Of a stretch of DNA of 36,177 nt, positions 1 to 36,177 are shown in pieces. The DNA lies in the NCBI GenBank assembly GCA_963934935.1, contig CAWWAV010000001.1, positions 1-36,177 of the forward strand, given 5' to 3'. How positions within the stretch are numbered: position 1 is the first letter of the stretch; every line of letters starts with the position of its first letter. Both the position numbers and the translations under genes were made by a program. The notes below the pieces were generated by a model. The model was not told where the DNA came from. It worked only from the letters and a program-made list of their open reading frames with translations, and did not search any database. The stretch comes from an uncultured Anaerolineales bacterium. GTDB taxonomy: Bacteria > Chloroflexota > Anaerolineae > Anaerolineales > UBA11657.

Positions 1-103
1 TGCATGTATAATATGTGTACATTTGTATTGCAAGCTTAAAGATTGGTCCCCGGGATATCAGTCCCGACTGTAGGTTGATTGTCTAAGTTGCAGCAATTCT
101 GAA

Positions 104-835
104 ATGTCGACAAGCAAATATATTGACGCAAATGTGGTTATACCACGCCATGTAGCCATCATAATGGATGGCAACGGCCGCTGGGCTGAGCAGCGAGGGC
201 TGCCAAGGTTGGCCGGGCATCGTGCTGGTACGGAAAACCTACGAAAAATCATTGAAGAGTGTGTTAATCTCAATATTAAGCACCTTACCATTTATGCATT
301 TTCTACGGAAAACTGGCAGCGGCCGCCTGATGAAGTGTCGGGACTTATGAAGCTGTTAGAGACTATGCTTGACCGTGAACTCAAATCGCTACATAAAAAT
401 GGTGTGAGGATACGACATCTAGGTCATTGTACTGGGGTTAACAAGCGGTTGGTACAGAAAATTACTGAAGCAGTTGAACTAACCCGTGGCAACTCCAAAA
501 TGACACTTAATGTGGCTTTTAATTATGGCGGTAGAGATGAGATGGTTCGTGCTGTACAACGAATGATTCTAGATGGGTTGGATGTTGAAGAAATTACAGA
601 GGAATCAATTAGTAACTATCTGTATACTGCTGGTCAGCCGGATCCTGACTTGATAATAAGAACAAGCGGCGAATATCGCATTAGCAATTTCTTGGTATGG
701 CAAGGCGCATATTCGGAGTGGTATTTTACAGATGCTCTTTGGCCAGACTTCAATGAAAAGGAACTATATCGTGCTCTTGTATTTTTTGGTAATAGGGAGC
801 GTAGATTTGGTCAGACTTCCGCGCAGATTGAGTGA
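104..835 (+). CDS. uppS: Isoprenyl transferase / undecaprenyl-diphosphate synthase
   Basis: 243-aa ORF with cis-prenyltransferase hallmarks [13 protein letters not shown] and [21 protein letters not shown]. Directly followed by cdsA. Confidence 0.93.
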
Positions 836-1659
836 TGTTACGTCAAAGATTAGTCACGGCGGGTCTTTTAGTACCGATATTTCTTTGGGTAATTTATCAG
901 GGTGGATGGATATATAATATTGTGGTAATAGTTCTTTTAACTGTTGCTGTATGGGAGTTTGTTGAAATTGCTGCTAAAGTCTCATTAAGCCCTTCTCGGG
1001 TGATTAGTTTGTTGAGTTTGTGGGTGCTTGTAGGTGTCACTGGAATGACTCCAGGTAATTGGTTGCTTCCTTGCATGGTAGTAATACTTATAATTGCAAC
1101 TGTTTGGCATGTCATCGATTATGAGAAGGGAGCAACACGTTCACTGCAAAGTTGGGCAGTATCATTGATTGGACCAGTTTATATTGGTCTACTCGGTGGT
1201 CATTTGTTGTCACTACGTGCTTTGCCTTCTGGGCAATGGTTAACTCTCATCGTATTGCCTGTAGTGTGGATTTCAGATACTGGCGCATATATTGTTGGTA
1301 GGCGCTATGGAAAGCATGCGCTTGCGCATCGTACAAGTCCGAACAAGACATGGGAAGGTCTTGCAGGAGGTATAGTATTCGGAGCTGCTTTTGGTGGGGC
1401 TTTGGTTCTGCTTTGGCAGAGGATAGGGAATCTATCCCCTGATGTGTTAGCATGGTATCAAGGAGCAGTTATTGGAGTAATAGCATCTTTAGTTGGATTG
1501 CTCGGTGATTTGGGTATATCTTTGTTTAAGCGCCAGGCTGAAATCAAAGATACAGGTCAGATTTTTCCTGGTCATGGAGGGGTGCTTGATCGCATTGACT
1601 CATGGTTATTAGCAGGAGCAGCTAGTTACTATTATATTTTGCTAATTGCATTATTCTGA
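832..1659 (+). CDS. cdsA: Phosphatidate cytidylyltransferase (CDP-diglyceride synthase)
   Basis: Polytopic 275-aa ORF with the C-terminal CTP-transferase signature [26 protein letters not shown]. Start is either GTG 832 or ATG 835; both overlap the uppS stop (GTGATG). Confidence 0.85.
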
Positions 1660-1661
1660 AC

Positions 1662-1709
1662 AATAAATATAATATGGGAACCCATAATAAATATAATATG
1701 GGAACCCAT
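1662..1709. repeat. Perfect 24-bp tandem direct duplication (AATAAATATAATATGGGAACCCAT x2) in the cdsA-glpX spacer
   Basis: Read directly: copy 1 is 1662-1685 and copy 2 is 1686-1709, identical. Each copy holds a TATAAT/TAATAT -10-like hexamer and the inverted repeat ATGGG-AA-CCCAT. Confidence 0.95.
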
Positions 1710-1725
1710 ACTGTAACTTTACAAA

Positions 1726-2730
1726 ATGAGTGATTTAAACAGTTCTAATCCAGACCGTAATCTTGCGCTTGAACTAGTAAGGGTAACCGAAGCAGCCGCC
1801 CTTGCATCAGGTAGGTTTATGGGTCGTAATGAAAAAAATGCTAGTGACCATGCTGCTGTGGAGGCTATGCGGGTCATGCTCAATACGATCGATATGACAG
1901 GAACTGTGATTATAGGAGAGGGCGAGAAGGATGAGGCTCCTATGTTGTTTAATGGTGAAGTTGTAGGTACAGGCAGTGTGCCAAGTATTGATATTGCGGT
2001 TGATCCAATTGATGGCACTAGTTTACTAGCCATGGGTCGCGCAAATGCTTTAGCTACAGTGGCCGCATCTGATAGTGGTAGTATGTTTGATCCGGGACCG
2101 TTTGTTTACATGAACAAAATTGCTGTTGGTCCGGATGCGAAAAATTCTATAGATGTGGATGCTCCACCAAAGGATAATTTGGCGAATATTGCTAGGGCTA
2201 AGGGTTGCGATGTTGATGATCTTACCGTGGTTGTGTTGGATCGCCCACGCCATGACGATCTTATAGCTGACCTGCGAAAGACTGGAGCTCGTATCCGTTT
2301 GATTACTGATGGTGATGTGGCTGGAGCGGTGATGACAGCTTGGTCTGGATCAGGTATTGATGTATTGATGGGGATTGGTGGTACGCCTGAGGGAGTACTA
2401 TCAGCTTGTGCACTAAAATGTATGGGTGGAGAAATCCAAGGCAAACTTTGGCCTCGGAATGACAATGAAAAATCATTAGGCCATAAAATGGGTTATGATT
2501 TCAATTCTGTCCTTCAAATGGAGGACTTGGTTTCCAGTGATAATTGTTTTTTTGCAGCTACTGGGATTACTGATGGAGAGTTAGTTGGCGGGGTGAAATA
2601 TTTTGGTGATGGTGCTAGAACGCACTCTTTAGTAATGCGTTCTAAGTCAGGAACTGTTAGAGAAGTTGTTAGCAAACATCGGTGGGATAAACTAATGCGT
2701 TTTTCGCAAATTATGTATGATCAGGAATAA
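1726..2730 (+). CDS. glpX: Fructose-1,6-bisphosphatase class II (GlpX type)
   Basis: 334-aa ORF with GlpX-type motifs LVRVTEAAALA, GEGEKDEAPML, DPIDGT and GIGGTPEGV. No Shine-Dalgarno within about 20 nt of the ATG. Confidence 0.9.
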   Translation: MSDLNSSNPDRNLALELVRVTEAAALASGRFMGRNEKNASDHAAVEAMRVMLNTIDMTGTVIIGEGEKDEAPMLFNGEVVGTGSVPSIDIAVDPIDGTSLLAMGRANALATVAASDSGSMFDPGPFVYMNKIAVGPDAKNSIDVDAPPKDNLANIARAKGCDVDDLTVVVLDRPRHDDLIADLRKTGARIRLITDGDVAGAVMTAWSGSGIDVLMGIGGTPEGVLSACALKCMGGEIQGKLWPRNDNEKSLGHKMGYDFNSVLQMEDLVSSDNCFFAATGITDGELVGGVKYFGDGARTHSLVMRSKSGTVREVVSKHRWDKLMRFSQIMYDQE

Positions 2731-2734
2731 TAAT

Positions 2735-4015
2735 ATGGATATAGGCAAACTAGAAAAGAAAACCTTGGAAGAATTACGAAAACTAGCTAAGGAATTAGAA
2801 GTACCGGGGTATCGACGAATGAAGAAGGATGATTTAATCTTAGCTCTTTTGCGGGCTAAGGCTGAGAAAGGGGGCCATACCTTACGGGGAGGTGTCTTGG
2901 AAATAGTTGATGATGGTATCGGTTTTTTGAGGTCCGGACAATTGCTTCCCAGTGCAGATGATGTTTATGTAAGTCAGTCACAGATCAAACGTTTTGGTAT
3001 GCGTACAGGAGATATGGTGATTGGACAGGTTAGACCGCCTAAAGATAGCGAAAAATACTTTGGTCTGATTCGCGTTGAAACAGTTAATGGAATGGATCCT
3101 GAAGAGGCCAAGAAACGTCCAACTTTCCACTCATTAACTCCAATTTTTCCGGACGAACGTTTTGACTTAGAAACTGATCAACATTCATTAGCAACAAGAC
3201 TGATCAACCTAGTTGCTCCTATTGGTAAGGGGCAACGCGGATTAATTGTTTCGCCTCCGAAAGCAGGTAAAACGACTGTCATGAAGCAGTTGGCAAATGC
3301 TATTTCACTCAAATACCCTCAAGTTCACTTAATGGTGGCATTAATTGGAGAGCGTCCTGAAGAAGTGACTGATATGGATCGTTCTGTAGATGCTGAAGTT
3401 GTAGCTAGTACATTTGATGAGCCAGTGACAGCACATGTGAAAGTAGCTGAAATGGCCTTGGAGCGTGCTAGACGTTTAGTGGAATGTGGACGTGATGTTG
3501 CTATTTTGTTGGACTCCATTACTCGTCTTTCTCGAGCCTATAATTTGATAGTGACTCCTTCGGGCCGTACACTTTCTGGTGGGCTTGACCCAGCAGCTTT
3601 ATATCCTCCCAAACGTTTCTTTGGAGCAGCTAGAAATATAGAACATGGAGGATCGCTTACTATAGTTGCCACTTGCTTGGTCGATACAGGATCAAGGATG
3701 GATGACATGGTGTATGAAGAGTTCAAAGGTACTGGAAACATGGAATTGCATCTGTCGAGAAGATTGCAAGAACGTAGAGTATTTCCAGCTCTTGATATAG
3801 ATCGGTCATCTACTAGGAGAGAAGAATTACTGTTAGGTCCTGATATTACCCAACGAGTTTGGCTGATGCGTCGTATGTATAATCAGATGATTTCTCCGGC
3901 TCCAGCAGGAGCAGGTATGGATATGGGAGCTGCTACTGAGGCAGTAATGAACCAAATCCGTCAGTCAGAGAATAATTTTGCGTTTTTGGAACAATTAGGT
4001 AAAGACTCTGAGTAA
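2735..4015 (+). CDS. rho: Transcription termination factor Rho
   Basis: N-terminal Rho_N-like LEELRKLAKELEV, an RNA-binding OB region (GFLR...VYVSQSQIKRFGMRTGD), Walker A PPKAGKT and the C-terminal RVFPALDI motif. ATG 2735 is preferred over ORF-track 2717 because it follows the glpX stop and has AGGAA 8 nt upstream. Confidence 0.95.
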   Translation: MDIGKLEKKTLEELRKLAKELEVPGYRRMKKDDLILALLRAKAEKGGHTLRGGVLEIVDDGIGFLRSGQLLPSADDVYVSQSQIKRFGMRTGDMVIGQVRPPKDSEKYFGLIRVETVNGMDPEEAKKRPTFHSLTPIFPDERFDLETDQHSLATRLINLVAPIGKGQRGLIVSPPKAGKTTVMKQLANAISLKYPQVHLMVALIGERPEEVTDMDRSVDAEVVASTFDEPVTAHVKVAEMALERARRLVECGRDVAILLDSITRLSRAYNLIVTPSGRTLSGGLDPAALYPPKRFFGAARNIEHGGSLTIVATCLVDTGSRMDDMVYEEFKGTGNMELHLSRRLQERRVFPALDIDRSSTRREELLLGPDITQRVWLMRRMYNQMISPAPAGAGMDMGAATEAVMNQIRQSENNFAFLEQLGKDSE

Positions 4016-4044
4016 GTCTGTCATATGACTAAAGACTGTTTGTT
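4015..4044 (+). terminator. Possible weak intrinsic terminator after rho
   Basis: AGTCT-GTC-ATAT-GAC-(TAA bulge)-AGACT followed by GTTTGTT. The stem is interrupted and the U-tract is poor. Confidence 0.3.
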
Positions 4045-4081
4045 GGGCGTTCTTGGGGAATTGGCAGACATTTTATAATAA

Positions 4082-5152
4082 GTGTTCCGTTCATTAATTG
4101 TACGTTATGGTGTCCATGTAGTACTTATGTTGATAGTTATTGTAACTATCGGCATAAATGCTTTAAAGCTGGAAGTAGAATTTCCCAATCTGCTTGTAGA
4201 TTATTCCAAACTCGATCAATCAGAATTCGAATCACGTGATGATGTAACAAATTTGGTTAGTCAAATCGGTTCAGAGTCTGAGGGAAGTATATTGACTGAT
4301 CAGATTACCCGTACTATCAATATTCGAACTCATATACCGAGTCGACCACGGCAAGAGGTGATTACCTATACTGTACGCTCGGGCGATACTCTTTTTGGTA
4401 TATCTGAGAAATATGGAATTTCTCCAGAGACCATTCTATGGAGTAATTCCATATTGAAAGATGATCCACATTTATTGCGACCTGACCAGGAGTTGCTTAT
4501 ATCACCAGTGACTGGCGTTGTAAGGGTAGTGTATGAAGGTGATACTGTGGAGGGACTAGCTTCTGTGTATCGCGCCGATGCTGAAGACATAATTGATTGG
4601 CCCGGTAACAATCTTGACCCCGATAACCCTGATCTAATTGAAGGTGATGTGATTGTTGTGCCTGGGGGAGAACGTGATTTTGTTCAGTGGACTGTACCGC
4701 GTATTGCCAGAGCAAAGCGTAATCCACTTCCGACTGGTGCTGGTCCTGGTGCCTGCACGGGTGGTTATCAGGGTGGTGCTGTAGGGTCTGGTAGTTTCAT
4801 ATGGCCAGCTGCCAATCGCTATCTTTCCGGTTACAATTACAGTGGATATCATCCTGCTATTGATATAGCAGCTGGTTATGGAGTGCCAATATATGCTTCA
4901 GATAACGGAGTTGTTGTCTTTGCTGGATGGAGTAATTGGGGATATGGTTACATGGTAGTAGTTGATCATGGTAATGGATGGCAAACACTTTATTCACATC
5001 TTTCTCAATGGAATGTAAGTTGTGGTCAATCAGTGTATCAAGGTAATGTGTTAGGACTGGCAGGTAGTACAGGAAATTCAACAGGACCACATTTGCATTT
5101 TGAGATTAACTACCAGGGTGCACGGCTTAATCCCTGGAACTATTTACCCTGA
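4082..5152 (+). CDS. LysM-domain M23 family metallopeptidase (peptidoglycan hydrolase), membrane-anchored or secreted
   Basis: N-terminal hydrophobic anchor, a LysM-like YTVRSGDTLFGISEKYGISPETILWSN, and M23 motifs HPAIDIA, VVDHGNGWQTLYSHL and GSTGNSTGPHLHFEI. The start is uncertain (GTG 4082 or ATG 4127). Confidence 0.85.
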   Translation: MFRSLIVRYGVHVVLMLIVIVTIGINALKLEVEFPNLLVDYSKLDQSEFESRDDVTNLVSQIGSESEGSILTDQITRTINIRTHIPSRPRQEVITYTVRSGDTLFGISEKYGISPETILWSNSILKDDPHLLRPDQELLISPVTGVVRVVYEGDTVEGLASVYRADAEDIIDWPGNNLDPDNPDLIEGDVIVVPGGERDFVQWTVPRIARAKRNPLPTGAGPGACTGGYQGGAVGSGSFIWPAANRYLSGYNYSGYHPAIDIAAGYGVPIYASDNGVVVFAGWSNWGYGYMVVVDHGNGWQTLYSHLSQWNVSCGQSVYQGNVLGLAGSTGNSTGPHLHFEINYQGARLNPWNYLP

Positions 5153-5165
5153 GGTAATTACGTTT

Positions 5166-5831
5166 GTGAAACTCTCAGTGATTATTCCGGTTTTCAATGA
5201 AGTAGAAACAATTCAGGAAATTGTTGAACGTGTCCGTATAGTACCCTTGGAAAAGGAAATTCTACTTGTCGATGATTCGTCTACCGATGGATCTGGGGAA
5301 ATACTGGAAAAACTCAACTCCGACCCAGATACATTAGTGTTGTCGCATCCAGTGAATCGAGGAAAAGGTGTCGCGATAGCTACTGCACTGGAGGTGGTCA
5401 CTGGGGATGTTGTTGTGATCCAGGACGCCGATTTAGAGTATGACCCAAAAGATTACTTGAATCTGATTGAACCAATTTTGCAAGAAGGTGCCGATGTAGT
5501 TTATGGAGTACGAGACCTCAGTAGCCAGAGGTTCATAATGCGATTAGGTAACAATTTGCTTAGCTGGATAGCTAGTTTGCTATTCAATGTAAAGTTGTAT
5601 GATATGGAGACCTGCTACAAGATGATGACCAGAGAAGTTTTTGAAACACTGTCACTTGAGTGCAGGCGTTTTGATGTGGAGGCGGAAATTACTGCAAAAA
5701 TACTCCGTGCAGGCTTTGCCATAAAAGAGTGTCCTATTACCTATAATGCTCGTTACGATAACAAAAAACTTTCTCCATTAGACGGTATACCAACACTTCG
5801 TGCGCTAATTAAGTATAGGTTTTTTGCATAA
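5166..5831 (+). CDS. GT2 family glycosyltransferase, polyprenyl/dolichyl-phosphate sugar synthase-like
   Basis: GT-A motifs LSVIIPVFNE, LLVDDSSTDGS and VIQDADLEYDP. GTG 5166 is chosen because the ORF-track start at 5100 overlaps the M23 gene by 53 nt. Confidence 0.82.
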   Translation: MKLSVIIPVFNEVETIQEIVERVRIVPLEKEILLVDDSSTDGSGEILEKLNSDPDTLVLSHPVNRGKGVAIATALEVVTGDVVVIQDADLEYDPKDYLNLIEPILQEGADVVYGVRDLSSQRFIMRLGNNLLSWIASLLFNVKLYDMETCYKMMTREVFETLSLECRRFDVEAEITAKILRAGFAIKECPITYNARYDNKKLSPLDGIPTLRALIKYRFFA

Positions 5832-7186
5832 TGGAACCTGACCTATTTGATCATGCTATGCAGAGTCGGATGGAAACAGAAGCTCCATTGGCTGCTAGAA
5901 TGCGTCCGCGTGATTTGGATGAGTTTGTAGGACAGCAGGAAATAGTGGGGCCAGGACGGTTGCTTCGACGCGCTATTGAAAGTGACCGTCTTTTTTCGTC
6001 TATTTTGTTGTGGGGACCGCCGGGTAGTGGTAAGACTACACTAGCAAATATTATTGCGAATACTACTGAGGCTCATTTTGTAACATTGGGCGCAGTGCTT
6101 GCAGGAAAGCGAGAATTACGTGAAGTTATCAAAGGAGCCAGAGAAAGGCGCAAGTTGTATAGGATACGTACGATACTCTTTGTGGACGAAGTGCATCGAT
6201 GGAATAAAGCGCAGCAAGATGCACTGTTACCGCATGTAGAATCCGGAGAGATCGTATTAATTGGTGCTACGACCGAAAATCCGTATTTTGAAGTCATTAG
6301 TGCATTGGTGTCTCGTTCTAGAATATTTCAGTTTCGTGCTCTTTCCGATAGCGACACTCGGGAAGTTCTGTGCCAGGCTATCAGCGATTCAAAGCGTGGT
6401 TATGGTGCTAAATCCATAGATATTTCTCCGGAGGCTATGAATCATTTGGTCGCTGTGTCGGGTGGAGATGCACGCAATGCACTTAATGCGCTAGAATTGG
6501 CAGTTGAATCAAACGATGTAGATATGTCAGGTGTAATATCGATTACATTGGAAGTCGCTCAAGAATCTATACAAAGAAGAGCAATACTTTATGATAGGGA
6601 TGGTGATGCCCATTATGACACCATTAGTGCTTTCATCAAATCTGTTAGGGGTTCTGATCCTGATGCGGCTTTGTATTGGCTAGCTAAAATGATATATGCT
6701 GGCGAATCAGCTCGTTTCATTTTACGACGCCTGATTATATTAGCCAGTGAAGATGTGGGCATGGCTGATCCTAATGGACTTTTGATAGCAACCACTGCTG
6801 CTCAGGCCTTTGAGTATATTGGAATGCCAGAAGGGGTGTATCCTATTGTTGAGGCAACTATTTACTTGTCCACAGCCCCTAAATCAAACAGTGCTAAAAG
6901 TTATTTCGAAGCCTATACATTAGTTGAATCAGAAGGTCAGATAGATGTACCTAATCATTTGAAAGATGTCAATAGAGATGGCGAAGCTTTAGGGCATGGT
7001 ACAGAGTACGTCTACCCTCATAATGAAGCTGGGCATCATATTGGTCAGCAATATATGCCTAATGGATTGTTAGGTCGATATTTTTACCAACCAAGTGATC
7101 AGGGATATGAAAAAGAAGTAGATAAACGTCTTCAACGTTGGAGATCGGCTCAAAAAGCAGTTCTGGGTAGTCAAAATAAGCAATGA
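5831..7186 (+). CDS. rarA: Replication-associated recombination protein A (AAA+ ATPase, MgsA/RarA)
   Basis: Walker A GPPGSGKTT, Walker B LFVDEVHRWNK, GATTENPYFEV, and the MgsA C-terminal region HYDTISAFIKSVRGSDPDAALYWLAKM. The ATG overlaps the upstream stop (TAATG). Confidence 0.9.
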   Translation: MEPDLFDHAMQSRMETEAPLAARMRPRDLDEFVGQQEIVGPGRLLRRAIESDRLFSSILLWGPPGSGKTTLANIIANTTEAHFVTLGAVLAGKRELREVIKGARERRKLYRIRTILFVDEVHRWNKAQQDALLPHVESGEIVLIGATTENPYFEVISALVSRSRIFQFRALSDSDTREVLCQAISDSKRGYGAKSIDISPEAMNHLVAVSGGDARNALNALELAVESNDVDMSGVISITLEVAQESIQRRAILYDRDGDAHYDTISAFIKSVRGSDPDAALYWLAKMIYAGESARFILRRLIILASEDVGMADPNGLLIATTAAQAFEYIGMPEGVYPIVEATIYLSTAPKSNSAKSYFEAYTLVESEGQIDVPNHLKDVNRDGEALGHGTEYVYPHNEAGHHIGQQYMPNGLLGRYFYQPSDQGYEKEVDKRLQRWRSAQKAVLGSQNKQ

Positions 7187-7187
7187 T

Positions 7188-7796
7188 ATGACTCGTATAT
7201 TGCTTGTGCGTCACGCGGAGAATAATTATACGCAGACTGGCAAATTAGCTGGTTGGATTAAAGGCGTACACTTAAATGAGGTTGGCAGATTGCAGTCTGC
7301 TACACTAGCTGATAATCTAGCTATATACCCAATTAAGTGTATCTACTCCAGTCCACTTGTCCGAGCACTAGAAACCGCTAGGCCTATTGCAGCTGCCAAG
7401 AATCTTAATGTATTGAAATGTACCCAAATAGGTGAAGTACGATATGGTCAATGGCAGGGTAAAAGTCTGCGTGTGTTGCGTCGGAGAAAATTGTGGAATC
7501 AGATTCAGAATGTACCATCTTTATCCAGTTTTCCAGACGGAGAATCAATTCGATATGCACAGAGTCGTGCTGTAGGTGCGGTTGAAAACATAGTTGTCAA
7601 ACATCCAAAATCTTGCGTTGCATTAGTGTCTCATGCCGATGTAATCAAAATGATTTTGGCTCACTACATGGGTCTTGCTTTAGATTTCTATCAGCGTATT
7701 GTTGTAGACACGGCGTCAATATCTGAATTGTATATATCATATGATGGAGTGAAGGTGATCAGAATCAATCAAACAACTAAGGTGTCTATCAAATAG
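7188..7796 (+). CDS. Histidine-phosphatase (phosphoglycerate-mutase-like) superfamily protein, MSMEG_4193-type context
   Basis: RHG-type catalytic motif LLVRHAEN and distal SHADVIK. It is the first gene of the phosphatase/DUF3090/kinase-like trio. Confidence 0.8.
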   Translation: MTRILLVRHAENNYTQTGKLAGWIKGVHLNEVGRLQSATLADNLAIYPIKCIYSSPLVRALETARPIAAAKNLNVLKCTQIGEVRYGQWQGKSLRVLRRRKLWNQIQNVPSLSSFPDGESIRYAQSRAVGAVENIVVKHPKSCVALVSHADVIKMILAHYMGLALDFYQRIVVDTASISELYISYDGVKVIRINQTTKVSIK

Positions 7797-7809
7797 AGAA
7801 TTTACTCTA

Positions 7810-8340
7810 ATGTTAATTGAAATAAAACCAGCAGATCATTTGGTAGCTTCATGTGTAGGAAAACCTGGTGATAGAACATTCTATATTCAAGCTGCTCGAG
7901 AAGATGAAATACTGACAATTTTGTGTGAGAAATTTCAGGTTCAGCAATTGGCAGGTGGTATACGGCGATTTGTTAAGCAATTGAGCGAAAAACATCCTCA
8001 TCTGGAGACTAGTACTTTGGTAGAGTCTGATCCTGATTTGGTTCTCAAGCGACCAATTGAACCTTTGTTCCGTGCAGGTGAGATTGGTATAGGTTATGAT
8101 GAGGAGAGTGAGTTGATGGTTCTAATTGCACAAGAATTGGGAACAGAACCACAAGAAGATAATCATCAAGATGAAGCAGAGACGGTTACAGCACGGATAT
8201 GGGCTACTTGCTTGCAGATGTTACAAATGGCTGATTATGGAGAAAAACAAGCATTAAGTGGTCGACCCATATGTGGCAATTGCATGAAGCCGATCGATAC
8301 TGAAGGCCATTTTTGTCCCAAGAGTAATGGACACAAATAA
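7810..8340 (+). CDS. DUF3090-family protein (uncharacterised)
   Basis: 176 aa. N-terminal PGDRTFYIQA region and C-terminal Cys/His knuckle CGNCMKPIDTEGHFCPKSNGH, recalled as typical of DUF3090/TIGR03847. Assigned from memory, not by search. Confidence 0.65.
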   Translation: MLIEIKPADHLVASCVGKPGDRTFYIQAAREDEILTILCEKFQVQQLAGGIRRFVKQLSEKHPHLETSTLVESDPDLVLKRPIEPLFRAGEIGIGYDEESELMVLIAQELGTEPQEDNHQDEAETVTARIWATCLQMLQMADYGEKQALSGRPICGNCMKPIDTEGHFCPKSNGHK

Positions 8341-9064
8341 TATAGAAGTTGCTGCTGTGAACAACGCACTAACTGTATTGCGGTCAGGCGAGGTCACATT
8401 AAAGGGCATTTTTCAAGTGGGATCCAACCATAGTTTTCTTGTTGAAATCAAGTTACAAAGAGAATCTTTAGAGGCAGTATACAAGCCAATAAAAGGTGAG
8501 AAACCTCTGTGGGATTTCCCTTCTGGAACTTTGGCTAAGAGAGAGGTTGCTGCATACTTGATAAGTGAAGCTCTTGGTTGGGGTTTGGTGCCTCCTACCG
8601 TTTTGCGAAACGGTCCATATGGGTTAGGGTCTGTACAGTTATTAGTCGACTTTGCTCCTGATGGACACTTTTTCAATTTTACCGATATAGAGAAGGAAAT
8701 TTGTCGTAGTGTGGCAGCGTTTGACTATGTGATCAACAATGCCGACCGAAAAGGTGGACATATTGTCAGATCAAACAACGGTACCATACAGTTAATTGAC
8801 CATGGTGTATGTTTCCACTGTGAAGAAAAATTACGTACAGTTTTATGGGATTTTGCCGGGGAAAGATTGTCTGAACGCATCTGTTCAGACATCAGAGATT
8901 TGGCTGTATCTATCAATGTATCTGGAAAACTAAGGGACAAGCTTAGTCAATTGCTTAGCATGTCCGAAATTAAAGCCTTGTCAGGCAGAGCCACTGATAT
9001 TGTTGCTTCTGGTTGTTTGCCACAACCGGGCTTGGATTACAATTATCCTTGGCCTATACTCTAG
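8327..9064 (+). CDS. SCO1664-family protein, PI3/PI4-kinase-like fold (uncharacterised)
   Basis: 245 aa. Kinase-like catalytic loop NNADRKGGHIV and metal-binding IDHGVCF. Overlaps the DUF3090 gene by 14 nt. Confidence 0.65.
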   Translation: MDTNNIEVAAVNNALTVLRSGEVTLKGIFQVGSNHSFLVEIKLQRESLEAVYKPIKGEKPLWDFPSGTLAKREVAAYLISEALGWGLVPPTVLRNGPYGLGSVQLLVDFAPDGHFFNFTDIEKEICRSVAAFDYVINNADRKGGHIVRSNNGTIQLIDHGVCFHCEEKLRTVLWDFAGERLSERICSDIRDLAVSINVSGKLRDKLSQLLSMSEIKALSGRATDIVASGCLPQPGLDYNYPWPIL

Positions 9065-9101
9065 AAAATGAGATATCAATAGCGTATTACAAACAAGAAC
9101 G

Positions 9102-9701
9102 ATGCACATAAAAGCACTAATTTTTGATTTTGGCGGTGTTCTAATGCGAACAGTGGATCAGACTCCGCGTCGCCGTTGGGAGATTCGTTATGGGCTTCCT
9201 AAGCTTGGTCTTGCGAAGCTAGTATTTGACAATCCGGTGGCAAGACAGGCAACTATCGGTGATGCACAAAGTTCTGATATCTGGAACTATGTTGGTCTTG
9301 AACTGGGTTTGTCAAATAGTGAACTGACAGATCTAGAAAGTGATTTCTGGAAAGGCGACAAAATAAACATTGCTCTTGTAGATTATGTTAGGAATCATAG
9401 TGTGGCATATCGTCCTTGTATTCTTAGCAATGCTTGGCCAGATGCCCGTGATTTATTCGATTCTATTACGGAGTTGAAAATTTTTGAAGAAATTATAATT
9501 TCTGCTGAAGTCGGGATGGAAAAGCCTGATAGCAGTATTTTTTTGTATGCTTGTGACCAAATCGGAGTGGCTGCCTCAAACGCTGTTTTTGTGGATGACA
9601 TGGTAGAAAATGTTGATGCAGCAATCGATCTAGGTATGCATGGGATATTATTTGAAAATACAGCGCAGACGCTGACTGATCTTAACAAACTTGTTGGGTA
9701 A
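9102..9701 (+). CDS. HAD superfamily hydrolase (subfamily IA-like)
   Basis: Motif I ALIFDFGGVLM, motif II ILSNA, K in MEKPD, motif IV VFVDDMVENVDAA. Confidence 0.8.
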   Translation: MHIKALIFDFGGVLMRTVDQTPRRRWEIRYGLPKLGLAKLVFDNPVARQATIGDAQSSDIWNYVGLELGLSNSELTDLESDFWKGDKINIALVDYVRNHSVAYRPCILSNAWPDARDLFDSITELKIFEEIIISAEVGMEKPDSSIFLYACDQIGVAASNAVFVDDMVENVDAAIDLGMHGILFENTAQTLTDLNKLVG

Positions 9702-9761
9702 CAATACTAGCGTCTATAACATATTGCGAAATTGATATATATTTAGGGTGTTTTAATCTCC

Positions 9762-10334
9762 ATGTGTAATGAAAACCAAATCGTATTAGGTGTGGTAACT
9801 GATTCGCATGTACCAGAACGAATGAAATCAATACCTGAATCAGCTATACAGTGTTTCTATCAGAACGATGTTACAACCATATTGCATGCAGGGGACATAT
9901 GCAATTCTCGTGCACTCACACAATTGGAAAAAGTTGCTCCTGTAATTGCTGTGCGAGGCAATCGAGATATATGGTCGAGTACTGGACGCAGTTTGCCATT
10001 GAGTTTAGTGGTCGAATTTGGTGGAGTCAAAATAGGTCTTACGCATGGACATGGTGGTTTATGGCAGTACTTTTACGAAAAGGTGCTCTATTATACTGTT
10101 GGGTTCTCTTATTCTCGGTATTTCCATAGGTTACATAATGAATTTGCAAACAGTGTTCGTGTAATAGTTTTTGGTCATACTCATCGAATGGTTAATAAAT
10201 GGGTTGATGATAGACTGTTGTTTAATCCAGGTTCTCTTGGGCCTGAATATTATGATTGTAATGGCCCATCAGTGGGAATTTTACGGATAATTGATGGTAG
10301 TATATCTGCGGAAGTATTACCTGTGGGCTATTGA
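9762..10334 (+). CDS. Metallophosphoesterase, YfcE/MJ0936-like
   Basis: Calcineurin-like motifs GVVTDSH, HAGDI, VRGNRD, LTHGH and VFGHTH. Confidence 0.8.
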   Translation: MCNENQIVLGVVTDSHVPERMKSIPESAIQCFYQNDVTTILHAGDICNSRALTQLEKVAPVIAVRGNRDIWSSTGRSLPLSLVVEFGGVKIGLTHGHGGLWQYFYEKVLYYTVGFSYSRYFHRLHNEFANSVRVIVFGHTHRMVNKWVDDRLLFNPGSLGPEYYDCNGPSVGILRIIDGSISAEVLPVGY

Positions 10335-10335
10335 G

Positions 10336-10364
10336 TTGACCTTATTGTATCTATGTGATAACAT
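10336..10364 (+). promoter_or_regulatory. Putative sigma-70-type promoter of the his operon (TTGACC-N17-TGaTAACAT)
   Basis: -35 TTGACC at 10336-10341, a 17-nt spacer, then an extended -10 TG-a-TAACAT at 10356-10364. The predicted TSS is about 10370-10372, next to the leader ATG. Confidence 0.4.
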
Positions 10365-10372
10365 GGGCGACA

Positions 10373-10417
10373 ATGTTTATTAAAGTAATTCATCATCATA
10401 GGAGAATACCCACGTAA
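10373..10417 (+). CDS. Putative his operon leader peptide MFIKVIHHHRRIPT
   Basis: A 14-codon ORF with three consecutive CAT His codons (10391-10399) followed by AGG AGA. It lies between the promoter-like element and a strong terminator directly upstream of hisG. No SD. Confidence 0.5.
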   Translation: MFIKVIHHHRRIPT

Positions 10418-10458
10418 TCGGACGCGGCGGGCTAGGCCCCTATTAAATTATTGATTTC

Positions 10459-10494
10459 ACACCTACTCAGCGTCTCGGGTAGGTGTTTTTTTTT
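10459..10494 (+). terminator. Intrinsic terminator / attenuator in the his leader
   Basis: A 10-bp stem ACACCTACTC / GGGTAGGTGT (one G-U) with the 8-nt loop AGCGTCTC, followed by 9 consecutive T. It ends 10 nt before the hisG ATG. Confidence 0.7.
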
Positions 10495-10504
10495 GGGAGA
10501 TTAT

Positions 10505-11518
10505 ATGCAACATACAGAAATTAGACTTGGATTGCCAAGCAAAGGTAGGCTTGAAAGTGGCTCACTGGACTTTCTCAGTAGTTGTGGGCTTCAAGTACAC
10601 AAACCAAATCCTCGCCAGTATCAGGCGACAATACCAGTTGTGCCTGGTCTTAGGGTTATATTCCAAAGACCGGGAGATATTGTTGTGGGAGTAAGGAATG
10701 GGAGTCTCGATTTTGGTATTACCGGTTTGGATATCGTGTTAGAACAGATGGAACTAAGTGATGCCATAGTAATTTTGCATGATGAGCTGGGATTTGGTCG
10801 TTGTACTTTGCAAATTGCAGTTCCAGATGAGTGGACCGAGGTGCAATCATTAAATGACTTAGGCAATTACGCTAAGACTATCCCTGACAGATTAAGAGTG
10901 GCAACCAAGTATCCGAGTTTGACAAGGGAGTTTTTGATTGAAAATGGATTGCCTGATTGTGACCTAATTAGTGCTGAGGGTACACTAGAAGTCGCTCCTA
11001 CTATTGGTTATGCTGATGTTATAGCTGACTTGGTGTCTTCTGGTCAGACCTTGCGTGATAATAGGTTGCGGACTCTTGACAATGGTAATATTCTTCTATC
11101 CCAAGCTGCGTTGATTGGAAATAGTGATAGTCTGCACACCAGATCATCTGTGTTGAAAGTAGCTCGCCACGTATTGGAATTAGCAGAAGCTTACTTGCGT
11201 GCAGAAAAATATTGTACGGTTGTTGCAAACATGCGCGAGGAATCGCCAGAAGCTGTTGCACACAAAATGTTTTCTGAGATCAACTTAGGTGGATTACAGG
11301 GTCCAACAATCTCTCGAGTGATTACGCCTGGCGATGGGGATAATATGTGCTCTGTAGAGGTGGTTGTGCTTAAAGACAAATTAGTCGAAGTAATACATGC
11401 TTTGCGCAGTATTGGCGGAAGTGGAGTAGTCGTTACACCTGTTAGTTATGTCTTTGAAGAAGAACCAGAACGATATGAGGCTTTGCTAGAAAAATTAGGA
11501 CGTAAAGATCATGATTGA
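10505..11518 (+). CDS. hisG: ATP phosphoribosyltransferase, long form with C-terminal regulatory domain
   Basis: Motifs RLGLPSKGRL and ADLVSSGQTLRDNRL, plus a roughly 90-aa C-terminal HisG_C-like extension. ATG 10505 has SD GGGAGA; the ORF-track TTG at 10451 would run through the terminator. Confidence 0.9.
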   Translation: MQHTEIRLGLPSKGRLESGSLDFLSSCGLQVHKPNPRQYQATIPVVPGLRVIFQRPGDIVVGVRNGSLDFGITGLDIVLEQMELSDAIVILHDELGFGRCTLQIAVPDEWTEVQSLNDLGNYAKTIPDRLRVATKYPSLTREFLIENGLPDCDLISAEGTLEVAPTIGYADVIADLVSSGQTLRDNRLRTLDNGNILLSQAALIGNSDSLHTRSSVLKVARHVLELAEAYLRAEKYCTVVANMREESPEAVAHKMFSEINLGGLQGPTISRVITPGDGDNMCSVEVVVLKDKLVEVIHALRSIGGSGVVVTPVSYVFEEEPERYEALLEKLGRKDHD

Positions 11519-12836
11519 AATCATCGAGGATTTGCAGGTAGCGAAAAGCACAATTCTCCACAGAAGTTATAAGCCTACTGATTATCCGGATCATGTATTA
11601 AGCGGAGTTGAGAAAATCTTCGGAGATGGTGTTTCTCCTGAAGATGCTGTTGCACGTATCCTTTCTGATGTACGAGACAATGGAGATGTTGCACTTCGAT
11701 CATGGTCTGAACGTATAGATGGCATTGTGCCAGACCCATTTCAAGTTACCCAAAACGATTTGAGTGCAGGACGCGAATTTATTTCAGCTGAAACAATACA
11801 GGCTATGGAATTAGCGTTGGATCGTATACGTACTTTTCACAGCTTGCAGCCAGTATCTGATTGGGAAACTAAAGAATTAGGCGGGATGATGGGCCAACGC
11901 ATGATTCCATTGGAGAGAGTAGGGGTTTATGTGCCAAGCGGTACTGCTTCTCTACCATCTTCTTTGCTTATGGCAGCCATTCCGGCTAAGGTTGCCGGTG
12001 TTCAGGAAATTATTGTTTGTACACCACCTGGAAAAGAAGGCAATCAAGTTGCAGGCGTAATATTAGCCGCAGCTCATATGCTGGGTATAGAGAAGGTTTA
12101 TCAATTGGGGGGTGCTCAAGCAATCGCTGCTATGGCTTATGGTACTGAAACAGTACCGCGTGTAGACAAAATTGTTGGTCCTGGGAATATATTTGTCACA
12201 TTAGCTAAACAGCAAGTATTTGGTCAGGTGGGTATAGACGGATTGTTTGGCCCAACCGAGACAGTTATTGTTGCTGATGAAGCTGCCAATCCGGAGTGGG
12301 TAGCGGCAGATTTGCTTGCGCAAGCAGAACATGATGTACTAGCTACAGCAATTCTGATTACTCCGTCGTTACAGTTGGCACAGTTAGTTAAAGCGGCCAT
12401 CACAGACAAAATAGTCACTTTAAAGCGGAAGAAAATAGTGGAACAGTCACTTATAGATCGAGGTGGAATAGTCATCGTTCCTGATATTGAATCTGCAGTA
12501 TCTATTGCTGACGAATATGCACCGGAACATCTGTGTCTTTATCTAGATGATGCTGATCAATGGGCAAACAGTGTTCAGAATGCCGGTTGTCTTTTTGTTG
12601 GACAATATTCTTGCGAGGTTATGGTTGATTATGTTGCTGGACCCAATCACATTCTTCCAACCGGAGGAACAGCCAGATTTTCATCGCCATTAAATGTGCT
12701 GGATTTCATCAAAATAATGAGTGTTGTTACCCTAGATGAAAAGACTTCCAATTCACTTATAGAGCCAGCTGCAAAGATTGCGTTGGCCGAGTTGCTCGAT
12801 GCACATGCTCTTGCGGCTCTAGAAAGAAAACCGTAG
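11511..12836 (+). CDS. hisD: Histidinol dehydrogenase
   Basis: Motifs VGPGNIFV and LLAQAEHD, and typical length. The ATG overlaps the hisG stop (ATGATTGA). Confidence 0.95.
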   Translation: MIEIIEDLQVAKSTILHRSYKPTDYPDHVLSGVEKIFGDGVSPEDAVARILSDVRDNGDVALRSWSERIDGIVPDPFQVTQNDLSAGREFISAETIQAMELALDRIRTFHSLQPVSDWETKELGGMMGQRMIPLERVGVYVPSGTASLPSSLLMAAIPAKVAGVQEIIVCTPPGKEGNQVAGVILAAAHMLGIEKVYQLGGAQAIAAMAYGTETVPRVDKIVGPGNIFVTLAKQQVFGQVGIDGLFGPTETVIVADEAANPEWVAADLLAQAEHDVLATAILITPSLQLAQLVKAAITDKIVTLKRKKIVEQSLIDRGGIVIVPDIESAVSIADEYAPEHLCLYLDDADQWANSVQNAGCLFVGQYSCEVMVDYVAGPNHILPTGGTARFSSPLNVLDFIKIMSVVTLDEKTSNSLIEPAAKIALAELLDAHALAALERKP

Positions 12837-12852
12837 ACAATAAACACTATTT

Positions 12853-13983
12853 ATGAAGACCTCAACTCCAAACACAACCGGCGGCACGAATCCCACTAGT
12901 ATGTTACGTAGCACAGTACGTGCTATAGAGCCTTATGTGCCTATATTGCCATTCGAAGTCTTGGCAGATCGTCTAGAACGTCCTATTGAGGAGATTATTA
13001 AACTCGATGCAAATGAAAATCTATATGGTCCCAGTCCGTTAGTGCGTGATGCTCTAGCTGATTTGGATTTTCCACACATCTATCCTGATCCCGAGAATCG
13101 CGCACTTCGTAACGCCCTTTCCGATTTTACAGGTGTTCCTTCCGAAAACATATTTGCTGGTGCAGGAGCTGACGAGATCATCGATCTAACTATGCGATTG
13201 TTCATAGACCAGGGTGACAACATAATTGATTGTCCGCCAACATTTGGTATGTACTCGTTTGATGCAGCTGTGAATGGAGCTGAGACTATCGTCATAGAGC
13301 GCAAAGATGATTTCACTCTTGACCTAGAAGCAATTGTAGAAGCTGTATCGGTATATTCGCCAAAGTTGTTATTTTTAACTTCTCCAAACAATCCAGATGG
13401 AGGTCTTATATCAGATGAAGAATTGCGCACTTTACTAGCATTACCAATTATTGTAATTCTGGATGAAGCATATATTGAATTTGCTGGTATTGAAAACTCT
13501 CGTATCGATTGGGTATTGGAACATGAAAACTTGATAGTTCTAAGGACTTTTAGTAAGTGGGCTGGTTTGGCTGGTCTGAGGGTAGGTTACGGCGCATTTT
13601 CTGTAAGATTGTTAAAAGAGCTTTGGAAGATAAAGCAACCCTATAATGTTAGCGTTGCCGCAACTGAAGCAGCGCTGGTTTCGTTAGATGATAGTGTCAA
13701 CCTTTTACAAGTAGTTTCGGAAATCAGGTCGGAACGTAAGCGTTTATCTCAGATGCTTAGTGGATTGCCATTCGTATTTCCTTATCCAAGCCACGGTAAT
13801 TTTGTGCTTTGTCAGGTGAAAGGCATTAGTGCTTTGGAACTACAGCAAGCCTTGAGTGCAGCAGGTATTCTTGTTCGTTATTTTGATAAACCCAGATTAC
13901 GGGATCATATTCGGATTTCGGTAGGACTTCCGCAGCATACTGATGTTTTGGAGACAATATTGTCTAGGATTTCCACCGAGTGA
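12853..13983 (+). CDS. hisC: Histidinol-phosphate aminotransferase
   Basis: Motifs LDANENLYGPSP and SPNNPDG, and the PLP-lysine motif TFSKWAGLAGLRVGY. The start could instead be ATG 12901. Confidence 0.9.
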   Translation: MKTSTPNTTGGTNPTSMLRSTVRAIEPYVPILPFEVLADRLERPIEEIIKLDANENLYGPSPLVRDALADLDFPHIYPDPENRALRNALSDFTGVPSENIFAGAGADEIIDLTMRLFIDQGDNIIDCPPTFGMYSFDAAVNGAETIVIERKDDFTLDLEAIVEAVSVYSPKLLFLTSPNNPDGGLISDEELRTLLALPIIVILDEAYIEFAGIENSRIDWVLEHENLIVLRTFSKWAGLAGLRVGYGAFSVRLLKELWKIKQPYNVSVAATEAALVSLDDSVNLLQVVSEIRSERKRLSQMLSGLPFVFPYPSHGNFVLCQVKGISALELQQALSAAGILVRYFDKPRLRDHIRISVGLPQHTDVLETILSRISTE

Positions 13984-14040
13984 ATGAATAATTGTGTAAG
14001 TGAAAAACCACCATATAAAAGAGGTTAATGGAGGCAATTA

Positions 14041-14628
14041 ATGCGACAAGCTACTGTGAATAGGAAAACTTCTGAGACTACAATCGAGATTGCTCTAAAT
14101 ATAGAGGGTAGTGGTAAGCATAATATATCGACTGGCATAGGATTTTTAGATCATATGCTTACTCATATTGCTGTCCACGGTTTGTTTGATCTTAACATCA
14201 ATACTAAGGGTGATCTAGAGGTTGATGTGCACCATACCATAGAGGACACTGCGCTTGTGTTGGGGCAAGCCTTTGACCAGGCTTTGGGAGAACGCAAGGG
14301 GATAATGCGAATGGGAACAGCTTTTGTACCTATGGATGAGGCGTTGGCGAACGTAGTAATTGATTTGTCAGGTCGACCGTATACTGTTATGCAGGCTCAA
14401 TGGCATACCTCAACTATAGGAGCTTTACCCACTAGTTTGATCAAACACTTTTTTGAATCTTTGTCGGTTAGTATGCGAGCGAACATTCATGCAAGGGTGC
14501 TTTATGGAATTGATGATCATCATCAGGTTGAAGCGCTTTTCAAAGCTCTGGCATTAGCCCTGGATACTGCAACTCAGTTAGATGATCGAAGGATGAATAT
14601 AGTTCCCAGTACTAAAGGTAGTCTGTGA
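14041..14628 (+). CDS. hisB: Imidazoleglycerol-phosphate dehydratase (monofunctional, no phosphatase domain)
   Basis: 195 aa with [15 protein letters not shown] and [21 protein letters not shown] upstream. Confidence 0.95.
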
Positions 14629-14678
14629 CTATGGATCAGAAACTACATATATTGATTTACGAGGGGAAATAACTTATC

Positions 14679-15290
14679 TTGAAAAGTCATATTGCATTAA
14701 TTGATCATGGTGTAGGCAATCTGCGCTCAGTAGAAAAGGCTTTGGCTGCAGTTGGTGCAAATGTATCTCTGACGCGAGATCCGGATGTGATAGTTTCAGC
14801 AGATAAGCTAGTGCTGCCTGGTGTGGGGGCCTTTGGTGATTGTATGAATGGATTACGTGAGAGCGGCACTCTGGAACTTGTGCGGTCTTTGGCCGTAGAA
14901 AGACCGTTTTTAGGAATATGCGTCGGTATGCAAATGTTATTTGAAACTAGTGATGAAATGGGTAGTCATAGGGGGTTAGGTTTGCTCCCGGGATTTGTTA
15001 CTAGGTTTAAGGATAGTGACATTCGCATACCGCACACAGGATGGAATCAATTGGAGATCGCTATCGAACATCCCTTGTTGGAAGGTATATACACCGGAAG
15101 TTATGCGTACTTTAATCATAGTTATTTCTGCACACCGACTAATTTGAAAGATGTGTTGTCGTATACTGAGTATGGAGCTAAATTTTGCTCAATTATTGGC
15201 CGTGATCGTTTGTATGGGATTCAATGTCATCCTGAAAAGAGCCAAGATATTGGGTTACAGATTTTGCGTAATTTTGTAGAAAAAGGATAA
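14679..15290 (+). CDS. hisH: Imidazole glycerol phosphate synthase, glutamine amidotransferase subunit
   Basis: Motifs IALIDHGVGNL, nucleophile elbow LGICVGMQ, and CHPEKS. TTG start with GAGGGGA SD 9 nt upstream. Confidence 0.9.
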   Translation: MKSHIALIDHGVGNLRSVEKALAAVGANVSLTRDPDVIVSADKLVLPGVGAFGDCMNGLRESGTLELVRSLAVERPFLGICVGMQMLFETSDEMGSHRGLGLLPGFVTRFKDSDIRIPHTGWNQLEIAIEHPLLEGIYTGSYAYFNHSYFCTPTNLKDVLSYTEYGAKFCSIIGRDRLYGIQCHPEKSQDIGLQILRNFVEKG

Positions 15291-15295
15291 CATCG

Positions 15296-16033
15296 ATGAC
15301 AGAGTTTACAGTCTATCCGGCTATTGATTTGCGTAATGGTACAGTGGTAAGGTTGAGACAGGGAGATCCTGATCAACAAACAACGTACTCTACTGATCCG
15401 CTTAATACTGCCAAAGGTTGGGTGAATTCAGGAGCAGATTGGTTACATGTGGTGAGCTTGGATGGTGCCTTTGGCGATTCGGGTTTTGCTAACATGAAGG
15501 CTTTGGCCCAAGTAATAGAATCTGGAGCTCGAGTACAGTTTGGAGGTGGACTGCGTGATTTAGATTCGATTCAACATGTACTTGATTTGGGAGTAAGCCG
15601 GGTAGTTTTAGGAACCGTTGCAGTAACCAGTCCTCAAATTGTTGATACAGCCCTAGCTTTGTTTGGTTCAGAAAAAATTGCGATTGGTATTGATGCCCGC
15701 AATGGGGTAGTGAAAGTGAAGGGCTGGCAGGAAGAGACAACATATACAGCGGTGCAACTGGCCGAACGTTTAAAGATTCAGGGTGTAAGATGGATGGTGT
15801 TCACAGATATATCCCGTGATGGGGTTGGTACTGGTCTAAATCTAGAAGCGACTATCTCACTGGCTGACAGAACTGGATTAAACGTAATTGCTTCTGGGGG
15901 TGTGAATACATCATCGGATGTGCTCGACGCCCAATCATCTGGACTTGCTGGAGCAATAGTTGGTCGTGCACTTTATGAAGGCAGGATTGATCTTGATCAG
16001 TTGTTGGACAATGTTAGGAAAAGTAAATGTTAG
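15296..16033 (+). CDS. hisA: ProFAR isomerase (1-(5-phosphoribosyl)-5-[(5-phosphoribosylamino)methylideneamino]imidazole-4-carboxamide isomerase)
   Basis: Motifs [20 protein letters not shown] and IVGRALYEG. Confidence 0.9.
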
Positions 16034-16806
16034 CCAAACGAATTATCCCTTGTCTTGATGTAAAAGATGGTCGTGTGGTAAAGGGTGTCAACTTTGTTAA
16101 TTTGCGTGATGCAGGTGACCCAGTTGAACAAGCACGCATTTACGATCGAATGGGTGCAGACGAACTTGTATTTTTGGATATTTCTGCAACTTATCGGGGA
16201 CATCAGACAGTGATTGATATAGTTCGTTCCGTGGCCGACCAAGTATTTATGCCACTTACTGTCGGTGGTGGTATAAGGACCGTCAGTGATATGCGTGATC
16301 TTCTTCTGGCTGGTGCTGATAAGGTGAGTGTTAATTCGGCGGCGCTAGCCAATCCAGAACTGCTTGTTGATGCTTCAGAGCGTTTTGGTAGTCAATGTAT
16401 CGTCCTTGCGATTGATGCAAGGGCAACAACGAACGACGACAGTGTATTAAGTGCACAAAAATGGGAAGTATTTGTTAGTGGAGGACGTGAAAATACCGGA
16501 ATCGATGTGCTGGAATGGGCAGAGCGCGGTGTGTCTTTAGGAGCAGGTGAGATATTGCTCACGAGTATGAATACTGATGGAGTAATGGATGGTTTCGATA
16601 TGGAATTAACTCACACGGTTGCAAATCTTGTCAATGTTCCTGTGATAGCTAGTGGTGGAGCTGGAAAAACTTCGCATTTTGCTGAAATATTGGGAGACGG
16701 GTGTGCAGCGGCAGCCCTTGCTGCCTCTGTGTTTCATGACGAAATATTGACGATATCTGAAGTTAAACAATTCTTATCCGAAGCTGGTATTGCAGTGAGG
16801 TTGTAA
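16027..16806 (+). CDS. hisF: Imidazole glycerol phosphate synthase, cyclase subunit
   Basis: Motifs [31 protein letters not shown] and ASGGAG. Overlaps hisA by 7 nt. Confidence 0.95.
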
Positions 16807-16808
16807 AC

Positions 16809-17123
16809 ATGGAAAATCTCAAATTTGACGCGAATGGTTTGATCACCGCTGTTGTGCAAGATGATGCAGAAGGTGAAGTTCTAATGGTTGCCTGGATGAA
16901 TGCTAAGGCAATTAGATTAACCAAAGAGACAGGCGAAGCACATTTTTGGAGTCGGAGTCGCGAAGAAATTTGGCGTAAAGGATCAACTTCAGGGAACGTC
17001 ATGAAAGTAGTCAAATTATTGGTTGATTGTGACCAAGACACTATTCTTGTGCAAGTTAATCCAAGTGGCCCGGCTTGTCATACTGGAGAAGTGTCCTGTT
17101 TTTTTCAGGAGCTACGCGATTGA
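16809..17123 (+). CDS. hisI: Phosphoribosyl-AMP cyclohydrolase (stand-alone)
   Basis: 104 aa with GLITAVVQD, WSRSR, DCDQDTILVQV and GPACHTGEVSCF. Confidence 0.9.
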   Translation: MENLKFDANGLITAVVQDDAEGEVLMVAWMNAKAIRLTKETGEAHFWSRSREEIWRKGSTSGNVMKVVKLLVDCDQDTILVQVNPSGPACHTGEVSCFFQELRD

Positions 17124-17764
17124 ATAGCTTTCGAAAGCCTGTAATAAAGAAATTTCTGCGGGATTTTGCCACCATCCAAGTGGGCTTTGCTTTTTTTGCT
17201 TTTGCAATTGCTATTGTAATTCGTGCGAACATTGGAGCCACTTCGTGGGCAGTTTTAGAAGTTGCACTTGCAGGAATGTTTAACATCACTCCAGGTACAG
17301 CTACGGTCATGGTTGCTGCGACTGTGCTTTTGCTAGCACTTACTTTGCGGGAGCCAATTGGTTGGGGTACTGTAGCTAACATTATGAGCATAGGTCCCTG
17401 GTTGGATTTGTTTCTGTCGTTGATACCAGAAGTCAACGCTAATTTACCTTTACAATTGTTATTTGTGGCTGTAGGTGTAAGTTCTATGAGTTTGGGTAGT
17501 GCGATATATATTGGAGTTAATGCAGGAGCTGGACCACGTGATAGTTTGATGATGGCTATTGCTCGTACCACTCCACTAGATGTGCGCACCGCTCGGGGAA
17601 TCATTGAATCAACAGCAGTGCTTATTGGCTGGATGTTAGGTGGTCCATTAGGAGTAGGTACTATATTGTTTGCAATACTAATTGGGCCTGGTGTACAACT
17701 TGCTTTTCGTTTATTTAACATGGAAACATATGCTCGAAAGAATCTAAAGCAATCTAGTCCCTAA
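17120..17764 (+). CDS. YczE/DUF6198-like polytopic membrane protein embedded in the his operon
   Basis: About 6 TM segments. Motifs IGATSWAVLEVAL and GAGPRDSLMMAIAR resemble the YczE (COG2364) family as recalled. Proposed TTG start at 17120 overlaps the hisI TGA (TTGA), with AGGAG 8 nt upstream. Confidence 0.65.
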   Translation: MNSFRKPVIKKFLRDFATIQVGFAFFAFAIAIVIRANIGATSWAVLEVALAGMFNITPGTATVMVAATVLLLALTLREPIGWGTVANIMSIGPWLDLFLSLIPEVNANLPLQLLFVAVGVSSMSLGSAIYIGVNAGAGPRDSLMMAIARTTPLDVRTARGIIESTAVLIGWMLGGPLGVGTILFAILIGPGVQLAFRLFNMETYARKNLKQSSP

Positions 17765-17784
17765 ATGGAATAAGGTGAACAAAT

Positions 17785-18063
17785 ATGAGTTTTCTTTACG
17801 AACTACAGCAAATTATTGAGCAACGGAAATTGCATCCGATTGATAGCTCATATACTACTAGCTTATTTAATGCTGGTGAAGATGAAATTGCTAAGAAGAT
17901 TGGTGAGGAGGCTGTAGAGCTGATATTAGCTGTAAAAGGCCAAGGGGATGAACGTGTTGTCTCAGAAACCGCTGATCTTCTGTATCATGTAATTGTGCTA
18001 TTGGCGCAATGCGGATTGACATTAGAGTCGGTAGAAAAGGAACTGCAGCGGAGAAAGCGTTGA
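17785..18063 (+). CDS. hisE: Phosphoribosyl-ATP pyrophosphohydrolase (stand-alone)
   Basis: 92 aa MazG-like: SYTTSLF, KIGEEAVELILA and ETADLLYHVIVLL. Confidence 0.9.
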   Translation: MSFLYELQQIIEQRKLHPIDSSYTTSLFNAGEDEIAKKIGEEAVELILAVKGQGDERVVSETADLLYHVIVLLAQCGLTLESVEKELQRRKR

Positions 18064-19244
18064 GACACAATTTGTATCTTCTTGACATTGATAATGTATT
18101 GATATATCCGGGCGGTTACCGGGAATCATTTTCTCGCACAATCAATTACTTCATGCGGGCAATGGGATGGAAAGATAGTAATTCTCATCAGTCAGCAGCA
18201 CAGGTGTTCGAAGCTCATGGTATTACCAATGAATGGGATATGTGCGCTATATGCTTATCTGGATTGTTTGTAGCGGTTGCTGGGAAGATACCTGACGTAA
18301 GTTTTTCTGAATCAGTGTTAGATGCTCTAGATATAGTGAAAACATCAGGAATTCCTAGGCAGGAAGTAAATTTCTCGCAGTTAGCACGTGAAGTAGCTAC
18401 GGATATAAAACCAAGCGAGACACATTTGCCGGCATTGGCTGCTTCGCGGGTGTTCAACAGAATTATTCGTTCGACTTGTGATCCAAAAGTCCATGACCCA
18501 ATTCGTGTGCTAATAGATCATATTTTGTCGAATGCTCGAGATATAGAGAAATCACGTACCATGTCGATATTTCAGAATTATGCGCTCGGTAGTGTGAATT
18601 TCGTAAAAACATATTCAATGCCATCACTTTTTGAGACTAGTTCTTTGATCGTTGAACATGATGTTCCAGTTTTATCAAGTAGTAATTGCGAAAACTTATT
18701 GTCGGCATCACTCAAAAAAGAAATCAGACCAGTTGTATTTACTGCTCGACCATCATTGGCCCCCAGAGGAGTTCATGACGAGGCACATTATTATTCTCCT
18801 GAAGCAGAGTTGGCGGTCGAATTAGTTGGATTAGAATCAATACCAATGATAGGGTCAGGAAGGACTGAATGGTTGGCTTGGGAGACTGGGGACGACCCAA
18901 ACAGTTTTATTAAGCCTGCTCTAATACATGCTTTAGCAGCCATTGCTGCTGCAATCTCAGAGGATGAAGTGTCTGGATTAATGGCTGCTAATACGTTTCT
19001 TAAAAAAGGAATATTGAGTGGTCCTTTGTCTGATTTAGTAGGGAAAGAGTTGTTCGTAACAGTTTTTGAGGATTCGGCGCGCAGCATAGAATCTGTTGGT
19101 GAAGTCTTAGGTTTATTGCGTGATTTTGACGTTAAAAGCTCTTTATATGCTAAGGGAATTGCTGTCGATTATGAAAAACGCAAGATGTTGTCTGCGGTAG
19201 GAGCAACTTTGTTTGATGATGTGAACGTCGCTATTACAAATTGA
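18060..19244 (+). CDS. HAD-like phosphatase-fold protein with a very large cap insertion (uncharacterised); last gene of the his operon
   Basis: Motif I LLDIDNVLI at residues 7-15 from the TTG 18060 start, motif II VVFTARPS, K in FIKPALIHALA, motif IV VFEDSARSIES. About 220 aa lie between motifs I and II. TTG overlaps the hisE TGA (TTGA), with GGAG 6 nt upstream. Confidence 0.6.
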   Translation: MRHNLYLLDIDNVLIYPGGYRESFSRTINYFMRAMGWKDSNSHQSAAQVFEAHGITNEWDMCAICLSGLFVAVAGKIPDVSFSESVLDALDIVKTSGIPRQEVNFSQLAREVATDIKPSETHLPALAASRVFNRIIRSTCDPKVHDPIRVLIDHILSNARDIEKSRTMSIFQNYALGSVNFVKTYSMPSLFETSSLIVEHDVPVLSSSNCENLLSASLKKEIRPVVFTARPSLAPRGVHDEAHYYSPEAELAVELVGLESIPMIGSGRTEWLAWETGDDPNSFIKPALIHALAAIAAAISEDEVSGLMAANTFLKKGILSGPLSDLVGKELFVTVFEDSARSIESVGEVLGLLRDFDVKSSLYAKGIAVDYEKRKMLSAVGATLFDDVNVAITN

Positions 19245-19245
19245 T

Positions 19246-19770
19246 TCATTGTACTCTCCAGTGTCCACGCCGCATTGGATTAATTGCCTCTGATGTTATA
19301 AAACATTTAGGATCTATTCTCGAAGCAATCTCTTCAATGTCTGACAAATCACGACGTTTTGCAATCACATTTACTTCAAGTACTCTACCATCTTTGCCAT
19401 GACCAATATATTCAGTGACGCCATAACCAGATTTGCGGAGGGATGCGGACATTTGATGGGTGTTTTCCGAAGTTACAATTCTTACATGGCTAAATCCTAT
19501 AGCAAGGCGCTCTTCCAGAGCCATTCCTACAAGTATGCCAGCCGAATACCCACCTGCATAAGCTACTATGCTATAGAAATTTTCTAGGTTTTCAAGCACT
19601 GATTTTATGACTACTATCCACATTAGTGCCTGACAGAATCCTACTAATGCACTTAACACCCGTTTGCGTTGTACTACTAGCATCACTCGTAAAGTGTCTA
19701 GAGCTATGTTTCCAACCCGAAGTGTGAATATTAGTAGTGACGTAGTGAAAACAGAATTTGTGGACAGCAT
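19246..19770 (-). CDS. UPF0316 / DUF2179-domain membrane protein (YebE-like)
   Basis: 174 aa with three N-terminal TM segments (LDTLRVMLVVQ motif) and a C-terminal DUF2179-like soluble domain (GVTEYIGHGKDG...EVNVIAKRRD). Confidence 0.75.
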   Translation of the reverse strand: MLSTNSVFTTSLLIFTLRVGNIALDTLRVMLVVQRKRVLSALVGFCQALMWIVVIKSVLENLENFYSIVAYAGGYSAGILVGMALEERLAIGFSHVRIVTSENTHQMSASLRKSGYGVTEYIGHGKDGRVLEVNVIAKRRDLSDIEEIASRIDPKCFITSEAINPMRRGHWRVQ

Positions 19771-19954
19771 GGTTGTATAGTTAGCCGATTTATCTATAAT
19801 GTATTATAGCGCGTATGGGGCTTGTATGTATTTGTCAAAAACATTGTGGCGTGTTATTATCCGCCAGCTTTGATCTTGTACGCTGGAGTGTCGTTGACAT
19901 TTAGCGTTTCGTTTGCGGCATTTGTAAATTCAGGTGTAAAGGGGTACTAATATA

Positions 19955-21358
19955 ATGTCTGAGCAGCCATCTCCAAACAATAAAGTATCAACAAGTCAGG
20001 TGCGTAGCTTGGCCATAATCTGGGTCGTGTTAACAGTACTCGTTGGTGTGGGTACTTTTTTTGGTTTATTCTGGGCTTTCGGAGGTTTGGATGGTAGTGA
20101 TGCAGACACCAAGACTTCTGCTGAGGTAGTTATTGATCCGGGCTCAGCCAATGCTGTTGCGAGTGATGATGCAAAAGCAATAACAGAACCTACATCTACA
20201 GCGCAGGTTGAACTAGAACCTACATTTACTGAGTCTGCCACAGACATTCCTGTTACACCATCTCCAGAGGTTTTACCAAGTGATACACCCATAGTGGAAT
20301 CAAATGATGCTGTACCTACTGTCCAGCCTGTTGAACCGACTATTGCTGTGCCTAATCCCACTGTCACTACAGCTCCAGTTGTTGTAGCTAGCAGCGGTGG
20401 ATTTGGATTGGGTGGTCAAGTGATACATGGCGGCTTGCTAGCACTGGATAAAATGCAAGCGATGAAAATGAGTTGGGTAAAGATACAAAACTATGATCTT
20501 GCGGGTGCCACAATTGAGGGTGACATTAGTAATGCGCATAACAATGGGCTGAAGATTTTGGTAAGCATCAAAGATAATGCTAATCATTATCGTATAACCG
20601 CTCCCGACTATCAGGAGCAATTTATACAGTATCTTGAAAGAGTTGCTGCTCTAGGTGCTGATGCTATTGAGGTGTGGAATGAACCTAACCTTGATAGAGA
20701 GTGGCCCGCTGATCAGATGGGTGGTGCCAACTATACGACTTTGCTCAAGAAAGCATATCCTAGAATAAAAGCAGCCAATCCGAACACAATGGTGGTAAGT
20801 GCAGCTCTTTCTCCCACCGGCGCTTTTTCTGGTGGATGTGGTTCTATTGGATCTGTGTACGGTTGTGATGATAAACCTTTTTTGCAGGCTATGGTCAATG
20901 CAGGTGCGCTTAATTATCTTGATTGTGTGGGCATGCATTACAATGAAGGTTTGCTACCTCCAAGCGCTACCTCAGGAGATCCTCGTGGGAGCTCACAGCA
21001 CTATACACGCTATTTTAAAGGTATGTTAGACACTTATGGCGCTATCCTTGGAGGAGCACGTTCCATTTGTCTGACTGAAATAGGATATCTTAGTGGCGAA
21101 GAATGGGGATATCTGCCGTCAGCTTTTTCATGGAATCCAAGTAGTGCAATTAATATGACGGTCGCGCAACATGCAGAATATTTGGGTCAGGCAGTCTCTC
21201 TAGCCCGACAATCCGGTAACATTCGTCTGTTTATTATTTTCAATGTTGATTTTGCTATATTGAAAACGATGGAAGATGATCCACAAGCTGGATATTCTCT
21301 AATTAGACCGAATCAGAGCTGTCCAGCATGTAGTGCCATTTCTGCAGCTATGCCCTAA
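19955..21358 (+). CDS. Membrane-anchored clan GH-A (GH5-like) TIM-barrel glycoside hydrolase with a Pro/Thr/Val-rich linker
   Basis: N-terminal TM anchor (LAIIWVVLTVLVGVGTFFGLFWAF) and a roughly 100-aa low-complexity P/T/V/E linker. Catalytic-type motifs EVWNEPN (acid/base) and CLTEIGY (nucleophile). Confidence 0.65.
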   Translation: MSEQPSPNNKVSTSQVRSLAIIWVVLTVLVGVGTFFGLFWAFGGLDGSDADTKTSAEVVIDPGSANAVASDDAKAITEPTSTAQVELEPTFTESATDIPVTPSPEVLPSDTPIVESNDAVPTVQPVEPTIAVPNPTVTTAPVVVASSGGFGLGGQVIHGGLLALDKMQAMKMSWVKIQNYDLAGATIEGDISNAHNNGLKILVSIKDNANHYRITAPDYQEQFIQYLERVAALGADAIEVWNEPNLDREWPADQMGGANYTTLLKKAYPRIKAANPNTMVVSAALSPTGAFSGGCGSIGSVYGCDDKPFLQAMVNAGALNYLDCVGMHYNEGLLPPSATSGDPRGSSQHYTRYFKGMLDTYGAILGGARSICLTEIGYLSGEEWGYLPSAFSWNPSSAINMTVAQHAEYLGQAVSLARQSGNIRLFIIFNVDFAILKTMEDDPQAGYSLIRPNQSCPACSAISAAMP

Positions 21359-21426
21359 GTGAATTTTCACTGAAAATAGTCTACATACTGAGAACCCATT
21401 TCTGTAATCACCATATTTGGTTGTTA

Positions 21427-21454
21427 TTGACATGATAGAATTCTCATACAATAT
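21427..21454 (+). promoter_or_regulatory. Putative pcrA promoter (TTGACA-N16-CAATAT)
   Basis: -35 TTGACA at 21427-21432 and -10 CAATAT at 21449-21454, or TACAAT at 21447-21452 with a short 14-nt spacer. It lies 12 nt upstream of the pcrA ATG. Confidence 0.35.
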
Positions 21455-21465
21455 GGGATTCCAAC

Positions 21466-23664
21466 ATGAATGATATTAGTGGATTAAATTCTGAGCAGCA
21501 AAAGGCTGTCCATGCTGGTCCGGGCCCAGTTTTAGTATTGGCAGGACCTGGATCCGGGAAAACTCGGGTATTGACCCAACGAGTTACATATCTTATTTCT
21601 GAGGGATTATTACCCCATAGATTATTAGCCGTAACTTTTACCAACAGAGCAGCAAAAGAAATGCGTAGTCGTATAGAATCCCAAATTGATTCTAACTTCC
21701 AGGTACGAAATGTCGGAACTTTTCACTCTTTATGTGCTAGGTTGCTTAGGCAGGAGTCAGAGAACGCTGCAAGATCAAAAGATTTTGTTATATATGATAG
21801 TGCTGATCAACGTGCATTAATCAAGCAATCTATGCACCATCATAATATTGATGATAAAAGATATAAACCGCATAGCATACATAGTACTATTTCCACTGCC
21901 AAAAATGACCTTATAGGAGTGTCAGAATTCAATCGAGACTCCTACTACTATGAAATTGTAGCCCGCGTATACGAGCGTTATCAGTATCTATTGCATCAAA
22001 ATAATGCTCTCGATTTTGATGATTTACTTGCAGAAGCTGTTTTTTTACTTCGAGATAATACAGCAGTCAGGGAGCATTATCAGAATCTTTATCAGAAAAT
22101 ATTAGTAGACGAATTTCAAGACACTAATCTCGCTCAGTACACATTATTGAGGTTATTGTCAGGAAAATATAGAGATCTGTTTGTTGTGGGAGATCCCGAT
22201 CAGTCAATTTACAGATGGAGAGGTGCGGATTATCGGAATGTACGTCGTTTCCAGACCGATTATCCTGAAGCAGAAATAATATATCTCCAAAAAAATTATC
22301 GGTCGACACAGACGATACTTGACGTAGCTACCGCAGTGATAGATAAAAATCATAGTGGTGACAGTATTCGTCTATTCTCCGATATTGCTGGGGGTGACAA
22401 AATAAATGTACATGAAGCATATGATGAAGAGGAAGAAGCCCGGTTCGTTGTAGATACAATCAATACAAATTCTCTAAATAAAAAAATCAGGCCGGGCGAA
22501 TGTGCTGTAATGTATCGTACTAATGCTCAATCCAGAGCTTTAGAGGAAGCCTTTGTTCGTGCTGGTATGCCTTATAGATTGTTGGGAGCAACACGTTTTT
22601 ATGCTCGGCGTGAAATCAAGGATTTGCTTGCCTACATACGGTTTATTTACAATACGCTTGATACAGTTAGTCTTGAAAGAATTATTAATGTACCGTCTCG
22701 TGGCATCGGCACTCAAACCTATGCTGCATTGCGAGAGTACTCTGATAAAACCAACCTTCATCCGGTTAGCCTAATATTAAAGTTGACAGATGATGGGTCT
22801 GATGGGGAACACTATAACGCGCTTGGTGCTCGGACTGCGCGCCCTCTAGCAGCATTCGGATTGTTGTTGAGAGGATGGTTGGATGTGCTGGAAGATGGTG
22901 CTTCGGTAGGAATGCTGTTAGATTTGATAATACATGATACTAACTATGAGGAATTCATCAAATCCGGAAAGGAATCCTCTCGTGATAGGTGGGAGAATGT
23001 AGAAGAGCTGCGCAAAGTATTTCTAGGTTTCGATGACAGGGATTTAGGTGATGTATTGGAGCAGGTGTCTTTAGTAGCAGATGTGGATAGCCTAGGTGTG
23101 GAGCTGGACGGTAGTGGTGCTCCTGCGTTGATGACTTTACATGCTGCTAAAGGTCTTGAGTTCCCATTAATATTTATAGTAGGATTAAATGATGGAGTGC
23201 TACCACATCATAGATCATTCGATGAACCAGAAGAAATGGCAGAGGAGCGACGTCTGTTATATGTGGGTCTGACGCGCGCTAAGCAGGTAATTCATCTTTC
23301 GCACACTTTCCGTCGATATAACTTTGGTTACAGTTCTAGTGGGATCCCATCACGTTTTCTGAAAGATTTGCCGATGGAGCTTGTGACGGGAGATGTTAGT
23401 ACGAAAAACCTAAATAATCAAACAGATTGGTCACGAACAGATGTTGTCAAGTCGCAATCTGTCTCAGATGTTGTGCAGTCACCTGTTGATATACAATTTA
23501 GCTCGGGGCAGAAGGTATCCCATCATACTTTTGGATTGGGTATTGTAATTGAAAGCAAACTTTTGTCTGGTGATGAACTAGTGATCGTGGCTTTTGATGA
23601 TGTCGGTATAAAAAGGTTGGTCGCAGGTACTGCTAAGTTGAAACTTGAGGATGCTGAACAATGA
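21466..23664 (+). CDS. pcrA: ATP-dependent DNA helicase, UvrD/PcrA family (SF1A)
   Basis: Helicase motifs AGPGSGKT, DEFQDT, VGDPDQSIYRWRGA, LQKNYRS, YRTNAQSR, TLHAAKGLEF and YVGLTRAK, plus a C-terminal Tudor-like tail (GQKVSHHTFGLGIV). Confidence 0.9.
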   Translation: MNDISGLNSEQQKAVHAGPGPVLVLAGPGSGKTRVLTQRVTYLISEGLLPHRLLAVTFTNRAAKEMRSRIESQIDSNFQVRNVGTFHSLCARLLRQESENAARSKDFVIYDSADQRALIKQSMHHHNIDDKRYKPHSIHSTISTAKNDLIGVSEFNRDSYYYEIVARVYERYQYLLHQNNALDFDDLLAEAVFLLRDNTAVREHYQNLYQKILVDEFQDTNLAQYTLLRLLSGKYRDLFVVGDPDQSIYRWRGADYRNVRRFQTDYPEAEIIYLQKNYRSTQTILDVATAVIDKNHSGDSIRLFSDIAGGDKINVHEAYDEEEEARFVVDTINTNSLNKKIRPGECAVMYRTNAQSRALEEAFVRAGMPYRLLGATRFYARREIKDLLAYIRFIYNTLDTVSLERIINVPSRGIGTQTYAALREYSDKTNLHPVSLILKLTDDGSDGEHYNALGARTARPLAAFGLLLRGWLDVLEDGASVGMLLDLIIHDTNYEEFIKSGKESSRDRWENVEELRKVFLGFDDRDLGDVLEQVSLVADVDSLGVELDGSGAPALMTLHAAKGLEFPLIFIVGLNDGVLPHHRSFDEPEEMAEERRLLYVGLTRAKQVIHLSHTFRRYNFGYSSSGIPSRFLKDLPMELVTGDVSTKNLNNQTDWSRTDVVKSQSVSDVVQSPVDIQFSSGQKVSHHTFGLGIVIESKLLSGDELVIVAFDDVGIKRLVAGTAKLKLEDAEQ

Positions 23665-24641
23665 ATGTTTTTATGACCGGAGGGGCTGGTTATATAGGAA
23701 GTGTTACGGCCGAGATTTTGCTGACTTCAGGTCATCAAGTAACCATATATGACAATCTGTCACGTGGTCATTTGGCGGCTATTCCTTCTGGCGCAAGATA
23801 CGTTAATGGCGATATTGGTGACCGAAAAACTTTACGGGATGCGCTTACATCTGGGAATTTTGACATTGTCTTTCATTTCGCTTCATTAATTGAAGCAGGA
23901 GAATCAATGGAAAAACCCGGATTATATTTTCGCACCAATGTATCCTATTCAAACAATGTTATTGGATTAGCTGCTGAGGCAGGATGCAATCGATTTGTAC
24001 TATCTTCCACAGCAGCTGTATATGCTAGTAGCGATCAGCCGCTTACTGAAGATAGTCCGATTGATCCAGCAAATGTCTATGGTGAAACAAAGTACATGGT
24101 TGAGCGCATGTTGGCCTGGTATCAAAACATTTGCGGATTGCGCTTTGCTGTATTGCGTTATTTTAACGCTTGTGGTGCATTACCTGGTCGAGGAGAAGCT
24201 CATGATCCTGAGACTCATCTAATACCAAGAGTGCTTCAAGTTGCACTTGGGCAGGCCGACTACGTGAATTTGTATGGTACTGATTACCCAACCCCAGATG
24301 GGACTTGCATACGTGATTATATCCACGTAGCTGATTTGGCTGAGGCGCACCTTTTGGCAGCGAATGCTCTGGAAGACAATGATACTCTTATTTATAACTT
24401 GGGATCTGGTAGAGGATATTCTAATCAGGAAATTATAGAAATGGCACGCGAAGTGACCGGTCATGATATTCCTGTTAATCCAGCTGATAGGCGTCATGGA
24501 GATGCGACTAGATTGGTAGCGAGTTACGAGAAGATCAAGCGCGAGCTTGGCTGGGAGCCTGTTAATTCACGGTTGGACAATATCCTGCGCACCGCATGGG
24601 AATGGCACAGTAAACAATCACATTTGTACGACAATGCTTGA
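23661..24641 (+). CDS. galE: UDP-glucose 4-epimerase
   Basis: Rossmann motif TGGAGYIGS and catalytic YGETKYMVE, with an SDR extended-family layout. ATGA overlap with the pcrA stop. Confidence 0.88.
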   Translation: MNVFMTGGAGYIGSVTAEILLTSGHQVTIYDNLSRGHLAAIPSGARYVNGDIGDRKTLRDALTSGNFDIVFHFASLIEAGESMEKPGLYFRTNVSYSNNVIGLAAEAGCNRFVLSSTAAVYASSDQPLTEDSPIDPANVYGETKYMVERMLAWYQNICGLRFAVLRYFNACGALPGRGEAHDPETHLIPRVLQVALGQADYVNLYGTDYPTPDGTCIRDYIHVADLAEAHLLAANALEDNDTLIYNLGSGRGYSNQEIIEMAREVTGHDIPVNPADRRHGDATRLVASYEKIKRELGWEPVNSRLDNILRTAWEWHSKQSHLYDNA

Positions 24642-24691
24642 GCACTCTAATACTGGTATTGTCACCATAATAGTAGATCCCAACTAAGGAT

Positions 24692-25879
24692 ATGACAAGT
24701 ATAAACAACAAGACTCCATTTGGTATGCAGGTGTTTGCTACTATAGTTGCGCGTCTGACAATTAATACAGCAGTACGCATGCTTTATCCATTCTTGCCAG
24801 CTTTTAGTCGTGGGATTGGGGTGCCAGTAGAAACACTTATTCGACTATTGTCTTTACGTTCTGCCTTGGCAATGATGGCCCCCGTTTTTGGAAGACTTTC
24901 TGATCGATATGGTAGGCGTAATATCATGGTTGCAGCCATGTTTGTGCTAACAGCCGCATTGGCCGCTATGGCATTGTGGCCTGGATATAGGATATTCGTA
25001 GTTTTTTTGTTCTTAGGTATCGTGGCACAGATTCTGTATCAGCCTGCCCATCAAGCGTATATATCGGAGCGAGTTCCATATGCACAACGAGGTCGCGTGT
25101 TAGCGATTACTGAACTAGCTTGGGCTGGTGCTATGCTAATAGGAGTGCCGCTTGTGGGTTGGATGCTTGCGCGAGCGCCTTCTCCAGAAATTGGTTTATC
25201 CCGCCCTTTCATGTTTCTATCTATTTTCGGCATTGTTTCCGTAGTAGTGTTATTGAAAACACTGTCTAACCAAAGAAATACCGTCGATAAACCTATTAAT
25301 ATGTACTCTCATTGGAAAACTGTTCTTTCCAATCGCAATGTAATTGCTGGATTGATGCTAGGTGTATTTACTGCAGGTGCAAATGAAAGCCTAAATGTGG
25401 TATTTGCTTCGTGGTTGGAGGTTACATTTGGTATGACTTTGACAGCTATAGGGTTGGCTACGGTAGTCATAGGTGTCGCTGATTTGCTTGGTGAAGGTGG
25501 TGTAATAGCATTTTCTGATAGATATGGCAAAAGACGAACGGTAGGGTGGGGAATAGGTCTAAGTGTATTGAGTTATCTGGCTCTACCTTTGTTAGGTACA
25601 AGCCAGACAGGAGCACTACTTGGATTGTTTTTAGTTTATCTTACTTTTGAATTTGCAGTTGTTGCCATATTACCATTGATGACCGAGTTGATGCCCGTGG
25701 CACGTGCTAGTGTTATGAGCGCTAACATAGCAGGACATTCGTTAGGTCGTATGCTAGGAGCTTTAATGGGAGGGTTTTTATTGCCATTTGGTATTGGAGC
25801 AAGTGGTATTGCCGCTGCTGTTCTCAATATATTAGCACTGGTGGTTTTATTGTTATGGGTCCAAGAGAACAAAAGTTAA
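24692..25879 (+). CDS. MFS transporter
   Basis: About 12 TM segments and MFS motif A GRLSDRYGRRNIM. Confidence 0.8.
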   Translation: MTSINNKTPFGMQVFATIVARLTINTAVRMLYPFLPAFSRGIGVPVETLIRLLSLRSALAMMAPVFGRLSDRYGRRNIMVAAMFVLTAALAAMALWPGYRIFVVFLFLGIVAQILYQPAHQAYISERVPYAQRGRVLAITELAWAGAMLIGVPLVGWMLARAPSPEIGLSRPFMFLSIFGIVSVVVLLKTLSNQRNTVDKPINMYSHWKTVLSNRNVIAGLMLGVFTAGANESLNVVFASWLEVTFGMTLTAIGLATVVIGVADLLGEGGVIAFSDRYGKRRTVGWGIGLSVLSYLALPLLGTSQTGALLGLFLVYLTFEFAVVAILPLMTELMPVARASVMSANIAGHSLGRMLGALMGGFLLPFGIGASGIAAAVLNILALVVLLLWVQENKS

Positions 25880-25927
25880 TCGCTAATTCGTTGTGCATCT
25901 AGTGTTTCAATCTGAGCTCACAAATTG

Positions 25928-27721
25928 CTAATAGAAGGTTGTACGTAAAACAGGTTGAAACATGTTTTTTAGATGATTGCATATTGGGTCAATCGGACAA
26001 AATTCACATATAGGCTCTGTCATTTCAGGACAACTATTACGTGCATTAAAAAAGAAGTAGTCTACAGCACCTTCACTTTTGCCTGATAGTTTGACTATTT
26101 GTTCCCTGGCACGATAAGCAGCATATCTCACCGCCCATTCCTCAGAAGCTGATACAAGCCTTCTGCTAGTTAGTTTCACTCTTAGTTGCTCATCAAGCAC
26201 ATTTATCAGTCCAACACGTAAACATAATCGCATGGCATGATAATCTATTACTGGATCTACTTGTTCATGCTCCTGTATAGTGAGGAACTGCTCTGGTCGT
26301 TGATTCAGTATCAGAGCTAGCAATCCGCTTTTTTTGCGCAATGGATCCTCTTTATATCCCCCAATATTATCTAAAAGTTCTAGGAAGGTTTGTAGCGGGT
26401 TGACGGATTTGCTAACGTTCTCAATTATATAATCTGGGGTCAATCCAAGCGAGAGCATATCTTTACCATACCTTCGTGATTCTTCTAGATGTAATTCTAG
26501 TGCAGGCATTGGGTTGTTTCCATTATCATCTCTGAGGATTTCCGTGAATTCGTTTGCACTCAAATTAGCTTGTCTTTCTGGAGAACAGAAATCCGCATCT
26601 TTTTCTAAAGCTAGCCTAAATGATTCCCATAAGTAATCGGATCCTTTGCGCATAGTGCCGCCCAATGGTGCTAGCAGTGGTTGGTCGTATTTTTGATCAT
26701 GTGTAGACCAAAAGCTAAACTGATGAACTGTGGCTGCAAAGAAATAGTCTAATGTTTTGGGATGATCAATCGGGGGTAGTACTGGGCTCACAAATTGGAA
26801 AGGTGATACTTCTGATAATGAAGCAATCTTGTCAGCAACCTTTTGTATTTGTGTGTTGTTGAGATTGACACGCATATCGAGTGGTGCTTCCAAAGGTGGT
26901 TTGTCAGAGAAAAGTGCTTTGGGGCCGATATCTTTGATCATAGCGGTCGATGTGACAACTGCTTGTCGTGCTGCCATGATAGGATGTTTGTTTTGAAGCA
27001 AGTAAGCTAGAGTGGCTCCGCAAAAAGTGTCACCTGCACCTGTTGGATCTATCTCTGTAGTTGAATTGGTAGGAATAAATGTGGCATGAGAGCCTTGAAT
27101 GATGCAAGCACCATCTGCGCCTAAAGTGATATAAAGCACTTTCCCAATTTGTGTTGTGGCAGACTTTATAGAGCCAAAAATGTATTCAGCCTCATATGAA
27201 TTCATGAAAAAATAATCGCTATGTTTAATCACATCTTTGACTGCTTGTGTTTGTTCCTTTGCATTAAACAAACCTGTGCCAGCGGAAATACGCTTGACAC
27301 CTTTCTCTCGGCAGGCCCTAATAAAGGACAATTGATTTACTGCGTTGCCTAATGGGGTCACGTGTACTATAGAAAAATTTGACATGTCTCTAGGCAACAT
27401 TTCAGATGAAAGATTGTCTTCGGAGTTGAGAGACATAGTTAGATATTCGGTTTTATTATTTCGATATGAAATTTCAAATTCTGGAAGTTGGTCTGCAGGG
27501 ACAACTGGACCAATCCAATCGGATAAATAATCATCAACTATAGTTAAGTGTTCGGGATATGCGTTTGGACGTGGACCAAATAACGTTGCATCTGCACCGC
27601 AATGAGTTGCTGCGACAGCAGTATACATTCCAGCTCCTCCTGCACATTGGGCAGTATCATCTTGGAGGTGCAGGATGTCAGATGAAGCTCCACCGACAAC
27701 CAGTAATTTGTTGTTATGCAC
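25928..27721 (-). CDS. Fusion protein: N-terminal PfkB (ribokinase-family) kinase plus a C-terminal Qng1/DUF2419-like (queuosine-salvage family) domain with a Cys4 cluster
   Basis: N-terminal domain has GGAGMY and DPTGAGDTFCGA (PfkB signature). C-terminal domain has HQFSFWS, VIDYHAMRLCLRVGLI, VDYFFFN and terminal RTTFY, resembling recalled Qng1 motifs NFSFWS, ADYRLPQVL, LDYYLW and RCIYY. CPEMTEPICEFCPIDPIC gives C-x7-C-x2-C-x5-C. GTG start. Confidence 0.7.
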   Translation of the reverse strand: MHNNKLLVVGGASSDILHLQDDTAQCAGGAGMYTAVAATHCGADATLFGPRPNAYPEHLTIVDDYLSDWIGPVVPADQLPEFEISYRNNKTEYLTMSLNSEDNLSSEMLPRDMSNFSIVHVTPLGNAVNQLSFIRACREKGVKRISAGTGLFNAKEQTQAVKDVIKHSDYFFMNSYEAEYIFGSIKSATTQIGKVLYITLGADGACIIQGSHATFIPTNSTTEIDPTGAGDTFCGATLAYLLQNKHPIMAARQAVVTSTAMIKDIGPKALFSDKPPLEAPLDMRVNLNNTQIQKVADKIASLSEVSPFQFVSPVLPPIDHPKTLDYFFAATVHQFSFWSTHDQKYDQPLLAPLGGTMRKGSDYLWESFRLALEKDADFCSPERQANLSANEFTEILRDDNGNNPMPALELHLEESRRYGKDMLSLGLTPDYIIENVSKSVNPLQTFLELLDNIGGYKEDPLRKKSGLLALILNQRPEQFLTIQEHEQVDPVIDYHAMRLCLRVGLINVLDEQLRVKLTSRRLVSASEEWAVRYAAYRAREQIVKLSGKSEGAVDYFFFNARNSCPEMTEPICEFCPIDPICNHLKNMFQPVLRTTFY

Positions 27722-27810
27722 TATTGCTATTTATTCAAAAATAACTGATTGCGAGTAAGGCACTGTTTTGATCATTGAGTGCAAAGTATTTAGTATTGTT
27801 ACTCCGGGAG

Positions 27811-27883
27811 TGAGCCGCACAGGACTCGAACCTGTAACCAAGGGCTTAAAAGGCCCCTGCTCTGCCAATTGAGCTAGCGGCCC
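27811..27883 (-). tRNA. tRNA-Lys (anticodon UUU)
   Basis: The reverse complement folds as a 73-nt cloverleaf: acceptor GGGCCGC/GCGGCTC, D arm GCTC-AATTGGCA-GAGC, anticodon arm GGGGC-CTTTTAA-GCCCT, T arm ACAGG-TTCGAGT-CCTGT, discriminator A. CCA is not encoded. Confidence 0.9.
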
Positions 27884-27900
27884 GGGTATGTATGATTCTA

Positions 27901-28395
27901 TCATTCTGAGTTGACAGGGTCAACGACTGTAGGTTGCTGTTCTTCAATGTTTGGGCTGTATCGTTGTGCGTAGAGCAATACGCCAATTGCAATAAAAACT
28001 AATCCCGATATAAGACCTACTGATTGCCAAAGTCCAAAGTAGGGTAGTCCGCTTGGTATATTGTGACTGCCTATTCCTAATACATCTGCAAGACCAGATA
28101 CGGCACAGATCACATATCCTGTCGCCATAAGTCTTAGCCCGATTTCCTCGCGGAGACGTCGCGGCATTGACCTATGCCTAGTTTCATATGCATATGCATA
28201 TCCACCTATAGTCATCATACCGATACCAAATAGGATGACTACTAATTGAAGTATTCCAACCCCAGGATTTAGATCTAGATTAATTATTACCGGAAACATT
28301 CCTATTAGGAAAATGGTAAATCCGAACACTACTGTTGCTACACTTATGCGCGCAAATTGACTAAGTTCAGCAATTGCAACTGGTTTTCGGTTCAT
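27901..28395 (-). CDS. Small 4-TM membrane protein (uncharacterised), translationally coupled to the dipeptidase
   Basis: Four hydrophobic segments. ATG 28395 forms an ATGA overlap with the dipeptidase stop; the ORF-track start at 28410 is the alternative. Confidence 0.55.
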   Translation of the reverse strand: MNRKPVAIAELSQFARISVATVVFGFTIFLIGMFPVIINLDLNPGVGILQLVVILFGIGMMTIGGYAYAYETRHRSMPRRLREEIGLRLMATGYVICAVSGLADVLGIGSHNIPSGLPYFGLWQSVGLISGLVFIAIGVLLYAQRYSPNIEEQQPTVVDPVNSE

Positions 28396-29468
28396 GTTGG
28401 TATTCCACATCTGAGAACTTGCAACCAGTTCTCGGACATAAAGCTTGTCACCTCTTGTCTATTGTATCCAAGTGTTGCAATTTCATCACCAATCAATACT
28501 AAATCTGCTATAGTGTTCATCGGAAATGGTATTGATTCAGCACCAAAACCGCCATCAAAATCAGAACCTATACCAACATGTTGACAGGATCCAGTCAGTT
28601 GGCATATATAGTCAATCATTTCCGCTAATCTTCTGATAGGCACGGTTTTTTTGTCATCGCTTTTATTCCAACCAGTCTTCAGGAATTTGTTGTATGGGAC
28701 CACTCCTATGACACCGTCCCTTTCTACAAGTTTGCGGATTTGTAAATCAGTTAGTAAACGTTCTGGTGTGCTTAGGTTTGCAGCAAATCGTGGGTTTGCA
28801 TGAGATGCTATTACAACTCCATCATAGTTTTCAATAGCTTGATCAAAACTACGTTCAGACATGTGACTTACGTCAAGAATCATTTGGAGATCTGCCATAT
28901 TTTCTAACAATTCTTCACCTAAATTAGTCAATGGTCCTGGATCACCAGTGCCTCCACAGTAATTTGTTCCTGCCCAAGCTGGTCCTATTATACGCACGCC
29001 ATTTTTGTGCCAATACTCTACTTCTCCTGGTGATCTTATTGGATCTGCTCCTTCCATTAGTAAGACCAGACCGATTACAGGCTTTCTATTATTAGTTTCA
29101 TCCCAACTAGTGATAACAAACTCTAGTTCTGAGAGATTGCGAATGATTTGGAAGTCGTCTTTTTCTTCCATATGTAGGTAGTACTCTAGTTGATTGTGAG
29201 CTAGTTTATGAGCCTGATCGGAGTTTTGATAATACATTTTTTCAGAGTCGCCTGAGTAGTGACTATAAGGAGGGGAAAATAGAGTGGCAAATATTATTCC
29301 TACGTGGCCTGATAGCCACTCATCATGACCAAGACATGCCAAACCGTTTGCATGCATATTTGGACTATTGCTTTCAGCACTTCGTATATTGAGTGCCGAG
29401 GTAGAATAGTCTCTGTTATATCTCAGAGCATTGTACGCTATGTCTTCGTGTGCATCTACTATAAGCAT
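28392..29468 (-). CDS. Membrane dipeptidase, peptidase family M19
   Basis: Motifs IVDAHEDIAYN, VLLMEGADP, LDVSHMSERSF, ASHANPR and HVGIGSDFDGGFG. Confidence 0.82.
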   Translation of the reverse strand: MLIVDAHEDIAYNALRYNRDYSTSALNIRSAESNSPNMHANGLACLGHDEWLSGHVGIIFATLFSPPYSHYSGDSEKMYYQNSDQAHKLAHNQLEYYLHMEEKDDFQIIRNLSELEFVITSWDETNNRKPVIGLVLLMEGADPIRSPGEVEYWHKNGVRIIGPAWAGTNYCGGTGDPGPLTNLGEELLENMADLQMILDVSHMSERSFDQAIENYDGVVIASHANPRFAANLSTPERLLTDLQIRKLVERDGVIGVVPYNKFLKTGWNKSDDKKTVPIRRLAEMIDYICQLTGSCQHVGIGSDFDGGFGAESIPFPMNTIADLVLIGDEIATLGYNRQEVTSFMSENWLQVLRCGIPT

Positions 29469-29514
29469 GATCTAATCGTATATATAAGCTGCTTGGTTGT
29501 CAATTGTAACAGAG

Positions 29515-29523
29515 TGCTATAAT
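29515..29523 (+). promoter_or_regulatory. Extended -10 element TGcTATAAT upstream of the large membrane protein gene
   Basis: TG-c-TATAAT at 29515-29523, ending 9 nt before ATG 29533. Possible -35 elements are TTGTCA (29497-29502, 15-nt spacer) or TTGGTT (29494-29499, 18-nt spacer). Confidence 0.35.
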
Positions 29524-29532
29524 CGCACGATA

Positions 29533-31383
29533 ATGTCTGTTCTCAGTGTTATGTTTGCGTCCTGTGTTATTTTTGTAACACCGGGTATATTGATTCACTT
29601 GTCTCTAAAAGAGAGGGGTTATCATCTAGTCCCTTGTATTGGAATTGGTTTGTCACTGGTAGTTGTACTGTTTTCTACAGTTGCCAGTGTGGTCGGTTAT
29701 TCATACTATTTGCAATTGGGTATAACTATAGGATTGGATATAGTATTGTTGTTTCTTGCTCGGCACCAAATAAGTAATATTAAATCTTGGACGAATAGAT
29801 TAGTCAGTTGGCAATGGTTATTGTTGGCTCTTGTAGGCTTAGTTTATCTTGGGCCGGCATTTGTTATTCCAGTTCCATTTGATACTGACGCGCAAGGTTT
29901 TGGATTATTGATTGCTAGTGTGCGAGCCAGTGGTTCTATCACCAGTTTGGCACCCTTTTATCCTGAAATTGGTTGGTATTACTCGCCCGCATTTTTCCTA
30001 ATAGGTGCTCAATTAGCTGATATCACAGCTGCTGGAATACATGAAGTAATGCTGGGTTTTTCACATTTGCTTAGCGTGGGTGTGATAGCATCTATTGGTT
30101 ACTTAGGAATGCTCATGGGTGGCCGTAAAACTGGTTGGTGGGCTGGAGTTGCATCTGCAATAGGATTGTCTCTCTATACAACTCTGATGGATGCTGCTTA
30201 TACTAATCTGCTTGGGCTTTGGTTGACTGCCACGTTTCTTTGGATACTCGATAAGGTTATAAGAAATAAATCAGGTTTTGATTTAGTGATTGCGGGTGGA
30301 TGCTTATCTGCTGTACTTCTTGGGCATCCTGATAGCATCATACATTTAGTTCTGGCTTATTTCTGTTTCTATATTACTGTTGTCTTTGTAAGACCTAAGT
30401 TGAGTATCAAGGAATATGTGCGAATAATGATTCTTGTGCCGGTGCTTGGAGTAGTCATTAGCGCGCCTTGGCTATTAAGTACTTTTTCTATGTTAGGGCA
30501 AATCAGCGTGCATGAACGTCAGTCACCGCAGTTGCACCATCTTTTGTGGGTGTTAACTGTCAATGGTGGAGTGATACCACTTTTTGCATTAATTGGTATT
30601 TGGTGGTCAGTACGCAGTCGTCATTGGTTAGACATATGGTCCATATCATGGCTTGTTCCCATTGTAGAAATATCGAGTTTAGGTAATTTGGATGCACTGT
30701 CTCGTCGTACATTGATTGACCCGATGCAGATTTTCTATCCTTTTGGCATGGCCTGGCACGCTACTATAATTCCTCTTGCTTTGTTGGCAGCACGTGGTTT
30801 AGAGCCGCTAGGTGATTGGATCGCAGGCAAGAAAGTTTGGAAAGAGTGGCTTACTGGTTCTCTCTCAATTATGTTGTTGTTAACTGGACTTGCATTAATT
30901 ATGAGCAAATCTGTTGTATCCTGGACAAGGGCATATGTGCCGCAAATCACTGGTGCGGTGGCAACTTCCGCTGATGTCAGTGCTTATAAGTGGTTGAGCG
31001 ATAATTCCCCATCAGACTCTAAGGTGTTAAACTATCCTGGGCGTTATGAAGGTCAATGGGCAACAGTAATATCTGAGCGCACATCTGTTTATATTCGTGA
31101 CCAGTTATTTTATATAGGATCAGAAGATTTGCGAAATTTGCAGAAAAATATGGCAGTGGCTTTTCTTGACCCTGTGTCTGATGAGGCCTATGATTTGATT
31201 AGTAGACATGAGATTGACTACATTGTGGTTCCACAGTGGCTGAATGTTTCTAACATTGATCAAACACAATTGCGCTGGAAGGAGCCCGATAAGTTACCGC
31301 AAGTCACTTCGTTTGAAGACGCAAGTTACTTGGATTTAGCTGCAAACTTTGATGGTGCTCAAGTGTGGAGAGTGAAATACTAG
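29533..31383 (+). CDS. Large polytopic membrane protein with a C-terminal extracytoplasmic domain, GT-C-like glycosyltransferase candidate
   Basis: At least 12 predicted TM segments, a loop DxD (PFDTDAQGFG) and a roughly 150-aa soluble C-terminus. ATG 29533 is preferred to the ORF-track TTG at 29497, which overlaps the promoter-like element. The family call is weak. Confidence 0.55.
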   Translation: MSVLSVMFASCVIFVTPGILIHLSLKERGYHLVPCIGIGLSLVVVLFSTVASVVGYSYYLQLGITIGLDIVLLFLARHQISNIKSWTNRLVSWQWLLLALVGLVYLGPAFVIPVPFDTDAQGFGLLIASVRASGSITSLAPFYPEIGWYYSPAFFLIGAQLADITAAGIHEVMLGFSHLLSVGVIASIGYLGMLMGGRKTGWWAGVASAIGLSLYTTLMDAAYTNLLGLWLTATFLWILDKVIRNKSGFDLVIAGGCLSAVLLGHPDSIIHLVLAYFCFYITVVFVRPKLSIKEYVRIMILVPVLGVVISAPWLLSTFSMLGQISVHERQSPQLHHLLWVLTVNGGVIPLFALIGIWWSVRSRHWLDIWSISWLVPIVEISSLGNLDALSRRTLIDPMQIFYPFGMAWHATIIPLALLAARGLEPLGDWIAGKKVWKEWLTGSLSIMLLLTGLALIMSKSVVSWTRAYVPQITGAVATSADVSAYKWLSDNSPSDSKVLNYPGRYEGQWATVISERTSVYIRDQLFYIGSEDLRNLQKNMAVAFLDPVSDEAYDLISRHEIDYIVVPQWLNVSNIDQTQLRWKEPDKLPQVTSFEDASYLDLAANFDGAQVWRVKY

Positions 31384-31418
31384 ATGAGATTTCGCGATCA
31401 TATGATACATAGTTTGTT

Positions 31419-32606
31419 ATGAAAATAGTGCATATTATTCCATATTTTTATCCAGCTTGGGCCTATGGCGGTACTTGTCGAGCTGCTTGGGAACTAGCTC
31501 GTGCGCTAGTACGCAAAGGTCAAAGTGTTGTTGTATATACTACTGATGCCCTTGACGAGCATTCTCGTTCTACACCTGCATCAGTAGTGGTAGATGGAGT
31601 AGAAATACATAGAGTGCGAAATCTCAGCAATCGTTTAGCGTGGAGGCGTGCTTTTTTACCTTTGGGTTTTGGGAGCAAGCTGCAGGAATCATTGCAGGAT
31701 GCTGATGTTGTACATTTGCACGAATTTCGTTCCTTTCAGAATGCAGTAGCTTTACGCTATATGGTAAGAACAGGTGTGCCGTTTGTGCTTACAGCTCAGG
31801 GAGGCTTGCCGCGCATTATGGGTCGCAACACTTTGAAGGTAATTTATGACCGTAATTTTGGCGCACGTATACTAAGTAATGCTGCCAGATTGCATGCGCT
31901 AAACGAATTAGAGCGGGAACAGTTTATTGACTTGGGTGTTGACCAACAAAGGATTGCAATATTGCCAAATGGTGTAGATCTTGATCAATATCAATCTTTA
32001 CCATCTTTTACCGGATTTCGAGCTCGTTTTGACATACCTGAAGGAGTCCCCATCATACTGTTTTTGGCACGTGTGAACAAAATCAAAGGAGTTGATTTCT
32101 TGGTTTCCAGTTTCAATTTGTTGCGAAGTGCAAATCCTGACGCATTTTTGGTTATTGTTGGACCTGATGATGGATATCTGCAAGAAGTGAAAAATCAGGT
32201 GCAGGAATTAGGTATTGAAAATCAAGTACGCTTTACAGGCTATTTGGATGGTGATGATAAATTGCAAGCATACCAAGCTGCCAGTGTATATGTTCTTCCA
32301 TCAGCATATGAAATGTTTGCAATAACTTTGCTGGAATCGCTTGCGTGTGGCACTCCTATCATTGCTACAGATCGCTGTGGTTTGGCAGATTTTGTAAGAC
32401 AAAACAATCTTGGCTCAATCGTGAATTATGGGGATGTTGAAGGCCTAAAAAATGAAATCATTAGGATTTTGGATCATCCTATTGATGTTGAGAGTCGTGC
32501 TGATTACGGTCGAGAGTATGTACTTAAACATTTTGGATGGGATAGGATTGCAGATAATTGGCTGAAGGTTTATCAGAATTGTGCATCAAAAGCTGAGATA
32601 GTTTAG
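31419..32606 (+). CDS. GT4 family (GT-B) glycosyltransferase
   Basis: N-terminal YFYPAWAYGGT and the EX7E region YEMFAITLLESLACGTPIIATD. Confidence 0.85.
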   Translation: MKIVHIIPYFYPAWAYGGTCRAAWELARALVRKGQSVVVYTTDALDEHSRSTPASVVVDGVEIHRVRNLSNRLAWRRAFLPLGFGSKLQESLQDADVVHLHEFRSFQNAVALRYMVRTGVPFVLTAQGGLPRIMGRNTLKVIYDRNFGARILSNAARLHALNELEREQFIDLGVDQQRIAILPNGVDLDQYQSLPSFTGFRARFDIPEGVPIILFLARVNKIKGVDFLVSSFNLLRSANPDAFLVIVGPDDGYLQEVKNQVQELGIENQVRFTGYLDGDDKLQAYQAASVYVLPSAYEMFAITLLESLACGTPIIATDRCGLADFVRQNNLGSIVNYGDVEGLKNEIIRILDHPIDVESRADYGREYVLKHFGWDRIADNWLKVYQNCASKAEIV

Positions 32607-32608
32607 AT

Positions 32609-34531
32609 ATGTGTGGCATCTGTGGGTTGTTAAAATTGCCAGGACAAAAGCCAATCTCTAGAGATATGCTACAGCAGATGAGCGATTTGATTTCTCATCG
32701 CGGACCTGATGACGCTGGAACATATGTCTCACCAAATGCAGATATTGGTTTAGCTAATAGGCGCTTGTCAATTATTGATCCATCAGAATCTGGGCGACAA
32801 CCTTTTACTAATGAAGATGGTAACATCTGGGTGGTATACAATGGTGAGACCTACAACTATGCTGAGATGCGCAGCTATCTTCAGGATAGAGGCCATAGTT
32901 TTCATTCTAACACTGATACAGAAATAATTGCGCATTTATACGAAGAACACGGGGTTGATTGTGTTCGGTATATGCGAGGGATGTTCGCTTTTGCGCTTTG
33001 GGATCAATCAAAGCAACGTCTTTTTTTGGCCAGAGATAGACTTGGCATAAAACCTGTTTATTATGCTTACACTCCTGATGCTTTTCTTTTTGCATCGGAG
33101 ATTAAATGCCTGTTGATACATCCACAGTTGAAAAGAGCTGTCAATGATGAGGCTCTGTATCATTATCTTACTTTTCTAACTACGCCAGCCCCTCAAACTT
33201 TATTCAAAGATATATTCAAGTTACCATCCGCTCATCGAGCTATCATTAATTCTGATGGTCAGATTCATGTTGAAGAGTATTGGGATGTTTTTGAAGGTAG
33301 CAATGGTGATACTAGCTATAGTGATGCCGATCAAGCGGATAGAGTTGTTGATGCATTGCGAGAAAGTGTTAGGTTAAGAATGGTTTCGGATGTTCCTTTT
33401 GGTGCGCTATTGTCGGGGGGTATGGATTCTAGCACTAATGTGTCCTTAATGGCTGCAGAAATGGATAGACCAGTGCAGACATTTTCGATTGGATATCAGG
33501 GAGATGATGTCAGTGACTATAATGAGATTGGATATGCTAGACAAGTAGCTAATAGATTTGGTGCTGAACATCATGAAACCCTTATCGGACGAGAAGATTT
33601 AATAAGATTTTTACCTGACTTAATTTATCATCAAGACGAGCCAATTGCTGATCCTGTTTGTGTGCCCTTATATTATGTGTGTAAATTGGCTAAGGACAAC
33701 GGTACTTCGGTAGTACAAGTAGGTGAAGGTGCTGATGAATTATTTGGTGGATATTGGCATTGGCAGGCAGTATTACGCCTAAATCAAGGACCATGGCAGG
33801 CTTTTGGTGCTTTACCTAGCTGGGTAAGACAAATGACGTTGCAGTTATCTAGGCCGATGATGAATGATTTACGTATGGAGTATCTACGACGCGGTGTGGC
33901 AGGAGAAGAGTTGTTCTGGGGAGGCGCAATTGCATTTGGTGAGGATAGTAAGCGAGAAATACTCACAGATGAAACTCTAAGGCGTATAGGTGATCTCAGT
34001 TCGCATGAGATTGTTCAGAAATATAGGAACAACTTTGATGCTCGTTGTCCTAATCCTGATTATCTGAAATGGATGAGTTATTTGGATTTGCATATGCGAC
34101 TACCGGAGTTATTGTTAATGCGTGTAGATAAAATGTCCATGGCGACGTCAGTGGAGGCTCGTGTCCCTTTTCTTGATCATGAGTTTGTGCAATTGGTCAT
34201 GAGTATATCGCAGTCACAGAAGATGCCAGGACTGCGTACCAAACATCTTTTGAAACAGGGCGTTCAAGGCTTAATACCCGATCACATTATTAATAGAAAA
34301 AAACAGGGATTTCGTGTACCTATTACTCAGTGGTTTTCTGATGCTCTAGGAAGGATTGCGGAACAAAAACTGCGCGACTTTTGTAAAAGGACTGATTATT
34401 TTCGCTGGTCAGCTGTATCAAAATTGATATACAGACAAGATGATCTAGTGTGGTATCTGCTAAATTTTGTTCTTTGGCATGAATTGTGGATTGAGGGTGT
34501 TGCTAGTGAAGATTTGATACAACTCAGATAA
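32609..34531 (+). CDS. asnB: Asparagine synthase (glutamine-hydrolysing) family amidotransferase
   Basis: Ntn nucleophile MCGICG, the GATase-II region, and PP-loop LSGGMDSS. 640 aa. Its position in a glycosylation cluster suggests a glycan- or envelope-amidating paralog rather than primary Asn synthesis. Confidence 0.85.
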   Translation: MCGICGLLKLPGQKPISRDMLQQMSDLISHRGPDDAGTYVSPNADIGLANRRLSIIDPSESGRQPFTNEDGNIWVVYNGETYNYAEMRSYLQDRGHSFHSNTDTEIIAHLYEEHGVDCVRYMRGMFAFALWDQSKQRLFLARDRLGIKPVYYAYTPDAFLFASEIKCLLIHPQLKRAVNDEALYHYLTFLTTPAPQTLFKDIFKLPSAHRAIINSDGQIHVEEYWDVFEGSNGDTSYSDADQADRVVDALRESVRLRMVSDVPFGALLSGGMDSSTNVSLMAAEMDRPVQTFSIGYQGDDVSDYNEIGYARQVANRFGAEHHETLIGREDLIRFLPDLIYHQDEPIADPVCVPLYYVCKLAKDNGTSVVQVGEGADELFGGYWHWQAVLRLNQGPWQAFGALPSWVRQMTLQLSRPMMNDLRMEYLRRGVAGEELFWGGAIAFGEDSKREILTDETLRRIGDLSSHEIVQKYRNNFDARCPNPDYLKWMSYLDLHMRLPELLLMRVDKMSMATSVEARVPFLDHEFVQLVMSISQSQKMPGLRTKHLLKQGVQGLIPDHIINRKKQGFRVPITQWFSDALGRIAEQKLRDFCKRTDYFRWSAVSKLIYRQDDLVWYLLNFVLWHELWIEGVASEDLIQLR

Positions 34532-34538
34532 TTGTGTT

Positions 34539-36177
34539 TTAGGGATATAGACACCTGATTGGTGGGTCAATTGTGCAATTGTAGTAGGGCAACTGCACTT
34601 TTAATAAAATAAAGGTGCTTACAAGAAATAAGATTAGCACCAATGCAGCTATGCTGATTTTATGTAATCTGCTAGGTAACAATTGCATCCATCCTATCGT
34701 GAAAAGAATGCATATGGGCAGCATTGCAGGTAAGCCATAGCGGGTTCCAGAAAAAATTAGCATTATTGGTCTGTGCGGATATATATCTGTTCTTAGTAGT
34801 ACCATTATCAATATAAGCATTGTGCTAGCTGTTAGGAGACCTATTAAATTTAGCTTTATTCTGCTTGATTCCGATCCTGCTATTTGGGCTAGCTTAGCAC
34901 GCCATATTTCTTTAGATAATCCAGTTGCGGCTACCAGGGTAATCAGGAGTAAGGGGTATAGCTGCCAGCGACTTAGTCCGGGTTGTGTACCTCCGAAACC
35001 GGACCAGTACATTGCGAACAACCATCCAGGCAAATCGCGCAACCATGCCGAATGTGTCCGTTCCCAAGAATAAAATGACCACAATGCTCTATTAGGTGAA
35101 AAGCCAAATATATGTTTCCAACCTATCCTTGGCCAAACAGCTTCAATAGAACTATTATTAATCATGTTGGTGAAACTTCCATAATTGCCCCAATTAGTAT
35201 ATGAAGATGTTTCGGATGAGAATCCTGGAGGCATATCTTCTGGATATTGACCTTTTGCGAGAACTAAGCCATCGTAGAGAACAGTTGTGGCATTCTCAGC
35301 TGCAGGTAGTAATATTGCAAGGTAAGTGGCTTCTTCAGGAACTTCTGTAACAATAGATCGAAACTGCCATACTCCATTTCCAATAGTACTTGCTGTATAT
35401 CCACCGTTACTTGTGGCAAAGTTTGGGAATCCAATTTCTCCGCCGATTGGGAGTTTCACCCATCCACCAACAGTTATTGTTTGTCCTCGTAATTCGATCA
35501 CATGTTCTTCTGTTAGATGTTGAACAATGCCATGAGGATTCTGGGTTATATCAACTAGAAGTGCATTTTTTCCTACTTGACCACCATTCCATTCAACAGC
35601 AGCAGGCACGAATTGCACCGGTTCATCTTTCGTTGCAGGCTCATTCTTGAACCAGTAAGCAGGTATATCGAAACTGACTGGTAATAGTAAAGCAACAAAT
35701 GTGACTGAACTAAAAGCAGTTAAAATCAGAGTCCACTTACGTGGCTTAGTAGGCAAATTTGCCCATAGCCATAGTGCAGTTATGGGTATACCTATATAGG
35801 CAGTTGATTTGGTCAAAAAGCATATTGACAATGATGCTAGGATTCTAAAAACAGATCCAAACTTTATATTATTCATACTAAACCCTGATAAAGTCCAGAA
35901 CAGAAGGCTAATTGCAAACGTGGCGCCTGCATCTGTATTAAGCCCGGAAGTTATGTCTCCTTGTTGGTGATTAAGGGCCATAATACTTGCTGCACCGATG
36001 TGTATTAAGTGGTTTTTCGGAAATAGGTTTCGTGCAGTGCTATAGGTCAAGGTAGTCGCTATAAGACCTAATATAAGAGTTGCTAATCTACCAAGATTAA
36101 TGGTGGTTCGATCTGAAAGATTGTTGAATATTGCCATAGGCAATCCAGCCCAAATGTAATATCCTGAATTGGTAAGT
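34539..36177 (-). CDS. GT-C (PMT_2/ArnT-like) membrane glycosyltransferase candidate with an internal beta-sandwich/CBM-like insert; 5' end outside the window
   Basis: The reading frame stays open from the TTG at 36143 to the window edge. Multiple TM segments flank a roughly 200-aa soluble insert (ELRGQTITVGGWVK...VWQFRSIVTEVPEEATYLAILL...VLYDGLVLAKG). Confidence 0.6.
   Translation of the reverse strand, partial: LTNSGYYIWAGLPMAIFNNLSDRTTINLGRLATLILGLIATTLTYSTARNLFPKNHLIHIGAASIMALNHQQGDITSGLNTDAGATFAISLLFWTLSGFSMNNIKFGSVFRILASLSICFLTKSTAYIGIPITALWLWANLPTKPRKWTLILTAFSSVTFVALLLPVSFDIPAYWFKNEPATKDEPVQFVPAAVEWNGGQVGKNALLVDITQNPHGIVQHLTEEHVIELRGQTITVGGWVKLPIGGEIGFPNFATSNGGYTASTIGNGVWQFRSIVTEVPEEATYLAILLPAAENATTVLYDGLVLAKGQYPEDMPPGFSSETSSYTNWGNYGSFTNMINNSSIEAVWPRIGWKHIFGFSPNRALWSFYSWERTHSAWLRDLPGWLFAMYWSGFGGTQPGLSRWQLYPLLLITLVAATGLSKEIWRAKLAQIAGSESSRIKLNLIGLLTASTMLILIMVLLRTDIYPHRPIMLIFSGTRYGLPAMLPICILFTIGWMQLLPSRLHKISIAALVLILFLVSTFILLKVQLPYYNCTIDPPIRCLYP

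What the first reader, a model, noticed from the sequence alone, without database searches (positions are those of the whole stretch)
18060..19244. Large-cap HAD-like protein translationally coupled to hisE: candidate for the missing histidinol-phosphate phosphatase
Seen in sequence:
- The operon encodes every histidine step except histidinol-phosphate phosphatase. hisB here is a 195-aa dehydratase-only protein, and no PHP-type (HisJ/K) or IMPase-type (HisN) gene is in the operon.
- The last operon gene begins with a TTG that overlaps the hisE stop (TTGA), with GGAG 6 nt upstream.
- Its product shows the four HAD motifs in order: DIDNV at residues 9-13, VVFTARPS, FIKPAL, VFEDSARSIE.
- An unusually long insertion of about 220 aa lies between motifs I and II.

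Established knowledge: HolPase is the most frequently non-orthologously displaced step of the pathway. It is known as the HAD HisB-N domain, PHP HisJ, IMPase-like HisN, and other HADs in some archaea.

Inference: this protein is a new HolPase type, or another histidine-linked phosphatase.
Basis: partly seen in the sequence, partly recalled or inferred. Interest (0 to 1): 0.6.

Follow-up and report, generated by a model that had tools for sequence, protein, structure and literature searches.

The report
Likely missing histidine-pathway phosphatase, Chloroflexota
The last gene of this histidine operon encodes an unannotated phosphatase with an oversized lid that most likely performs the one histidine-synthesis step for which this bacterial order otherwise shows no enzyme; it is a distant, altered relative of phosphatases known to do this job in archaea.

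Summary
Window 18060-19244 (+) is a real 394-aa gene. Its TTG start overlaps the hisE stop, all four HAD motifs are present, and a ~215-aa helical lid (cap) sits between motifs I and II. No Pfam or NCBIfam model matches it.

The family has 567 clusters at 50% identity. Among the genomes sampled it was found only in one Chloroflexota order.

- **Linkage:** in 62 of 79 genomes holding both genes, it lies directly after hisE.
- **Distribution:** it occurs in 80 of 96 histidine-pathway genomes and in 23 of 105 without the pathway.
- **Complementarity:** of the 16 pathway genomes lacking it, 10 carry a HisN-like IMPase, against 2 of the 80 that have it.
- **Coverage:** canonical phosphatases cover only 41 of the 96 pathway genomes.

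It is not a wholly new type. Profile comparison (98.9%, E 2.6e-17) and fold comparison (Z 19.3 to Tt82) place it beside the archaeal toHisN/nmHisN HAD histidinol-phosphate phosphatases. Relatives of those sit between hisC and hisB in other Chloroflexota.

It differs in two ways: the lid is larger, and the critical lid Lys/Arg is replaced by an invariant Glu.

Best reading: histidinol-phosphate phosphatase, confidence about 0.6. Activity is untested. Its retention in genomes without the pathway is unexplained.

The parts
18060..19244 (+). Gene X: 394-aa HAD phosphatase with an expanded helical C1 lid (cap); last gene of the his operon
   Evidence: ORF and translation. 567 homologue clusters at 50% identity. 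AlphaFold2 mean pLDDT 96.3. dN/dS 0.18 against the same-genus orthologue.
18050..18053 (+). GGAG Shine-Dalgarno-like site, 6 nt upstream of the TTG start
   Evidence: Read directly from the sequence.
18060..18063 (+). TTGA: start codon of X overlapping the hisE stop codon (translational coupling)
   Evidence: Read directly. A relative has the equivalent ATGA overlap (L003: hisE 7726-8004, X 8001-9164).
18084..18098 (+). HAD motif I, DIDNV (D9 nucleophile, D11 acid/base)
   Evidence: D9 and D11 are invariant in 60 homologues and in all 61 genome-derived copies with that region.
18099..18725 (+). C1 lid (cap), about residues 14-222, nine helices. It holds the conserved lid residues Y20, R21, E51, E58-W59-D60, F171-Q172, G177, Y185 and D201.
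   Evidence: Alignment; secondary structure of the model; lid aligned to TIGR01548-like proteins by hhalign.
18117..18122 (+). Y20-R21, equivalent to fingerprint positions Y24-D25 of nmHisN (Arg in euryarchaeal and deltaproteobacterial homologues)
   Evidence: Profile alignments to 6iah and A2; fingerprint from PMC10804674.
18210..18212 (+). E51, an invariant Glu at the position where relatives carry Lys or Arg (nmHisN K56)
   Evidence: hhalign column; Tt82 and 1qyi alignments; E in 37 of 37 his-linked copies.
18231..18239 (+). E58-W59-D60 acidic lid motif, equivalent to the DWD motif of TIGR01548-like proteins (nmHisN E64 region)
18741..18755 (+). HAD motif II region, TARPS (T228, with invariant R230 shared with the TIGR01548-like proteins)
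18912..18917 (+). HAD motif III, K285-P286
   Evidence: Invariant.
19068..19073 (+). HAD motif IV, E337-D338
   Evidence: Invariant.
17785..18063 (+). hisE (phosphoribosyl-ATP pyrophosphohydrolase), the conserved upstream neighbour of X
   Evidence: PF01503 match, E 3.4e-22. Adjacent to X in 62 of 79 genomes holding both genes.
10451..18063 (+). his operon: hisG-D-C-B-H-A-F-I, a yczE-like gene, then hisE
   Evidence: Pfam and NCBIfam matches.

Best explanation
Gene X encodes a Mg2+-dependent HAD-superfamily phosphomonoesterase. D9 is the nucleophile and D11 the acid/base. T228 and K285 bind phosphate, and E337/D338 bind the metal. Its substrate pocket is closed by a large, nine-helix C1 lid.

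It most likely hydrolyses L-histidinol phosphate to L-histidinol. That is the one step of the pathway for which this operon, and most genomes of this Chloroflexota order, show no recognised enzyme.

It is translated coupled to hisE as the last cistron of the his operon. In evolutionary terms it is a lid-expanded offshoot of the toHisN/nmHisN (TIGR01548-like) HAD histidinol-phosphate phosphatases. The lid Tyr (Y20) and the acidic E-W-D motif, which in those enzymes contact the imidazole, are kept. The lid Lys/Arg is replaced by an invariant Glu (E51).

Shown: fold, motifs, homology, operon position, phyletic pattern. Inferred: substrate, and the roles of the lid residues.
For: **1. HAD enzyme.**
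- All four motifs are invariant in 60 homologues.
- The model is confident (mean pLDDT 96.3).
- The best structural matches are HAD phosphatases: 1qyi at Z 26.8 and Tt82/6iah at Z 19.3 with 233 of 240 residues aligned. Generic HAD-IA structures reach at most 14.9.

**2. Homology to known HolPases.**
- The X profile against Chloroflexota TIGR01548-like proteins gives hhalign probability 98.9%, E 2.6e-17, over 204 columns that include the lid.
- Those proteins match Tt82 at E 1.3e-36.
- In phylum family f21 they sit between hisC and hisB. That is the position of the characterised HolPase Nmar_1556 (PMC10804674).
- TIGR01548 is the NCBIfam model most often hit weakly by X members: 27 of 60, best E 7.9e-6.

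**3. Synteny.**
- In 37 of 60 fetched loci X directly follows hisE on the same strand, although X identity to the window is only 26-37%.
- Across the sample, 62 of 79 genomes with both genes have them adjacent.
- Linked copies lie in both deep halves of the X tree.

**4. Phyletic pattern in 201 genomes, at least 90% complete apart from the window's own 70% MAG.**
- X is in 80 of 96 his-pathway genomes and in 23 of 105 without the pathway.
- Of the 16 pathway genomes lacking X, 10 carry a high-scoring HisN-like IMPase (207-278 bits, plus one partial hit of 186 bits over 181 positions). Only 2 of the 80 with X do. Four carry HisJ.
- HisJ above cut-off plus HisN-like together cover only 41 of 96 pathway genomes. 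X covers 52 of the other 55.

**4b. Same-genus check.** A 93%-complete same-genus genome also lacks a HisJ hit above cut-off and a HisN-class IMPase.

**5.** The conserved lid residues are mostly acidic or aromatic (E51, E58, W59, D60, D201, Y20, Y185). That suits a cationic amino-imidazole substrate (inference).

**6.** Purifying selection: dN/dS 0.18.
Against: - No activity data exist for any member of the family.
- The most critical lid residue of nmHisN (K56; the alanine mutant loses about 3,900-fold in kcat/KM) is Lys or Arg in nmHisN, toHisN, Tt82, 1qyi and the Chloroflexota TIGR01548-like proteins. In X it is an invariant Glu.
- 23 of 103 carrier genomes show neither IGPD nor hisE. That reflects at least 4-7 independent losses of the pathway with X retained, and one such genome has a tandem duplicate. 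X can therefore be useful without histidine synthesis.
- In family f71 X is unlinked and lies next to tkt-rpiB. The his operon there holds a His_Phos_1 phosphatase, and HisJ is present in most of its genomes sampled.
- 26 of 80 his-pathway genomes with X also carry a HisJ-family protein above cut-off.
- The window's genome also holds a generic IMPase whose best NCBIfam match is HisN (143.7 bits, cut-off 275) and a GmhB-like HAD-IIIA.
- Genomes in the sample are related, so the counts overstate independence.
Confidence: 0.6

Rival explanations
1. X is a broader or dual-specificity phosphatase. It dephosphorylates histidinol phosphate but also a second metabolite, for example O-phosphoserine or a sugar phosphate. 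The second activity keeps it under selection in lineages that lost histidine synthesis.
For: - X is retained intact, with all catalytic residues, in 23 genomes lacking IGPD and hisE.
- No canonical serB was found in five genomes tested, both with and without the pathway.
- HisN-like IMPases, which X appears to replace, also occur in 10 genomes without the pathway.
- HisN-like IMPases were recently shown to act as phosphoserine phosphatases in other bacteria (PMC13759103).
- One homologue is fused to a MurQ-like SIS sugar-phosphate domain.
- In f71 X sits beside tkt-rpiB.
Against: - Copies in genomes without the pathway sit on long branches and vary more at lid positions (Q172, Y185, F171, S232). 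That suggests a change or relaxation of function after pathway loss, not one constant dual role.
- The acidic lid offers no obvious partner for a carboxylate or sugar phosphate apart from R21 (inference).
- nmHisN itself was strictly specific among ten substrates.
Confidence: 0.17
2. X is not the HolPase. It dephosphorylates a different compound, and its place at the end of the his operon reflects co-regulation or inherited gene order. Candidates are a pentose or PRPP-related phosphate, a nucleotide such as AICAR-related ZMP, or phosphoserine. The real HolPase would then be the generic IMPase, a PHP protein or the GmhB-like HAD.
For: - The key Lys/Arg of the characterised relatives is a Glu in X, so the fingerprint defined for that family is not met.
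- X is present in genomes without the pathway.
- An IMPase whose best family match is HisN is present in nearly every genome of the order, the window's included.
- his operons of this order carry other passengers (purH, yczE, proBA), so membership alone is not proof.
Against: - The generic IMPase occurs in 187 of 201 genomes, including lineages with no his genes. One example is a genus with 13 of 13 IMPase-positive genomes and 0 of 13 with IGPD. It therefore does not track the pathway.
- X tracks the pathway far better than HisJ or HisN: odds ratio 17.8, against 3.2 and 1.4.
- X is nearly exclusive with the HisN-like class within pathway genomes: 2 of 80 against 10 of 16.
- Its nearest characterised homologues are HolPases, and some are also his-embedded.
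Confidence: 0.2
3. X is a non-hydrolytic HAD protein, such as a phosphomutase or a regulatory ligand-binding protein that has lost turnover.
For: The best generic structural matches below the top two include beta-phosphoglucomutases at Z about 14. The lid is very large.
Against: - All catalytic residues are strictly conserved in every group.
- The two closest relatives are phosphatase-type proteins.
- The Z of about 14 to mutases is the generic HAD-IA level.
Confidence: 0.03

Closest known systems
toHisN (TON_0338, Thermococcus onnurineus) and its structural relative Tt82 (PDB 6IAH, T. thioreducens): monofunctional HAD histidinol-phosphate phosphatase
   Same: - HAD-IA core with a single helical C1 lid.
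- The fold match covers nearly the whole of Tt82: Z 19.3, rmsd 2.5 A, 233 of 240 residues.
- Shared lid motifs: Tyr after motif I, an acidic xWD/DD motif, F-x-x-x-(L/Y)-G, the T-x-R-P motif II with an invariant Arg, and K-P-x-P.
- Association with his genes.
   Different: - X is about 150 residues longer, and the extra helices lie inside the lid.
- X has Glu where toHisN/Tt82 have Arg (the nmHisN K56 position).
- P0001 gives no match to TIGR01548. Sequence identity is about 18%.
- I take the link between Tt82 and toHisN from the paper's statement on Thermococcales homologues and from my own recollection. It was not tested here.
nmHisN (Nmar_1556, Nitrosopumilus maritimus): characterised HAD HolPase with fingerprint Y24-D25-K56-E64 (PMC10804674)
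   Same: - One large helical insertion, nine helices in both.
- Embedded in a his gene cluster.
- Tyr and acidic fingerprint positions are conserved (Y20; E58/D60).
- X has Arg or His at the D25 position, as the euryarchaeal and deltaproteobacterial homologues do.
   Different: - The K56 position, the most critical one, is Glu in X.
- The operon position is after hisE, not between hisC and hisB.
Equivalence was inferred through Tt82 and the Chloroflexota TIGR01548-like proteins.
PDB 1QYI (Staphylococcus aureus Q8NW41, structural-genomics protein of unknown function, 380 residues)
   Same: - Best structural match: Z 26.8, 327 residues aligned, rmsd 3.1 A; Foldseek E 2.6e-8.
- Same overall size and an expanded lid.
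- Shares the NWD and YQEWYLGS lid motifs.
   Different: - 15% identity.
- It keeps Lys at the K56 position.
- No function is known.
- No his linkage was examined here.
Chloroflexota TIGR01548-like HADs (alignment A2), about 250-330 aa
   Same: - Same phylum.
- Clear profile homology, lid included.
- In family f21 they are embedded in the his operon.
- Some have intermediate lid insertions at the same site as X.
   Different: - They carry the Lys (K49 of A2).
- They are shorter.
- They lie between hisC and hisB.
- They were found outside the window's order, whereas X was found only inside it.
E. coli HisB-N (HAD-IIIA), P. aeruginosa paHisN (PA0335), PHP-type HisJ/HisK, IMPase-type HisN
   Same: Same proposed reaction. 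The first two are also HAD enzymes.
   Different: - The HAD types have unrelated lids, and the PHP and IMPase types have unrelated folds.
- X matches none of their models.

Membership tests
HAD superfamily phosphatase (Rossmannoid core, C1 cap) | Motif I DxDx(T/V), with the nucleophile Asp and the Asp+2 acid/base | tested here: met
   DIDNV at residues 9-13. D9 and D11 are invariant in 60 homologues.
HAD superfamily phosphatase (Rossmannoid core, C1 cap) | Motif II Thr/Ser, motif III Lys, motif IV acidic pair | tested here: met
   T228 is nearly invariant. K285, E337 and D338 are invariant.
HAD superfamily phosphatase (Rossmannoid core, C1 cap) | HAD fold with the lid inserted directly after motif I | tested here: met
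   AlphaFold2 model, mean pLDDT 96.3. All top structural matches are HAD proteins.
toHisN/nmHisN-type HAD HolPase (NCBIfam TIGR01548-like) | Scores above the TIGR01548 cut-off (140.2 bits) | tested here: not met
   P0001 has no hit. 27 of 60 family members hit only weakly, best E 7.9e-6.
toHisN/nmHisN-type HAD HolPase (NCBIfam TIGR01548-like) | Homology that extends into the specificity-defining lid | tested here: met
   hhalign probability 98.9%, E 2.6e-17, 204 columns including the lid. Z 19.3 to Tt82 over 233 of 240 residues.
toHisN/nmHisN-type HAD HolPase (NCBIfam TIGR01548-like) | Fingerprint Tyr (nmHisN Y24) | tested here: met
   Y20 is invariant and aligns with the Tyr of Tt82 and A2.
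toHisN/nmHisN-type HAD HolPase (NCBIfam TIGR01548-like) | Fingerprint Asp (nmHisN D25; Arg in euryarchaeal and deltaproteobacterial clusters, whose function is unproven) | tested here: inconclusive
   X has Arg (22 of 37 linked copies) or His (13 of 37). The paper leaves the Arg variant open.
toHisN/nmHisN-type HAD HolPase (NCBIfam TIGR01548-like) | Fingerprint Lys/Arg (nmHisN K56, the most critical residue) | tested here: not met
   The aligned position is E51, invariant in all 37 his-linked copies. No Lys or Arg is conserved at 49-53.
toHisN/nmHisN-type HAD HolPase (NCBIfam TIGR01548-like) | Fingerprint Glu/Asp (nmHisN E64) | tested here: met
   E58-W59-D60 aligns with the DWD motif of A2 and the DD of Tt82.
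toHisN/nmHisN-type HAD HolPase (NCBIfam TIGR01548-like) | Located in a his gene cluster | tested here: met
   Directly after hisE in 62 of 79 genomes holding both genes. The position differs from the hisC-hisB site of nmHisN.
toHisN/nmHisN-type HAD HolPase (NCBIfam TIGR01548-like) | Hydrolyses L-histidinol phosphate | not testable with these tools
   Needs an enzyme assay or genetic complementation.
HisB-N type HolPase (HAD-IIIA, TIGR01261/TIGR01656) | Matches the HAD-IIIA HisB-N models; short loop lids | tested here: not met
   No NCBIfam hit for P0001. The lid is a 215-aa helical C1 domain.
PHP-type HolPase (HisJ/HisK, TIGR01856) | PHP (beta/alpha)7-barrel domain | tested here: not met
   No Pfam or NCBIfam hit. 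The fold is HAD.
IMPase-type HolPase (HisN, TIGR02067) | Inositol-monophosphatase fold | tested here: not met
   No Pfam or NCBIfam hit. The fold is HAD.

The most novel reading that the evidence does not exclude
X is the principal histidinol-phosphate phosphatase of a whole Chloroflexota order. It uses a re-engineered lid in which the Lys/Arg essential in its archaeal relatives is replaced by Glu. That Glu may form a charge-swapped pair with R/H21, mirroring the D25-K56 pair of nmHisN. The same enzyme, or its fast-evolving descendants, has taken on a second substrate that keeps it in lineages that became histidine auxotrophs.
Probability: 0.25. Interest if true: 0.7.

Novelty: new variant of a known kind. 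Interest (0 to 1): 0.58.

Why it matters
Histidinol-phosphate phosphatase is the most frequent remaining gap in automated reconstruction of amino-acid biosynthesis. GapMind 2026 reports it missing in 42 of 208 prototrophs (PMC13759103).

In the sample here, recognised HolPase families cover only 41 of 96 histidine-pathway genomes of this order. This unannotated family, which has no Pfam or NCBIfam model and is named 'hypothetical protein' in nearly every public record listed, would close 52 of the remaining 55 gaps.

That would prevent false auxotrophy calls for a large, mostly uncultured group of marine, sediment and bioreactor Chloroflexota.

It also extends the 'archaeal' toHisN/nmHisN HAD lineage into bacteria. 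The variant has a much larger lid and lacks the residue thought most critical. This gives a direct test of how specificity is built in HAD lids.

Tried and rejected
- **Direct family searches.** Pfam and NCBIfam gave nothing for P0001. A six-frame TIGR01548 search of the window's genome did not pick up X.
- **Upstream HAD-IA gene (9102-9701) as an alternative HolPase.** Rejected. It accompanies the operon only in the same genus.
- **HisJ in the window's genome.** None was found, but the genome is 70% complete. The same-genus PHP protein scores 60 bits and fits other PHP models better.
- **The window genome's IMPase (143.7 bits to HisN).** It belongs to the generic class present in 187 of 201 genomes, including those without his genes.
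- **The window genome's HAD-IIIA on contig C80.** Best read as GmhB: 185 bits, above that model's cut-off.
- **Complementarity of X with HisJ.** Expected, but not seen: 26 of 80 against 4 of 16 within pathway genomes.
- **A conserved replacement gene downstream of hisE in genomes lacking X.** None is consistent.
- **X remnants in those loci.** None found.
- **Conserved neighbours of X in genomes without the pathway.** Conservation is only within families.
- **Literature searches.** Searches for 1QYI, Tt82 and TON_0338 gave nothing useful. No paper describing this family was found.
- **Residue-level inspection of the model's pocket.** Not possible, because model coordinates are not exposed to scripts.
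- **Complex prediction.** Not used; no protein partner is claimed.
Full report
**1. The observation**

Window 18060-19244 (+) is an open frame of 394 codons. It begins at a TTG whose last two bases are the first two of the hisE stop codon (TTGA at 18060-18063). GGAG lies at 18050-18053.

The frame is open back to an ATG at 18009, and some public gene calls use that start (411 aa). The family alignment favours the TTG. Homologues begin four to eight residues before the DxD motif, and the nearest diverged relative starts MKHEIYLLDID, opposite LRHNLYLLDID here. In that relative's locus the gene overlaps hisE by ATGA.

Upstream lie hisG, D, C, B (195 aa, IGPD domain only), H, A, F and I, then a YczE/DUF6198 membrane gene, then hisE. 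They are invariant or nearly so in 60 diverse homologues: D9, D11, T228, K285, E337, D338. dN/dS against the same-genus orthologue is 0.18.

**2. What the protein is**

No Pfam or NCBIfam model matches it, yet it is not an orphan. An exhaustive search found 567 clusters at 50% identity. Nearly all are 380-420 residues long. Where a public record names them, all but one are called 'hypothetical protein', and the named sources are Chloroflexi or Anaerolineae.

With the alignment, AlphaFold2 gives a confident model (mean pLDDT 96.3, pTM 0.92). It shows a Rossmann-like HAD core and nine helices inserted directly after motif I, that is a C1 lid of about 190-215 residues.

Two structural matches stand out:

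| Structure | Z | Aligned residues |
|---|---|---|
| 1QYI, a 380-residue Staphylococcus aureus protein of unknown function | 26.8 | 327 |
| 6IAH, phosphatase Tt82 of Thermococcus thioreducens | 19.3 | 233 of 240 |
| Ordinary HAD-IA phosphatases and mutases | at most 14.9 | - |

**3. Link to known histidinol-phosphate phosphatases**

A 2024 study (PMC10804674) characterised Nmar_1556 (nmHisN). This is a HAD enzyme encoded between hisC and hisB in Nitrosopumilus, and it proved to be a specific histidinol-phosphate phosphatase. The study tied it to the earlier Thermococcus onnurineus enzyme toHisN. It defined a lid fingerprint, Y24-D25-K56-E64, with these variants:
- toHisN has Arg and Asp at the last two positions.
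- Euryarchaeal and deltaproteobacterial homologues have Arg at position 25.

TIGR01548 is the NCBIfam model most often touched by X-family members, though weakly: 27 of 60, best E 7.9e-6.

Searching that model through the phylum found full-length TIGR01548-like proteins in other Chloroflexota families. In family f21 they lie between hisC and hisB, the Nitrosopumilus arrangement. An alignment of eleven of them (A2) matches Tt82 at E 1.3e-36. It matches the X profile with hhalign probability 98.9% and E 2.6e-17 over 204 columns, lid included.

Motifs shared between X and A2:
- Tyr after motif I
- G-x-x-x-(E/D)-W-D
- F-x-x-x-(L/Y)-G
- T-x-R-P, with an invariant Arg
- E-A-x-x-A
- K-P-x-P

Some A2 members have intermediate insertions at the same lid site where X is expanded. 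X is therefore a divergent, lid-expanded branch of the same lineage, not an independent invention.

**4. The difference that matters**

In the profile alignment, X's invariant E51 (in the motif F-E-A) falls on the invariant Lys of A2. Tt82 has Arg there and 1QYI has Lys. By position this is nmHisN K56, whose alanine mutant lost about 3,900-fold in kcat/KM.

No Lys or Arg is conserved at X positions 49-53. X therefore fails one of the four fingerprint positions and meets two: Y20, and E58/D60. At the fourth it carries Arg or His, as the unproven euryarchaeal cluster does.

One speculative reading is a charge-swapped pair, with R21-E51 in X standing for D25-K56 in nmHisN. I could not inspect model coordinates to test this.

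**5. Gene neighbourhood**

In a 250-genome sample of the phylum, X was found only in the window's own order: 8 of 23 there, 0 of about 227 elsewhere. In 200 further genomes of the order it is in 102, or 103 of 201 with the window's genome.

I fetched about 19 kb around 60 copies from 15 families. In 37 of them, from 14 of the 15 families, X directly follows hisE on the same strand. X identity to the window is only 26-37% in all of these except the same-genus copy (91%).

Using the coordinates of all hits, 62 of the 79 genomes holding both X and hisE have them adjacent. In the X tree, linked copies occupy both deep halves, so linkage is old. In the cultured Aggregatilinea lenta the homologue lies one gene from hisE but convergent to it.

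The exceptions are:
- family f71: all eight copies are unlinked and divergent from tkt-rpiB
- one genus of family f67
- a few single genomes

**6. Phyletic pattern **

Of the 201 genomes, 96 have IGPD and/or hisE. About half of the order appears to lack histidine synthesis.

| Family | In pathway genomes (of 96) | In genomes without the pathway (of 105) | Odds ratio |
|---|---|---|---|
| X | 80 | 23 | 17.8 |
| HisJ-family PHP, above cut-off | 30 | 13 | 3.2 |
| HisN-like IMPase (high class, incl. one partial hit) | 12 | 10 | 1.4 |

IMPase hits to the HisN model are bimodal. A generic class at or below 188 bits is present in 187 of 201 genomes, including lineages with no his genes. A high class at 207-278 bits is present in 21 genomes. 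HisN orthologues are already known from class Chloroflexia (PMC5516325).

Within pathway genomes, the high class is in 10 of the 16 that lack X but in only 2 of the 80 that have it. Four of the 16 have HisJ, in one case next to hisB (L112), and three have none of the three families.

HisJ plus HisN-like cover only 41 of 96 pathway genomes. X covers 52 of the remaining 55. The genomes are related, so the p-values overstate independence. The replacements nonetheless occur in several families and within genera.

**7. What argues against a dedicated HolPase**

- Twenty-three carriers lack both IGPD and hisE. On the tree this needs at least four, and more parsimoniously seven, independent events.
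- Those copies keep every catalytic residue. They sit on longer branches, vary more at lid positions (Q172, Y185, F171, S232) and include a tandem duplicate.
- HisN-like and HisJ proteins also persist in 10-13 genomes without the pathway. Persistence without the pathway is therefore not peculiar to X.
- It still shows that X, or its descendants, can serve another purpose.
- No canonical serB was found in five genomes tested. A phosphoserine role therefore cannot be excluded, although the acidic lid argues against a carboxylate substrate (inference).
- In f71 a His_Phos_1 phosphatase is embedded between hisF and hisI, and HisJ is present in most f71 genomes, so X is probably not the HolPase there.

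**8. The window's own genome**

It is a 1.48-Mb MAG in 332 contigs, 70% complete.
- It has no HisJ hit.
- It has a generic-class IMPase (143.7 bits).
- It has a HAD-IIIA that is best read as GmhB.
- It has no short TIGR01548-like protein.

The 93%-complete same-genus genome gives the same picture. X is the best HolPase candidate in this genus, but absence of alternatives cannot be proven.

**9. Verdict**

X is certainly a HAD phosphatase and certainly his-associated. It is probably the histidinol-phosphate phosphatase of most of this order (confidence about 0.6). This rests on homology to characterised HolPases, deep operon linkage and a gap-filling, HisN-exclusive distribution.

It is a new variant of a known kind, not a new type. 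The Lys-to-Glu change and the retention in genomes without the pathway are the open points. Enzyme assays and complementation would settle them.

Noticed in passing
window 17075-17764 (+), likely start near 17132: A YczE/DUF6198-like membrane protein gene sits inside the his operon between hisI and hisE. The same gene is next to hisE in families f1, f66 and f71 of the order (L046, L104, L105, L122, L123). No function or link to histidine is known.
   Followed up: partly
L116:3038-3628 (-) and L125:8516-9103 (+): In family f71 a 196-aa histidine-phosphatase-superfamily (His_Phos_1, phosphoglycerate-mutase-like) gene lies between hisF and hisI. It could be yet another non-orthologous HolPase candidate.
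   Followed up: partly
L115:8787-9503 (-): In one genome lacking X, a 238-aa PP2C/SpoIIE-type phosphatase gene directly follows hisE on the same strand.
   Followed up: no
L112:8253-9155 (+): In a genome lacking X, a HisJ-family PHP gene (153 bits) directly follows hisB and is convergent with hisE. This looks like local displacement of the phosphatase.
   Followed up: partly
L134, L136, L137, L138 (about 1360-2240 in each): Another Chloroflexota family (f21) carries a 250-aa TIGR01548-like HAD between hisC and hisB. This is the same arrangement as the characterised Nitrosopumilus HolPase Nmar_1556. It is a likely unannotated bacterial member of that HolPase family.
   Followed up: partly
L088:6835-8349 (+), L119:10312-11868 (-), and similar gaps in L089-L092, L094, L096: purH (AICAR transformylase/IMP cyclohydrolase) is inserted between hisF and hisI in families f73, f75 and f68. 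That fits recycling of the AICAR released by HisFH.
   Followed up: partly
L104:10418-12921 (-): In family f66, glutamate 5-kinase (AA_kinase+PUA) and an aldehyde-dehydrogenase-family gene (probably proA) are inserted between the yczE-like gene and hisE.
   Followed up: no
order-wide: About half of the high-quality genomes of this order (105 of 201) show neither IGPD nor hisE. This suggests widespread histidine auxotrophy, patchy within families and even within genera.
   Followed up: partly
P0206 (688 aa): One X homologue is fused, or was called as fused, to a C-terminal MurQ/GKRP-like SIS sugar-phosphate-binding domain.
   Followed up: no
L093:8001-9155 and 10327-11460 (+): Two diverged copies of X lie about 1.2 kb apart in a genome with no his pathway.
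   Followed up: no
L066:6334-9002 (-) and equivalents in L067-L073: In family f71, X is divergently adjacent to transketolase and ribose-5-phosphate isomerase B.
   Followed up: partly
window 19242-19248: The X stop codon (ends 19244) and the stop of the convergent DUF2179/UPF0316 gene (19246-19770, minus strand) are one base apart.
   Followed up: no
window 9102-10334 (+): A 199-aa HAD-IA hydrolase and a YfcE-type metallophosphoesterase lie just upstream of hisG on the same strand. The HAD-IA neighbours the operon only in the same genus. The metallophosphoesterase (YfcE) also lies upstream of hisG in a more distant relative's loci.
   Followed up: partly

What the first reader, a model, noticed from the sequence alone, without database searches (positions are those of the whole stretch)
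25928..27721. PfkB kinase fused to a Qng1/DUF2419-like domain with an added Cys4 cluster: possible one-polypeptide queuosine salvage route
Seen in sequence:
- Residues 1 to about 275 carry PfkB hallmarks (GGAGMY; DPTGAGDTFCGA).
- Residues about 300-597 carry HQFSFWS, VIDYHAMRLCLRVGLI, VDYFFFN and a terminal RTTFY.
- The tail holds CPEMTEPICEFCPIDPIC, which is C564-x7-C572-x2-C575-x5-C581 (nt 25979-26032).

Established knowledge, from memory:
- Eukaryotic Qng1 (C9orf64, Pfam Q_salvage/DUF2419) contains NFSFWS, ADYRLPQVL and LDYYLW and ends in RCIYY.
- Qng1 releases queuine from queuosine-5'-monophosphate, not from the free nucleoside.
- Endo III/MutY-type glycosylases bind a 4Fe-4S cluster through C-x6-C-x2-C-x5-C.

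Inference: a ribokinase-family kinase fused to a Qng1-like hydrolase would supply the phosphorylation step (queuosine to Q-5'-MP). That step is needed before glycosidic cleavage when the nucleoside is imported. The Cys cluster would add a metal or Fe-S site that I do not recall in Qng1. I do not know whether this domain architecture has been described.
Basis: partly seen in the sequence, partly recalled or inferred. Interest (0 to 1): 0.7.

Follow-up and report, generated by a model that had tools for sequence, protein, structure and literature searches.

The report
Kinase fused to iron-sulfur Qng1-like glycosidase
This gene encodes one protein that joins a sugar/nucleoside kinase to a distant, probably iron-sulfur-bearing relative of the queuosine-salvage enzyme Qng1; it most likely phosphorylates a guanine-like nucleoside and then splits off its base, and it belongs to a widespread, unstudied family that databases label only as "carbohydrate kinase".

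Summary
**Observation: confirmed.** The 597-aa ORF (25928-27721, minus strand) and every motif sit at the stated coordinates.

- **N-terminal half:** residues 1-275 form a catalytically complete PfkB kinase.
- **C-terminal half:** residues 286-597 are a Qng1-fold domain. Profile-profile probability to canonical Qng1 is 99.4%. The 11 best PDB fold matches are all Qng1 (TM 0.77-0.80).
- **Cys cluster:** the Cx7Cx2Cx5C motif is near-invariant across the family. All four Cys align with the endonuclease III [4Fe-4S] loop. Canonical Qng1 lacks it.

**Interpretation: partly supported.**

- **Supported:** the kinase-then-nucleotide-glycosidase logic.
  - The catalytic Lys/Asp, the ribose- and base-edge contacts and the terminal Tyr are kept.
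  - The Qng1-like domain is always C-terminal.
  - A second fusion partner is GTP cyclohydrolase II.
  - PsuK-PsuG fusions are a precedent.
- **Not supported:** queuosine as the substrate.
  - The proton relay D69/N72/D207 and pocket residue Y93 are invariant in canonical Qng1, and W94 also lines the pocket. All five are replaced (T331/Q334/I471, S361/D362).
  - No Q genes or riboswitches are nearby.
  - None of 120 canonical Qng1 homologues carries a kinase.

The fusion occurs in more than eight phyla, all as MAGs, and I found no description of it in the literature. I rate it a new variant of a known kind, with moderately high interest.

The parts
25928..27721 (-). Whole gene: 597-aa bifunctional protein (GTG start at 27721; stop codon 25928-25930)
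   Evidence: The homologues are 594-625 aa long and start and end at matching positions.
26897..27721 (-). PfkB (ribokinase-like) kinase domain, residues 1-275
   Evidence: Pfam PF00294 at 1.8e-19. AF2 plus Foldseek give TM up to 0.75-0.76 to the C. tepidum nucleoside kinase 3kd6. The A1 profile hits 3kd6 at 2.6e-11.
27635..27640 (-). GG dipeptide (G28-G29) of the PfkB substrate-lid hinge
   Evidence: Invariant in A1. Aligns with G41-G42 of E. coli RbsK; that sequence was recalled from memory.
27191..27202 (-). NxxE motif (N174-S-Y-E177), the Mg/phosphate site of PfkB kinases
   Evidence: N174 and E177 are invariant in A1. They align with RbsK N187/E190.
27029..27049 (-). DPTGAGD (225-231): anion hole and catalytic base D231
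   Evidence: D225, G228, A229 and G230 are invariant and D231 is at least 90% conserved. D231 aligns with the RbsK catalytic D255.
25931..26866 (-). Qng1-like (DUF2419/Q_salvage fold, HhH-glycosylase type) domain, residues 286-597
   Evidence: AF2 pLDDT 98. The top 11 Foldseek hits are all Qng1, TM 0.77-0.80. hhalign to canonical Qng1 gives 99.4%.
26705..26725 (-). HQFSFWS (333-339). F337 equals the StQng1 ribose-stacking F75. Q334 replaces the general-acid N72. T331, just upstream, replaces D69.
   Evidence: residue roles from PMC9881137.
26636..26647 (-). KGSD (359-362), the family signature. S361/D362 replace Y93/W94 of the queuine cyclopentenediol pocket.
   Evidence: Frequencies in A2: K 42/59, G 56/59, S 42/59, D 39/59. 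The alignment runs gap-free into the following helix.
26330..26335 (-). K463-K464, which equal the HhH-motif K199-R200 of StQng1
   Evidence: K463 is present in 55 of 59 and K464 in 53 of 59. Alignment.
26237..26245 (-). D493-Y494-H495. They equal the catalytic D231, the ribose-stacking Y232, and K233 (a phosphate ligand, here His).
   Evidence: D 56/59, Y 52/59, H 56/59. Alignment.
26048..26062 (-). D554-YFF-F558. D554 equals D298, which reads the guanine-type N1/N2 edge. F558 equals the base-stacking W302.
   Evidence: D 52/59; W or F 54/59. Alignment.
25979..26032 (-). C564-x7-C572-x2-C575-x5-C581: probable [4Fe-4S] cluster loop. Relative to canonical Qng1, about 18 extra residues follow P570, between it and the FQPVLRTTFY tail.
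   Evidence: The Cys are present in 57-58 of 59 members. The tail profile matches only endonuclease III Fe-S loops, with all four Cys aligned, but at E 0.2-0.6, so this is weak on its own. The A2 profile hits ROS1 at 3e-4 across the catalytic Asp and the cluster. Canonical Qng1 has no Cys here.
25931..25945 (-). RTTFY-COOH. The terminal Tyr equals StQng1 Y323, whose free carboxylate is part of the active site.
   Evidence: Y is the last residue in 52 of 59 members and in 78 of 92 full-length representatives. The canonical tail is HRTRTIFY. Role from PMC9881137.

Best explanation
**Proposed function.** The protein is a self-contained, two-step nucleoside-processing enzyme.

- **Step 1 (inferred).** The N-terminal PfkB domain uses ATP to phosphorylate the 5'-OH of an imported or turnover-derived ribonucleoside.
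- **Step 2 (inferred from homology).** The C-terminal Qng1-fold domain hydrolyses the N-glycosidic bond of the resulting nucleoside 5'-monophosphate. This releases the free base and ribose-5-phosphate.
  - The HhH-type pair K463/D493 would do the chemistry.
  - F337 and Y494 would hold the ribose.
  - D554 and F558 would hold a guanine-type or 7-deazaguanine-type base.
  - The free carboxylate of the last residue, Y597, would close the site.
- **Cys cluster (inferred).** A Cys4 loop homologous to the endonuclease III/MutY [4Fe-4S] loop probably carries an Fe-S cluster. Its likely role is to buttress the C-terminal tail that forms part of the active site.
- **Substrate.** The base is probably not queuine, or at least is not bound as in Qng1. 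The queuine side-chain pocket and proton relay are replaced by a smaller, more polar KGSD-lined site.
  - Candidates are guanosine-like modified nucleosides.
  - They include small 7-substituted 7-deazaguanosines, which purine nucleoside phosphorylase should not be able to cleave. That last point rests on PNP mechanism as I recall it from memory.

**What is shown and what is inferred.** Shown: the domain identities, the conserved residues, the fusion architecture and its distribution. Inferred: the order of the two steps, the substrate class and the metal.
For: **Kinase domain looks active**
- The GG, NxxE and DxxGAGD motifs are present and conserved.
- Three of the six best PDB profile matches are nucleoside kinases: 3kd6, 3b1n/3b1r and 2c49.
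- It is not an equivalog of any characterised sugar kinase. Ribokinase TIGR02152 scores 48 bits against a cut-off of 299.65.
- The ribose-specific RbsK residues K43, N46 and E143 are not kept.

**Glycosidase domain is a Qng1 relative**
- hhalign gives 99.4%. Foldseek gives TM 0.77-0.80 to Qng1, against 0.5 or less to MutY, AGOG and EndoIII.
- The catalytic, ribose-contact and base-edge residues are conserved.
- Characterised Qng1 prefers the 5'-monophosphate and needs its free C-terminus (PMC9881137).

**Architecture fits the mechanism**
- In all fusions the Qng1-like domain is C-terminal and ends on the terminal Tyr.
- A second partner, GTP cyclohydrolase II, is also N-terminal. It also produces a ribosyl-5'-phosphate compound from a guanine nucleotide.

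**Precedent**
- The PfkB pseudouridine kinase PsuK is fused to the pseudouridine-monophosphate glycosidase PsuG in metazoa, amoebozoa and fungi (PMC9247573).

**Gene context**
- In two Promineifilaceae contigs the gene sits in a nucleoside island. The island holds a nucleoside:H+ symporter, a nucleoside hydrolase, ADP-ribosylglycohydrolase-family genes, further PfkB kinases and an EamA transporter.
- Elsewhere the gene has no conserved partner, which fits a self-sufficient enzyme.
Against: - No biochemical data exist for any member.
- The Qng1 phosphate ligands are not conserved as such. K233 becomes H495 and Q306 becomes N562. R80 has no clear equivalent.
  - Conserved basic residues K359, R498 and R561 may substitute for them.
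  - So a 5'-phosphate site is plausible but not shown.
- StQng1 itself prefers the nucleotide over the nucleoside by only 1.7-fold, so the order of steps is not forced.
- The nucleoside-kinase assignment rests on weak similarity (17-22% identity).
- Many family members are stand-alone, with no kinase within 8 kb in the loci examined. The kinase is therefore not obligatory for the domain's function.
- Fe-S rather than Zn cannot be decided from sequence. The cluster-loop match to EndoIII has E of only 0.2-0.6.
Confidence: 0.55

Rival explanations
1. **The first reader's reading.** The substrate is queuosine itself. The kinase makes Q-5'-MP and the Qng1-like domain releases queuine for a queuine-type TGT. 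This would be a one-polypeptide Q salvage route, and the PfkB domain would be the missing queuosine kinase.
For: - Qng1 is the closest characterised relative by both sequence and fold.
- The guanine-edge Asp, the stacking aromatic, the catalytic pair and the terminal Tyr are all kept.
- The kinase that makes Q-5'-MP is explicitly unidentified in the literature (PMC9881137).
- W48 of the pocket is kept as an aromatic residue, F310.
- MFS transporters often neighbour Q-salvage genes (PMC11130926). An MFS gene lies next to this gene in the window and in L009.
Against: - The Q-specific residues are all replaced. D69, N72, D207 and Y93 are invariant in 30 canonical Qng1, and W94 lines the same pocket. 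Here they are T331, Q334, I471, S361 and D362. The replacements are themselves conserved as a different signature.
- No tgt or que genes appear among the Pfam-annotated genes of the window or of five further fusion loci. No preQ1 riboswitch was found.
- None of the 120 closest StQng1 relatives is fused to a kinase. Two canonical loci have no PfkB neighbour.
- The MFS genes are convergent with this gene, only 31% identical to each other, and not conserved across 45 loci.
Confidence: 0.17
2. **Reverse order.** The Qng1-like domain hydrolyses a nucleoside to base plus ribose. The PfkB domain then acts as a ribokinase-like sugar kinase that traps the ribose as ribose-5-phosphate.
For: - StQng1 also cleaves the free nucleoside; its preference for the nucleotide is only 1.7-fold.
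- The best NCBIfam match by score is ribokinase.
- The Qng1 phosphate ligands are not conserved as such.
- Databases call the protein 'ribokinase'.
Against: - The ribokinase equivalog model scores 48 bits against a cut-off of 299.65.
- The ribose-binding residues K43, N46 and E143 of RbsK are A30, Y33 and a non-acidic residue here (RbsK sequence from memory).
- The best structural and profile matches include nucleoside kinases.
- The GTP cyclohydrolase II fusion points to phosphorylated substrates for the C-terminal domain.
Confidence: 0.13
3. **DNA or RNA repair.** The C-terminal domain is a nucleic-acid glycosylase: a base-excision enzyme of the Fe-S HhH type, like EndoIII, MutY or AGOG. The kinase is an unrelated or regulatory passenger.
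For: - The domain has the HhH Lys/Asp pair and an EndoIII-like Cys4 loop.
- Many Arg and Lys residues are conserved.
- Three of 59 family members hit Pfam AGOG and one hits EndIII_4Fe-2S.
- DNA-repair genes lie nearby in some loci: uvrD in the window, O6-methylguanine-DNA methyltransferase-type DNA-binding-domain genes (PF01035) in L001, and uvrB in L004.
Against: - The fold match to DNA glycosylases is far weaker (TM 0.5 or less) than to Qng1 (0.77-0.80).
- The Qng1-specific terminal-Tyr closure is conserved. Qng1 does not act on tRNA.
- As far as I know, PfkB kinases act on small molecules only. Both fusion partners are small-molecule nucleotide enzymes.
- The repair-gene neighbours are not conserved.
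Confidence: 0.06

Closest known systems
[quoted passage not shown]
   Same: - Same two-lobe HhH-type fold: TM 0.77-0.80 and hhalign 99.4%.
- Same catalytic Lys/Asp pair with similar spacing: K463/D493 against K199/D231.
- Same ribose-stacking Phe and Tyr.
- Same Asp reading the guanine N1/N2 edge, and a stacking aromatic.
- The protein ends on a conserved Tyr within an R-T-x-x-Y tail.
   Different: - Only 14-16% identity.
- The Q side-chain relay D69/N72/D207 and the pocket residues Y93/W94 are replaced.
- K233 becomes His.
- About 18 extra residues after P570, with C564 just upstream of them, form a Cx7Cx2Cx5C site. Qng1 has no such site and is metal-independent.
- This protein is fused to a kinase, whereas the 120 closest StQng1 relatives are stand-alone.
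Endonuclease III / MutY / ROS1-type HhH Fe-S DNA glycosylases
   Same: - A C-terminal Cys4 loop with the same order and nearly the same spacing.
- The flanking Arg and Pro are also shared. E. coli EndoIII reads R-x-x-C-x6-C-x2-C-x5-C and aligns Cys for Cys.
- The profile reaches ROS1 at 3e-4 across the catalytic Asp and the cluster.
- The HhH Lys/Asp chemistry is shared.
   Different: - One extra residue lies between the first two Cys.
- Fold similarity is only TM 0.4-0.5.
- There is no Pfam HhH-GPD match.
- The active site is closed by the C-terminal tail, as in Qng1.
- The fusion partners are small-molecule enzymes.
PsuK-PsuG (pseudouridine kinase plus pseudouridine-5'-phosphate glycosidase), fused as PsuKG in metazoa, amoebozoa and fungi (PMC9247573)
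   Same: - Same pathway logic and the same kinase superfamily. A PfkB kinase makes the 5'-monophosphate of a modified nucleoside, and a dedicated glycosidase splits it into base plus ribose-5-phosphate.
- The two activities are joined in one polypeptide.
   Different: - The glycosidase is an unrelated fold: PsuG/YeiN against an HhH Qng1-like domain.
- The domain order is reversed. PsuG is N-terminal in PsuKG, whereas here the glycosidase must be C-terminal.
- The bond cleaved differs: C-glycosidic there, N-glycosidic here.
- The substrate here is unknown.
PfkB-family nucleoside kinases (C. tepidum 3kd6, B. thailandensis BthNK 3b1n-r, M. jannaschii MjNK 2c49)
   Same: - They are among the best profile and fold matches for residues 1-275: E 2.6e-11 to 1.7e-8 and TM up to 0.76.
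- All the PfkB catalytic motifs are shared.
   Different: - Identity is only 18-22%.
- The domain is short (about 275 aa).
- No NCBIfam equivalog threshold is reached.
- Substrate-contact residues could not be compared.

Membership tests
PfkB / ribokinase-like kinase superfamily (PF00294) | Profile HMM score above the Pfam gathering threshold | tested here: met
   70.6 bits against 25.8, E 1.8e-19.
PfkB / ribokinase-like kinase superfamily (PF00294) | Catalytic motifs: N-terminal GG, NxxE, and DxxGAGD with the catalytic Asp | tested here: met
   G28-G29, N174/E177 and D225...G228-A229-G230-D231 are all invariant or at least 90% conserved in 34 homologues. They align with the RbsK equivalents.
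PfkB / ribokinase-like kinase superfamily (PF00294) | Ribokinase-like alpha/beta fold with a beta-sheet lid | tested here: met
   AF2 model plus Foldseek give probability 1.0 and TM(target) 0.63-0.76 to many PfkB structures.
Ribokinase RbsK (NCBIfam TIGR02152 equivalog) | Score at or above the equivalog cut-off, with ribose ligands K43/N46/E143 | tested here: not met
   48 bits against 299.65. K43 becomes A30, N46 becomes Y33, and E143 is not acidic (RbsK sequence recalled from memory).
Qng1 / Q_salvage (PF10343) | Profile HMM score above the gathering threshold | tested here: inconclusive
   25.7 bits against a cut-off of 25, covering the N-lobe only (profile positions 7-107 of 285). Of 59 family members, 46 match, with a best E of 2.3e-17. 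hhalign to canonical Qng1 gives 99.4%.
Qng1 / Q_salvage (PF10343) | Qng1 fold (two-lobe HhH architecture with Qng1-specific insertions) | tested here: met
   The model has pLDDT 98. The top 11 PDB matches are all Qng1, TM 0.77-0.80 and rmsd 2.7-4.0. The next class, MutY, has TM about 0.5.
Qng1 / Q_salvage (PF10343) | HhH catalytic Lys and Asp (K199, D231), ribose-stacking F75/Y232, base-edge D298 with stacking W302 | tested here: met
   K463, D493, F337, Y494, D554 and F558. Each is conserved in 51-56 of 59 members.
Qng1 / Q_salvage (PF10343) | Protein ends on a conserved Tyr whose carboxylate completes the active site | tested here: met
   Y597 is the last residue. Tyr is terminal in 52 of 59 members and in 78 of 92 representatives. 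Participation in the active site could not be tested.
Qng1 / Q_salvage (PF10343) | Queuine-specific proton relay D69-N72-D207 | tested here: not met
   T331, Q334 and I471 occupy these positions. All three residues are invariant in 30 canonical Qng1.
Qng1 / Q_salvage (PF10343) | Hydrophobic cyclopentenediol pocket (W48, H53, Y93, W94, W299) | tested here: not met
   Y93/W94 become S361/D362. H53 becomes L314. W299 becomes a variable position. Only W48 stays aromatic, as F310.
Qng1 / Q_salvage (PF10343) | 5'-phosphate ligands R80, K233, Q306 | tested here: inconclusive
   K233 becomes H495 (56 of 59). Q306 becomes N562, which is mostly R or K in the family. R80 has no clear equivalent. K359, R498 and R561 are conserved instead.
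Qng1 / Q_salvage (PF10343) | Hydrolysis of Q-5'-MP to queuine; metal independence | not testable with these tools
   This needs an enzyme assay. The conserved Cys4 site argues against metal independence.
EndoIII/MutY-type Fe-S HhH-GPD DNA glycosylases | C-terminal Cx6Cx2Cx5C [4Fe-4S] loop | tested here: inconclusive
   The motif here is Cx7Cx2Cx5C. All four Cys, plus the flanking R and P, align with E. coli, B. stearothermophilus and D. radiodurans EndoIII, but at E 0.2-0.6. Pfam EndIII_4Fe-2S is hit by 1 of 59 members. Metal content is not testable here.
EndoIII/MutY-type Fe-S HhH-GPD DNA glycosylases | HhH-GPD domain profile match and fold | tested here: not met
   There is no PF00730 hit. 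Foldseek TM is 0.4-0.5.

The most novel reading that the evidence does not exclude
**The reading.** The PfkB domain is a dedicated 5'-kinase for queuosine or another 7-deazaguanine nucleoside. That would be the first example of the 'unidentified kinase' step of Q salvage.

**What else it would mean.**
- The C-terminal domain would represent an ancestral, [4Fe-4S]-bearing form of Qng1.
- That form would link Qng1 evolutionarily to the EndoIII/MutY DNA glycosylases.
- Together the two domains would define a route for recycling 7-deazapurine nucleosides that does not depend on purine nucleoside phosphorylase.
- The route would be widespread in uncultured marine and sediment bacteria.
Probability: 0.2. 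Interest if true: 0.8.

Novelty: new variant of a known kind. Interest (0 to 1): 0.62.

Why it matters
- **A candidate for a missing step.**
  - Qng1 needs the 5'-monophosphate, and the kinase that makes it is unknown (PMC9881137).
  - A natural kinase-to-Qng1-like fusion is a concrete, clonable candidate for that type of step.
  - It also gives a template for finding the stand-alone kinases.
- **An evolutionary link.** A conserved EndoIII-type Cys4 loop in a Qng1-fold protein would tie a nucleotide hydrolase to the Fe-S DNA glycosylases. It would also be the first metallo-Qng1.
- **A hidden activity at scale.**
  - The family has more than 1,000 database sequences, and the fusion occurs in more than eight phyla.
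  - All members seen come from uncultured organisms. They are annotated only as 'PfkB carbohydrate kinase', 'ribokinase' or 'queuosine salvage family protein'.
  - A whole catalytic activity in environmental nucleoside recycling is therefore hidden or possibly mislabelled.
- **A caution for annotation.** The replaced specificity pocket warns against transferring the 'queuosine salvage' name to this branch.

Tried and rejected
1. **Gene neighbourhood as a guide to substrate.**
   - I clustered the ORFs of 45 fusion loci from more than eight phyla.
   - No neighbour was conserved beyond within-phylum synteny. The most frequent family, about 290 aa and probably an SDR, appears in 7 of 45 loci.
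   - Stand-alone members are equally uninformative.
   - Only L009 and L011 show a nucleoside island.
2. **Riboswitch or RNA regulator upstream.** Rfam at gathering thresholds, run on the window and five loci, found only a tRNA.
3. **Anti-phage defence role.** There was no PADLOC match, and the context is housekeeping.
4. **Split-gene versions.**
   - Stand-alone orthologues of the kinase domain (34-42% identity; L057-L068, L075) have no Qng1-like gene within 10 kb.
   - Genuinely stand-alone Qng1-like genes have no such kinase nearby.
   - The 'stand-alone' L008 copy is a frameshifted fusion.
5. **Kinase linkage for canonical Qng1.** There were no fusions among 120 homologues and no PfkB neighbour in two loci.
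6. **Foldseek on the full-length model.** PfkB hits swamped the result. The C-terminal domain had to be modelled on its own.
7. **Literature.**
   - Full-text searches for Qng1/DUF2419 with kinase, fusion, PfkB or ribokinase found no description of this architecture.
   - Zallot et al. 2014 is not held in the library.
8. **Whole-genome test for tgt and queCDEF.** This was not possible.
9. **Fe-S versus Zn geometry.** This could not be measured because model coordinates are not exposed.

Full report
**1.

The window has an uninterrupted 597-codon ORF on the minus strand, 25928-27721, with a GTG start. The protein ends ...RTTFY, followed by the stop codon.

- The gene's G+C content (41.1%) matches the window's (41.9%).
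- The identical protein is on record in the sequence collection, on two contigs, one of them a TARA Oceans scaffold. Its 90%-identity cluster has 108 members.
- It is therefore a real, conserved gene of a marine bacterium.
- Its closest relatives that carry a taxonomic name are Chloroflexota/Anaerolineae MAGs.

**2. The N-terminal half is a PfkB kinase**

- Pfam PfkB scores 70.6 bits against a cut-off of 25.8.
- The catalytic set is complete and conserved in 34 full-length homologues:
  - the GG dipeptide, G28-G29;
  - the NxxE motif, N174/E177;
  - D225-P-T-G-A-G-D231, with the catalytic Asp.
- A full-length AlphaFold model (pLDDT 80) matches many PfkB structures. The best TM, 0.75-0.76, is to the Chlorobium tepidum nucleoside kinase 3kd6.
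- With the family profile, three of the six best PDB matches are nucleoside kinases: 3kd6, BthNK 3b1n/r and MjNK 2c49.
- No NCBIfam equivalog threshold is approached. Ribokinase scores 48 bits against 299.65.
- In an alignment to E. coli RbsK, the ribose ligands K43, N46 and E143 are not kept. I recalled that sequence from memory, and its numbering reproduces the published N14/D16/G41-G42/K43/N46/E143/D255.

The domain therefore looks like an active PfkB kinase. It is not a ribokinase, and its substrate is undefined. A nucleoside is the leading candidate.

**3. The C-terminal half is a Qng1-fold domain**

The Pfam Q_salvage hit is marginal: 25.7 bits against 25, N-lobe only. Deeper tests settle the relationship.

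- A full scan of 1.84 billion representatives with residues 286-597 found 430 clusters at E of 0.001 or better.
- Of the 149 representatives returned, 19 are 500 aa or longer and 68 are stand-alone proteins of 295-375 aa.
- A profile of 59 of them (A2) hits human QNG1 at 1.3e-17 and Sphaerobacter thermophilus Qng1 at 1.4e-15, over almost the whole domain.
- hhalign against 30 canonical bacterial Qng1 gives 99.4% probability, E 1.6e-21, over 283 columns at 16% identity.
- With A2 as its alignment, the domain models at pLDDT 98.
- The 11 best PDB fold matches are all Qng1 (TM 0.77-0.80). A gap then follows to MutY/MUTYH, AGOG and EndoIII (TM 0.4-0.5).
- Of the 59 A2 members, 46 match Pfam Q_salvage, three match AGOG and one matches EndIII_4Fe-2S.

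**4. What is kept from Qng1 and what is not**

Residue roles come from the StQng1 and human structures (PMC9881137). Conservation counts are out of 59 family members.

| StQng1 residue | Role | Here | Conservation or status |
|---|---|---|---|
| K199 | HhH catalytic Lys | K463 | 55/59 |
| D231 | catalytic Asp | D493 | 56/59 |
| F75 | ribose stacking | F337 | 51/59 |
| Y232 | ribose stacking | Y494 | 52/59 |
| I203 | base sandwich | L467 | 50/59 |
| W302 | base sandwich | F558 | W or F in 54/59 |
| D298 | reads the guanine N1/N2 edge | D554 | 52/59 |
| Y323 | C-terminal Tyr; its carboxylate completes the site | Y597 | last residue in 52/59 |
| D69, N72, D207 | proton relay to the queuine secondary amine | T331, Q334, I471 | replaced |
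| Y93, W94 | walls of the cyclopentenediol pocket | S361, D362 (KGSD motif) | replaced |
| H53 | pocket | L314 | replaced |
| W299 | pocket | variable position | not conserved |
| K233 | phosphate ligand | H495 | 56/59 |

- D69, N72, Y93 and D207 are invariant in 30 canonical Qng1.
- A Trp that canonical Qng1 lacks (W365) appears one helical turn later.
- The catalytic machinery and the guanine-type base edge are therefore conserved.
- The queuine-specific part of the site has been rebuilt as a different, conserved, more polar signature.

**5. The Cys4 site**

- The four Cys are invariant in the fusion subfamily and present in 57-58 of the 59 A2 members.
- Among 92 full-length representatives, 73 have a Cys4 motif in the last 70 residues. 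In 63 of them the spacing is exactly Cx7Cx2Cx5C.
- Canonical Qng1 has no Cys here. Its tail runs ...LPxxxxPYHRTRTIFY.
- The family instead has C564 just before that stretch, plus about 18 extra residues after P570 that carry C572, C575 and C581, ahead of FQPVLRTTFY.
- A profile of the tail alone finds, in the whole PDB, only endonuclease III Fe-S cluster loops.
  - All four Cys and the flanking Arg and Pro align.
  - For E. coli the alignment is LILHGRYTCI-ARKPRCGSCIIEDLC.
  - The E-values are 0.2-0.6, so this is not significant alone.
- The whole-domain profile reaches ROS1 at 3e-4, across the catalytic Asp and the cluster.

I read this as a homologous [4Fe-4S] loop that this branch retained and canonical Qng1 lost. 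The metal itself is an inference.

**6. Architecture and distribution**

- Full-length fusions (38-61% identity) occur in MAGs assigned to many groups:
  - Chloroflexota (Anaerolineae, Promineifilaceae, Thermoflexales);
  - Marinimicrobia;
  - Gemmatimonadota, including complete Ca. Palauibacter chromosomes;
  - Acidobacteria;
  - Myxococcales and Deltaproteobacteria;
  - Gammaproteobacteria;
  - Acidimicrobiia;
  - Spirochaetaceae.
- None came from a cultured strain in that list.
- In every fusion the Qng1-like domain is C-terminal and the protein ends with it. This is what the Qng1 mechanism requires, because a C-terminal His-tag inactivates StQng1.
- A second, rarer partner exists. P0218/P0365 carries an N-terminal GTP cyclohydrolase II domain (4.5e-38) in front of the same Fe-S Qng1-like domain.
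  - Its 90%-identity cluster has six members, drawn from several data sources, on contigs up to 248 kb long.
- Both partners generate ribosyl-5'-phosphate small molecules. This supports a nucleotide-type substrate related to guanine.

**7. Gene context**

- The window is a housekeeping chromosomal region. It contains:
  - uppS and cdsA;
  - glpX;
  - rho;
  - a his operon;
  - uvrD;
  - an epimerase;
  - glycosyltransferases.
- No tgt or que gene was detected in it.
- A tRNA-Lys(UUU) gene lies 88 nt upstream on the same strand.
- An MFS_1 transporter gene converges on the 3' end.
  - A 31%-identical MFS gene is in the same position in L009.
  - It is not conserved elsewhere.
- Clustering the ORFs of 45 fusion loci found no common neighbour.
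- Two Promineifilaceae contigs are the exception. There the gene sits in a nucleoside island containing:
  - a nucleoside:H+ symporter;
  - IU-type nucleoside hydrolase;
  - ADP-ribosylglycohydrolase-family genes;
  - three to five further PfkB kinases;
  - an EamA transporter;
  - 5-FTHF cyclo-ligase.
- The island resembles E. coli yegTUV; that comparison is from memory.
- No riboswitch and no defence-system signal were found.

**8. Mechanism proposed**

A PfkB kinase makes a nucleoside 5'-monophosphate. The Qng1-like domain then hydrolyses it to base plus ribose-5-phosphate.

- The same logic, with a PfkB kinase, is established for pseudouridine (PsuK/PsuG). There the two enzymes are also fused in metazoa, amoebozoa and fungi (PMC9247573).
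- The base is probably guanine-like, because D554 and the stacking pair are kept. The 7-side environment is small and polar.
- 7-deazaguanine nucleosides are attractive candidates. Purine nucleoside phosphorylase needs N7, so it should not cleave them. This is established enzymology as I recall it, and an inference here.
- Queuosine itself is not excluded, but the evidence does not favour it:
  - the pocket differs;
  - there is no Q-gene context;
  - the 120 closest relatives of the characterised StQng1 carry no kinase;
  - two canonical Qng1 loci have no PfkB neighbour.

**9. Rivals**

- *Reverse order* (nucleoside hydrolase, then sugar kinase): weakened by the non-ribokinase active site and by the GTP cyclohydrolase II fusion.
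- *DNA/RNA glycosylase*: weakened by the much better Qng1 fold match, the terminal-Tyr closure and the small-molecule fusion partners.
- Neither rival is excluded without assays.

**10. Novelty and verdict**

- Databases name the fusions 'PfkB family carbohydrate kinase' or 'ribokinase'. They name stand-alone members 'queuosine salvage family protein'.
- Full-text searches found no description of the fusion, or of an Fe-S Qng1 branch.
- The Qng1 structure paper states that the kinase making Q-5'-MP is unidentified.
- I classify the finding as a new variant of a known kind.
  - The Qng1-type nucleotide glycosidase and the kinase-plus-glycosidase logic are both known.
  - The Fe-S loop, the rebuilt specificity pocket and the bacterial PfkB fusion are new.
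The queuosine-specific interpretation is only partly supported.

Noticed in passing
window 27810-27883 (-), with a promoter-like site at 27895-27923 (-): A tRNA-Lys(UUU) gene lies 88 nt upstream of the fusion gene on the same strand. A TTGACC-17-TAGAAT site (10 of 12 matches, with an extended TG) precedes it. The tRNA and the fusion gene might share a transcript. The number of promoter-like sites in the region is no higher than in shuffled sequence.
   Followed up: partly
P0218/P0365; L093 8001-9665, L094 4159-5823: A GTP cyclohydrolase II domain (PF00925, 4.5e-38) is fused N-terminally to the same Fe-S Qng1-like domain, whose tail ends ...DWY. Its 90%-identity cluster has six members from several data sources. 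A TrmB-family (PF02390) methyltransferase-domain protein, a GT2 and a PIG-L gene lie downstream. The function is unknown.
   Followed up: partly
L009 1-15205 and L011 3030-13805: These are two Promineifilaceae contigs from one sample. Each carries a nucleoside-utilisation island around the fusion gene, and the island resembles E. coli yegTUV. Between them the islands hold a Nuc_H_symport gene (L009 only), IU_nuc_hydro, ADP_ribosyl_GH, two to four extra PfkB kinases within the quoted ranges, EamA, 5-FTHF cyclo-ligase, MFS_1 and an SDR.
   Followed up: partly
window 24692-25879 (+): An MFS_1 transporter gene converges on the 3' end of the fusion gene, with a 48-bp gap. A 31%-identical MFS gene holds the same position in L009. 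It is not conserved in the other loci.
   Followed up: partly
L057 9334-10834; also L058-L065, L067, L068, L075: Stand-alone orthologues of the kinase domain alone (34-42% identity over residues 1-272) occur in Chloroflexota, Obscuribacterales/Cyanobacteria and a Roseobacter MAG. None has a Qng1-like gene within 10 kb. In L057 the kinase is divergent from a 5-FTHF cyclo-ligase gene, as in L009 and L011. In L065 an NCS1 purine/cytosine permease lies about 800 bp downstream.
   Followed up: partly
L008 7917-9014: The apparently stand-alone Qng1-like protein P0314 has a remnant of the kinase C-terminus (residues 233-285, 57% identity) directly upstream. It is therefore probably a frameshifted fusion on an error-prone contig.
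   Followed up: yes
window 10451-16806 (+): A compact histidine biosynthesis operon: hisG (long form with HisG_C), hisD, hisC, hisB (IGPD), hisH, hisA and hisF.
   Followed up: no
window 7188-9064 (+): A histidine-phosphatase gene, a DUF3090 gene and an ORF with a weak HipA_2-like kinase match lie in a row. The function is unknown.
   Followed up: no
window 18009-19244, 19955-21358, 27901-28410, 29497-31383: Four sizeable ORFs have no Pfam match. The translations of the 169-aa and 628-aa ORFs look hydrophobic and membrane-like. The 169-aa ORF overlaps the 3' end of the M19 dipeptidase gene.
   Followed up: no
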